Part shown: piece by piece, positions 1 to 64,000 of the stretch | How the letters are laid out: the number at the start of each line of letters is the position of its first letter | Position numbering within the stretch: position 1 is the first letter of the stretch | Assembly: GCF_963921235.1 (NCBI RefSeq) | Contig: NC_086112.1 | Span: 64,356,001 to 64,420,000 of the forward strand | Source of the DNA: Mobula hypostoma | Lineage: Eukaryota | Length of the DNA stretch: 64,000 nucleotides | Direction: 5' to 3' | Translations under genes and position numbers: made by a program | Notes under the pieces: generated by a model | The model's input: the letters and a program-made list of their open reading frames with translations, nothing else | Databases searched by the model: none | Told to the model about the DNA's origin: nothing

Positions 1-527
1 CTCTACTGTAAAGATGAAGCCACACTCAGGTTGGAGGAACAACATCTGGGTAGCCTCCAACCTGATGGCATGAACATCGACTTCTCTAACTTCCGCTAAG
101 GTCCCACCTCCCCCTCGTACCCCATCTGTTACTTATTTTTATGCACACATTCTTTCTCTCACTCTCCTTTTTCTCCCTCTGTCCCTCTGAATATACCTCT
201 TGCCCATCCTCTGGGTCACCCCCCCTTGTCTTTCTTCCCGGACCTCCTGTCCCATGATCCTCTCATATCCCCTTTTGCCTATCACCTGTCCAGCTCTCGG
301 CTCTATCCCTCCCCCTCCTGTCTTCTCCTATCATTTTGATCTCCCCCTCCTCCTCCAACTTTCAAATCCCTTACTCACTCTTCCTTCAGTTAGTCCTGAC
401 GAAGGGTCTCGGCCTGAAACGTCGACTGCACTTCTTCCTACAGATGCTGCCTGGCCTGCTGCGTTCACCAGCAACTTTGATGTGTGTTGCTTGAATTTCC
501 AGCATCTGCAGAATTCCTGTTGTTTGC
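1..527 (+). mobile_element. Penelope-like element 3' end (GIY-YIG C-terminus plus pyrimidine-rich 3' repeat)
   Basis: Near-identical to 2553-3104 and 38711-39234; encodes the tail ..ATLRLEEQH..GSLQPDGMNIDFSNFR*. Confidence 0.85.
392..427 (+). ncRNA. Minimal type I hammerhead ribozyme motif (intact core)
   Basis: AGTC-CTGACGA-AGGGTCTCGGCCT-GAAA-C-GTC-GACT: stem I AGUC/GACU, CUGANGA and GAAA boxes, GUC site (cleavage predicted after 423), palindromic ACGU stem III. Confidence 0.75.
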
Positions 528-943
528 GTCAAACCTCCTGATCTGCACCCACACCACAGACATTCAAATAAATTTTCATCAGCCTTGCAAGGTCTGGGAT
601 TCACAATTTTTAGGAACCCGTTGTTCAGAGCTACACTCCAAATTAAAACCATAATTTAGACTCAGACCCAAAGACTGGTGGTCAAAGTCATTTGCTAAAT
701 ATAAATGTGCTAAACCCAAAAATCACTCTATCACACCCAATACTCACTGTTTAAAAACCTATGAATTCTTCCATATTCTGCTTTTTTTTAAAAGCTCAGC
801 AGTCTCTGTCCATTCCAGAATAAGCACACCCTGTGCTGTTTGCTTTACTTGATTATTTCTTGCCATGTGTTTTTTACACTTGAACCTTTCACTGCTTCAA
901 CAGGTAGTTGTCTCTAGTTTGTTTAAAAGATTCTCATTGCCAT

Positions 944-1171
944 TTTTATGTTTTGTGACTCCAAAACATTAAACTAACTGGAAGGAAAACACGGAGTCCA
1001 GAATATGAGTCTGACTTCATTTTTACTTTAAGTGAAGCGTGTACGCAAGACTTGGTGGCATGATGATGTATGTCATTCATGTACTTCTATAGGTAACTTG
1101 CAATGCATTATGTAAACAGAGAATGCTTCATCAAACATTATATTTACAATATTACTCAAATATTACTGACA
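944..1171 (-). mobile_element. Degenerate LTR-like interspersed repeat
   Basis: TG at the minus-strand start and overall LTR-like layout; ends eroded, no clean TSD. Confidence 0.35.
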
Positions 1172-2228
1172 TGTGTTGTGTAATGAAATGGATTTGATTA
1201 GTGATCTTAAATTAAAGGAACTTTTAGGAGGCAGTGATTATAATGTGATAGATTTCACCCTGCAATTTGAGAAGGAGAAGATAAAGTCAGATGTATCATT
1301 ATTACAATGGAGTAAAGGGAATTAAAGAGGCATGAGAGAGGAGCTGGCCAAAATTGATTGGAAGGGGACACTAGCAGGGATGACAGCAGAGCAGCAATGG
1401 CTGGAATTTCTGGAGGCAATTCCAAAGGCACAGATTAGATACATCCCGAAGAAGAAATATTCTAAAGGCAGGATGACGCAAATCGTGGCTGACAAGAGAA
1501 GTCAAAAGCAACCTAAAAGCAAAAGAGAGGTAATATATTAGAACAAAAATTAGTGGGAAGGGAGAGGATTGGGGGACTTTTAAAAACCAACAGAAGGCAA
1601 CTAAAAATGCCGTAAGGGAAAAGATGAAATATGAAGGTAAGCTAGTCAATAATATCCAATAGGCTACCAAAAGTTTTTCAGACATATAAAGGGTAAAAGA
1701 GGGGTGAGAGTAGATATCGGACCACTGGAAAGTGACACTGGAATGGTAGTAATGGAGAACAGAGAAATGGCAGAAGATACTAGGAAAATGCCAGAGGTGT
1801 CAGGGGCAGAAGTGAGTGCAGTTGCTATTTCTAGGGTGAAGGAAGCTGGAAGGTCTGAAGATAGATTAGTCATTTGAACCAGATGGACAAACACCACAGG
1901 GTTCTGTGTGAGTTAGCTGAATAGATTGTGGAGGCATTAGTAATGATCTTTCAAGAATCACTAGATTCTGGAATGGATCTCTAAGACTAGAAAATTGTAA
2001 ATGTCACTCCACTCATTAAGAAGGAAGGAATTTATAAGCCAGTTAGCCTGATTCAGTGGTTGGAAAGATGTTGGAGTCAATTGTTAAGGATGAGGTCTCA
2101 GGGTGCTTCGAGCACATAATGAAATAGGCCGAAGTCAGCATGGAGAGAAGACAGGAGAAGGAAAATGGATCAGCCATGATGAAATGGTGGAACAGACTCA
2201 ATGGGATGAATAGCCTAATTCTGCTCCC
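1172..2228 (+). mobile_element. CR1 LINE fragments (ORF2 remnant plus short 3' end)
   Basis: MREELAKIDWKGTL..EQQWLEF and ANVTPL/NY.PVSL-like remnants with stops; CR1-type 3' end GCCTAATTCTGCTCC. Confidence 0.8.
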
Positions 2229-3104
2229 CACTGATCTCCCTCCCGGCACTTATCCTTGTAAGCGAAACAAGTGCTACACATGCCCTTACACTTCCTCCCT
2301 CACTACCATTCAGGGGCCCAGAAAGTCCTTCCAGGTGAGGCGACACTTCACCTGTGAGTCGGCTGGGGTGATATACTGTGTCCGGTGCTCCCGATGTGGC
2401 CTTCTATATATTGGCGAGACCCGACACAGACTGGGAGACTGTTTCGCTGAACATCTACGCTCTGTCCGCCAGAGAAAGCAGGATCTCCCAGTGGTCACAC
2501 ATTTTAATTCCACATCCCATTCCCATTCTGATATGTCTATCCACAGCCTCCTCTACTGTAAAGATGAAACCACACTCAGGTTGGAGGAACAACACCTTAT
2601 ATTCTGCCTGGGTAGCCTCCAACCTGATGACATGAACATTGACTTCTCTAACTTCCATTAATGCCCCACCTCCCCCTCGTACCCCATCCGTTTTATATAT
2701 TATATATATATATATGTATTCATTCTCTCTCTTTCTCTCTCTCTCTCCTTTTTCTCCCTCTGTCCCTCTGACTATACCCCTTGCCCATCCTCTCGGTTCC
2801 TCCCCTCCTCCCCTTTTCCTTCTCCCTGGGCCTCCTGTGCCATGATCCTCTCATATCCCTTTTGCTAATCACCTGTCCAGCTCTCGGCTCCATCCCTCCC
2901 TCTCCTGTCTTCTCCTATCATTTTGGATCTCCCCCTCCCACTTTCAAATCTCTTACTAGCTCTTCTTTCAGTTAGTCCTGACGGAGGGTCTCGGCCCAAA
3001 ATGTCGACTGTATCTCTTCCCAGAGATGCTGCCTGGCCTGCTGTGTTCACCAGCAACTTTTATGTGTGTTGCTTGAAATTCCAGCATCTGCAGATTTCCT
3101 CGTG
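2229..3104 (+). mobile_element. 5'-truncated Penelope-like element (GIY-YIG endonuclease plus 3' repeat)
   Basis: PGTYPCKRNKCYTCP...GVIYCVRCSRCGLLYIGETRHRLGDCFAEHLRSV (VIY..YIG); flanked by TCTGCTCCC at 2220-2228 and 3105-3113; hammerhead motif at 2974-3009 is mutated. Confidence 0.9.
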
Positions 3105-3605
3105 TCTGCTCCCATCTCTTTTGTTTTTATGATAACGAGTGTTATAGGAAATCAACCAAAATTCGTCTCTAACTTGGACATTTTTCAGATTTCCTTCACG
3201 GACTATACTGGTGAAAACTTATATCCAACCAAACTGTTACTGGGAATTCTTGCCCAATTCCAAGATCACGAGGATTTTATGGGATTACATAATAATATTA
3301 CAGGCTGAAAACCACTCTTCACATTGAAAATTATTAAATGTTATTGCAGAAATAAAAATGTCACATAAACATTAGAGGAAACAATACATCTTAGAACCAA
3401 GAATTTTAGATTGGCAGTGTGACAACAGATACATTAAATTTCAAAATGAATGATACGTACAGCACTTTGATGTAGCAAGCATTTGCAAACAGTTCTGGTC
3501 ATGGAAATGAACAATTGATATTTAAAATAGACTTTGTTCAATGCATGGTAGTCAAAGGTATCATCTTTGATATTTAATATCTTTATAAATCTCCTGTCTG
3601 TCAAG

Positions 3606-3749
3606 TCTTTTGCAGAGATGCTGAAAGTTAACAAAACACTGAAGAGTTTGAACATTGAGTCCAACTTTATCACTGGTAATGGAATCCTGGCTCTAGTGAA
3701 AGCTCTCCAATACAATAAATCTTTGGTTGAACTTAAGATTGACAATCAG
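3606..3749 (+). CDS. TMOD1: Tropomodulin-1, third-to-last coding exon (LRR domain)
   Basis: AG at 3604-3605, GT at 3750; 144 nt encoding [48 protein letters not shown], matching the tropomodulin LRR region. Confidence 0.95.
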
Positions 3750-3889
3750 GTCAGACGTGTTCAGTTTTCCTTCAAAATGTGTTTAACTCATTTCAATTGT
3801 AAATTTTATATGGTTTGAAAATATGGTGTGAAGTTTTTTGTGGGTAAATCCCAAATTTAACAGTAGGCTATATTTAGCTTTTGGCCTGT

Positions 3890-4850
3890 ACAAGGGAAAT
3901 CGGTGTTATTTATTGCATGAGCTCTTTCATTCTGTCTACATCTCCTCGTATCCAGACATTTTAACTCTACTTCCCATTCCCACACCAACGTGTCTGTCCA
4001 TGGCCTCCTCCACTGCCAAGCTGAGGCCAAATGCACATTGGAGGGAGAGCACGTCATATTCCATCTTGATAGTCTCCATGTCACTTGGTTTGGCTATGGC
4101 CCAGGTGCGGAGTGAGAGACACTGAAGCAGGTTGATAGTTCACAGACTTTAATACGAACAGTGTTAAAGGGAAAAGAAAACAATAAATGCTAGGCCAAGC
4201 AGGGCCGTTAACTAAAACTCTCAAATGGAAAACGAAGCCTACACAGACAAGGTGGAATGCAAACAGGCTGCGAAGCGTTGCTGTGTCCAAGTCTCGACAA
4301 ATACTACGACGGAATGAATGGAGTTAAATACTGTCACAATGAAATAATAATTAGTTGACACATGCATATCCACGAGCGCAATTGCCACATCTGCAGTGTT
4401 GCCGAATCCGTGGTTGTGACATTCCAACTTGGATTTCTTTCAGTAGCTGCTCCCCTCTATTCCCTCCTTGGTTTTCCCTTATCCTACCCGCCCTGTCACC
4501 CATCTCTTACCTTTCCCCCTCCCCTTGACCTGAACCTCACCCACACATTCTTCCCTCTGGTTTTCTCCATACCTCTTTATTTTTATTCTTTCTCTAGTGT
4601 AGTCTCCTATCAGATTCCAGTTCTTTGGCTCCTTGTCACTTCCATCTATTACCTCCTGGTTTCTTACCTCATTCCCACTTTCCCATCCTTCACCTGCCTG
4701 TCATCCCCTATCACCTACCAGTTCTTGCTCCTCCCCCTCCCCCCACCTTTCTTTTCTGTCCCAATGAAGGGTCTCAAACAAAAACATCAACTATTTCCCT
4801 CCAAAAATGCTGCCTGACCTTTTGAGTTCCTGCAACATTTTGTGTGTTGC
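3890..4850 (+). mobile_element. Old degenerate Penelope-like element interrupted by a solo LTR
   Basis: Diverged homology to the GIY-YIG tail (cattttaactctacttcccattcccacacc..) and to the 3' repeat (gaagggtctc..tgctgcctgacct). Confidence 0.65.
4079..4421 (-). mobile_element. Solo LTR (Gypsy-like)
   Basis: TGTCAC...GTGACA terminal inverted repeat; near-TSD CTCCA/TTCCA; TATA-like and ATTAAA motifs on the minus strand. Confidence 0.7.
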
Positions 4851-4989
4851 AAAAGGAAGATAGGATTCTGTTAGCTACTGCTTGTTTAGCATGTTCGGTT
4901 AAAGTGCCTTGGGATATTTATTATGTTAGGGTTGTCTTGTAAATGCAGTTTACCAAAGTATATGATGCATCTCCTTCCTTTATTCATAG

Positions 4990-5134
4990 TGTCAGCAGCT
5001 GGGTAATAAAGTGGAAATGGAAATTGCAAACATGCTGGAACAAAATCGAGCGCTTCTGAAATTTGGCTATCATTTCACCCAGCAAGGCCCAAGGCTTCGA
5101 GCTTCTAATGCTGTGATGAACAACAATGACCTTG
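4990..5134 (+). CDS. TMOD1: Tropomodulin-1, penultimate coding exon
   Basis: catag acceptor, gtaaga donor; [48 protein letters not shown] with the hallmark [11 protein letters not shown]; ends in phase 1. Confidence 0.96.
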
Positions 5135-6563
5135 GTAAGATAACTTCCTTTGTCGCCACAATGTTCTACGATGTGTTCAGATATCACATTTAATTTTGGT
5201 TTTAATTAATTTTAGTATTCAGACTAATATAAAATACCAAGAAAACTTTATATTTGACATTTACAAGTTGCAGTATTGGAACAGCTATAACATCTAATGT
5301 AATGATATAATTGTTATGCACCAACATTTTTGTTTAATTTAATTGTGAAAAGTTCAAATACATTTTGCTATATTTAAGCTCTGGGCTCTCACGAAAAATT
5401 GCCTGATTGATATAGCAGTTCCAATTCTTTGTGCCTATTGTTTTTTTAACAAATAAAACTCCATTATTGTTAACATATGAATGCCATGTAATTTATATAA
5501 AAACTTCTTTAATATGTTTTCCCAGTCGTTGCGTTCAAAATTCCAGCTCTGGTTTCCTTCCTGTTGAGTTTCCACTTCCAAATGTGCTTTTACAGAAATC
5601 ACTGGGTAGAGAAGTTATGTCACGTTAGGGAGACAAAACTGAAATGCTCATTTCATGACACATTCTCATATTTCTATATAATTGCTAAGAAGTTGAACTT
5701 GTATTGAGCAGTACGTCTTCCAGCGTGTACTGAGAAACTGAGTTATGCATAGCATGGAAAACCTTTACAAAGAGCAAAAGACATTGGCACGTATGTAGCA
5801 ACCTGCACTTGAGGAGAGGAGAGAAGAGACTCAAACTAATTGGAAAAATTGAAGAAAAGTCCATGGTATAGATTTGTGAAAATGTTTATGGGCCTAAGGA
5901 GTGGAAGGAGGTGGGTGGTTTTCAAGAATTATTTTACTGAGTTCAATTCAGTTTGAGGTTGAAGTGAAAATTAACTTGCTCATCAGAGCTACAGCACCAG
6001 AGGTAATTACTATTTAAATGCTTACGACAATAAAACATCCACTAGTTACGTCATTATTGCGGTGGGTTCCACAACTCTGCTGCCTGGGACTATGTATGAC
6101 TCTTAGTACCTTCAATAAATTGGTTTAGTCAAAAATTTAGAACTGCATTAAATTCAAGATGCTAGTAAATTGAGTTAGTGGCAAAATATAATAAAGGCAA
6201 TTTAAGTCCACCATCCTTGAATGAAACAGAATCTGAAGTTACTGCTAATCTAATATATTAATGACTACCGTAAGAGGGATTTTCAAAAGTTGTGATAAAA
6301 CATTCTTAGTGAGTTTGAAGTAAAAACAGAAAATGCTGAGAATACTCAGCAGGACAGGCAGCATCTTCGGAGAGAGAAACAGAGTTAAGGTTTCAACTTG
6401 TGAAGTTTCACAGATGCTGCTTGACTTCTGACGATCCAGCTTTTTCGTTTTTTTATTTCAACTTTCCAATATCAGTGGATTTTATACATTAATGAATTTT
6501 CTTTTTAGAATCCCTGGTTGTCTTGTTTTGCAGGAGTTCTTAACAATCCAATTTTTGTTGCAG

Positions 6564-6628
6564 CTCGCATTAACAGAGCAGATGGTTCCTGGCCTAGATT
6601 CTCAGCTTTGGAGCTGGAGGAGATATAA
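6564..6628 (+). CDS. TMOD1: Candidate alternative terminal coding exon of TMOD1 (ARINRADGSWPRFSALELEEI*)
   Basis: Acceptor atttttgttgcag; in phase 1 gives 21 aa then TAA, the same 65-nt coding length as the canonical last exon; followed by about 1.3 kb of TE-poor, UTR-like sequence. Confidence 0.5.
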
Positions 6629-7974
6629 GTATATAGTATTTTTTGGTCATAGTCTCCCTTACTGAATTGGCAGTGCTTTACACTGCCTTTCTGCTGGACT
6701 ACACCAACTTCCCTTTCTCTGACTGCAGATTTATCCCCTTCCCCTTTCCTCCACTGCTTTTCCTGTTTTTCTTGCTACACAATTATACTTTATGATTAAT
6801 AATTCTGGATATCCTTTTTATATATAGATCTAAATTGCATTAACTAGCAAATCTATGTCTGCAGCAGTGAAATTTCTTCTGTTATAATACCTTTTTCTTA
6901 GCTGAGATTTAAAAAAAAAAATCTGTATATTGTCACTTCTTTAAAAGAACTGCAAAATGCCACTTGGAAGCAATTTTTCACATACAGCATGAGGCAGAGT
7001 CAAAGAATGTTGCAATAACCTCCATTTAGTAATAGCCATTTTAATTATAAGTCCTATCTCAAAGTTGTTCAGTGCTGTTTTTACTGAATCTCCGCTTTCC
7101 AAGGTGTGCATTATTTCACTTTGGGGCTAATTTCTGACTCTATGATTGACTGCCATTGGAAAGGGGTTTGAGCTCAGAATCTGATATTAGAGACAGTTCT
7201 GATCATTTGAATTGGGCTGCACGTGTCCCAGCGGCTAACATTCTTTCTGTCATCATGTTGTCATTGTGTACAAAGTTAATGTTGTGATATAGCTTTTCAA
7301 GCACAGAAATCAATACTTTACAAATTTTCAAACAGAAATTGGCAATTGCATTTTCAGCACTGAAAGATTATAACGACATTTTACCATCTATTTCATTATA
7401 TCTGAAGTAGTGTTCAGTTTTATTGGGATGTTTACATCGGCATGTTTGAAAAGAATTGATTTGCTATCACCACAGCCACTTTGCATGTGTGTCTACTCCT
7501 TATTACTTAGTAAGGCTAAGATCTAATAACTTTGCTTCACTTTCGATAATATTGCTAACATTTGGAATAGAGATACAGTGCATTCACTGGGGGATAAGAA
7601 CCCTACCTCTCAGCTTCTTGCCACAAATCCCCTAATCACCAAGCAACAGTAAACAATTTTGTGTGTTGTTGGACAAAGGATGAAGAACCAACAGAACAAA
7701 GTTAAAAGTGTACTATGCCACACAACGGAATATTGCCAAACAGACATTGCAGTAGAGAACGTTTTTGTAGTGCAAGAAAACACTTTGTATTTTACACAAA
7801 AAATGATTGACTAAATTAGTTTTCAACTGTAGATAAATTATAATAATTTTTCGATATTGACTTTTTTGGTGTTTCAAACCTAGTTGATGGAAGGTGTCAA
7901 TACTACACTGGGCCCAGGTGAAACTTTTTTGTGCAAACATGATTTTAAAAAAAACATTTATATTGTTTTATTAA

Positions 7975-8540
7975 TAGGGGTAGAGGTGTATAGGGTGAAG
8001 AAGTCATGCTGCAACTATAGTCAGACCACACTCACACTTGGAGTCTTGCATGCATATTCCAGTCACTCCATTATAGGAATGATGGAGAGGTAAAGAAGAG
8101 GTTTACTTGGATTCTGCCCAGATCAGAAGGTATGAGCTATTAAGAAAGGTTGTACAGGCTTAGGTTACTCTCCCTAAAATTCTGGGGGCTGGGGGAGAGA
8201 CCTGATGGGAGTTTATAAATTTATGAGAAGCATAGATTGAGTAGACAGTCAGAATCTTTTCCCAGGGTCAAGCACCTTTAAAGATTAGAGGGTGAAGTGA
8301 GGAGCAAGTTTTATTATGCAGAGAGTGGCAGGTGTCTGGGACTGGTTACATGGGTACTCGTGGAAACAGGCCCTTTGGTTGAGTCTAAGAAGTTTTTAGA
8401 TAGAAAGATGAACATGAAGGGAATGAAGGGATATGGATGATAAATGCGAGGAGGACATTCTGTATAAATTGGCATCAAGATCGGCTAAACGTCATGGGCA
8501 GAATGACCTATCTGGTGCTTTACTGTTCTGTGTTCTAATT
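7975..8540 (+). mobile_element. Degenerate CR1 LINE 3' end
   Basis: Remnants of MLQLY..RPHLEY and the CR1 3' UTR ending ctgttctgtgttcta. Confidence 0.7.
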
Positions 8541-9201
8541 TGGAGTTCGGTAACTAGCATCAAGTGGTTAAACACATTTTATAGACTAACGGTAGAACAG
8601 ATTCAAGTGTATGAGTCAGGTGCTGGTTCACCATGCCAACCATCTGGAATCTAATTTCAGTAAGGCCAAAATAGATGTAGTTTTAGTAAGAAAAGATGTA
8701 CAGAGAAAAAAAAGAGACCATAATTGGAGAGTGGCTTGTGTAGTGCATATTGAATCTTTTATAGAGAGAAAGAGAAGACAATGGGTGAGACTTAGTAACT
8801 GTAATTTCTGACCTAAGAGCAATTGGCAGTGATACCAGATGCAAAAATGTTGCACGGAATGCTTTGTACAGCTTTATATGCAGAACTGAACTTTAAGAAT
8901 AAAGATTAATTTATTTTGAGATAGATTTACAAAAGAAAATGCAAAATGAGTGAAAAAAATAGCGGTTTAAAAGTGGGATTTATATAGTCAGACAAGAAAT
9001 GAACATAATCAGAAGGCTGAAAGTGTTCTTGGTCACTTTTAAAGATTGCTTCAAAACTGACACTTCAGCATGCTGATAGTTTAAAAACCAGTGAACATTT
9101 GAACTAGGAAAATGAATTACTTAAGCCTTTTATGTCTGAACTTTAGAACACGAGAAACTCTTTTGCATATCTATGGTACAAATTTTGTTTCTTTTTGAAG
9201 A

Positions 9202-9848
9202 GATGACTCTGTGGTTAAGAAGGCATACGGTGCATTGGCCTTCATAAATTGTGGGATTGAGTTTAGGAGCCGAGAGGTAATGTTACAGCTATATAGGACC
9301 CTGGTCAGACCCCACTTGGAATACTGTGCTCAGTTCTGATTGACTCACTACAGGAAGGATGTGGAAGCCATAGAAAGGGTGTAGAGGAGATTTACAAAGG
9401 TGTTGCCTGGATTTGGAGGCATGCCTTATGAGAATAGGTTGAGTGAACTCAGCCTTTTCTCCTTGGAGAGACGGAGGATGAGACGGGACCTGATAGAGGT
9501 GTATAAGATGATGAGAGGCATTGATCGTGTGGATAGTCAGAGGTTTTTTTCCCAGGGCTGAAATGGCTAGCACAAGAGGGTACAGTTTTAAGGTGCTTGG
9601 AAGTAGGTACAGTGGAGATGTCAGGGGTAAGTTTTTTTACTCAGAGTGCTGAGTGTGTGGAATGGGCTGCCGGTGACAGTGGTGGAGGCAGATACGATAG
9701 GGTCCTTCAAGAGACTTCTGGATGGCTACATGGAGCTTAGAAGAATAGAAGGCTCTGTGTAACCCTGGGTAATTTCTAAGGTAAGGATATGTTTGGCACA
9801 GCTTTGTGGGCCAAAGGGACTGTATTGTACTGTAGGTTTTCTATGTTT
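9202..9848 (+). mobile_element. CR1 LINE 3' end
   Basis: KKAYGALAFI..EVMLQLYRTLVRPHLEYCAQF; same subfamily as 40439-41220; tail ttttctatgttt. Confidence 0.88.
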
Positions 9849-10424
9849 ATATGACAAACAATTGAGATTACATTCTTAAAAGCACTTTGAAACCTAATTT
9901 AAATGGTTACGAGAACAGACAGGATTAATTACTTTAGGGACACTGAGAGCAAAATCAGGTAGTTATGATTAACCAGTATAGAATGAAGTATTTTGTCCAG
10001 GTAGGAATGACATGATAGCCTTGAAGCAGAAGAGATTTCAAATCCTTGAATAATGCAGAAAATAAGTTATTTTACCATTGTCTGTCTGCCAGGTCTTTGA
10101 GGGAACTATCCATTAGCTCCTTTGCTTTACTCATTTTCTACAACCTTGCAAATTACTCCTTTGCAAATGCAGTAATGGAACATGTTCCATCATCCAATGC
10201 AATGCACACATTGTATTCTGGACCGTAACTTGCTGCATTAGGTATCGTTTTCTTCTTTTGTTCCAGTTGCTTTCCTGGAGAATATTAAATCTGTGACCTC
10301 TGACTGTAACCTTGTTTACTATATCTAAGATTTTTGAACATCTGTATTCATCTTTTTTTGCTATAAGGAATTTTCTCTAATAAAATCAAAATGCTGAAAA
10401 TACTCAGCTGGTTAAGCAGCACCT

Positions 10425-10735
10425 GTGGTGCCATGGTAGAGTAGTGGTTCACATGATGCTATTACAGCTCTGGGATTTCTGGAGTCTGGAGTTCAATTCT
10501 GGTGCTGTTCTGTAAGGAGTCTCCGTACGTCCTCCTCAAGGAATGTGTGAGTTTTCTCTCGGTCCTCTGGTTTCATCCCACAGTCCAAAGATGTATCGGG
10601 TGAGTTAATTGGTCATTGTAAATTGTCCTGTGATTAGGTTAGGGTTAATTAGGTTTGTCAGAAGCTGCTGGGACAGCATAACTCAAAGGGTTGAAATTGC
10701 CTACTCCGTCCTGTATCGCTAAATAAACAAACAAA
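10425..10735 (+). mobile_element. tRNA-derived V-SINE (HE1-like)
   Basis: B-box-like GAGTTCAATTC; V-domain-like ggtttcatcccacagtccaaagat; A-rich tail. Confidence 0.7.
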
Positions 10736-12112
10736 CTGATGCTGCAATGACCTTTCATCAAAGCTGGAAAAAGTTATAAAACAAGTATGTCTTAAGTTGC
10801 AGAAAATTGATATGCCTGGAAAGATTCAAGGGAATGTCTTTGATAAGGTGAGACTAAGAGAGACTGAGACATGTGGTGGTGCTAGCTGTGAGGGTGCCAA
10901 AGGCTTCTTAACAACAGCTCGATCAGTCTGAAGAAGGTTAAATGAAGTCAGATAAATAAATTCTGAGGAAACAAAAAAAAACAATGTTGAAACTGTCAGA
11001 CACATCACAGCTAATAGAGTTCTTAAATAAAAGGGAATGTTAAAAATACCCAGTAGGTTAGGCAGCAGAGGCTGACAACTTCTCATCAAAACTGGGCAGT
11101 TTTTTTTCCACAAACTAGAAGCACTAGTTACTAAGATTATTGCCTTCTTAAAGATGAGATGCTACTCCTCAAGGTGACATTGGACTTCACTGGAACAGTA
11201 TCATATGCCAAAAGTTGGAGTGGAGAATTAAAGTAACAGACAACTGGAAGGGCAGGGTAATCCTCACCTAGGGTCAATCAGACACTTATTCACCGTCTAG
11301 TAGCCGCAAAAATTAAGTCACACATTATCTTGCTCCCTGCCCCCCATGTGTTCAGTTACATTCGAGTAGATTAGAATATCATTGCCAAATCCTGCCCTGT
11401 ATTTTCCCTTTGGATTCCTCGGTAAACTGGGCTACATAATCCCCCTCTCCCCAACCACTAGACTGATTTTTCTTACGTTGTGTACTGGCAGCATTTTTAA
11501 GCAGTACATCTGTACTTATTTGTCTACACTTCCTCCTTTTACTAAAATGATGCCTGTATTTAGATTGGTTATATGGAGGGATTAGAACAGCCGAGATTGT
11601 TCTTACAAACCAGAAGTTGAGGAGAGATGAAATAGAAGAGTTTTGATTGATGCTAATGACAATATGATCCATTGATGAGGGGAATAGTAACCACAGAACA
11701 TACCCTATAAAACTCTGCCTCAGCAGAGGGACATGGAAAATAGTAACATATTGCTTAGGGTGGCCTGAATTTACAGAGCGTTTAATAGTGTTAAATAGAT
11801 TAGAATAGAGAAAAATGGTTCAAAAACATGGGCTCTATCTTTCTGAATGCAGAAAGCATTTCTAACAAGATGGACGAATCAACTGCGGGAATAGGGATTA
11901 TTGGTACAAACTAACAGCCAGCATTGAACAAGTTTGCAAAATGGTCAATTTTAGGATAATTGGAATATTTCAGGAGAGGCGTAATGGGAAAGGAGGTGAG
12001 AAACTCTGATAATAAAGGAATGTATTAGGACATTAGCTCTGAAAGTTAGGAAGTAGAATTGTTCATACCAGATTAAAAAGAAAATTCACAGAAAAGGAAT
12101 AGATGGTGAAAG

Positions 12113-12422
12113 TAGACAATAGACGACAGACAATAGACAATAGGTGCAGGAGTAGGCTATTCGGCCCTTCGAGCCAGCACCGCCATTCACTGTGATCATG
12201 GCTGATCATCCACAATCAGTATCCAGTTCCTGCCTTATCCCCATAACCTTTGATTCCGCTACCTTTAAGAGCTCTATCCATCTCTTTTTTGAAAGCATCC
12301 AGAGACTTGGCCTCCACAGCCTTCTGGGGCAGAGCATTCCATATATCTACCACTCTCTGGGTGAAAAAGTTTTTCCTCAACTCCGTTCTAAATAGCCTAC
12401 CCCTAATTCTTAAACTGTGGCC
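12113..12422 (-). mobile_element. CR1 LINE 3' end with short-repeat tail
   Basis: GHSLRIRGRLFRTELRKNFFTQRVVDIWNALPQKAVEA; (agacaat)n tail on the + strand. Confidence 0.85.
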
Positions 12423-13636
12423 CAAAGTAGTCCCAAGACCCCTGAAAAATTGATATAGTATTGATCAAAAAATAAAGAGGACTTGTAACAAGGGGGGGGG
12501 GGGTGGAGTCTACAGAGAACTGTAAACCAGTTTTATTTTCTCTTGTAATTCCAAAAGCTATTTGATTAGGTATCATATAAGAAGTTATTCCACAATTAGC
12601 ATGTTAGTTAAGAGATAAGAGCTGTAATAAATGGATCATTTCAGATAAGCAAACTGTAACAAATGAAGCATCAGAGAGTTCATTGCCTGGACCTCAACTA
12701 TTTATATTAATGACTTAATTGAAGGAACCAAGTGTACTGAGCCAAATTTGCTGTCAGTAAAAATATATGCGGCAAGTTAAATTGTGAAGGGGGCACAAAA
12801 TGTCTGTAAAGAAGTACTAATAAGTTTTGAGTGGTCAAACAGAAGACGGCTGGAGTATAATACACTCCGTGTGGTGCAATCCACCACTCGGACCACTAAA
12901 CGTTGGTCCATATAGACCGGGAGGGATGGGTGTCAAGTGTTGGGAGAGGTTGGATCACCCTGGGCTGATTTGGAGGAGTTGAGAACAGATTAAACACCTA
13001 CGCAGATAGACTGGGGGTTTCTCTCCCTGCAACGCTAAGGCTGTGAGACCGCCCTGGCTGCCGTGCTTCATGTCTGCGAACTTTGTGGCAATTTGCCCTG
13101 CCAATATGATGAACTGAATACTGAGGCTTTGGGCCCACTCAGGGGATTTAGATCCAAGGACTCAATTTGGATCGAAAAGCTGTTGTTGCTCGCTTCTGTT
13201 GTTTGCATGATTTGTTTTGTTTTCGTCTTTTTCTGTGTGCATCGGTGTTGGTCTTTTATTTTAAATTGGGTTCTTTCAGGTTCCTTGTTTTATGACTACC
13301 TATAATTTAAAAGGTTGTATAATTTATCCATTCTTTGATAATAAACATACTTTGAATATAGGGAGAGCTATGGTTATCTAACAAAGAATTTAACTGGTTT
13401 TAGATTAATGAGTGCTAGTGTTTTTCATGTGTGACAAATGGTTCTGATAATAGGTACTTTAAGTAATTAAGCAAATAGGATATTGAGCTTTATTGCAATA
13501 AAGATGAAGTACCAAGATCAGGAAGTTTTACTAAAATTACACTAGGCTTCGGTGAGACAATAGTGTACCCTGTAGTATTATTTAAGATTCATGTTTCCAT
13601 ACATCAGGAACCACTGAAACCATTGAGTCCATACCT

Positions 13637-15611
13637 TGTTGCAAGGACAAGGTGGTGGAACGAACCCAAGTGCTGAACACGGGCACGGAGGCCTAGTTGG
13701 GAGGCATTACGGTCATAGCGAGCGTGGAATTGGTGTTCAAGAGAGTCTTTACCCGGAGTCTTGGTTTTAGTAGAGAATTCAGGAACGATGCTAGACTTAG
13801 AACTGATAGTCCTAAGAACCAGGGACCGAGGTTACTCATACACAAGTCGACCAGCAAACTGGCAGCTCCTTTTGTCTGTCTGTCTGTATCTTGTTTTATG
13901 GCGGTTGGCATCCAGCTTAATGGTGCATTACCACCACCCTCTGCTCCGGAATGTGCACTAGACATACATTCTAAATCCCTTCACCCAATCTCACACACAC
14001 ACACACACAAACCTACACTTTACCCTCCCATCTTTGACCATCCTAGTACCCTATTCCTGTTTATCCGTCATATCCTATAAAAAACCCCTGTACCCCTTAA
14101 AAACACTAAAAATACCCGGACTCGTGCTCTCTCACCCATGCCCAGCAACCCTTTTAATGTGAATTCCTGCGCCCCCAACTCCCTTAATTTAATTCTCATC
14201 ATCTCTCTCTGTATCCCATACTTCCTGCAACACAAAACTACATGTTCTACTGACTCCTCTTCCTGACATTCCTCAAACAATCCTGTCTGATGTTTCCCTA
14301 TCATTTTCAATGGTTTGTTTAATGCACAATGCCCCAGCCTTAACCTAGTCCACACAGTTTCCTCTCTTCTGTTTCCATTACCTACCCTGGTACCTGCAAC
14401 ACTCTTTTGTATTTGATATAAATGCCTCCCTTTCCCCTCCCTGTCCCATCTTTCTTGCCACATTTGGTTGACTTTTTCCCAGATTACACATTTAACCTCT
14501 GCTTTACTGATACTAATGTGCATTTCCACATTTTCTTTCTTTAACGCCCTCTTTGCCAACTCATCCACCCTCTCATTCCCCTTCACCCCTACATGTGCTG
14601 GAACCCATAGAAATTTTACCTGACCTCCCTGATTTGCAATTCTTGTAACTAACTGAAGGACTTCATAAAGTACATCTTGCAGACTGTTTGTGTGAAAAGA
14701 CCTTAAACTTGCTAGAACTGAGGATGAATCTGAACATATCAATGCTTTGACTTGTCTGGCTTTCTGCACCCATTGCAACGGAACCAACACCGCCAGCATC
14801 TCCACTGTAAACACCCCTAACTTATTAGATGTTCTTCTGCTGATTCCAATTTCTTTTGGTGGTATAACCACCCCAAACCCTGTCACTCCTGTTTCAGGTT
14901 CCTTTGCACCATATGTATAAATGTGAGTATAATCACTATACTTTTCCATCACATGACAATTAAATGCATTTACCAAATCTGTCTTATATCTTTCTTTCCT
15001 CTTTACCTCTAACAAATGCCAGTCTATGTCAGGCCATACAAGCTTCCATGGAGCTACAACCGGATAAACTACTGAAGGACTTATCCTCAGATCAAACACT
15101 CCACATTCTTTCGCGATATCATTCCCTACCCGACTAAAGGTATCCCTCTGAAACCTCCCATTTTCCCAGCACTCCTGCAACACTCCTTTAGCAGGGTGAG
15201 AAATATTGTGCCCCTGCAAGTTAGCCCAGTAGTTTGCCATCAGTTGCATCCTTCTTAGTTCCGAAGGCATTATTCCCATTTCTTCATGTAGGGCTGACAC
15301 TGGTGATGTTTTAAAAGCCCCACTGCACACTCTCAAGGCCTGAGCCTGAATCACATCCAGTTTCCTTATAAGAGACCTAGCTGCTGATCTATATACTATA
15401 TTTCCATAGTCCAACACAGATCTCACTAAAGCCACATACATTCTCTTCAAAGCTGAACAACTTGCTCCCCTGGCAGCTCCTTGTTGTGATAACAGGGTCT
15501 TTGTCCTGCAGTTTCTGGAACCTGGGAATGATTGGAAATTAAATGAGGTGATTGAGGCCCAAATGCTGAGATAAATGGCAAGGTGGGGGATTGCCAGAAG
15601 GGACCATGACA
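13637..15611 (-). mobile_element. Solo LTR (Gypsy-like, 364 bp once the nested LINE is removed)
   Basis: TG...CA ends (minus strand starts TGTCATGGTCC); perfect 5-bp TSD TACCT at 13632-13636 and 15612-15616. Confidence 0.75.
13872..15469 (-). mobile_element. 5'-truncated I/Nimb-type LINE with RT C-terminus, RNase H and zinc-knuckle remnant
   Basis: MYVALVRSVLDYG, ICSDSSS, KFLWVPAHVGVKGNERVDELAK, TRLRLGH, ECQEEESVEHVVLCC; (CAGA)n tail; 13-bp TSD CTGGCAGCTCCTT at 13859-13871 and 15470-15482. Confidence 0.9.
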
Positions 15612-16483
15612 TACCTATTCTCAGAGTATTTGCATATCTCCACTAACTTTGCTGTAACCTATTTTTTTTTCACACATCAATTTACGACTGTTTCCATATC
15701 CCTAATGTAAGATGGTGGTAGAAATTTACCATGACTAAGTAACAAACATTTCATCTTCAGTGGGAGGAAACCAGAATACCAGTCAGAGGGAGAATATGCA
15801 AACTTCACACAGACAGCACCAGAGACTGGAATCAGGCATAGCTTGCTGGAACTATGAACAGCAATATTAATTGCAGCACCATGATATTGGCCACGTCATT
15901 GCCTTATTTGGGGAAGGATGTACAAGACATAATGCAGCAAATGTAAGTTAGAGAGATTGTATAATGAGCAAAGGTTGCTTAGTCTTTTAATCTGGACTTC
16001 AGAAGAAGGTAGAAGATAAATTGTTCTCTTGGAAACTCAGGTTTGTGAAGGAGCCAATTGTATTATCAAAAGGACAATTCTCACCAATGCAGGAAGATTC
16101 CACAACCATGTTCCTGATTTTCTTTAATCAAATAATTCATGAACATAGGTTCAGGAACTACTTACTATTATGTTTAGGCAAAAAGTACTTTGAGTTAGTA
16201 GAAGAGTTGTACTGGAAAGCTGATGTTTAAGAGCATGAGGTGGAGAAGTGTTAGTTGAGAAAATAGTGCAAGACCGAGTTTTAAAATTGAAGAAAATAAA
16301 GAAGTGATATAATTAGTACATCTCCCTATAATGCTACACATCTGTTAACGAAGACTACAGTATATAATACAGTAAAGTTTAAAAACTGTCTAAATTAAAG
16401 GTAATGCAAGTCAAATACCTCTCATTTTTGCGATCCAGTTTTCTATCAAAAATTAACTGTGTTGGGTTGTTGATCTATTTTAG

Positions 16484-16548
16484 TGAGGAAAAGTCGACTT
16501 CTGGGCATCGATGGCCCCATCATCCCCAGGAACCGAACAACAGTCTAA
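16484..16548 (+). CDS. TMOD1: Tropomodulin-1, canonical last coding exon (VRKSRLLGIDGPIIPRNRTTV*)
   Basis: ctattttag acceptor, phase 1; matches the TMOD1-specific C-terminal tail (recalled human VRKRRLADLTGPIIPKCRSGV); stop TAA at 16546-16548. Confidence 0.93.
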
Positions 16549-16767
16549 TCTGTTTGTGAAGACTTCAAGCCTCTACAGAGCACACTATATGCTGATGATT
16601 TTTACAGCCAGCCAGAAGTGCCTTCTCAGTTCTGTTGTACTTCTATTTTCTTTTTAGTGTTGCATAATGGGATAATGAAGTTCAATAACAGATTGTAGTG
16701 TACTTTGATCTACTAATAACACTCTGTACTACTGATTAATTCTTCAATCCAATTAGTGCTGTGTGCA

Positions 16768-16773
16768 AATAAA
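16768..16773 (+). terminator. Candidate TMOD1 proximal polyadenylation signal AATAAA (another candidate at 18894-18899)
   Basis: First AATAAA I found after the TMOD1 stop; usage is not testable from sequence. Confidence 0.35.
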
Positions 16774-18149
16774 TCATCAATTCTAAATCCATTCATTAGT
16801 TGATGAATATATCCCTGAATGGATTGTTGAGTGAAACTATAGCTATATGGTGCATGAAAGAACCTGCTGTTATGACATTTACTGCAGAAGCATAAGTACT
16901 CATTTTATTTATATTATTTGATGCCAGAAAATTACCTCGAGTAAGCTGTTCTTTTCTTGGAGGAAATCATTCTTCATTTTGTGACAAAAGTACTGCTTGA
17001 GAATTGTGTGTATCAGCTTCGTGTTTACTGATTTACAGAACTTTCATGTAATCCAGAATTTCCACTGATTTGTTACTTACTACACAAAAGATGCCAAATA
17101 GTTTTGAGTTTCAATCAAAATACTTAAGTCTGTTTAAAATTATGGAAATTTATATAAACAGTTGTTTATTGCTTGAGTTATCATTGACAACCTCCAAATA
17201 CCCTTCACTTTACTGCATATGTCCTTGCCTTGCATCAATTATGGAGCAGGCAGTAAAATTACAATTATTTATATATTTGGCTATATTTCCATTATTTCCT
17301 GAAACAAAGTATTTTTAACAATCCAAAATAACTTTATTTTAAATATGCAGTATCTGTTCTAAAGCTTTTCAATGACAAAAAGATGTCAAATTATATTCTT
17401 TTAATGAATTGACACCCAATGCCACCTCGACAGCTTGCATCACTGAGCTGTATACCTCCTTCACCTTCACGGTCGTTATGATGTGTGATCATCTTTTGCC
17501 AACTCCATGATTGACATCTTGGTTGGATCACTTTGTCTGGAACCTCCCCTTTGAGCTTACTGCCATGAGTGACTCCACCAGCTCGCAAGCCTCTTCACCA
17601 CCGCAGGTGACAATCCTCAGAGAAGAGGATCTGCCTGGTACTTCTGTAGCACCAGTGTCTTATGCCACTTCTCGGCCCATGACTGAACGTAGTTCAAATT
17701 TTGCTGAAGACTGTTGCATTGGCTATAGAGCTGTGAACAGAACTGAACATTGTGCAGACACCAGCAACTGTTCCCACTTTGGACCTCATGGTGGATGGAG
17801 GGTCACTGATGTAAGTGGTTGGGCCCAAGACACTGCCCTGAGCACCTCCTGCAGACATCTCCCAGGATCTCCAACACCTTCCTCCGTGTGAGGGTAGATT
17901 CTGATCACTGGCGTGGTTTCCCCTTGATATCCATTCACTTTACCACAGCTTCTTGATGCCAAATTAAGTCAAACACTGACTTAATGTTAAGAGAAGTCAC
18001 TCTCACCTCTCCTTTAGAAATCAGCATTTTAACCTATGTTTTGAGTGATTTAATGAGCAGGTCAATGGAGAAGCAAACTGCTGGAGGAATTCAATAGGGT
18101 GGGCAGCCTCTGTGGAAGGAAGGGGAAAGCTGCAACAGAGCATCAGGAC

Positions 18150-18580
18150 AGGATTCTGGGAACGAAAGAGTTAATGTATGAGGAGTGTTTGATGGGCCTG
18201 GGTTTTAGAAGAATGAGGGGATATCTCATTGAAACCCATCGAACACTGAAGGCTCTAAATAGAGTGGATGTGGAGAGGGTGTTTCCAATAGTGGGGGAGT
18301 CTAGGACCAGAGGGCAGAGCATCAGAATACAAGGATGTCTTTTTAAAAAAGATGAGGAGGAATTTCTCTAGCCAGAGGGCCGAATCTGTGGACTTCATTG
18401 CCATGGAGGCCAAGTCATTATTTAAAGTGGAGGATGATTGGTTCTTGATTCGTTAAGGGTGTCAACAGTTATGGGGAGAAGGCAGGAGAATGGGGTTGAG
18501 AGGGATAATAAATCAGCCATAATTGAATGGCAGAGAAGAGTCAATGGGCTGAATGACCTCATTCCACTATGTCTTATACA
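18150..18580 (+). mobile_element. CR1 LINE 3' end
   Basis: YEECLMGLG-FRRMRGYLIETH..GESRTRGQS; CR1 3' UTR. Confidence 0.8.
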
Positions 18581-20956
18581 GTAGTCTGCAGACATCAGAA
18601 TTCCTTTTACCATTAACTAATTTTATTTCTTCAGCTGAAGGATTAGCCAAAAAAGAAAATGAATACTGAAAACTTTTGGGTTTGAGGAACACAACTGTGA
18701 TGCTTAACAGAGCACGCTCTAAGCAAAACAGGTTTAAAAAAACTTGGTGTTAAATCTACTTTTGTGGTTTCCCAAAAAAGGATGTGTTTGATTGTTGCAC
18801 CTCATGATGAATAAAGCATTAGTTTTTTTTTGCATTCTGTAGCCTCACATGCTTTGAGAAAGTCAGTAAAACCTCATGATGTATCATTTGTACAATAAAA
18901 GTTGTGACATTTTGCTTATCTTCTAGTTGTAACTGGCTGAATAAGATGCTGTCCTGGCCTTGTAGTAACACTGAACTCATTTATCGTGGCAAAAATTATG
19001 GAATGAAGTAAAACATGAGAATTGTGAAACTTTTCAGATTCAACTAGAATGTGCCACTTCCACACAATTAATTCTAGATTAAATACGGTGCAGAGAATTC
19101 TCTTAACCTATCTATGGTCATGGATGTGAATTCACTAAGAGATACCTAATTAAATGGGAAGAAATCTAAATTTATTTAGAAATAGAAAGGTAAAAAGAGA
19201 ATGGTTACTTTCAAGTGAAGAAATGTAATCCGATCTGAAAGGCGAATCCCTTATTTTAAGACCAAGCCTTCTCAAATGACAACCCAACCCTTCTCCTTTT
19301 GCATTCACTTGTAAAGCCACATAAGCATTTTTATTCTTCTTCAACTTTATTCTTCTTAACTCAACAGTAGAGGTCCAGTCTGCTTATCCTCATACCACTG
19401 ATTTGCCATACAGAAATACATCTGGTAAACCCTCACTGTACTTCCTCTATATCCTTCCAGGGGTAAGGAGACCAGACCTGTACCAATATACTGGAACAAG
19501 TCATTTGTACTTACAATAAAGGTTCAACAGATTGATTCCTGGGCTGGGAGGACCAGGATGAGGAGAGAATAGGTTTTCAAACAAAATTTAAAGGTGTTCA
19601 TTTCCTTGATAGCAAAATTGATCCAGTTACTTCAACAGCCAGAGACAGAGACTATTAAGATTGTCTTTGAAATTGTTACCTCTTCCGGATTTCTTTTTTG
19701 TTGAAAACTTGCTACTTTTCAGAATTCTTGAACTAGTACAAGCCAACTAAACTGACATATCTCACATGGTTGTTATTCCACAAAGTATTTATTCCTGCAA
19801 AGAACTGTACCTGCTTGTGCATGTGGAGGCTGTGAATGAAGTATACACATATTTTAAATTGCTTCGAGAAGACTCTAAAGTTTCCTATAAAAACAATTTT
19901 GCTCCACATGTATTTTACCGTTACTACTGTGAAAAGGAATATTTTGATCAGAAATATATTAAGTCACAAAAAAAAACTCATCTTTCAGTTCCAAGAACAC
20001 ATTTGTAGCTTCTTAAAAACCACAGAACCAGAATAACATCCTAAAGAATAACATTTTGAATATCTGGTATGAATGTAAAATGACTTCAATCACAATTTGA
20101 ATTCTTATTTTTAAATTAACTCCTCAAAAATTGGAAATTGTCTAACTTAAATTGCGTTAACTTTTCTTTAAAATGTAGAGTGATTTATCACAGATTGCAG
20201 AGCATTCCTAGCTCACTTTTTCTCTGAAACATCAGAACACCACCATAAATTGAAAAGATCTTCATCTTAGACATTAGGAGTAAGACAGATTATGTAGTAG
20301 CTTGCAACAGAGTTGTGGTCCTGATGTTAACTGTGGATTTGGACTGAAGTCTCAGCAACTATGACTCAAGATTGATCTGAGGTGAGCTCATGTGAATGAT
20401 AATTTATGAAAGACTCAATTCCTGCCAGTCTGCTGATTTTTTCCATGGGAAATGCCACGTGGAATAAGCTGATCTATACACAGGCTTTTGTATAGCTAAT
20501 GTGGGCACAATCAGTATCTCAACTTAGGATACAATGTGATTCAAAATGAGTATGAAAACCAGAAATGTTTCAGAAAACAGAAAACCAGAATGCATTTTAA
20601 TTCAATTGATTTAAAACATGACCGTTCTCAAATGAAATTTATAGTAGCATGCTGATGAAAACCTGCAAGTTTTAATAAGCTCTTTTACAGTATTAATATA
20701 AAATCAAGCTATTCTGTGTAATGGAACAGATCTTTAAAACACGATCAAACCATTTATCTTGTTATTAAATGTGGGAACTTCCCGTACAAACTGGCTGCAG
20801 TGTTTCCAGTATTAGGACACAAACAACTAAATTCAAAAGAACTCAATTAGCGGTCAAGAATTTTGGGACATGCTGAAATTGTGCAGGTTTCTATAGAAAT
20901 CTGTCCTTTATTTGAGGTGATTTGTTTTCTGTCTGTTTTAAGCTTGAACAAATAGT

Positions 20957-21189
20957 CTAATGTGGAATCACAACAGGAATCCGTATCCGTTTCTCAGTAC
21001 ATTCACATTGCTCTTTCCTTAGATGTCGTGATTGAGTTTCAGGTGATGCTTTTCCTTTTTCCTGGCACACAGCACAACAGGCTATGAGACCTTTATCTCT
21101 ACAGTGGAGACAGGACAAAACAAGCTGACAGCAAGAAGCAGTACTGCAGAGTTTGTATTCATCCCAAGGGGCACCACAATATCTGCATT
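20957..21189 (-). CDS. TSTD2: TSTD2 last coding exon (Cys-rich C-terminus)
   Basis: ttctccttccag acceptor; ECRYCGAPWDEYKLCSTASCCQLVLSCLHCRDKGLIACCAVCQEKG...EQCECTEKRIRIPVVIPH*; the spliced CDS totals 1449 nt with an open frame. Confidence 0.95.
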
Positions 21190-23019
21190 CTGGAAGGAGA
21201 AACACCAGATTAGTTTCATTAGCATTAGGGCACATAGGTGGAATGATATAAAACACAGTGACAACATACTTAATACAAGTAACCAATGTGATGAAGTCTG
21301 TGGCAGAAGCATTTGTGTATCATCTGCATATCTTTATTATTAAATGTTGTGAGACAGATTGAATAACTCAGAAAGTAATGCTGAAAAAGGCTATATAAGT
21401 CCAGAGGATGAAAGCATTTCTTTCCATTTAAGTGAGGCTACATGGAATGTTGTGTGTATGTATGCATTGTGTGTATGTTGGCAGAGGTCAAGAACGAGAG
21501 AACATAAAGGCTTACAAAGCAGCCAAAGTGACATTAACATAGCCAGTTGTTACAATCTAGAATGCAGTGCCAGGTGTGGTTATGAAGACAAATTCAACTA
21601 CAGTGTTCAAAATGGTTCTGGCAAGGTCTGGAATTAGCTGGATTGCTTTTGCGCAAGACCAGCATGGTTTCAATGGGTGAAATGATCTTCTGTGGTACCA
21701 TAACCATTGCAATTTTGTGAGAAGAGGAGTGGGAAATGCGGGCTTGTAGGCCAGGCATGTACCAGCCAAAATTACACCTCTTCAAAAAAAAAACACCAAA
21801 CACATTTCTGTCTAGCTAATCCTTTTGATTACTCTTGTGAAGCCTGATTGCTTTGTAATGTTAAAATGATAACTGATTTGTGAACAATGACTTTGGCTGT
21901 AAAGTTTGAATTGCCTGGCGTACAGAAATTCAAGATTTCATTTTTTGCTGCTGAAACCAAATTGGCTTTCTTCTGATTTGAGTAGAATATATCTTAGGTA
22001 ATCTCTACTGAAATGAATACTGGAGGTCTGTCTAGTTGCAAATGATTCCTTTTGCTGGACTGGAACATTCATATCAATACTGGAGTTCTGTGCATGTTCC
22101 GCACCATATTTCTAAAATGTATCATAGGAAATAATTACTGAACACCAATAAAAATCTTTTAATCTGAACCTTAAACCTGGAAATGGCATTTAACTGTAGG
22201 CTGAGAGTAAACAAATTTGGCCACTTAAACTAGCTTATAAGATTGTAACAGATTGCTTGGATTGCAAATGTTCTATTTTACAACACACAATAAAAAAATA
22301 AGTAAGATCCTTCCAATTTGTACAAATAACGTATTTGCCACTGCAAGAGAAAACAAAATTTAGATCACAACTAGTCTCAGGGTTAGTGTCCAGACAAACT
22401 ACAAGACCAATGTAAAGTTGGAAAATGAGCATGGTATCAGTTGACAAGTTTTTATTCTGTTTTGTGTTAAATTACTAACTTGAAAAGAGTATTTTCTATG
22501 CTGATAATCAGCTCAATGAAGAGAAAATATTGTTCCATAGCTCTGCAAAAGAGTACATAAAGTACAAAAACACATGTACATGTCAATACTTATAAACACT
22601 CGAATCTTCCAATTAATTTTTTTAGATAGGGAGGCGATTTCATACCCTAAGCAACATTCAGATTCAATGTGGCAACCAAATAAAATGGTTGACAAAATAG
22701 ATGATTTTAACTTTCCAAATGTGGTCTGGGACTGCCAGAGTGCTATGGACTTAGATGGTATGGAATTTGTTAAGTGAGTTCTGGAAAATTTCCTTAGGCA
22801 ATATATAGAAGGCCCTACTAGACACAGAGCAAAGTTTGCCCTACTGGAGACACAGCAAATTTTGACCTACTCTCGAGAAATAGGGCAGGATATGTGAATG
22901 AGGCATCAGCCCACAAACTAAAGTTCTAAATTTTGACTATGTAAGACAGGAATTTGCAAAATCTGACTGGAGTAGGCTGTTTGCAGGTAGTGACATCTGC
23001 CAGGAAGAAAACTTTTAAA

Positions 23020-24180
23020 ACAAAAGTTAGTACAGTACAGCACAGGCACAGATCCTTTGATCCATTATATTTTGCTGAACTCATTGAACCAGTAATTAAC
23101 CAGTGCCTAACTAAACTAATCCCATCTGCCTACACAATGTATATGTGTGTACACGATGCACATATCCCTCCATTCTCTATATATTTACATGCATATCTTA
23201 AGAGCCTCTTACACAACTCTGCCTCCAAATTTATAAAAATTATGTTTGTCTTCACTACCACCCATGGCAGTGCATTCCAGGCAGCCACCACTTTGTGTAA
23301 AAATATGCACTGCACATCTCCTTTGAATTTGTCCCTCTTACCTTAAATGCATCCTTTCCAGTATTAGACATTTTGACTCTGCAGGAAAAATAATGAATTT
23401 CTAATCTATCTAAGCCTCTCATAATCTTCAAAACCTCTGTCAGGTTTCCCCTTAGCCTCCACCTCTCCAGAGAAAACTACTCAAGTTTATCCACCTCTCC
23501 TTGTAGCATAGCCACTCTTAATTAGGCAGCATCCAGGTAAATCCTTTCGGCACCCTCTCCGAATCTCCACATCCTTCCTATAACAGGGCAACCAGAATTG
23601 AATGCAATACTCCAGATAAAGCTGCAACATAGCTTCCTCGCTCTTGAACTCAATGCCTCGAATGATACCTTCTTTAGCATCCTTATCAACCAGTGCAGTC
23701 ACTTTCAGGGATATATGAACTTGGACCCCAAGATCCCTCTATACATCAACATTACTAATCTCCACCCATATTTGCAACTGATTATGTCCAACCGAATCCT
23801 TTGGAAATCTTCTACACTATCCACAATGCCATCAAACTTTGTATTGTCTGCAAATTTACTAACCCACATCCACATTCTCATCTACATCATTTATACATAT
23901 TACAAACAACAAAGGTCCTAGTACAGATCCCTGTGAAACAATACTTAGTCATGGACCTCCATGCAGAATAGATCCCACCAACCACTACCCTTTTTCTTTC
24001 ATGGACTAGCCAATTCCGAATCCAAACAGCTAATGTACCATGGACTCATGCAGCTTAATCTTCTATTTAAACCTCCCAAAAGGAACCTTTTCAAATGCTT
24101 TACTAAAGTTCAGACAACATCACAGCTAACATTCATAAATCATCTGTCACTTATTCAAAAAACTCAACAGTTAATAAGAC
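23020..24180 (-). mobile_element. Degenerate CR1 LINE (RT C-terminal part plus 3' end)
   Basis: Minus-strand SKFADNTK, EFKSEEAMLQLY..YRKDVE and VVAAWNALP remnants. Confidence 0.75.
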
Positions 24181-24368
24181 TATTAATGGTTAGTATGTTT
24201 TGATGTACATGTGACAAATAAAGCTAATCTTAAAATATCTTTTTTCTATCTTTTAATACTCTCATAATTTGCCCTGCTCCAATTTAATTCTCTCCCTCAA
24301 AACCTGGCTTGAGAGGGATTTTGGTAGGTTAATTGGACCCTGTAAATTGTCCCATGATTAGGCTAGGG

Positions 24369-24561
24369 CAGGGGTGGCCAACCTTTTACATTCCATACGT
24401 CAATTTTTTCACGTACAAGTTCCGATTCGATTTTTTCACGCACGAGTTCTATATTAACATATTTTTACAAGAATTGAATGGGGGTACAAGAGATGTATGG
24501 CACATCCGAACTCGTGAGTGAAAAAATTGGTGCATGGAATGTAAAAGGTTGGCCGCCTCTG
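24369..24561. mobile_element. hAT (Charlie-like) MITE, 193 bp
   Basis: TIRs CAGGGGTGGCCAACCTTTTACATTCCAT / ATGGAATGTAAAAGGTTGGCCGCCTCTG; perfect 8-bp TSD GGCTAGGG at 24361-24368 and 24562-24569. Confidence 0.9.
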
Positions 24562-24639
24562 GGCTAGGGTTAAATCGAGGGCTGATGGGCAGGGCAGTTT
24601 GAAGGGCCTATTCCGTGCTGTATCTCAATAAACAAAAAA

Positions 24640-25260
24640 GTGGATGTGTTGCATTTTTGGGAAAACAAATTAGGGCAGAACACTCATGTAGTCAATGGTA
24701 GGGTCCTTAGGAGTGTTGTAGAACAGAGGAACCAGAGAGTACAAGTATATAGCCCCCTGAGAGTGGTGTTACAAGTGGACAGGGTGGCAAAGACAGCTTT
24801 TGGAATGCTGGTATCCACCAGCCATAGAAGTTGGGACGTTATGTTATAGTTGTATCAGAGGTTGCTGGGGCCACATTTGCAATATTGTTTTCAGTTTTGG
24901 TCACCACGCTATAAGAAAGATACCGTTAAGCTAGAAAAAATACAAAGAAGATTTACAAGGATGTTGCCGTAACATAATAGATTTAGTTAAGGAGAAAGGT
25001 GAGCAGGATAGGATTTTATTCACTCAAGCAAAGGAGATTGAAGGGTGACATTACACAGGTGTATAAAATCTTGAGACGCACAGATTGTGTGTATTCACTT
25101 AGTTTCTTTCACAGTGTTTGAGGTGTTAACAACATTTAAAAGGCAATTGGACAAGCACATGGATAAAAAAAGATTTAGAGATATGGGCCAAACCCAGGTA
25201 AATAATAGTAATTTAGATGGGAACCATGGTTTGCATTTCCATTCCGTGTGACTCTATGAG
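24640..25260 (+). mobile_element. Degenerate CR1 LINE 3' part
   Basis: VNGRVLRSVVEQR..QVDRVAKTAFGML; tail gtgactctatgag. Confidence 0.75.
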
Positions 25261-25505
25261 TGTATACTCTCGGGTTGAAAGACATTCCACCATTTCATAT
25301 CTCTATGGATATCATACCCAAGAAATCTGGATCACTTTCAAAAAGTTTCAATTCATCTAAGATTTTAGACATTTGGGGAAACAGTTCTGGAGCTTCACTA
25401 TCTTGTGTGTAGTGAAGGCAAGTTCAGAATAATATTCCTTATTTTACAATTGTGGTTCTTTGTTCTAAACTACCATAAAAAGGTAAAACAATCTATTCGC
25501 CATTA

Positions 25506-25688
<183 letters not shown>

Positions 25689-26513
25689 TCAACAAATAAA
25701 CCAAGGACATACTCAATGTTACCTATTAGTAGGAGATGTGCTCTCCAAAGCAGGAGTGTTTGAAGTTTTGTTCTTTGTGGGTTATTTTGGTAAATGCAGT
25801 TAACATATAAGCTGCTTCATCACAAAATAGAGGATATCCCAAGAGAGACTAGGTCAAAGGCCATGAATACAGCAATGTGCTTCTCTGAGTGCAACATTTT
25901 AAGAATTTAAGAATGTTGAATACTGTGTTGAAATCAATGCTTCAAACAATCTGAAAACAGTGTGAGCAGAAGATGTCAAGATATTCTTGAGTACTTAATA
26001 GGATTTGCTCACCAATGAGGCAGCAACATGAAAGATAACTCTTTCTGAATCAACAGGACTATAATAGTCAGAAATGGGATAATTCAAAGGAAAAGTAATC
26101 CAAGTACCAAGAGAATCAAAACTGTTTCAATTTCAGAGGTTGGAACACAGCAGCAGAAAACCTACAGGGCATAATTTAGACAGTGTTTAAAAATTTGTTT
26201 TTGGCTCTGGTTGTTACGTATAAGTTAATAATATTTAAATTGTAACACCATTATCCATGGATGGGCCAACTGGACGAATACACAGAAATTACTTTCACAG
26301 CTTTAGATACTTTTACCAATAAATCACAACTTTGTATGCATTGGATTAACATTTTTAATGAGGCACTTTATATAAAATTATCCATGGGGGAACACAGAAA
26401 ATTTAAAACTCTATAAAAATTGCATGCTCCTGAATGCCAAGGGAGCAACTTTAAATTCTTACAGATTTACACTTACTCTTAATAGATTATTTGTGAAATT
26501 CCCCCATATATCA

Positions 26514-26765
<252 letters not shown>

Positions 26766-26974
26766 CTAAACACAAACTATAATTCAGCAAATGACTTTTA
26801 AAAAGAGTACAAGAATTACAAAGCAGTATATTTAATATTAAAAGGGCTGTATGAAAAGTAGTATTCATAAACTACATTTGGCAAATCAATCAATAAGCTG
26901 AAGGTACTGCATATTCAAAGCACAACGTTTAGATTGATTATTTCTGAATAATCTCTGGACGCACTGCTCTCCGC

Positions 26975-27585
26975 ACCAATTCTAACCTCAGCATCAAAGC
27001 TGCAGACAAGAGGGGTGCTGTTGTAGTTTGGTGGACTCACCCCTATCTTGCTGAGGCCAGATGGCAGCTCTCAAGCACCAACTTTTTCTTATTTTTTGAA
27101 CGGGACCCCTAGGCTATGTCACCAATCTCTTTGACTCTAGAGATCTCACAGCAACTGCCACCAATCTCATAGATCCTGTAACCTGCACTGCTCATTTCTA
27201 CTTTCTACCCAAGATCCACAAACCTAAATGTGCTGGTAGGCCCATTGTTACTGCCTACTCCTGCCCTACTGAACTTGTGTCTGCATACTCAATTCCATTT
27301 TGTCCCCCTTGGTTCAGTACTTTCCCATCTACATCTGTACTCCATCACTTCAATCACTTTCAGTTCCCTGTCACTGATTGACTTACTTCCATTATGAACA
27401 TCCAGTCCCTATACACTTCCATCCAATATCAGGAAGGTCTTAAAGTTCTCCACTTCTTTCTGGACGACAATCTGACCAGCTCCCCTTTACCACCACCATG
27501 CTCTGTCTAGTGGAACTCGTTCTCACTCTCAGCTCCTCCCACTTTCCCCAAAGCAAAGGTGTGGACATGGGCACTGCATGAGCCC
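26975..27585 (+). mobile_element. Penelope-like reverse transcriptase remnant
   Basis: Decayed motifs IK.ADK.GAVVVW, FYFLPKIHKP..GRPIV, QSLYTSI, Q.KGV.MGT. Confidence 0.8.
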
Positions 27586-28110
27586 GTAAGACCAGGAGAC
27601 ACAGGAGCAAATTTACGCCATTCAGTCCGAAGTCTGCTCTGCAATCTGAACATTGCTGATTCATCTTCCCCCTCAACCTTTACTGCCCTTACTAATCAAG
27701 AACCTACCATACTCCACTTTACACCAAATAACTTGGCCTCCACAGCCATCTGTGACAATGAATTCCACATATTCACCACCCTATGGCTCAAGAAATTCCC
27801 CCTCATCTCTGTTCTAAAGAGATTTCCTATTCTGACCATTTTCCACTGCTGGAAACATCTTTTCTTTATTCACTTTATCTAGGCCATTTAATATTCAGTA
27901 GGTTTGAATGAAACCAAGCCCCGCACCCCCCCCCCAACATACTTCTAAACGGCAGTGAGCACAGGGTTAGAACCATCAAATACTCCTATGTTAACCTCTT
28001 CATTTCTGGATTATTCTCACAAACCTCTTCTGGACTCTCTCTTTCTCAAATGCCAGCACTGGTCAAACCACATTTGGAGAATTGAGAGAAGTTTTGGGCC
28101 TCATATCCAA
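27586..28110 (-). mobile_element. Degenerate CR1 LINE 3' end
   Basis: Reverse complement of a CR1 3' UTR (ggagcaaattt..ccattcag; aagaaattccccctcatctctgttcta). Confidence 0.65.
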
Positions 28111-29380
28111 GAAAGATATATTCATATCACGCCAAAAAAAAAAGATTTCTCTAGTTAACATCTTAAGTATCATCCTACTGGTTGGTTTACATACTGGCAA
28201 CCCCTGCATTATGGGGGAAGATGGGTTTGCAATCCAAGAGTTGGCACTGTGGTGTTTCACAACACAAAGACGTGCAATCTGTGCACATGTTAAAAATGCA
28301 AGCACCCAACCCCTCACCCACACGAATTCCATGAGAGGAAATTTTATCCTGTATCTCACATTTTTGAGTAGTGATTTCTGTATGCTCGTGGGCTGCCTCC
28401 AGCACTTCCTTAGGTTGTGTTGGTTGTTAACTCAAACAACCCATTTCACTGTGTCTGGGATAAATAAATGACTCTAAATCTGTAAGGATGAATCCCTGTA
28501 ATCTGAAAGCCCAAAGAGTTTAAAGTTTGCCCATGGTTTTAATGGTTGTGAAACAATGATATCCTCAGAATAGGAAGTTAGTGAAAGTCTCTATGCTACC
28601 TGTGAGAGAAATGTGACAGAAATCTTTTTTTTAAATTTTAGTTGTTTAAGATAGGATGTTCCACCACTTTAATGCAAAATAAATTATCTCCAAATAAAAA
28701 AAACTGGAAATCTTGAGCTAAAAGCAGAAAGTAGTTAAAATGCTGAGGAAATCAGTAGCAACTGCGGAGACAGAAACAAAGTTAACATTTCACATTGATA
28801 ACCTTTCATCAGAAGAGTAAAAGCAAGAAACGCCCAAGTTTTAAGTTGTAGTAAAGGGAATGACTGGGAGAATAAATGGTATGATAGGGTGGACACCAAG
28901 ACTGATGCAAACCTGTAGGTGCCATTCAAGAGGGCCATGACGGTTGTTAGTTATAGCTGATCTTTCTAGATAAAATGTAAAATACAGTTCAGAGAGAAGA
29001 ACAACACTGGACTGTAAATTGCAGAACACATCACCTGGCAGAAAGCTGAAATAAAAGAATGCTGAAAATGATCAGCAGATCAGGTAGCGTTCATGGAGAG
29101 AGGAAAGACTGAGTTAATATTACAGATTAATAACTTTCAATCGGAGGTGAACACAGAGGGAAGGCTGGTATATAAAATTAATCAATTCATTTTTCAATTC
29201 AGCGATTGCAATCTACCTAAATGGAAGACGTTCACAAAATTGCTTTGTATTTTATTGGAACAAAGAGTAGGTACTGTTCTGCAATACAGTTTGCATTTGG
29301 TTTCTTGAATGTAGAGGACACCACATAATGAGCACCAAATGCAATATGCTAAATTGGAGAAAACACCTTATGCTACCCTT

Positions 29381-32115
29381 AGGGCAGGAATGGACTCTCA
29401 ATATTCCTGGATTTCAGAGCTTTGAAAGGGATAGACAGGGCGGAAAAAAGGGAGGAGGGGCGGCATTACTAGTCAGGGATACTATTACAGCTACAGAAAG
29501 GGTGGGTAATGTAGCAGGATCCTCTTTTGAGTCAGTATGGGTGGAAGTCAGGAACAGGAAGGGAGCAGTTACTCTATTGAGGGTATTCTATAGGCCCCCT
29601 GGTAGCAGCAGAGATACAGAGGAGCAGATTGGGAGGCAGATTTTGGAAAGGTGCAAAAATAACAGGGTTGTTATCATGGGTGACCTTAACTTCCCTAATA
29701 TTGATTGGCACCTGATTAGTTCCAAGGGTTTAGATGGGGCAGAGTTTGTTAAGCGTGTCCAGAACGGATTCCTGTCACAGTATGTGGACAGGCCGGCTAG
29801 GGGGAATGCCATACTAGATCTAGTACTAGGTAATGAACCGGGTTAGGTCACAGATCTCTCAGTGGGTGAGCGTCTGGGGGACAGTGACCACCACTCCCTG
29901 GTCTTTAGCATTATCATGGAAAAGGATAGAATCAGAGGACAGGAAAATTTTTAATTGGGGAAGGGCAAATTATGAGGCTATAAGGCTAGAACTTGCGGGT
30001 GTGAATTGGGATGATGTTTCTGCAGGGAAATGTACTATGGACATGTGATCGATGTTTAGAGATCTCTTGCAGGATGTTAGGGATAAATTTGTCCCGGTGA
30101 GGAAGATAAAGAATGGTAGGGTGAAGGAACCATGGGTGACAAGTGAGGTGGAAAATCTAGTCAGGTGAAAGAAGGCAGCATACATGAGGTTTAGGAAGCA
30201 AGGATCAGATGGATCTATTGAGGAATATAGGGAAGCAAGAAAGGAGCTTAAGAAGGGTCTGAGAAGAGCAAGAAGGGGGCATGAGAAGGCCTTGGCAAGT
30301 AGGGTAAAGGAAAACCCCAAGGCATTCCTCAATTATGTGAGGAAAAAAAGGATGACAGGAGTGAAGGTAGGACCGATTAGAGATAAAGGTGGGAAGATGT
30401 GCCTGGAAGCTGTGGAAGTCAGCGAGGTCCTTAATGAATACTTCTCTTTGGTACTCACCAATGCGAGGGAACTTGATGAAGGTGAGGACAATATGAGTGA
30501 GGTTGATGTTCTGGAGCATGTCGACATTAAGGGAAAGGAGGTGTTGGAGTTGTTAAAATACATTAGGACGGATAAGTCCCCGGGGCCCAATGGAATATTC
30601 CCCAGGCTGCTCCATGAGGCGAGGGAAGAGATTGCCGAGCCTCTGGCTAGGATCTTTATATCCTCGTTGTCCACAGGAATAGTACCGGAGGATTGGAGGG
30701 AGGCGAATGTTGTCCCCTTGTTCAATAAAGGTAGTAGGGATAGTCTGGGTAATTATAGACCAGGGAGCCTTACATCTGTGGTGGGAAAGCTGTTGGAAAA
30801 GATTCTTAGAGATAGGATCTCTGGGCATTTAGAGAATTCATGGTCTGATCAGGGACAGTCAGCATGGCTTTGTGAAGGGCAGATCGTGTCTAACAAGCCT
30901 GATAAGAGTTCTTTGAGGAGGTGACCAAGCATATAGATGAGGGTAGTGCAGTGGATGTGATCTATATGGATTTTAGTAAGGCATTTGACAAGGTTCAACA
31001 TGGTAGGCTTATTCAGAAAGTCAGAAGGCATGGGATCCAGGGAAATTTGGCCAAGTGGATTCAGAATTGGCTTGACTGCAGAAGGCAGAGGGTCATGGTG
31101 GAGGGAGTACATTCAGATTGGAGGATTGTGACTAGTGGTGTCCCATAAGAATCTGTTTTGGGACCTCTACTTTTCATGATTTTTATTAATGACCTGGATG
31201 TGGGGGTAGAAGGGTGGGTTGGCAAGTTTGCAGACGACACAAAGGTTGGTGGTGTTGTAGGTAGTGTAGGGGGTTGTCAAAGATTGCAGAGAGACATTGA
31301 TAGGATGCAGAAGTGGGCTGAAAAGTGGCAGATGGAGTTCAACCTGGAGAAGTGTGAGGTGGTACACTTTGGAAGGACAAACTCCAAGGCAGAGTACAAA
31401 GTAAATGGCAGGGTACTTGGTAGTGTGGAGGAGCAGAGGGATCTGGGGGTACACGTCCACAGATCCCTGAAAGTTGCCTCACAGGTGGATAGGGTAGTTA
31501 AGAAAGCTTATGGGGTGTTAGCTTTCATAAGTTGAGGGATAGAGTTTAAGAGTCGCGATGTAATGATGCAGCTCTATAAAACTCTGGTTAGGCCACACTT
31601 GGAGTATTGTGTCCAGTTCTGGTCGCCTCACTATAGGAAGGATGTGGAAGCATTGGAAAGGGTACAGAGGAGATTTACCAGGATGCTGCCTGGTTTAGAG
31701 AGTATGCATTATGATCAGAGATTAAGGGAGCTAGGGCTTTACTCTTTGGAGAGAAGGAGGATGACAGGAGACGTGATAGAGGTGTACAAGATAATAAGAG
31801 GAATAGATAGAGTGGATAGCCAGCGCCTCTTCCCCAGGGCACCACTGCTCAATACAAGAGGACATGGCTTTAAGGTAAGGGGTGGGAAGTTCAAGGGGGA
31901 TATTAGAGGAAGGTTTTTTTTACTCAGAGAGTGGTTGGTGCGTGGAATGCACTGCCTGAGTCAGTGGTGGAGGCAGATACACTAGTGAAGTTTAAGAGAC
32001 TACTAGACAGGTATATGGAGGAATTTAAGGTGGGAGCTTATATGGGTGGCAGGGTTTGAAAGTTGGCACAACATTGTGGGCCGAAGGGCCTGTACTGTGC
32101 TGTACTATTCTATGT
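29381..32115 (+). mobile_element. Near-complete CR1 LINE ORF2 (AP endonuclease plus RT), inactivated
   Basis: GGGAALLVR, FYRPP, MGDLNFPNIDW, ILDLVL, DKSPGP, WREANVVPLF, YMDFSKAFDKV, KFADDTK, RPHLEYCVQFWSP; several stops and frameshifts; tail ctgtactattctatgt. Confidence 0.95.
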
Positions 32116-32889
32116 ACCTTATCACTTTAATTTTTCGTCCTCGTCCCACTTTGTTGTCCTTTATTATTGGGCTTTCTGAACAGACTTTTATTTCAGATTT
32201 CCAGCAACTACAGTATTCTGTATCTCACAGTGCCACGAAATAGCACCAACACCTTTAACGTCACCCACAGAATCTTGGTTTCCATCCTACCATACATGTT
32301 ACTTTTGTTCCCAAGATCTTTTCTGACTCAGGCAACAACTTAAAGATGCTCATTTTCTCACAGTTCCAATTTTGATGAAGGATCATTAATCTGACATATA
32401 CCCTCTGACAGAACTGATTTCCCACCACTGCAACTGGATCCCATCAAAGAACTTGCGGCAATACCATCTCCACGAGATGTTGCATTTCTCACTTGAAAAG
32501 TGACAGAACATTAATGTTGTTAATATGCAAATTTACTAGCATAACATAGAACAATGAAAAATATCCAATGAGCTTTAAATCTCCTGTCTGTGGAAATTTG
32601 TGTATGTGATTGGTCATTTGAGACAGGATAAGTTACAGGGGGGGAAAAAGGTTGGGAAATAGGATGCTCTCAAAGTCAGCAAAGACTTGATAAGCCAAAT
32701 AGCCTGTTAGTAACTAAATTTGAAATAATATAAATACAAACTTGTTGAATGATTTATCCTGTTCTGTTACATATTTTCCACAAGCTACATCTCACTAATT
32801 TTCTGCCTAATATTTCTATGACTTAAGATTTTCTCCTTAATTATTTAAATATGTCACAGTAGGGGTAGGTTTGTAATGTGAAAGCATAT

Positions 32890-33232
32890 ACTGTATATCT
32901 GGGTGGCGGGATACAGCTCTACCAAAGGGGTAAGGCCCCCTTTCCCTCTACTAGCCCGCAGGACACACTTGGGCAAGATGTAGCACCTGCTTCCATGCTT
33001 AGCATCCACCGCGCCACCCAGTCAGGGTCACATGAAGCCATGGAAGCTGGTGGTGGATGGTTGTGGTGCATATCACATGATATGGTTATGCAACCACTGA
33101 TACCAGGCAGACAATCGCTGAAGAGCATTGATCACGGTCTAGACGAAGGCAAAAACAAATCACTTCTTAAGAAAATTTGCTAAGAACAGTCACAGTCATG
33201 GATGGACCATAATCACATAATGATGATGATAC
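32890..33232 (+). mobile_element. Short non-autonomous retroposon with RTE-like 3' end
   Basis: gaaggcaaaaacaaatcactt..aaaatttgc motif and (ATG)n tail. Confidence 0.5.
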
Positions 33233-33653
33233 AGTAGATCTTTGTTATGATTTGATAATTATTTATGCAATGGCCAATTGCTTGCAATAAACTCCACATT
33301 TCAAAGGTTCTAAATTTGTTGCTACTTTTCCTTTCAAATCCAAACTTTCTCTCTGTTCTTGTACCTGATTTGACTTTTTAATTCACCCTCTTTTCCTAGT
33401 CATTCTTATTTTAGTCTCAATCCCCAAATCTCAGTGGCTGATACACTTCAGATCCTTGTTGCTTTTGTAATGACATTACAAGCCTTACTTGGCATGTTAG
33501 ATTGCAAAATATTATCCAGGTGAAGAGTGCAGGAGAAAGCTATTATGTTATTGCTCCAGCAAGTTCTGGTTCCAAACTTCAAACACAACTGCTAATCAAT
33601 TTATTCCTCTTGCTTAAGGTGAAAATGGTATTCTAACACTAACTTCATAGTGG

Positions 33654-33699
33654 CACAGTTAGTACAGTTGCTGCCACAGTTAGTACAGTTGCTGCCACA
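33654..33699. repeat. Perfect 21-bp tandem duplication CACAGTTAGTACAGTTGCTGC, in a SINE-head remnant
   Basis: Two exact copies at 33654-33674 and 33675-33695, plus a partial third. Confidence 0.9.
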
Positions 33700-34313
33700 C
33701 AACAGCAAAGACCTGACCTTGGGTGCTGATTTTGTGAAGTTTGCATGTGCAGCTCCGGAGACCAATTGATTGTTGGCTATTCATTGTGGTACCATTACAG
33801 ACAATATAGGTTTTCATTTTCTTCTCTCTATATGTGCAGGTAGGGGATCACATTATATATTTCAGACAAACCACCTTCATTAAATCCAACTACAATATTC
33901 ACAACATCTTGGTTGCAATCAACAAAATTAAGAATAGAACATGAACTTAGGCCCTTTAGTTAAGTTTAGCACAGTTGCATAATAATTGCACAAAGTAACT
34001 AACATTAAAGTTTAATAAACATTTCCTTTTTCAGTTCACTAAAATTTTCCAAATGGGGTTCAAAACAATTGTTGCCACTTATCGATCATTTTTAAGTCAC
34101 GTAAAAAAATGCAGAGTACACATGTACAAGCCTTCCACAAGATCTTGCCATGCTGAGAACAAAACAACTGCTCCTCAGTTATTTATTAGTACAAGAGTTT
34201 ATACAAAATATCAGCATCAAAATTTTATAGAAATTTTTCACCATTTGTGGCATCATGATTTATCAATTATTAAATATTTAAAAGCATCTGTTCATATAGT
34301 TTCTAATTTATTA

Positions 34314-34529
<216 letters not shown>

Positions 34530-34747
34530 TTATGTTGCCACAACATCATTCAAGCAAATGTGCTTTCAATTATATAGCGTTGGTAAAAATGCCAAGAAAG
34601 TCTAATCCTCTGCTAAATTAAACCTATGTTTATTCAGGATCCTGTTGAACACAAAAAACGTAATCCAAGTTATCCTTCTAAATTATTGATATTAATTAGC
34701 TCACAACTTGTAAATAAACAGTCAGGCCATTTATGAATAGACTTTTA

Positions 34748-34915
<168 letters not shown>

Positions 34916-35289
34916 TTATCATAAGAATTGTTTTGTAGTTCACAAAGGTGTGAATAGTTTTATATACCGATATGCTGCATGCACATAGCACTTTAAATTG
35001 ACTAGAATTAAAGTACCACAGAACAAAATGGAAATATGAAGAACATTTCAAAAAAGTTATCTAAATCATGTACTGTAATATAAATGATATTAAGTATACT
35101 GTATATGTCAGGAAAACTAAAAATCATATAACTAAAGGGGCAGTAGCTTTTAGGTGCAGTGGTCCCAATTCATGTCAGGGTAAGTTCAATACTGATGAGA
35201 AAGTAAATTCAACAATACTTTCAAAACAGCATTCAGTAAATATAAGGAAAAATAACTTTTCCTATAAGGAAAATAATGATTTGAAGATT

Positions 35290-36710
35290 AGCCGACTGGC
35301 AGAAGGCAAAGAGTGGGAATAAAGGGGGCCTTTTCTGATTGGCTACTGGAGACTAGTGGTGTTCTGAAAAGGTCTGTGTTGGGTCCCCTACTTTTCCTGA
35401 CATATATGTTAATGACCTGGATGATGGAATAGATGGCTTTGTGGCAAAGTTTGCAGAAGATAAGTGAAAGGACAGGTAGTGTTGAGGAAGCAGAAGCATT
35501 TGGACAGATAAGGAGAATGGCAAAGAAGCTGCAGATGGAAAACAGTGTAGGAAAGTGTATGGCCATGTACTTAGGAAGAAGGAATAAAGGTGTACACTAT
35601 TTTCTAAATGGGGAGCGAATTCAGAGATCAGTGAAAAGGACTTGGGAGTCCAACAACAGAATTCCCTATATGTTAAGTTGGTATCAAGGAATGCAAATGT
35701 AATGGTGGCATTCATTTCGAGGACCAGAGTATAAAAACAAGAATGTAATGTTGCAGCTTTAAGGCATTGGTTAGACCATATTTGGAGTACTGTGAGCAGT
35801 TTTGGGTCCCACGTCCAAGGAAGAATACGCTGGCATCAGAGAGGGTCCAGAGGTTTACAATTATCCCAGGAATGAAAGGGTTAACATACGAGGAACATTT
35901 GATGGCTTTGGGCCTGTATTCACTGGAGTTCAGAAGAATGAGGGAAAATATCGAATATTGAAAGGCATAAATAGAGTGGATGTGGAGAGGGCCTAGGACC
36001 AGAGGGCACAGCATCAGAATACAAGGATGTCCTTCAGAACAGAGATGAGGACGAATTTCTTTAGCCAGACGTTGGTGATTCTGTGGAATTATTTGTTACA
36101 GATGGATGTGGAGGCCAAGTCATTGGGTATTTTTAAAGCAGAGATTGATATGTTTTTGATTAGTAAGGGCATAGAAGGTTATGGGGAGAAGCAGGAGAAT
36201 GTGCTTGAGACCAAAAATAAATCAGCAATGATCAAACGGTAGAGCAGACTTGATGGGCCAAATGTCGATTTCTGCTCCTATGGATCAGCGTTAGAGCTAT
36301 GGCTTATCTGATCTAATAACTTTGATTTGGGTGCAAGACCATTTCTAACTTTGAAGATGACACAAAACTTAGCAGTACTGTGAACAATGAAGAGAATAGG
36401 GATAAATTGCAGTGAGATAAAAAGTGAGGAACAGGCAACTATGCTGCAAATGAAGTTCAATGTGGAGAAATGCATGCCAATGTATTCTGGCAGAAAAGAT
36501 GCTGTTCTGATAATGATGCAGAAGTTGAGGGATGACGTATGTGTGCAGAAGTGACTGCAAGTGACAAGGCAGCTGAGAAAGTGCTTAATAAGGCATACAC
36601 AATTGTGAACTTCAATAAAGGTAGAGAGCATTAAAGCAGGGAAGTTGTGTTGAATCTTTATAAAACAATGCTTCGGACTCAGCTGATGTTTTCTGAGTTC
36701 AATGAAGTAC
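35290..36710 (+). mobile_element. Degenerate CR1 LINE pieces (RT C-terminus and 3' end)
   Basis: AKFAED, VRPYLEYCEQFW, GMKGLTYEEHLMALGLYSLEFRRMR, FRTEMRTNFFSQ. Confidence 0.8.
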
Positions 36711-36811
36711 ATGAGTAGATTTCTTACAAATATAATTTTAACCACAGTAACAGAACTTTGTTATATTTACACTTATTATTTAATATGGCAGAAAACCAGT
36801 TTTTCCTTTAC

Positions 36812-36934
36812 CTTAAAGTCCTCAATGGACATACTTTGAAAGAGTGGATGGGAAAGCATAGTCTGAATATACAGCTCAGTTGCCATTTTGCATCCACCGA
36901 CTGTTCCATTAATTCCTTCTTTAGAGACGCGCAC
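36812..36934 (-). CDS. TSTD2: TSTD2 coding exon 4
   Basis: VRVSKEGINGTVGGCKMATELYIQTMLSHPLFQSMSIEDFK with the EGINGT motif of the YceA/TrhO-like N-terminal domain; 123 nt. Confidence 0.95.
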
Positions 36935-37375
36935 CTGAAAGAAAAGTTGCTAGTTGAAAAACTCATTTGATACTCAGTGTAAACTATCAATCAACCATGT
37001 CCTAATTTGCCCAAATTTATAGTGAAACTACTGATGCACTTCCACTACCAGAAATCTGCTAACAAAGTGTGTTTCTGTACCATTTTGTTTTTATGTATCA
37101 GTTAATAAGATAACATCTGTGGAGAGAAGAATTAATCCTTTGATTGTCAGTGCCAGTCTTAACAATGTCTCATTTTCCGAGATTTTAGGCTGACATTTTA
37201 GTATTGTCAGAATTACCACCTTTCAGGATCACCTGTTCAAATAGACACCACTCTTAATTCATGCTCCTCCTGAGACATAAACACAAGGAATTCTGCAGAG
37301 CTGGAAATTCAAGCAACACACATCAAAGTTGCTGGTGAACACAGCAGGCCAGGCAGCATCTCTAGGAAGAGGTAC

Positions 37376-37411
37376 AGTCGACGTTTCGGGCCGAGACCCT
37401 TCGTCAGGACT
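37376..37411 (-). ncRNA. Minimal type I hammerhead ribozyme motif (intact core, sense to TSTD2)
   Basis: Minus strand AGTC-CTGACGA-AGGGTCTCGGCCC-GAAA-C-GTC-GACT. Confidence 0.75.
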
Positions 37412-37610
37412 AACTGAAAGAAGAGCTAGTAAGAGATTTGAAAGTGGGAGGGGGAGGGGGAGATCCAAAATGATAGGAGAAGACAGGAGGGGGAGGGATG
37501 GAGCCAAGAGCTGGACAGGTGATTGGCAAAAGGGATATGAGAGGATCATGGGACAGGAGGTCCAGGGAGAAGGAAAAGGGGGAGGGCAGAAAAAACCCAG
37601 AGGATGGGCA

Positions 37611-37940
37611 NNNNNNNNNNNNNNNNNNNNNNNNNNNNNNNNNNNNNNNNNNNNNNNNNNNNNNNNNNNNNNNNNNNNNNNNNNNNNNNNNNNNNNNNNN
37701 NNNNNNNNNNNNNNNNNNNNNNNNNNNNNNNNNNNNNNNNNNNNNNNNNNNNNNNNNNNNNNNNNNNNNNNNNNNNNNNNNNNNNNNNNNNNNNNNNNNN
37801 NNNNNNNNNNNNNNNNNNNNNNNNNNNNNNNNNNNNNNNNNNNNNNNNNNNNNNNNNNNNNNNNNNNNNNNNNNNNNNNNNNNNNNNNNNNNNNNNNNNN
37901 NNNNNNNNNNNNNNNNNNNNNNNNNNNNNNNNNNNNNNNN
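37611..37940. other. Assembly gap (330 N)
   Basis: Run of N inside the Penelope 3' repeat. Confidence 1.
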
Positions 37941-39836
37941 TAAATAAATAACAGATGGGGTACGAGGGGGAGGTGGAGCATTAGCGGAAGTTTGAGAAGT
38001 CAATGTTCATGCCATCAGGTTGGAGGCTACCCAGACGGAATATAAGGTGTTGTTCCTCCAACCTGAGTGTGGCTTCATCTTTACAGTAGAGGAGGCCGTG
38101 GATAGACATGTCAGAATGGGAATGGGATGTGGAATTAAAATATGTGGCCACTGGGAGATCCTGCTTTCTCTGGCGGACAGAGCGTAGATGTTCAGCAAAG
38201 TGGCCTCCCAGTCTGCGTCGGGTCTCGCCAATATATAAAAGGCCACATCGGGAGCGCCGGACGCAGTATATCACCCCAGTCGACTCACAGGTGAAGTGTT
38301 GCCTCACCTGGAAGGACTGTTTGGGGCCCTGAATGGTGGTAAGGGAGGAAGTGTAAGGCCATGTGTAGCACTTGTTCCGCTTACAAGGATAAGTGCCAGG
38401 AGGGAGATCAGTGGGGAGGGATGGGGAAGACGAATGGACAAGGGAGTCGCGTAGGGAGCGATTCCTGCGGAAAGCGGGATGGGGGGGGAGGGAAAGATGT
38501 ACTTAGTGGTGGGATCCCATTGGAGGTAGTGGAAGTTACGGAGGTTAATATGTTGGACCCAGAGGCTGGTGGGGTGGTAGGTGAGGACAAGAGGAACCCT
38601 ATTCCTAGTGGGATGGCAGGAGGATGGAGTGAGAGCAGATGTGCGTGAAATGGGGGAGATACGTTTGAGAGCAGAGTTGATGGTGGAGGAAGGGAAGCCC
38701 CTTTCTTTAATATGTCTATCCATGGCTTCCTCTACTGTAAAGATGAAGCCACACTCAGGTTGGAGGAACAACACCTTATATTCTGTCTGGGTAGCCTCCA
38801 ACCTGATGGCATGAACATTGACTTCTCAAACTTCCGCTAATGCCCCACCACCCCCTCGTACTCCATCCATTATTTATTTATATACACACATTCTTTCTCC
38901 TTCTCTCTTTTTTCTCCCTCTGTCCCTCTGACTATACCCCTTGCCCATCCTCTGGGTTTTTTCTGCCCTCCCCCTTTTCCTTCTCCCTGGACCTCCTGTC
39001 CCATGATCCTCTCATATCCCTTTTGCCAATCAACTGTCCAGCTCTTGGCTCCATCCCTCCCCCTCCTGTCTTCTCCTATCATTTTGGATCTCTCCCCCCA
39101 CCCCACTTTCAAATCTCTTACTAGCTCTTCCTTCAGTTAGTCCCGATGAAGGGTCTTGGTCCGAAACGTCGACTGTACCTCTTCCTAGAGATGCTGCCTG
39201 GCCTGCTGCGTTCACCAGCAACTTTAATGTGTGTTGCTCCTCCTGAGACACGCATGTTACATAAATTATTTATAACCAACTAATTTAGAATACCTTTAAA
39301 GGCTTTTCCTGGTTTACAACATTTACAAAATTGAAAATAAACTCAATTACAATTTTTTTGTTACTAAATGTTGCAATTAGGGAACGTTTTTCAATTCACT
39401 TTCTGTAACACAACATAACAAGAAGAGTTATAAAAGAAAATACCTTTATCACACTTAAGACAGAAACACGAAGCATAAATAGTTAATCAGAATTATCTTC
39501 CATTGAGTTGCTTAACTGCATTGGCAGGAGACAGCATCACAATGTTGTTAACACTGCTATAAAGCATATAATCAAACAATGAAGTGCTGTTATTTTAACT
39601 GTCTGTTGAATCTTACTAAGACTAGGCAGCAAGAGGATGAGATTTGCCTCTTAAATTATTAGCAAGATCCTGGTTGATTTTTTTACCACAGCATCACTAT
39701 CAGAACTTTTCTATATATTACGTTCAAATATTTTAGCTTTCTCAAAAGAAAATTAAAGGACAGCATCTCATCATTTGATTGGACATAGAACAAATGTTAT
39801 GGCAGTCCTTATAATCCGGTTAGAAACAGAAACATA

Positions 39837-40436
39837 CGAGGGGTGATTGATAAGTTTGTGGCCTAAGGTAGAAGGAGTCAATTTCAGAAAACCTAACACA
39901 TTTATTTTTCAACATAGTCCCCTCCTACATTTACACACTTAGTCCAGCGGTCGTGGAGCATATGGATCTTGGAGCTCCAGATAGTGTCCACAGCAGGGGT
40001 GATTGATAAGTACGTGGCCTAAGGTAGAAGGAGATGAGTTATACAGCTCTCATTACATGCATGTGCAGTTCAACTCTTTGAGTGATTATGCAGAAAGTTT
40101 GAAGTTATTAACTCATCTCCTTCTACCTTAGGCCACGAACTTAGCAATCACCCCTGATGAGTTATTAACCTCAAACTATCTGCATAATCACTCAAAAAGT
40201 TGAACTGCGTGTGCATGTAACGAGAGTTGTATAACTCAACTCCTTCTCCCTTAGGTCACGTACTTATCAATCAATTCTGCTGTGGACACTTTCTGGAGCT
40301 CCAAGATCCGTATTTTCCATGACCATTGGACTAAGTGTGTAAACGTAGGAGGGGACTATGTTGAAAAATAAATGTGCCAGGTTTTCTAAAATTAACTCCT
40401 TCTACCTTAGGCCACGGACTTAACAATCACCCCTCG
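39837..40436. mobile_element. Fold-back (palindromic) mariner-derived MITE, 600 bp
   Basis: TA TSD (39835-39836, 40437-40438); 281-bp inverted arms; TIR CGAGGGGTGATTGATAAGT; arms carry a mariner transposase C-terminus (..HWTKCVNVGGDYVEK*). Confidence 0.9.
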
Positions 40437-40438
40437 TA

Positions 40439-41220
40439 GAAAACCTACAGGACAATACAGGCCCTTCGGCCCACAAAGTTGTGCTGAACATGTCCCTACC
40501 TTAGAAATTACTAGGCTTACCCATAGCCCTCTATTTTTCTAAGCTCCATGTACCTATCCAAAAGTCTCTTAAAAGACCCTATCTTATCCGCCTGCACCAC
40601 TGTTGCCGGCAGCCCATTCCACGCACTCACCACTCTCTGCATAAAAAACTTATCCCTGACATCTCCTCTGTACCTACTCCCCAGCACCTTAAACCTGTGT
40701 CCTCTTGTGGCAACTATTTCAGCTCTGGGAAAAAGCCTCTGTCTATCCACACGATCAATACCTCTCACCATCTTATACACCTCTATCAGGTCACCTCTCA
40801 TCCTCCGTAGCTCCAAGGAGAAAGACTGAGTTCACTCAACCTGTTTTCATAAAGCATGCTCCCCAATCCAGGCAACATCCTTGTAAATCTCCTCTGCACC
40901 CATTCTATGACTTCCACATCCTTCCTGTAGTGAGGCGACCAGAACTGAGCACAGTACTCCAAATGGGGTCTGACCAGGGTCCTATATAGCTGCAACATTA
41001 CCTCTCGGCTCCTAAATTCAATTCCACGATTAATGAAGGCCAATACACTGTATGCCTTCTTAACCACAGAGTCAACCTGCGCAGCTGCTTTGAGCGTCCT
41101 ATGGACTCGGATCCCAAGATCCCCCTGATCCTGTACACTCCCAAGATTTACCATTAATACTATATTCTGCCGTCATATTTGACCTACCAAAATGAACCAC
41201 TTCACATTTACCTGGGTTGA
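40439..41220 (-). mobile_element. CR1 LINE 3' end (its tail continues at about 39821-39836, beyond the MITE)
   Basis: QVDSVVKKAYSVLAFINRGIEFRSREVMLQLYRTLVRPHLEYCAQFWSPHYRKD; RVVSAWNGLP. Confidence 0.9.
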
Positions 41221-43263
41221 AAGAATTAGTCAGAACTCTTAATTGTATGCTCACTCTATCTGTCTCAAGTCCAGCCAAGGTATTTTATCTTCCAAGCTTA
41301 TCTTTTGTTCAACCTGTATCTTCAGAAATATCAATCTATTTTTAATGCTGCATCTTGGAAAGTGAAAGTTGAAATCATTCCTTAAATTACTATGCGCTTG
41401 TAACAAAAAATTAAATTGGATTTAAATTTTGCTTTCAAGATAAAACTCCTGTAAAGGAGACATATGTGTTCATAAACAACACATTTTACTTAATGTCATT
41501 GCACTGGAGTAACAGTTTATTTTAATAGTGGACTCATTTGAACATATAATCTTTCAGTTTCTCCCTAAAAGTTGGCAACTCTAACAGTACTGCACTGAAA
41601 AGTCAGCCTTATATTTTCTTATTTCCAGCAGCTTTTTGCTCTAGTAGAAGTAATTTCATTTCACTTTGTGATGATAACAGCCCATATACTGTGACACATT
41701 GCTTAAATATAGAATCATGGAAAAGTTATGGCTCAGGATGTCCACCACTTAGCTCATTGTATCTGTGTTGTCGGAAATGTGCTACCCAACCTAATCCTGC
41801 CTTTCTAAATATGGTTATGAGCCTTGCAGATTATGAATCATCCAAGTGCACATGAATGTAATGTTCAATATAATTAGTTTCTGCAACCGCCATCCCTTAA
41901 GGTGATGATTTCCAGATTCCTGTACCTTGTCTGCCCCATTCCTTGAAACAATTATTTTAAATTGGTACCTCCTGATTTTATGACTTATTTGCTAGGGGAA
42001 ATGGATATTTCCAGTTTAATCTCCCAGTCACTCAATTTTATATAGTTCAATTAATTCTTCCCTAAGTTCCAATGCAAACAACTCTACCTTTTCCAGTTTT
42101 TCCCCCTTAAAACTAAAATATTCCAGTGCTTGCAATATCTTCATGGACCTCCTCTGCAATCCCTCTGATGCAATCACATCGTTCCTGCATTATGATGGAC
42201 GTACCTAGTATTTCAAGCTGTGATCTAATTAGTGCTCTGTTTAGTTCAATATAACCTCCCTGCATTTACATTCAAAGCTTCAGCTAATTGTCTTCAACCA
42301 TACCCATGTTAAATGAAACAGTGTTCTTCCAGGTGCATACAGTCACACAGCACACAACACATAGCACAGAATTAAGATAGCACAGATGGTCTTAGCCCAA
42401 GTCCCTTGGGGATGGCCTGAAGATTGATGGTGCATGGGATATTGTCCCGGAGCTACTTTTCTGCAAGAAGTATGCAGCAGATCCTCATCTCGTGCTGCCA
42501 TGGATGAGTGCAGTCCAGCTCGTCTCCCACCGAACACTGGAGAGCTGCAATGATAGGAGGGGCCAACCCCCAACCAAGCACCAACTCCAGCATGCCTGCC
42601 ACGCCTCTGCTCCTTCCCTGGGCGGCTGCAACAAACAATGCCACTCATGTGCCTTTTTAACTACTTTATTGAACTAGTCTTGCTATATTTTAGAACCTTA
42701 ATGGAGATAATCCAAGGTCTTTCTGCTCCTCACAAACTCAATATATTCTCATTTATTGCATACTCCCTGTGTTGTTTTAGGGAACGTGTCATGCCAACCA
42801 TCAAGCACCCATCTTAGACTAATCCTACCCTAGTATATTTCTCCACACATCCTCAAAGCCTGAGCATTTGTTCTGATACTGCTCATCTATATGCTCGAAG
42901 TAGTTTACAGTGGCCAATGTTTGGGATGTTGGTAAGAAACCACAGTACCCAGAGGAAATTCTTGTTTTCCTGCCTGATTTGCTAAGCAATCTACATCTTC
43001 TTGCAGTCTAAGCTTTGCCCCTCACTGTCAACTACATGTCCAACTTTTTTACCATCTACAAACTCCATCATCACAATTGCCACATTGTGGGAATTGTACA
43101 ATTGCGGGAATAGTGAATGCTGTGGAAACCTACTGACAATACCCCTTCACTTTTGCTTCCAGCCAACCACACCCAACTTTGGATCCAATTGCCAATCTCC
43201 ACAGTCTTACCTTTGACCAGCCAATCTATCGATAATTTTATGAGATCAACTTTCACAAGGTCA

Positions 43264-43512
<249 letters not shown>

Positions 43513-45815
43513 TCAGGCAACATCTATGGAGAGGCAAAAGGTAAATATTTCAAGCTGATGACCTTTCATCACAACTACAAAATGTTAGAAATACAAAATA
43601 AGCAGCTTTGGGCTGTAGAAATCGAGGGGAGGAGAGGGGAGCATAGAAGTAATTACTGTGATAGAAAAGATTAAATGATTCAAAAAATGTTGGCATTAAG
43701 ACAAAAAGGGGACAGAAATGGGACAAGTAAAGAAACAGAAAGATTCAAGGGAAGGAAAGTGAAAGTATAGGTTTAACTCTCTGTTAAGTCCAGAAAACCA
43801 TAAAGTTTCAGACCAAAATGCTATCCTTCTAATTCTTGTTGAGCGTTACCAAACAGTGCACGAATCTAAGAACAATGTTCTTAGGGCAGAGAAATTAAAC
43901 TGACATGGGTCATTTTAAGGGATTGAATTGAGGTATTCTAGAATACATTCACCCATCAGTGTCTGGTCTGGCAAATTAACAAGGGTTTGCTGCATGAGCA
44001 ATGAATACAGTATGTCAAATTGGGGAAAAAAACAAGCATATGTAAATATCTCTATTAGTGGAATAACAGAATTTGAAGTAATGGATGGTGGGAAGGACAG
44101 CGGTAAAAATGTATGTTTTAAATCTCCTATGGTTGTATAGAAAGGTGTTATGGAAAATGGGGGGGGGGGGGGAGGTACAGACATGCCAAAAGACTGGATG
44201 AATGTCAAGAAAGGGACAACTAAACTGTTTCTCTTTCCACAGATGTTACCTTACCTGCTGAGTGTTTCCATCATTTTCTGTTTTCAGTTTATTGCTTTCT
44301 GAGCTGAAAAAGGAAGGGAAAGATGTTTTGGTGAAAGTATCAGATTACAGCTAGCACTAATGGCAAAGAACAGTCTGTTAAATGTGGAGACTTAGACAGT
44401 TGAAAGCAAAAGACAAAAGGAACCTTACCATGATTTGCAGAGTGAAGGGCAGGAAAACTCAGGGAAATGAAAGAGACATTATTTGGCACCTTTACACAAA
44501 CTGCAAGGGAATCCTTAGTTAGGGAAAAACAGAAAAGGTAGTACAATAACATCCAATGGAGACAGAACCTATTGACTAATTCCTTCAAGGAAGCAGGACA
44601 GAAGGAGGCATAATCAAGTTGGCTGTGAGAATAAATGGTCTTATAACACATACTGAACAATGATTCACATATGTGAAGTTCAGCAGTATCAGAGGATAAT
44701 TCTGCTGCTCCTCTTTAAACCTTTGCTGGGCTGGTCTGGCTTCCCGATTTGTCCCACTAGAACCTTTTTCTCCTTACATTGGTCCTTCGGCCATTTAATT
44801 ACTCTTGCATTAGAACCTATTATCTTTCTGTTATTGCCTTCCCTTATCTGCATCTTATAACTTGGTCATCCCTAATTTTTTTCCAGCTCATTAAACTAAA
44901 ATGCAAGATCAACCTCACAGGGCAAAAATTTCAACGGAAGAGAATGGACTCAAGGGGTTAAGGTAAAGTGTTAGTACATTTATTTTTAAAAATTGTTTAA
45001 AAGTAATTTGAATCCAAACATTGATGGTACGAAATTGTTGATGCTGATAGCAAGAAGAATCAAAGGTTACCCGAAGGTAGGAGAATGGGGTTGAGAGGGA
45101 TAATAAATCAGCCTTGATGGAATGGCAGAATAGACTCGAAGGGCTGAATAGTCTTTGTCTTATGGAGGGTATTCTTTGACTACAGAATTTGTTGGCAAGA
45201 TGAGCAGAGCAATGGCAGATGGAACTTGATCCAGAAATAAGTGAGAATAAGCATATTGGGGTAACTAATAAAATTGCATTATGTATGGCAAATGAAGGAA
45301 CCTAGAATGGATTGAGGAAAAAGGGACATTGCCATAGATGTCCTAAGGTCCCTGAAGGCAGCAGACAAGGTTAAGGCAGTCTTCATTAGTTGAGGTATTG
45401 AAAACAAATGCGAGATTACTGAGTGACCACATTAAACATTAGTTACACAGTCTAGTACTGAGTGAATTTCCTGTCACAGCTCTGAGAAAGATGTGATTAC
45501 AAAAGAGAATACAGAGAAAGTTCACCAGAATGTTAACCTTGATGAAGTGTTTCAGCTATGAGGAGAGTTAGCTGAGTTTGTCTTCCTTGGAATTAGAAGG
45601 CTGAGTGGGATCTGGCTGAGGTTTACAAAACTGAGAAGCAGAGTGAAAAGATAATTGTTTCCCCTCAGCAGAGTTGTGTAAAACTGGACTTTGAGTTTAA
45701 AGACACAGGCTTTCTTTAAAAGACGTGTCTGAGAATCAGAAGTCAAAGTAAAATAAGTTTTCCTATGACCATTTCATTGCTGCAAAGAAAAATGAAAAGA
45801 AAATTAAGTTCTTAC

Positions 45816-46126
45816 CATGCTAGATCAAAGTTAATACCACTTGTACCAGGTAACCATGTAGATATGTCAAATTCTTCCTTTGTTTTATTGTGTTGTGATG
45901 CAGAATCATGCTTTCTTGTTAGCTTGGATTTCTTTTGTCCTAACAAATTGAAAATAGCTTCAGTTTGCTGTAGGACCTCAGACATATGTTCATTTCCCAC
46001 ATGCTTGTGAATGCACACTTCTTTATCAAACTGCTGTCCACAGCATTCCCAATGTATATTTTCCTCATCCAATTCTGGGTTACTGCTTTTAGATACTTGT
46101 CTTGATTTGATAAAAAGTGCAAATGC
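45816..46126 (-). CDS. TSTD2: TSTD2 coding exon 2
   Basis: tttgttttag acceptor, GTAAG donor; AFALFIKSRQ...WECCGQQFDKEVCIHKHVGNEH...DISTWLPG (C2H2-like CC..H..H motif); 311 nt. Confidence 0.92.
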
Positions 46127-47101
46127 CTAAAACAAAGAAAGTATAAGTGTATGTGACAAGAAAACGATAAAATTACATTGAAAGTACTATCATAACGAAA
46201 TCACAAGTGAAAAGTAGAAGTTTTATGGTTCACTAAGTTAGGCGACTACTCATTTCATTACCACAAAATCAACACTCTTGTTCTCTTGGAAGATAATGTA
46301 TGCAATTCAAAAAACATTTATTTCCTTTCTTATTAAAAGTTATAAAATCTACTGCTACTTTGGGATATCAGTCAATCTGTGAAAGCTGTTTGCACAATAT
46401 CAAAAGTATCAGGATGCAAGTATTCTAAATCAGCAAACACATTCTAGGAATCGATTATTGCAACTGGGTTTATGTTAATGAATACACACAATGACAATCA
46501 AGATCTCAGTTTGTTTAACTGCATGCAGCAAGTGACAACCATCACCAAGATTAAAAAAAAATCTTCCAATGAGAATTCCGTCTTTGAGTTAGCACTATTT
46601 TCAAACCACTTAATGCACAATAGAAATGATGCAATTACATTTCTAAAAATATCATGTAGTCTAATAGATTACAGTAAAAGCCAGTATCATCTAGTAAATT
46701 TTGATCACAGACAAATCAGAGGTTATACAGGTTCCACAAATGTGATTTAGGCATGCACTAACATTTCTATAATGTTATGCATGAACATAGGAGATATAAT
46801 ACAAAAAACAAAGGAGCCAAGATCCAAATAAAAATAGAAACTAATTGAAAAACTCAGGTAAGGCATGTAGCTTCATGACAATTACCTTTCATGTCTGGAA
46901 ATGCTGATGAGATAAATTGTTGCAAAATGCAGAGAAAGAGAGGAGGAAATTTCAAAGAACGAATGGAAGGATTGCAATGGGGCAGAAGGCCACAGACAGA
47001 AGTACAAGGTAGCGAAAGTTTGCAAGTGCCATAAAACTGGACTTGCCTTCTACCACCTTGAGGCTGCATAAAGCCATCGTACATTTATGATCAAAGTACG
47101 T

Positions 47102-47195
47102 GTCCTGACGAAGGGTCTCGGCCTGAAACGTCGACTGTACTTCTTCCTATAGATGCTGCCTGGCCTGCTGCGTTCCGCCAACATTTTGTGTATGA
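47102..47195 (+). mobile_element. Solo Penelope 3' fragment beginning at an intact hammerhead motif (47102-47136)
   Basis: GTC-CTGACGA-AGGGTCTCGGCCT-GAAA-C-GTC-GAC then ttcttcctatagatgctgcctggcctgctgcgtt. Confidence 0.75.
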
Positions 47196-48880
47196 TGCAT
47201 ATTTATATACAACATTGAGATTACAGGCAGCCACAAAAGAAACCGACAGAATCCATTAACAGACCACTGTACACCCATTGGGCAGGAAAAAAATGAATCA
47301 TGCAAACAATAAAAGCAAATAACATTCAGAACTGAAGTTCACAAAAGTGAATTCACAGCCACGAAGCCAGTCATCACTGCAGCGATCCAGGAGCCTGATA
47401 ATTGCAGGCTACAGCCTCAGTTCAGTGCAGAAATGAATAAGCCTCACAGAGCTGAACACCAGGCCGTCCTTTTCCTCCGCCCTCCGACCGTTTCAATCTA
47501 GCCTGGCGCTTTTAAATTGGTCAAACCTCAGGTCCTTACTCTCAGACCCTGGCTCTACCGCCTCAATTTGGTCCGTACCTGACCTTTCCAATCTGGCCTG
47601 GGGCTTAAATCAGCCAAACAGTGGGGTTTTCCTCACTCTCGGGCCTGGGCCCCACTGCCTCAACTCAGTTCTGCTGCTTCGAATTGCCTCTAAGTCCGCC
47701 CCAGCAATGATCAAACGTTGGCTTATTCCTTGCTCTTGGGGCAGTCCTGTCCTGTCCTGCATCTCTGAGACTTCAGTTCACACCACAAGAATGCCAAGTG
47801 GTACAGGCAGTTCAGCTCCGAAAGGGAAGTTACAGGCTACTGATTGCAGTGATAGTTTCTGAGAAAAAGTGTGATAGGTTAATAGTTTTGTTTGCTGCCA
47901 GTACCTTGTCGCTGTGCTTCACCAGCACCATTTTAAAAGCTGTTTTTACTTCTCTCTGACAGTCTAAGATCCAGATATCTGATCTTTTTCAATGCACCTT
48001 TATGTCTCAAATTACATAATTAACATTTTTCTATGAAACTCAAATGACTCCAGGCAGCAGTTCAGAAACAAACTTGCTCTCTGACCTTCTGTCAAGATAT
48101 TTTTGAAAACTTTTAACGCTGAGGATTTATGAGTAGAGAATCAATTGATTCTGTCGATAATCTTTCAGAGCCTTACTTGAGCCAGGTAAATGCATACTAG
48201 ACAATGAGACAAAAATAATGCAAATACTGGAAATCTGAAACGAAAACAGAAAACTGCGGAAACAAGTCAGAGAGTATCTGTAGAAGAGAATAAGAGTTAA
48301 TATTTCTGGTCACAAACCGTTTGTCTTCAACGCAAAACATTTAACACTTTTCTCTGACGCTGCCAGGTATACCGAGTGTTTCCAGCATTTTCTGTTTTCA
48401 TTTCAAAGTACCAGTCAAGGTAAGAGTGACTGGCTCACTTTCCTCAGGAACAGGCAAAGGTGACGCGGATCAAATTGTTTTAAGTTTATCCAGTTTAGAG
48501 TCGAAATCAAACAGCGTGGAAAAGGTAATCTTTGCTGAAGAGAAAAAATTCTCACTATCTATCACATGCCCCTGGTAATTTTGGGTTCTCATTCAGGTTT
48601 CCCTCGGTCTTGATTCCATGTTTAATACTCACTGAATAGCAAAAATAAAAGGCACCAACACTGGGTAATAAATCTCTCAAACAAAACTTCGGGAAATGTT
48701 CAGCACTTCGTAAGTATGGATTTGTTAATAATTCAGGAACGAAGTATTGGAATTGGAAGTAAATTCAAGCTAAGCTTTCAAGAACTCGGATGATAAAGCA
48801 AGAGAGAGGAAAATGCCCTGAAAATGTTTCAGTGGAAAGTGAAATGGGCAGAGAACCCGATTCCAGAGGGCCTGCCTCAC

Positions 48881-49033
48881 CCGTTTCCTCGCTGGTCCTC
48901 GGTGCTTACGGCCCAGCTGCCCGCTGCCGGTGCCGCTGCCGCTCCCGCGGGCCGGGTGACAGGCGGCTTCGCGTCCCTTGTCAGAGCCCTCAATGTCCAG
49001 CTCCGGCATGCCGGCATGAAACAAAGTCTCCAT
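48881..49033 (-). CDS. TSTD2: TSTD2 coding exon 1 (METLFHAG...GPARKR)
   Basis: ATG at 49033-49031 in the CpG island; 51 codons ending in a basic ARKR motif, donor GTGAGG at 48880; phase 0 joins to AFALF of the next exon. The exact start codon is less certain. Confidence 0.75.
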
Positions 49034-49303
49034 GATAGCACGGAGCGAACCCACAGCCTGCACACAGGCCGGAATGCTAGACGGCGGGCGGAAACCCCGC
49101 AACCCGAGGACACGCCGGACCCAGCACGACGGCACGGCCGGAAGGAATTTTCGCGCCCCCGGAAGAGCTTGTGAGGAGAGGCGGCCATTAGGTGGGGGGC
49201 TGCGTCTGCAGGCTGTTTCTGGACGGAGAGAGTGAGGGGATAGTTGAGTTAAATCGGCCAGCACCTTGCGTGTTCTTCCTATTAATCCGGCGACTGGCCA
49301 GAA

Positions 49304-49337
49304 ATGTCGAGAAGACGGCATAGTGACGATAATGACG
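49304..49337 (+). CDS. NCBP1: NCBP1 (CBP80) coding exon 1
   Basis: ATG TCG AGA AGA CGG CAT AGT GAC GAT AAT GAC G = MSRRRHSDDND(G), the first half of the bipartite NLS; gtgggt donor. Confidence 0.95.
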
Positions 49338-50789
49338 GTGGGTAAAACCGGAATGGTAGAAGCACACGATATTTGCGCGGTTAGAACTGGTGCCTCTCGG
49401 CCGGTTTCCGTGACGACACTGATATGGGTGGTTGTGTTCTTTACCTGGTGTTCTTAATTTGAAAATTTTCAATTGATTTGTTTTTCCTCCCGTCGTCCAG
49501 AGAACAACAGCCCGCTGTAACTGCTCTGTCCCCATTAGAGTTAGCAGAAGGAGTCCATGCGGTCCTTCAAGGTTGCTATAACATACAATTAGATTATGAC
49601 TGGCATTCTGTTTCAAGTCCCGCTGCTCTGCTGTACTCAGCGTGCAACTCATCTCTGTACTAATCCTACTAACCATTTTAATATATAAAATTTACTGCAT
49701 CTTAATACATTTAATTTTTTTTGTAATTATCAATATCGAGCTAATTTAAGATTCTTGTGATATAATTCCTGGATTTTTATAAACAATATGAATTTTCTCA
49801 CCTAAACAATTAAATATGCGTCAAAGAGTCGTGCTGCAGGGTAGATATGAGGAGAGATTGAGTAGATCAGGCGTCTTATTAGCTGGGTTTAGAAGAATGA
49901 GAGGAGATAACAAGGTAGATTCCCCTGTCTGTGGAATCTAAAACTAACAGTCAGGGTTACACAATAAGAGTTGGGGTATTCGGAACTGAAAAGAAGAGAC
50001 ATTCCTTCATGTGGAGTACAATAATTTCTTGCACCATAAAACTCTGAAGGTTCAGTCTTTGATTGCATTCCAAATAGAGACTAATTGACTTCCGACCATA
50101 AGACATAGAAGCAGAATTAGACAATTTAGCACATTGAGTATATGCCACCATTCCATCTGGATAATGAATGAATCAACATTTAACGAGATAGTGTTGGACA
50201 ATAATTTTGAGGTAGGTCAGCCATGATGTTATTGAGTTGCTTGCAGATCTGGCTCAAGGGATTGAAAGGCCTAATCCTGCTTCTACTACTTTTGTTGTTT
50301 GGTTATGTAATACCACTGCTGCACTGCTGTCTTCAAGGGCCGTTAGACTCTGGACAAACCATAAGTAATCTCACTATCCCATATCGCAACAGCAATTCTG
50401 CTGACTTGTACCATAATTTTGTTTCAATTACAAACTAATCTTATTTCTTATCTCTTTCTGTAATGCAGTATTAATCCCTCAATTTCATATTGTAGATCTA
50501 ATTGTGCTCACACTGTATGTTCCCAAGTTAATTCTATTGCTTTGCTCTTTCACTGTGCTTCCACTAACTCATTCTTGTTCCATTAGCCAAAAATAATCCC
50601 TGTGTTCTGCTCCCCTGTAGTCCTGCAAAATGCCTAAACCAATACTGCTACTTTGTCATATTTCCTCAATACCGTATCAATCCAATCTAATTTCAACATT
50701 TGTGGTTTTCTTTTTCCACTTTATTTTACATTTTTGTCTAGCCCTTCCTGCTGCAGTATTAAAAGTCCTATCTGACGCATCTCTGATCC

Positions 50790-50990
50790 TCCACATTTAT
50801 TTATTTATTGAGATACAGAGTGGAATAGGGCCTTCTGGCCCTTGGAGCTACATTGCCCAGCGACCCCTTATTTGACCCTAGCATGATCATGGGACAATTA
50901 ACCTACCAACTTGTACATCATTGGATTGTGGGAGGAAACCAGAGCACTCAGAGAAAACCCATGTGGTCACGGGGAGAACATTCTCATTCC
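50790..50990 (-). mobile_element. V-SINE remnant
   Basis: ttggattgtgggaggaaaccagagcac is the reverse complement of the V domain; (ttta)n tail. Confidence 0.6.
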
Positions 50991-51229
50991 ATTTTGGAAA
51001 CTAGATTTTCCAGATTTTAATGTAAGCAAGCTTTTAGATTTTGCATGATTGAACTGAAAAAAAAGATGAAATTACTTTTAATAACGTAGTAGCTGTAATA
51101 TTTGCGAACTGTAATAATAGTTTGTGATCTGTGCACCTTAAAAGCTAAAAATCTAATATATTTACTGACTATTACAAGAAAAGTAGTTTTAAACAAAATC
51201 CCATGTTTCAAATGGAAATTAGTTATATA

Positions 51230-52275
51230 TAGAGGATTTATTTGGGACAACTATTAAAGAACAAAAAATAATTAAGAAAATAGCCAGGATTCTCTTCATT
51301 TATTTGGGGCACAGTGTCACTTAATTGGGACAGGAGACTGTTGCCAAAGTTTCTAACTAGCGTCAGTCGCGTGCGTTTGTGTGGCTGTTAAACACTACAC
51401 CGTGCTTAGAGCAAACAGTTTTAAAATAGTGTGTGTTCAAAAACACTGATTTTTGTTACTGATAGTTGATTAAAAAGCAATAAAACAACTCAGACTTGTT
51501 TTGTTCACTGCGGTTTCAAGCATTTAGGCTTGAAGATGCCAGAGATGGCCAGGAGTGAAAATTAAATGATTTTGTTACTTCAACAAGTTATGAACTATAG
51601 AATTTGAAGGTATTGACAGTCATCTTGAATGCTACAATGAAAATTTGGAGAATGCAATCAATATGTGAAGGCAGTCAATTACCTGCACTAGGTGTCTGCT
51701 GATTTGTTCATTTACAATCAATCAAAAGAACACAGCAGCATACAGTGGATGAATTCCTCCGTATATAACTATCAGGATCTACAGTTTTATAGTACTATAG
51801 TAAAATTGTTAGGGTGTCCAGGGAGAGGTGGCACCTCTGGTGAAGAGACTTGTCATGTCCAGTCTGGGACAGCTCACTCAACTTTGATTCCCAGCAGACA
51901 CTCTGCTCTCACCTGTGGTTCCAAGTACCTGTTAGTATACAACAACAGTTACACCACTTGGACAGGCGGGCTAATCCAAGTGAGGATAGTTGGCGGTTCT
52001 TGTACCCCGGTAAGATGGGACAAGCCTGTCCTAGCACGCCAAGTCAGCTCTGATGGAGTGGGTGAATGAGATCTACTTTGAGAATTGCCACGTATTGTTA
52101 ATGTTTAAATTGATCTGTATTTCATTTAAATGTATAATTTGTTACTCAGTTGAAGGTAATTTGTCTTTTTAATGTTTTAAAATATTTCCATGACACTTTG
52201 GCTAATTGCAACAGTCACTTAATTGGGCCAAAATGTACTGGCCCCGATGTGTCCCAATTAATGGGAATCCATTGC
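51230..52275. mobile_element. Degenerate pogo/Tigger-like non-autonomous DNA transposon, interrupted near 51810-52080 by another repeat
   Basis: Repeated ttaattgggac subterminal motifs; right end gtgtcccaattaatgggaatccattg; left end eroded. Confidence 0.45.
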
Positions 52276-52399
52276 ATGCAGATATAGATGTAGTCACTCT
52301 TTTTAACTACGGAAAGTTGAGGATGACATCATGATCTATTAAAAGAATCATTCATTGAAAATTGAGGAGAAACAGTGTGATAGCAGTAAAGGAGTCTCA

Positions 52400-53605
52400 G
52401 GATCAAAGGTGGTGATGAATTGGCATATAGGAAGGGGATTGAAAATCTGGTTGAATGGTGCCACAGCAACAGCCTCCCACTCAACGTCAGCAGAACCAAA
52501 GAAGTGTTATTAACAACAGAAAGAGGAAACTGGAGGTCCATGAGCCAGTCTTCATCAGGGAATTGGAGATGGAGAGGGTCAGCATCTTTAAATTCCTTTT
52601 CAGAGGATCTCCTCTGGCATTGACATATAATTGCCATTACAAAGAAGGCACAGCAGCCCCTCTACTTTCTTAGAAGTTTGTCATGTCATTCAGCATGACA
52701 TCTAAAACGTTGCAAACTTCTATAGCTCCACAGTGGAGAGTATCCTGTCTTGTTGCATCACCATCTGGCAAGGAATGCCAATGCCCATGAACAGAAAAGC
52801 CTACAAAGAGTGGTGGACACGGCCCATTGAGCATATCTATAAGGAGCAGTGCCACAAGAAAGCAGCATCCATCATCAAGGACTCCCACCATTCAGACCAT
52901 GTTCTCTTCTCACTGCTGCCATTGGGAAGGAAGTAGTTGAACCTTAATTCCCACATCACCAGGTTCAGGAACAGTTATTACCCTTTAATGATCAGACTTC
53001 TGAATCAGCATGGATAACTTCACTCGGCTCAACACTTACTGATTCCGCAATCGATGGACTCACTTTCAAGGCATCTTATTATAGGCATCCGTTAGTCTCG
53101 TGAGACCATGGATTTGCGCCTTGGAAAGTTTCCAGGGCGCAGGCCTGGGCAAGGTTGTATGGAAGACAGGCAGTTGCCCATGCTACAAGTCTCCCCTCTC
53201 CACGCCACCGATGTTGTCCAAGGGAAGGGCACTAGGGCCGATACAACTTGGCACCGGTGTCGTCGCAGAGCAATGTGTGGTTAAGTGCCTTGCTGAAGGA
53301 CACACACACTGCCTCAGCTGAGGTTCGAACTAGCAACCTTCAGATCACTAGACCAATGCCTTAACCACTTGCCCTCTCTTACAACTTGCGTTCTCAATAT
53401 TATTTGTTACTTATTTAATGATACTATTAGATTTTTTTGTATTTGCATAGTTTGTCTTTTCGTACTTTGGTTGTTTGTCCTCTTTATGTATAGGTTTTCA
53501 TTGACTCCTCTGAATCTGCTGGGAATGCCCACAGGAAAATGAATCTCAGGGTAGTATATGGTGACATAACTACACTGAGATTTATTTGATAAATTTACTT
53601 TGAAC
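52400..53605 (+). mobile_element. Degenerate Rex1-like LINE 3' part, split by a SINE
   Basis: LVEWCHSNSLPLNVSRTKE, VESILSCCITIW, KAASIIKDSHH..LFSLLPLG; tail ataaatttactttgaact. Confidence 0.75.
53077..53374 (-). mobile_element. tRNA-derived SINE with a CORE-like central domain
   Basis: Minus strand: A-box-like CAAGTGGTTAAGG, B box GTTCGAAC, CORE-like GTGTCCTTCAGCAAGGCACTTAACC, TAA-type tail. Confidence 0.75.
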
Positions 53606-54043
53606 TATGAATGTGGTAATTCAATCATGAAGGAAACTTGCAGCAAAATTGTAAACTTCAGTTTGCCTAAACGTTTGGAGGAGCAGAGTAGTTCAGGTTA
53701 AAAAGGTGTTAAACTTGTTAGTATATTTAAGAACAGTGCAACAATATCCTACAATCAAAAAGAGGACATTCCATGTTAGATCACTTTACCTAACAATGGA
53801 TCATGTGATGATCAAATACAATGGGCCAGATCTTGCTGACTCAGTCATCATGCCCAGAATCACTGCCCAAGGGCATCACTGTGACAAATGAAGTTGATTT
53901 TAGAGAAAGATGAGGATCATGACATCTATGAAGGTCATAGGACACGTAAAATTTGAAGTGTACATGTTGCGCATCTAGCATGACTTTCAGTCAAACGACT
54001 GAATTAATGTTGAATTAATGATGGACCTTTTGTTTTGCAATAG

Positions 54044-54129
54044 GGCAACCTCATAAAAGGAGGAGGACATCTGAACCAATTGAAATTGAAGACCGATTGG
54101 AGTCTCTGATATGTCGTGTAGGAGAAAAG
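54044..54129 (+). CDS. NCBP1: NCBP1 coding exon 2
   Basis: GQPHKRRRTSEPIEIEDRLESLICRVGEK; 86 nt. Confidence 0.95.
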
Positions 54130-54623
54130 GTGTCGTTCATTTAAATCGTTTTAAAATATTTTCTAAAAAGGATGGAATCTTTCTAATTATTGTATGATAA
54201 TTGAAGCCTTGTAAAAATGGAAAAAAGTATCAAATCAGGAGTACCTGCTGTACATTTAACGTTTACAGACATAACTTTTTTTTCATTGCAACATCTGCAG
54301 ATTTTCTCATTTGTGACTTTTTTTCACTACCTGGTTGAATCACAAACAATGTACGATGGCTAATAGAAAGGAAACACTTCTTACTGCCTACAATATCTCT
54401 AAAATCTTAGAAGTGATTTGGTACCTTGCATGTGTCATCAGGATAGTTACTTTGTATGCCTTATGATAGGTATTAAACAAAAGCAAGTTCTGTTCTTTTT
54501 GTTATAATTATCTTCTTTTAATACTTTATTAGTAGTAATTTGGATATATTATTCATTCCAGAGATTTTTTTGTGCATTCATTGTGCCTCACTGTATCATC
54601 AACATAAATGTTTTGTTTTACAG

Positions 54624-54724
54624 AGCACGTCTTCATTAGAGAGCAATCTAGAAGGACTAGCAGGTGTTTTGGAAGCAGATCTGCCAAATTATAAAAGTAA
54701 AATCTTGAGAATACTTTGTGCAGT
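54624..54724 (+). CDS. NCBP1: NCBP1 coding exon 3
   Basis: [34 protein letters not shown]; 101 nt; gtaagt donor. Confidence 0.97.
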
Positions 54725-56332
54725 GTAAGTTGGATGATACGAAGAATTTTGAGGCAATTTGTAAAATCACTAATTATTGTACATTAGCTCTGTTTAACTA
54801 ACTGATTTGAAATTCTGGCTTTTGCAGATTTGGAAATTATTATTTATAGTTGTCCACAGCATGTGGACGTTAATGGCAAGAACAGCAGTTCATGCTTATG
54901 TATAATTACCTTTGAACCAAGGGCTTGTGAAGGTATTTCAGTGGCCATTAAACATTAGCTTCATTGCTACACAATTGTGTATAGAATAAATCAATTAATT
55001 GTAATGGTAAATGAATCAATTAAGGACTGCTAGATTTTCTCTTAAAGGAGATTAGTGAATTAGAGTATCCTTTTTAGTGACAATCTGGTGATTTTACTAT
55101 TACCATCATTAGCATAACCTATTTAATCAACTGAATTTAAATTTCCCATCTGTTTTGAGCATGTATGCAGGTCATTAGCCCAGGCCTGTGGATTAGAGTA
55201 TATTGATTTACCCTTTTTGCTACTAGTCCTCTCAATTACATGTATTGTCTCCATAAACTGCTGCTGTTAACTGGCTACAAACATGGGAAATAAAGATTAA
55301 AAGGAACTGGACATGTTGGAAATCTGATTTCAAATCAGATTTCACCTGATAGGATGAAGTCACATTATAAGTGTGATTAGGGCAGTTGGAAGGAAGTATA
55401 TTTCTTTATATGGGAGATGCATTTACTTTGCCCAGTACATCCCTTCTGCCACCTGCTCTGCAGTTTAAAATTACATTTTTTAATCTCCCAGTTCACACGA
55501 TGGGTTGAGGATCTGAAAAATTAACTCAGAAAATTAACTTTTCATGGATGCTGCTGAGTGCTTCTATCATTTTCTGTTTTTTAACAATAGGAGGAATAGT
55601 TTCAATAGAACAAAATGGTATTGGAGGAAATAAACTGTTTATTGTGATATGCCAGATATCCAATTTCTGGATTGCAATATATAAATAAATAGCTTTTGTT
55701 TTATTTGAGGCAGGGTTAGAGCATGGAAGAATCACCAGAAAAATGAATAATTTAATGGAAGGAAGTACTTCTGACTAGAAAAATATTGCCTGTTGTTTTG
55801 CTAATGGCATGAAGTCTAGTAAAGACAATTGCAAGTATTTTAACATCAGTTTGTGCCCTGACATATTGGTTCTAGGTTTTCAAAGTTTATTTTTAATGAT
55901 GGGTATACAGCTATAAGGTGCTATTGGCAATGAGACCAGCTGGGCAGGTAATCACTGCATATAGAACCTTTACTTATGTTTTATATCAGGGGTTCACCCT
56001 TCATCTTGGACAATAATTGTTCTCTTCAGAGATCATGGCTAAAGAATATTGGAGCAGAGGAGGTTGAAGTATAATCTGGACCATATGAGGTGTCATTTTA
56101 AAGTCCCAAAAATGTGAACAAAGTGCTTTTGCTGGCACCGAACTCTCCTTTTCAAAGGAAGTTTTAAAGCCAATTGTTTAACATTGTGGAGTTATTGCAA
56201 TTACTGAAGCCATTGTTGTGTTGGGTGTCCTCAATGTTAATGCTTAACAATTCTTGCTACATTGGAAATATTTGATTTTCTATAACAATAACAAAATACT
56301 TAGTGAATTATTCGACATGATATTTTCCTTAG

Positions 56333-56489
56333 AGCAAGGCAGCTTCCAGAAAAATTACCTGTATACACAACACTTGTGGGCCTACTAAATGCCAGGAATT
56401 ACAACTTTGGTGGTGAATTCGTCGAAGCTATGATCAGACAGCTTAAAGAAATTTTGAAAGCCAATTTGTACAATGAAGCAGTTTTTGCT
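56333..56489 (+). CDS. NCBP1: NCBP1 coding exon 4
   Basis: [52 protein letters not shown]; 157 nt. Confidence 0.97.
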
Positions 56490-57096
56490 GTAAGTCTTTT
56501 TTTTGTGTTGTAATGGGTAGAGTGATCTGCTCTAGATAGCATTGCCATGTCCACAATTGGATTAAATTTGGTTTGAAGTAAAATATAAAGCTCTGTGAAA
56601 TCTTTTCTTTTCATCTTTTATTTTAATAAACTCTACCATGAGTGGGAGTCATTGCTGTTGGCAGTGTGATGATTATAATGGTGCCAAAGACGATGTGTGA
56701 ATTATGCTCACTGCGGCATTCTGTAATTTCACAACACCCCAATTTGTACCCCAGTATATATCCCATTATATAGGGTTATATTGTTCTTCATGCCCCATAT
56801 TGAACAACTGCTTCCTTCTTTCTCTGATTGGTCTTGGCTTCTTTTAATTTTGCTTAAATATTGTCACTTATAATTCTCAGAAACCTTTTCCAAAGATTTT
56901 GAACTATACTTGTAATCTCTAAAAAGCTTGCAATCTGTAATATGTTAATGATGCCGTTTAACTACAATTATTATAATGGCATGTAAAATGCTTACAATTT
57001 CTATGAAATACACCCTAGTATTTTAAAATTATATGGATAGTGTGCTACTTGTAAAAGGAATATTCAGTTTGGAGTTAAGTTGTGCTCCTTGTGTAG

Positions 57097-57204
57097 GTTC
57101 GTTTTTTGTCTGATCTCGTGAATTGTCATGTGATTGCTGCTCCATCGATGGTGGCAATGTTTGAAAACTTTATCAGCGTAACACAAGAGGAGGACATACC
57201 ACAG
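57097..57204 (+). CDS. NCBP1: NCBP1 coding exon 5
   Basis: VRFLSDLVNCHVIAAPSMVAMFENFISVTQEEDIPQ; 108 nt; gtaaga donor. Confidence 0.97.
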
Positions 57205-57935
57205 GTAAGAAAAAACGAGGAGGAGACACTACAGGTATTAAAAAATAAAGTGATCAAATGTGGTTGTCGGGTGGGATATTTTCCCTGTGTGACTTGATGT
57301 GGATGTTTGGAAGTTTTCTCTGTGCTCCGAGGATTCACTGCATAACTGTTGTGACGTTGCTTTTAAGACCTTTAAACCCTTCTGTTTCTTCATTTGGGAA
57401 TTCTTTTAAAATACCTCATGTTGCTTTATTGGTATTCTTTATTAGTTTGTGGATAGATACCTAAGCAGTGAGATCAAATTATTGTACAATTGTAAGATAT
57501 TTTGCCAAATAAGAAACCAATTGCTTATACTATTCCTTGTCTGGCCATTTTTAACAAGCCCATTGCTGCTTCAGTCTTGCTGTAATGAATCTGCTCTCAT
57601 CATTCTTAAAAAAAACATGTAGGCCCAGTCTATTGATTAAGTTTCATTTATTCCTCTTAGCCAGTTCCTTTAAGACTATTTGAGATGTACCTTGGAACTT
57701 TTTTTTAATTAAAGTGTATGAATTCAAGTGTTTGTTTATAATGATCCTAAATTAGAATATGTAACCAAGAGAAATTCACAATTTCCTTTTATTTTTCATA
57801 GTAATTGATATTACTTTGATATCCATTTTTGCACATTAAGGAAATGGTGCCTTCTATAGGTATTTTAGGCAGCAAAAGGCTTTTGTATTGTAAAACCTTT
57901 TAAATATCTGTCATGCTTGTTTCACTTTGCTGTAG

Positions 57936-58057
57936 GTACGCTCTGACTGGTACGTGTATTCGGTGCTTTCTTCTCTTCCCTGGGTTGGAAAGGAGCTCTA
58001 TGAGAAAAAAGATGTTGAGATGGATCGAATTCTTTTGCAGATCGAAAGTTATCTGAA
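57936..58057 (+). CDS. NCBP1: NCBP1 coding exon 6
   Basis: [41 protein letters not shown]; 122 nt. Confidence 0.97.
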
Positions 58058-58115
58058 GTAAGTAACTATTAATTCCTCTTACAATTGTGAATTAAGTGCT
58101 TAAGATAGTAAAATA

Positions 58116-58722
58116 CTGGACTGGTCAAAGAACACTGAGGCTGTCTACAAGAAGGGTCAGAGCCGTCTCTATTTCGTGAGGAGACTGAGGTCCTTTAACA
58201 TCTGCCGGATGATGCTGAGGATGTTCTACGAGTCTGTGGTGGCCAGTGCTATCATGTTTACTGTTGTGTGCTGGGGCAGCAGGCTGAGGGTAGCAGACAC
58301 CAACAGAATCAACAAACTCATTCGTAAGGCCAGTGATGTCGTGGGGATGGAACTGGACTCTCTGACGGTGGTGTCTGAAAAGAGGATGCTGTCCAAGTTG
58401 CATGCCATCTTGGTCAGTGTCTCCCATCCACTACATAATGTACTGGGTGGACACAGGAGTACATTCAGCCAGAGACTCATTCCACCGAGATGCAACACAG
58501 AGCGTCATAGGAAGTCATTCCTGCCTGTGGCCATCAAACTTTACAACTCCTCCCTTAGAGGGTCAGACACCCTGAGCCAATAGGCTGGTCCTGGACTTAT
58601 TTCATAATTTACTGGCATAATTTACATATTACTATTTAACTATTTATGGTTCTACTACTATTTATTATTTATGGTGAAACTGTAACATAAACCAATTTCA
58701 CCCGGGATCAATGAAGTATGAC
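58116..58722 (+). mobile_element. Rex1/Babar LINE 3' end
   Basis: LRSFNICRMMLRMFYESVVASAIMFTVVCWGS..RLIPPRCNTERHRKSFLPVAIKLYN; 7-bp TSD TAAAATA at 58109-58115 and 58723-58729. Confidence 0.88.
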
Positions 58723-59164
58723 TAAAATATACAATTTATTATTTGATTTTATTTTGAGCATTTACATCATAGCTCTAAGGAGAGAAAAAAAGTCTCATCA
58801 TCGTTCTTAAATGTAAAACTCCTGTATGTTTGAATTGTGACCCCAAATTCTAGATTTCCACACAATAGGAAGCAACCTTTCCACATTCACAACGTCAATA
58901 TCTTTCATAATCTTATATGAATCAATTAAGTCACTTCTCATTGTTTTAAACTCTTATCAGCTGCAAGCCTAGCCTGTCCAACTTTTTGTCAGATGTCAGT
59001 CTCAATGAACTTTTTTCAACTGCTTCAAATACATGTGCACCCTTTGTTTAATAAGGAGACTGACACTGCATACAGTACTCCAGAAATTTAATTTTCATTT
59101 TCTTCCTGAAGGTAAATAATAACATTGTTAGTTTCCTAGCTGAAACTTTAGAGGCACGTACTGG

Positions 59165-59460
59165 AATATTTTGCTAATGCTATTACAGCGTCACCAATGA
59201 CTAAATGGGGTCGATCTCTGCTGCTGATCTCCCTGTGACCGTGTGGGTTTCCTCTGGGTGCTCCTCCCACAGTCCGAAGGTGTACAGGTTAGGGTTCGTA
59301 AGTTGTGGGCATGTTATTTTGGCATCAGAAGTGTTGCGATATTTGTGGGCTATCCAGCACAATCCTCACTGATTTGATTAGACGGCAAATGATGGATTTC
59401 TCTATATGTTTTGATGTACATGTGACAAATAAAGCTAATTTTTAATCTTTATCTTTAATC
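59165..59460 (+). mobile_element. V-SINE remnant
   Basis: gtgtgggtttcctctgggtgctcctcccacagtccgaag V domain; tail gatgtacatgtgacaaataaagctaat. Confidence 0.65.
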
Positions 59461-60467
59461 ACTTGAAGTGTTAACCTGTGAACCATCTACCAAGCACTCA
59501 GAGCTCTTTAATTTTAAACCTCTATATTGCCTCACCATTTAGGTGATAATTTTTAGTCTTCCACCTAAAATAATTTCACATTTTCCAAAGTTATGCTCTG
59601 TTTGCCAGATTTGTGTCAATTCAGCTGTATCCTTTAGTAACTGCTTTATGTCCTGTTTACAGCTTATTTGTCCTACTATCTTTGAATCATCAGCAAATTT
59701 AGCAACTTGTACTGTACATTTTGCTTCTTATCCAGATCATTTGGATAAATTGTAAAAAAAAGTTGAGGGTATAGCATCAATGCCAACCTGAAAAAGATCC
59801 ATTTCCTGTAATGTATCAATCTCAATATGATACTCCCATACTGTAAACTTTAGTTTTCTACAATAGCCGATGATTCAGAATCTTTATCGAATATCTTATG
59901 GAAATCTATTTCATGAACTAGTTCCCCTTCATTATTCAATGCTTTCCTACATTTTCCCAATGCAGATGTTGAGTTAACTGGTTTGTAATTCCCTGTATTC
60001 TGCCTCTCATTTTGATTAAAGGAGTTATTCTTGCTATTTTCCACTTAAATGGAACCTATGCCATATCCATGGAATTTTATTTTGATAGCCTCTTTTTAGG
60101 ATGTGGGATATAATTCTGGTAGCATTCATAACTTTTCTAATAGATAAAAGTGGGAACTCTGCTAATTTCCAGAAACCTTTCAAATCCTTGCTTTTGTCTA
60201 GATTAAATAGGTGAAGTAGTGTGTTGACTGGGGTTGGTCAAAAAACTGGCCTTTTCTGTGTTGTTTTGAGTTATGAAGTGTTTGATCATGTTTCTAAGCT
60301 TTTTAAAGCTTAGTTCAAAGTACTTTTATGTACCTTGGTGGAAATGTCTCAAAAATGTTAGAGCTAATATAGATTTTCAAATTTGATGCATAATTTTTCC
60401 CTCTAACACTAGTCTTCTGTGCATGGAACCAAGGTTATGTTTGATATTTACTCTTATCTGTTTGTAG

Positions 60468-60537
60468 GAGACGACAAAAACATCATGTCCCAATGCTACA
60501 GTGCTGGAATGCTGAACAACCACATTTACAGGAGGAG
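60468..60537 (+). CDS. NCBP1: NCBP1 coding exon 7
   Basis: RRQKHHVPMLQCWNAEQPHLQEE; 70 nt. Confidence 0.95.
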
Positions 60538-62244
60538 GTAAGAAATCTAATAGAAATTAATCGAAAACTAATGCATTTCATTTCAAATAGGCCCTAAGTT
60601 TTTTGCACATTTTTGTTGAGCTGTAATTCAAGTCAGTCTCCCTTAGGAAAGGTTTTCCTGTTGGATATGCTTTGACAAATACTCATTCCCATATTAGTGC
60701 ACCAATTTTAGGATTCATCATATGATTTGAACTTTCTTCCTCACTGGATAAGAATAAGGCTTTAAATTGAATACACAAGTGAATCCGTAAGTCCGTTGTA
60801 GTAATTGAAGGGCCAGTGCAAAAGCTAATCGAGTAAAACGCATGCTGTGAGGAAATTGTCTATAAGTATGATATTGCTTAATATCAAGGCTTGTATATAC
60901 CTTGATTCACAACTAAAATAATGCAAACTTTAAAACTTTAATTATTAAGCAATGCTCGTGATTCTTCTGCTCCTCATCACTTAAATAATGCCATTTCAGC
61001 AAAATTGGTAAAGGTTTCTACTTTTTATTTGTTCTATCTTGATTGAAGGCCTATGGACAAGTAGAAATGAGACTACACAAAGGAAAGAGGAAATGGTATC
61101 TAGAAATTCGGCAAGATGCAAAGGGTTGAGGAGAAGAAGGAATGTGGAACATGATTTTATATATAGGCCAAAGTATTGATAAATAAATCTGTTTTGTAGC
61201 TTGACAACGCAGTAATGTCTGGATTATGAAGAGGCTATGTTTGGCAGATCTTGTACTGCACCATGGAGGCTTGGATGTTTAAATCAGAGCTCTCTGTATA
61301 ATGAGCCTTCAGTCCCAGCATGAATTTAATTATAAGAGATAATCGGAAGCCTGGTTATTCCTAGCAAGTGAAATCTGTGTTTAATTACTGCTCGATCACA
61401 AGCAAAGATAAAAATTGACAAATTACATCAGGGAGATCAAGTGATCTGAAAAAGCTTTGGGAAAGGAACACTGAACTTCTCTCTTTCCACCTATTAACAA
61501 CACAGATAGAGATCTTGTATTCATTCTAATGTGCAAGATAATTCTTGCAATTATCCCAATGATGTGAGAAAATGGCTGGATTAGAAAAACTGAAAGTAGT
61601 AACAATTCAACACGGATGTCTTGGAATTAACCAGAAATAGCTTGGTAACTTGTTTAGGTGTGCATTGCTTTGGGCATTTGCTTAGTTATTTTAAATGAGA
61701 TTTTCAAATAATTGCATATAAATTATGCGTATTTCTTTCACAGGTACTACTTTACAGTATTTTTGCTCTTTATTTACGAGTGCATTGAGAGGTTTTGGAA
61801 ATTTTGATTAATATTTGTACAATTTAGTTGATAGCTGTATTATTTAAGTATTCGCATTTCTAAAATTAGCTACATATCAGAGCTCTGATTCTTGTAAACA
61901 GCAATCTCTAAACTCCAGAATGTAATCCTCTCCTGAACAGACATTCTAAGTTCACATATTATTCTATATTTTTTCATTAAATTTTATTTGTGTTTTTTAC
62001 TTGAAATATTGATCACAAACCAGTCAAATTTTGGAAATGATCACTAATTTGTTACAGTATTTATCAGGTTTACTCTACTTTGGTAAGGGTAACATGATCA
62101 AATATATTACATAATGTAACGGCCACTTGTTGTCTCCTGTACAGTATACATAAAAATTATGCTGCTTCTTAATCTGCATATCCACATTCACCATCTTCCC
62201 CTTTCATTGGCTTCTATTGAATTGTGGTACTATTAAGACCTCGA

Positions 62245-63121
62245 CCTCTGCAGAGGGATATAGATAGGTTAAGTGAGTGGGCCAAAGTCTGGAAGATGGA
62301 ATACAACATTGGTTTATGTGAGATCATCCACTTTGGAAGGAATAATAGAAGAGCAGGTTATTATTTAAATGGTGAAAGATTGCAGCATGCTGTTGTGCAG
62401 AGAGACTTGGGAGTGCTTGTTCATGAATCACAAAAAGTTGGCTTGCAGGTACAACAGGTTATTAAGGCAAATGGAATGTTGGCCTTCATTGCTAGAGGGA
62501 TTGAATTCAAGAGCAGGGAGGTTATGCTGCAACTATACAGGGTACTGGTGAGGCTGCACCTGGAGTACTGTGTGCTGTTCTGGTCTCCATACTTGAGGAA
62601 GGATATACTGGCTTTGGAGGCAGTGCAGAGGAGGTTCACCAGGTTGATTCCAGGGATGAAGGGGTTAACCTATGAGGAGAGATTGATTCGCCTGGGACTA
62701 TACTCTCTGGAATTCAGAAGAATGAGAGGGGATCTTATAGAAACATACAAAATTTTGAATGGGATAGATAAGATAGAAGTAGGAAAGTTGTTTCCATTGG
62801 TGGGTGAGACTAGAACTAGGGGACATTGCCTCAAGATTCAGGGGAGAAGGTTTAGGACAGAGATGAGAAGAACTGTTTTTCCCTGAAAGTGGTGAATCTG
62901 TGGAATTCTCTGCCCATGGAAGCAGTTGAGACTTCTTCACTAAATATATTTAAGATACAGCTAGATAGATTTTTACATAGTAGGGGAATTGAGGGTTATG
63001 GGGAAAAGGCAGGTAGATGGAGCTGAGTTTATGGACAGATCAGCCATGATCTTATTGAATGGTGGGGCAGGCTCGATGGGCCGGATGGCCGACTCCTGCT
63101 CCTATTTCTTATGTTCTTATG
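62245..63121 (+). mobile_element. CR1 LINE 3' part
   Basis: LQRDIDRLSEWAKVWKMEYN..ARGIEFKSREVMLQLYRVLVRLHLEYCVLFWSPYLRKD; tail ttatgttcttatg. Confidence 0.93.
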
Positions 63122-63423
63122 GATAAATAGAGTCAGAATAGGCTCAATCACATCCATGGTGAACCTTTGCTCATCTGCACTAGTTTTGTCCTCCTGGCAT
63201 TTCTTTTAATCTTGCCCAAGTCATCTCTTTTCTTTACCAACTTCAGCTTTCTAATTCAGGTAGCTTGTTAGTTGTACCTTTTCCAGAACCAACTGAGGTT
63301 TTGTTATAGCATTTATCAGTAAAATAAAGTTTAGATCAAATTGAAGTAATTCTTGCACACACTACATTACAACCTTTGACTGACTGGCTGATTAAGCATT
63401 GAAAAGTATTTATTTTTCTGCAG

Positions 63424-63639
63424 TACTTGGACTGTCTGTGGGCACAAATTCAGAAGTTGAAAAAGGATCGTTGGCAGGAGAAACATATCTTGAGACCATA
63501 TTTGGCTTTTGACAGTGTACTCTGTGAAGCCTTGCAGCACAACCTGCCGCCTTTTACTCCACCTCCTCACACAAAAGACTCTGTATACCCTGTTCCACAA
63601 GTCATTTTCAGAATGTTCGACTACACAGATGCCCCTGAG
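63424..63639 (+). CDS. NCBP1: NCBP1 coding exon 8 (gene continues beyond the window)
   Basis: [72 protein letters not shown]; 216 nt. Confidence 0.97.
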
Positions 63640-64000
63640 GTATGTAGCAGCTTATTTTTGCAGTTGTTGGTCACTAGTACATGAACTGCACTTAGAATCA
63701 TTTGCTGAATAGTGGCAGATTCTTAATATGACTGTACTTCTGTGCAGTGCCTGAAATGCTTTTCAGCATTAAAATTGTGATACAGATGCAAGTTGTTGGT
63801 TATGTAAATACTGGGGTAAACACAGAATATTAATGAATTCAAAATTTAATGCATGATCAACTACTAAAAATTAAGTTGAATAAATGAATATTTGTGCCCA
63901 GATTTTGCAATAGTAACCCAGATATTCACGGTAACTAGATTGCAAGTGTACTTCAGTCTGGAAAGTCTGAAGTTGCTGTTAGTGATACAGACATTCTCAA

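What the first reader, a model, noticed from the sequence alone, without database searches (positions are those of the whole stretch)
6534..6628. Candidate alternative terminal exon of TMOD1, equal in length to the canonical tail
Seen: 1.4 kb into the 11.3-kb last intron, the acceptor atttttgttgcag at 6563 read in the required phase 1 gives ARINRADGSWPRFSALELEEI*. That is exactly 21 aa / 65 nt, like the canonical VRKSRLLGIDGPIIPRNRTTV*, and shares the xRxxRxxG pattern (R2, R5, G8). A second acceptor 30 nt upstream (6533) is in the same frame and would add GVLNNPIFVA. About 1.3 kb of TE-poor, UTR-like sequence follows, unlike the TE-packed remainder of the intron. Established: the tropomodulin C-terminal helix contributes to actin pointed-end capping. 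Inference: mutually exclusive last exons could swap a basic tail for an acidic one (ELEEI). I did not find a canonical AATAAA downstream.
Basis: partly seen in the sequence, partly recalled or inferred. Interest (0 to 1): 0.7.

Follow-up and report, generated by a model that had tools for sequence, protein, structure and literature searches.

The report
Conserved alternative tail exon of tropomodulin-1
The predicted exon is real: it gives the actin-capping protein tropomodulin-1 a second, acidic 21-residue tail, but it is an ancient exon shared by sharks, fishes, frogs and reptiles and is already present in public gene models, so it is a rediscovery whose function nobody seems to have tested.

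Summary
Transcript contigs from two RNA-like public runs, from two closely related organisms, join 5134 to 6564 at GT..AG borders. This gives ...NNNDL-ARINRADGSWPRFSALELEEI*, as predicted.

The same contigs continue from 6628 into the canonical last exon (16484...). In these transcripts it is therefore a 65-nt cassette exon whose last three bases are the stop codon, and the canonical last exon becomes 3'UTR. Other contigs read through the donor from 6599 to beyond 8500, while the intron upstream has no cover, so a terminal or retained form is also possible. The upstream acceptor at 6533 has no support.

The tail is ancient and already in public gene models:
- 21/21 identical in Hypanus sabinus and Heptranchias perlo TMOD1.
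- 20/21 in whale shark and white shark, 16/21 in elephant fish.
- Recognisable (ARi.R.dg.Whn.Sal.Ledv) in frogs, caecilians, turtles, crocodile, lizards, bichirs and sturgeon, and longer in teleosts.
- The Xenopus exon is also 65 nt, 46/65 identical.

No paper in the held library describes it. It is real, conserved, annotated and functionally unstudied. It replaces residues 339-359, which include the 15 residues whose removal disrupts actin-binding site 2.

The parts
3606..3749 (+). TMOD1 coding exon ([48 protein letters not shown]), third from last in the canonical mRNA
   Evidence: Translation. Contigs of X1 and X2 lie on 3606-3747 and join on to 4988 at GT..AG.
4990..5134 (+). Penultimate canonical coding exon ([48 protein letters not shown] plus the first base of the next codon); donor GT at 5135-5136
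   Evidence: Together with exon 3606-3749 it is 96/96 identical to Mobula hypostoma tropomodulin-1 X2.
6551..6563 (+). Acceptor atttttgttgcag that is used
   Evidence: Joint 5133->6563 (GT..AG, cut +1) in one contig each of X1 and X2. The acceptor ttgt(t)(t/a)(g)cag is kept in Xenopus and whale.
6564..6628 (+). 65-nt alternative exon. It encodes ARINRADGSWPRFSALELEEI, and its last three bases are the stop TAA (6626-6628)
   Evidence: The tail is 21/21 identical in Hypanus sabinus and Heptranchias perlo models. The Xenopus laevis exon is also 65 nt and 46/65 identical without gaps.
6629..6634 (+). Donor gtatat, weak by consensus (A at -1, no G at +5), used to splice to 16484
   Evidence: Loose end at 6628 in X1 and X2 reads TGAGGAAAAGTCGACTTCTGGGCATCGATG, which is window 16484-16513. 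TATAA|GTATA is identical in ray and Xenopus; the whale has TCTAA|GTATA.
6629..9239 (+). Stretch transcribed by read-through of the donor: either an extended or terminal form of the exon, or slow removal of the second half of the intron
   Evidence: A 2641-nt contig of X2 starts at 6599 and covers the stretch to 8500 and beyond (depth 45.7). Low-depth contigs of X1 and X3 lie on 6622-8491. Positions 5170-6004 have zero depth in X1 and X3 and at most 0.53 in X2, while the DNA-like run X9 covers them. The end near 9239 is computed from the contig length. AATAAA is at 8898.
6667..6706 (+). Intronic block after the exon that is alike in ray, frog and whale (TGGCAGTGCT..ACTGCC..TGG.CT..ACA)
   Evidence: It forms a hairpin in the ray only. 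Its function is unknown.
16484..16548 (+). Coding part of the canonical last exon (VRKSRLLGIDGPIIPRNRTTV, stop at 16546-16548). It is 3'UTR when the cassette is included, and its first three bases TGA then give a second stop

Best explanation
Window 6564-6628 is a genuine alternative coding exon of tropomodulin-1, conserved across jawed vertebrates. The window's TMOD1 exons match Mobula hypostoma exactly.

Shown:
- When the exon is included, the reading frame ends in it. The last 21 residues, VRKSRLLGIDGPIIPRNRTTV (net charge +4), are replaced by ARINRADGSWPRFSALELEEI (net charge -1).
- In the assembled transcripts the exon is internal. It is spliced on to the canonical last exon, which becomes 3'UTR.

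Inferred from the established 50-55-nt rule:
- Because the stop is the last codon of the exon, it lies directly at the final exon junction. The mRNA should therefore escape nonsense-mediated decay and be translated.
- Strong conservation of the peptide shows selection on the protein.

Shown but unresolved:
- Part of the RNA also reads through the weak donor. This gives the same protein with a different 3' end, or it is slowly spliced precursor.

Inferred function:
- Both tails keep the two arginines that match human Tmod1 R340 and R343, the end of the actin-contacting helix of actin-binding site 2.
- The alternative tail replaces the segment 345-359, whose removal disrupts that site.
- The isoform is therefore expected to cap or nucleate actin differently, most likely with weaker tropomyosin-independent binding through site 2, or to bind another partner through its conserved W..SAL.LE motif.
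For: RNA evidence:
- X1 (contig of 1331 nt) and X2 (1822 nt), from two organisms and two studies, carry joints 3747->4988 and 5133->6563, both GT..AG.
- At 6628 they continue with the first 30 nt of the canonical last exon.
- The intron upstream (5170-6004) has depth 0 in X1 and X3 and at most 0.53 in X2, but about 11 in the DNA-like run X9.

Conservation:
- 29 fetched proteins end in a 21-aa AR..R tail (24 distinct), consensus ARi.R.dg.Whn.Sal.Ledv.
- Identity to the window's tail is 21/21 in Hypanus and Heptranchias, 20/21 in Rhincodon and Carcharodon/Cetorhinus, 16/21 in Callorhinchus and 12/21 in Xenopus.
- Among cartilaginous fishes it is better kept than the canonical tail, which is 15/21 in sharks and 14/21 in Callorhinchus.

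Gene structure:
- The exon lies in the same place in Xenopus laevis (L002: 17446-17510, between 16997 and 20333).
- The same holds in a grenadier (L001: 3126-3236, between 2593 and 4005).
- Ray and Xenopus exons are both 65 nt and 46/65 identical, with synonymous changes in conserved codons.

Function of the replaced segment:
- PMC4571291 states that Tmod1 residues contacting actin run up to Arg-343.
- PMC6190845 states that removing 15 C-terminal residues (Tmod1 1-344) disrupts actin-binding site 2, and that the role of A345-V359 is an open question.
- R at tail positions 2 and 5 is invariant in both isoform alignments.
Against: - No raw reads were laid, only contigs. The share of transcripts with the exon, the tissue, the strand and the 3' ends are therefore unknown, and the runs' RNA status is the tool's guess (one is even labelled 'probably DNA', although it holds spliced contigs).
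- The exon-skipping canonical junction could not be looked for, because 16484 lay outside the 5-kb stretch laid.
- There is no protein-level evidence for the isoform.
- The functional reading is inference only. The AlphaFold2 model of the Hypanus isoform has pLDDT near 30 over residues 321-361 and says nothing about the tail.
- In birds the models carry broken versions, and in a whale the peptide frame is lost. The tail is therefore dispensable in some lineages.
Confidence: 0.9

Rival explanations
1. It is a true alternative terminal exon. The transcript ends by polyadenylation inside the intron after 6628, mutually exclusive with the canonical last exon.
For: - Contigs read through the donor: X2 from 6599 to about 9240 (depth 45.7, against 181 for the spliced contig), and X1 and X3 at low depth. 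The intron before the exon has no cover.
- The donor is weak.
- RefSeq models of tetrapods ending ..LEDV fit an unspliced end.
Against: - The best-supported contigs in both runs splice 6628->16484.
- There is no AATAAA or ATTAAA before 8898, and the X2 contig runs past that site.
- A-runs at 6911, 7947 and 8706 could prime oligo-dT on precursor RNA.
- No 3' end was observed.
- It may coexist with the cassette form rather than replace it.
Confidence: 0.3
2. It is a non-productive 'poison' exon. A 65-nt, frame-breaking insert with a stop lowers TMOD1 output through nonsense-mediated decay, and the peptide is irrelevant.
For: - The exon length is not a multiple of three and it carries an in-frame stop.
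- Conserved flanking intron sequence is typical of regulated exons.
Against: - The stop is the last codon of the exon, 0 nt from the final junction, inside the zone that does not trigger decay (established 50-55-nt rule).
- The contig holding the exon is the assembled path at depth 347 and 181.
- The peptide is conserved at the amino-acid level with synonymous DNA changes: 21/21 between a ray and a cow shark, and W, S and LE kept from sharks to lizards.
Confidence: 0.05
3. It is a chance open frame behind a chance AG, and the contigs are assembly chimeras.
For: By sequence alone the site is unremarkable: 46 stronger candidate acceptors lie in the intron, 20 of them with 21 or more open codons.
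Against: - The same joints, with GT..AG borders, occur in two runs of two organisms and two studies.
- The same exon, phase and tail occur in gene models of dozens of species and in the genomic DNA of Xenopus and a grenadier.
Confidence: 0.01

Closest known systems
RefSeq tropomodulin-1 isoforms of cartilaginous fishes with the ARINRADGSW..ELEEI tail. Examples: Hypanus sabinus XP_059826010.1, Heptranchias perlo X2 XP_067839423.1, Rhincodon typus X1 XP_020383995.1, Carcharodon carcharias X2 XP_041042688.1, Callorhinchus milii X2 XP_042192500.1.
   Same: Same gene, same splice phase, same 21-aa tail (16 to 21 of 21 identical) and same total length of 361 aa as the canonical isoform.
   Different: Nothing essential; the window's exon is the orthologue. 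The alternative-tail isoform of the window's own species was not among the 15 cluster members listed, so I did not see it directly. Mobula hypostoma 'X2' is the canonical form, which implies that another isoform exists.
Tetrapod tropomodulin-1 isoforms ending ARMHRTDGPWHNFSALDLED(V): Xenopus laevis X1, X2 and X3, X. tropicalis, caecilians, turtles, Crocodylus porosus X4, lizards and geckos.
   Same: - The exon lies in the same intron.
- It is 65 nt in Xenopus, 46/65 identical to the ray.
- TATAA|GTATA at its end is kept.
- Residues A1, R2, R5, W10, S14, L18 and mostly D7, G8, L16, E19 are kept.
   Different: Xenopus has a second GT 6 nt upstream (GAT|GTATAA). This explains 358-aa models that end ..LED and take their stop from the TGA at the start of the last exon. 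The ray has ATA there and can only use the GT after its TAA.
Teleost tropomodulin-1 'isoform X1' tails: ARVVRSDSDGSFTLTLSVPELERAFGKKFKSKT(K / NKKEKA / KRRLEGGPIFPKCRTNV). About 60 clusters, from Arapaima and Megalops to Perca.
   Same: Same intron and phase, with the same AR..R...DGS...ELE landmarks. In a grenadier the exon lies between the penultimate and canonical last exons.
   Different: The teleost exon is longer and lysine-rich. It is used in at least four ways, including in-frame insertion ahead of the canonical tail. It does not end with a stop at the splice donor.
Engineered truncation Tmod1(1-344), the 'A2' mutant of actin-binding site 2.
   Same: It changes the same region. The natural alternative tail replaces 339-359, which contains the 15 residues removed in the mutant (PMC6190845).
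   Different: The mutant deletes the tail, whereas the natural isoform substitutes a conserved acidic sequence and keeps the R340 and R343 equivalents. Whether it behaves like the mutant is untested.

Membership tests
Conserved alternative C-terminal exon of vertebrate TMOD1 (as in public gene models) | Lies in the last intron, between the ..NNNDL exon and the VRK.RL.. exon | tested here: met
   Window 5134 | 6564-6628 | 16484. The same order is found in Xenopus L002 and grenadier L001.
Conserved alternative C-terminal exon of vertebrate TMOD1 (as in public gene models) | Phase-1 acceptor giving a tail that fits ARi.R.dg.Whn.Sal.Ledv, 21 aa long | tested here: met
   ARINRADGSWPRFSALELEEI is 21/21 identical to Hypanus and Heptranchias and 12/21 to Xenopus.
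Conserved alternative C-terminal exon of vertebrate TMOD1 (as in public gene models) | Used in mRNA (spliced junction into the exon) | tested here: met
   Joint 5133->6563 at GT..AG in contigs of X1 and X2.
Alternative terminal exon by intronic polyadenylation | Transcripts end in the exon: own poly(A) signal and cleavage site, no onward splicing | tested here: inconclusive
   Onward splicing 6628->16484 is seen in both runs. Read-through contigs exist, but no 3' end was seen. The first AATAAA is at 8898, and the X2 contig passes it.
Poison exon (nonsense-mediated decay switch) | Premature stop more than about 50-55 nt upstream of the last exon-exon junction | tested here: not met
   The TAA is at 6626-6628, the last three bases of the exon and 0 nt from the junction to 16484.
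Tropomodulin family (PF03250 Tropomodulin + PF27087 LRR_TMOD-LMOD), paralogue TMOD1 | The window's exons match TMOD1 orthologues rather than TMOD2-4 or leiomodins | tested here: met
   The two exons are 96/96 identical, and the canonical tail 21/21 identical, to 'tropomodulin-1 isoform X2 [Mobula hypostoma]'. All named best hits are tropomodulin-1.

The most novel reading that the evidence does not exclude
The exon is a tail switch of tropomodulin-1 that dates back to the common ancestor of jawed vertebrates (my estimate from general knowledge: more than 400 million years). It tunes actin-binding site 2. The acidic W..SAL.LE tail would make a natural 'site-2-modified' capper, or recruit a partner of its own, in particular tissues. 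It has escaped study because human, mouse and chicken lack an intact copy. A whale still keeps its splice sites and a conserved flanking block, so mammals may retain the exon for another use.
Probability: 0.4. Interest if true: 0.55.

Novelty: already known. Interest (0 to 1): 0.33.

Why it matters
As a discovery it adds little, because the isoform is already in RefSeq for many sharks, rays, frogs, reptiles and fishes.

Its value is as a pointer. The 15 C-terminal residues of Tmod1 are needed for actin-binding site 2, yet they do not touch actin in the crystal structure. The field calls this an open question (PMC6190845). Most non-mammalian vertebrates carry a conserved natural replacement of exactly this segment, and it is present in Xenopus and in cyprinid fishes. 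Comparing the two natural isoforms in capping and nucleation assays would test what the tail does.

I found no paper in the held library that mentions the isoform.

Tried and rejected
- **Chance statistics.** The site cannot be told from chance by sequence alone, so I did not rely on motif strength.
- **Upstream acceptor 6533 (adds GVLNNPIFVA).** No contig joint and no homologue carries it, and the sequence before the acceptor is not conserved with Xenopus. Rejected.
- **AlphaFold2 of the Hypanus alternative isoform with a 32-row alignment.** Mean pLDDT was 58, and residues 321-361 were near 30, so it gives no information on the tail. I ran no further search on the canonical form.
- **Hairpin GGCAGUG/CACUGCC at 6669-6687.** It is stable in the ray (z -3.3) but not kept as a structure in Xenopus or whale. 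Only the primary sequence is conserved.
- **The look-up of encoding contigs.** It gave no DNA for the goby (withheld), for Hypanus (file too large) or for Callorhinchus (not on record). No second cartilaginous-fish locus could therefore be aligned at the DNA level.
- **tblastn of the tails on the whale locus.** It gave only a weak hit (SAQELEDI). The DNA alignment then showed the remnant.
- **Five literature searches.** None found a description of the isoform.
- **Not attempted.** Complex prediction with actin (no eukaryotic reference is offered and no binding claim is made), and the second sequencing-run search (without another read-laying run it could not show junctions).

Full report
**What is in the sequence**

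The window holds the last three canonical coding exons of a tropomodulin gene on the + strand: 3606-3749, 4990-5134 and 16484-16548. The first two exons are 96/96 identical, and the canonical tail 21/21 identical, to 'tropomodulin-1 isoform X2 [Mobula hypostoma]'. The gene is therefore TMOD1 of that ray or a very near relative.

The last intron is 5135-16483. At 1429 nt into it, the acceptor atttttgttgcag ends at 6563. Read in phase 1, 6564-6628 gives ARINRADGSWPRFSALELEEI followed by TAA at 6626-6628. The next two bases are GT.

By sequence alone it is not special. The intron has 46 AGs behind a stronger pyrimidine tract, and 20 of them open 21 or more codons in phase 1.

**RNA evidence**

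Twelve public runs were listed for 6400-7990, ten of which hold at least part of it. I laid the contigs of four runs on 3500-8500.

- **Runs.** X1 and X3 belong to organism A and show no differences from the window. X2 belongs to organism B, about 1.8% different, from another study. X9 behaves as genomic DNA and covers the whole stretch.
- **Internal control.** X1 and X3 do not cover the intron 5170-6004 at all, and X2 has at most depth 0.53 there. This shows that they behave as RNA.
- **Spliced contigs.** One long contig in X1 (1331 nt, depth 347) and one in X2 (1822 nt, depth 181) carry the canonical joint 3747->4988. They also carry the joint 5133->6563, which skips 1429 nt with GT..AG ends.
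- **Onward splicing.** The transcript does not end in the exon. At 6628 both runs continue with TGAGGAAAAGTCGACTTCTGGGCATCGATG, which is window 16484-16513, the start of the canonical last exon.

In these mRNAs 6564-6628 is therefore a 65-nt cassette exon. Its last codon is the stop, the first codon of the next exon is then TGA, and the canonical last exon serves as 3'UTR. Because the stop sits at the final exon junction, the established 50-55-nt rule predicts no nonsense-mediated decay. This is an inference.

**Read-through**

A 2641-nt contig of X2 (depth 45.7) starts at 6599. That is the first 31-mer that crosses the donor. It runs through 6629 to beyond 8500, and by its length it ends near 9240, where a repeat begins. 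X1 and X3 have low-depth contigs on 6622-8491.

With no cover upstream of the exon, this asymmetry means that some RNA keeps the sequence after the weak donor (TAA|gtatat). Two explanations remain:
- It is a slowly removed second intron.

I could not decide between them. No 3' end was seen. The first AATAAA is at 8898, and the contig passes it. Genomic A-runs at 6911, 7947 and 8706 could prime oligo-dT. Either way the protein is the same.

The exon-skipping junction 5134->16484 lay outside the stretch, so the ratio of the two isoforms is unknown. Contigs do not give it in any case.

**Conservation**

A search of protein cluster representatives with the penultimate exon turned up teleost TMOD1 models with a non-canonical tail, ARVVRSESDGS.T.TLSVPELE.AF.KKF... 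In a grenadier contig that tail is encoded between the penultimate exon and the canonical last exon.

Two further searches gave the full picture. The table lists the tails found.

| Group | Tail |
|---|---|
| Hypanus sabinus, Heptranchias perlo | ARINRADGSWPRFSALELEEI (21/21) |
| Rhincodon, Carcharodon/Cetorhinus | ARINRADGSWSRFSALELEEI |
| Hemiscyllium | ..SRYSALELEEI |
| Callorhinchus | ARISRADGSWPNYSALELQQI |
| Xenopus and other frogs | ARMHRTDGPWHNFSALDLEDV |
| Caecilians | ARVQRCDGPWHNISALQLEDV |
| Turtles | ARIRRSDGLWHNFSALQLDHV |
| Crocodylus | ARLHRSDGLWHNFSALHLEDV |
| Lizards and geckos | ARIHRCDGLWHNTSASELEDV |
| Bichirs and sturgeons | Same start, then a longer end |

Most of these are RefSeq 'isoform X1/X2' models.

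- Of the proteins fetched, 29 end in a 21-aa AR..R tail, with consensus ARi.R.dg.Whn.Sal.Ledv.
- Within cartilaginous fishes the alternative tail is better kept than the canonical one: 19-21/21 against 15/21 in sharks, and 16 against 14 in Callorhinchus.
- The Xenopus laevis exon (L002:17446-17510) is also exactly 65 nt and 46/65 identical to the ray without a gap. It shows synonymous changes in conserved codons and the same TATAA|GTATA end.
- A second GT 6 nt upstream in Xenopus explains the 358-aa '..LED' models. Their stop is the TGA at the start of the last exon, so the cassette usage seen in the ray is modelled there too.
- In birds only broken versions appear in models.
- In a gray whale the intron keeps a 57-nt remnant with both splice sites, but 8 nt are missing, so the peptide frame is lost.
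- No mammalian protein with the tail was among the hits listed.

**What it probably does**

Human Tmod1 numbering puts the swap at V339-V359.
- PMC4571291 says the actin contacts of actin-binding site 2 run up to Arg-343.
- PMC6190845 says that removing the last 15 residues (Tmod1 1-344) disrupts site 2. It adds that A345-V359 do not touch actin in the structure, and calls this an open question.

Both natural tails keep arginine at tail positions 2 and 5, which correspond to R340 and R343. These are invariant in alignments A3 and A4. After them the tails diverge completely: the basic, proline-rich ..GPI.P.CR..V against the acidic ..DG.W..SAL.LEDV. Net charge in the ray is +4 against -1.

My reading, which is inference, is a natural modulation of site 2. 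The helix end that touches actin is kept, and the segment needed for full site-2 activity is exchanged. That segment could also be a docking motif for something else. An AlphaFold2 model gave no usable confidence in this region.

**Novelty**

The exon, its tail and its cassette or terminal usage are in public gene models for many species, so the finding is a rediscovery. An earlier follow-up in this scan reached the same kind of verdict for a microexon of another tropomodulin gene of this genome.

Five searches of the held literature found no description or functional test of the isoform. That absence covers that library only.

**Verdict**

The alternative C-terminus is real. In the transcripts seen it is a cassette exon rather than a mutually exclusive terminal exon, and the terminal form is unresolved.
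- The exon is already known at the level of annotation.
- Interest is modest. It rests on the fact that a conserved natural variant of a functionally puzzling segment is available for experiment.

Noticed in passing
L003:42011-42067 (Eschrichtius robustus TMOD1, last intron 36194-42847): A 57-nt remnant of the same exon. The acceptor ttgttgcag and the end TCTAA|gtataga are kept, and 8 nt are missing in the middle. The conserved peptide frame is therefore lost: the phase-1 read is ARKHPSEVCLLSSGTGRHL, and it would run in frame into the last exon. The whale gene model P0020 uses a different, unrelated exon at 36388-36510.
   Followed up: partly
window 6667-6706; L002 about 17566-17605; L003 about 42118-42150: An intronic block about 40 nt after the donor is alike in ray, frog and whale (TGGCAGTGCT..ACTGCC(A/T)..TGG.CT..ACA). 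It may be a splicing control element. It forms a 7-bp hairpin in the ray only.
   Followed up: partly
L002:17446-17510 and 20333 (Xenopus laevis): Two donors 6 nt apart (GAT|GTATAA|GTATAG) account for the paired 358-aa (..LED, stop borrowed from the TGA of the last exon) and 359-aa (..LEDV) RefSeq isoforms. The same pairs occur in Pelodiscus, Microcaecilia, Rhinophrynus and Hymenochirus.
   Followed up: partly
Proteins P0151-P0212 (teleost tropomodulin-1): Teleosts use the homologous, longer exon in at least four ways: a stop after ..KSKTK; an extra mini-exon NKKEKA; an in-frame insertion ahead of (K)RKRRLEGGPIFPKCRTNV; and a short in-frame form ..ELERAF|VRKKRL.. in Alosa.
   Followed up: no
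window 6321-6505 and 8176-8500: These stretches have a very high summed contig depth in the DNA-like run X9 (about 1,000-2,900 against about 6-11 for the flanks), so they are repeat fragments. One ends about 60 nt before the exon's acceptor region. The exon itself is single-copy (depth 6.3).
   Followed up: no
window 3900-4860 and 1-540 / 2540-3110: Repeat copies sharing the ...cagatgctgcctg(g/a)cct... 3' region fill the introns upstream. The scan's note s1-142978 (hammerhead in a Penelope 3' repeat at 392-427) concerns these. I did not examine them.
   Followed up: no
Proteins P0313, P0314, P0315 (Apteryx, Sylvia, Pogona): Models in two birds and one lizard carry truncated or frame-changed versions of the tail: ARIHRCDGVWQ*, ACIHWSDGLWQKYLSSTSGQCIM+RKRRL.., and ARLRRCDGL*. 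This suggests decay of the exon in some amniote lineages.
   Followed up: no
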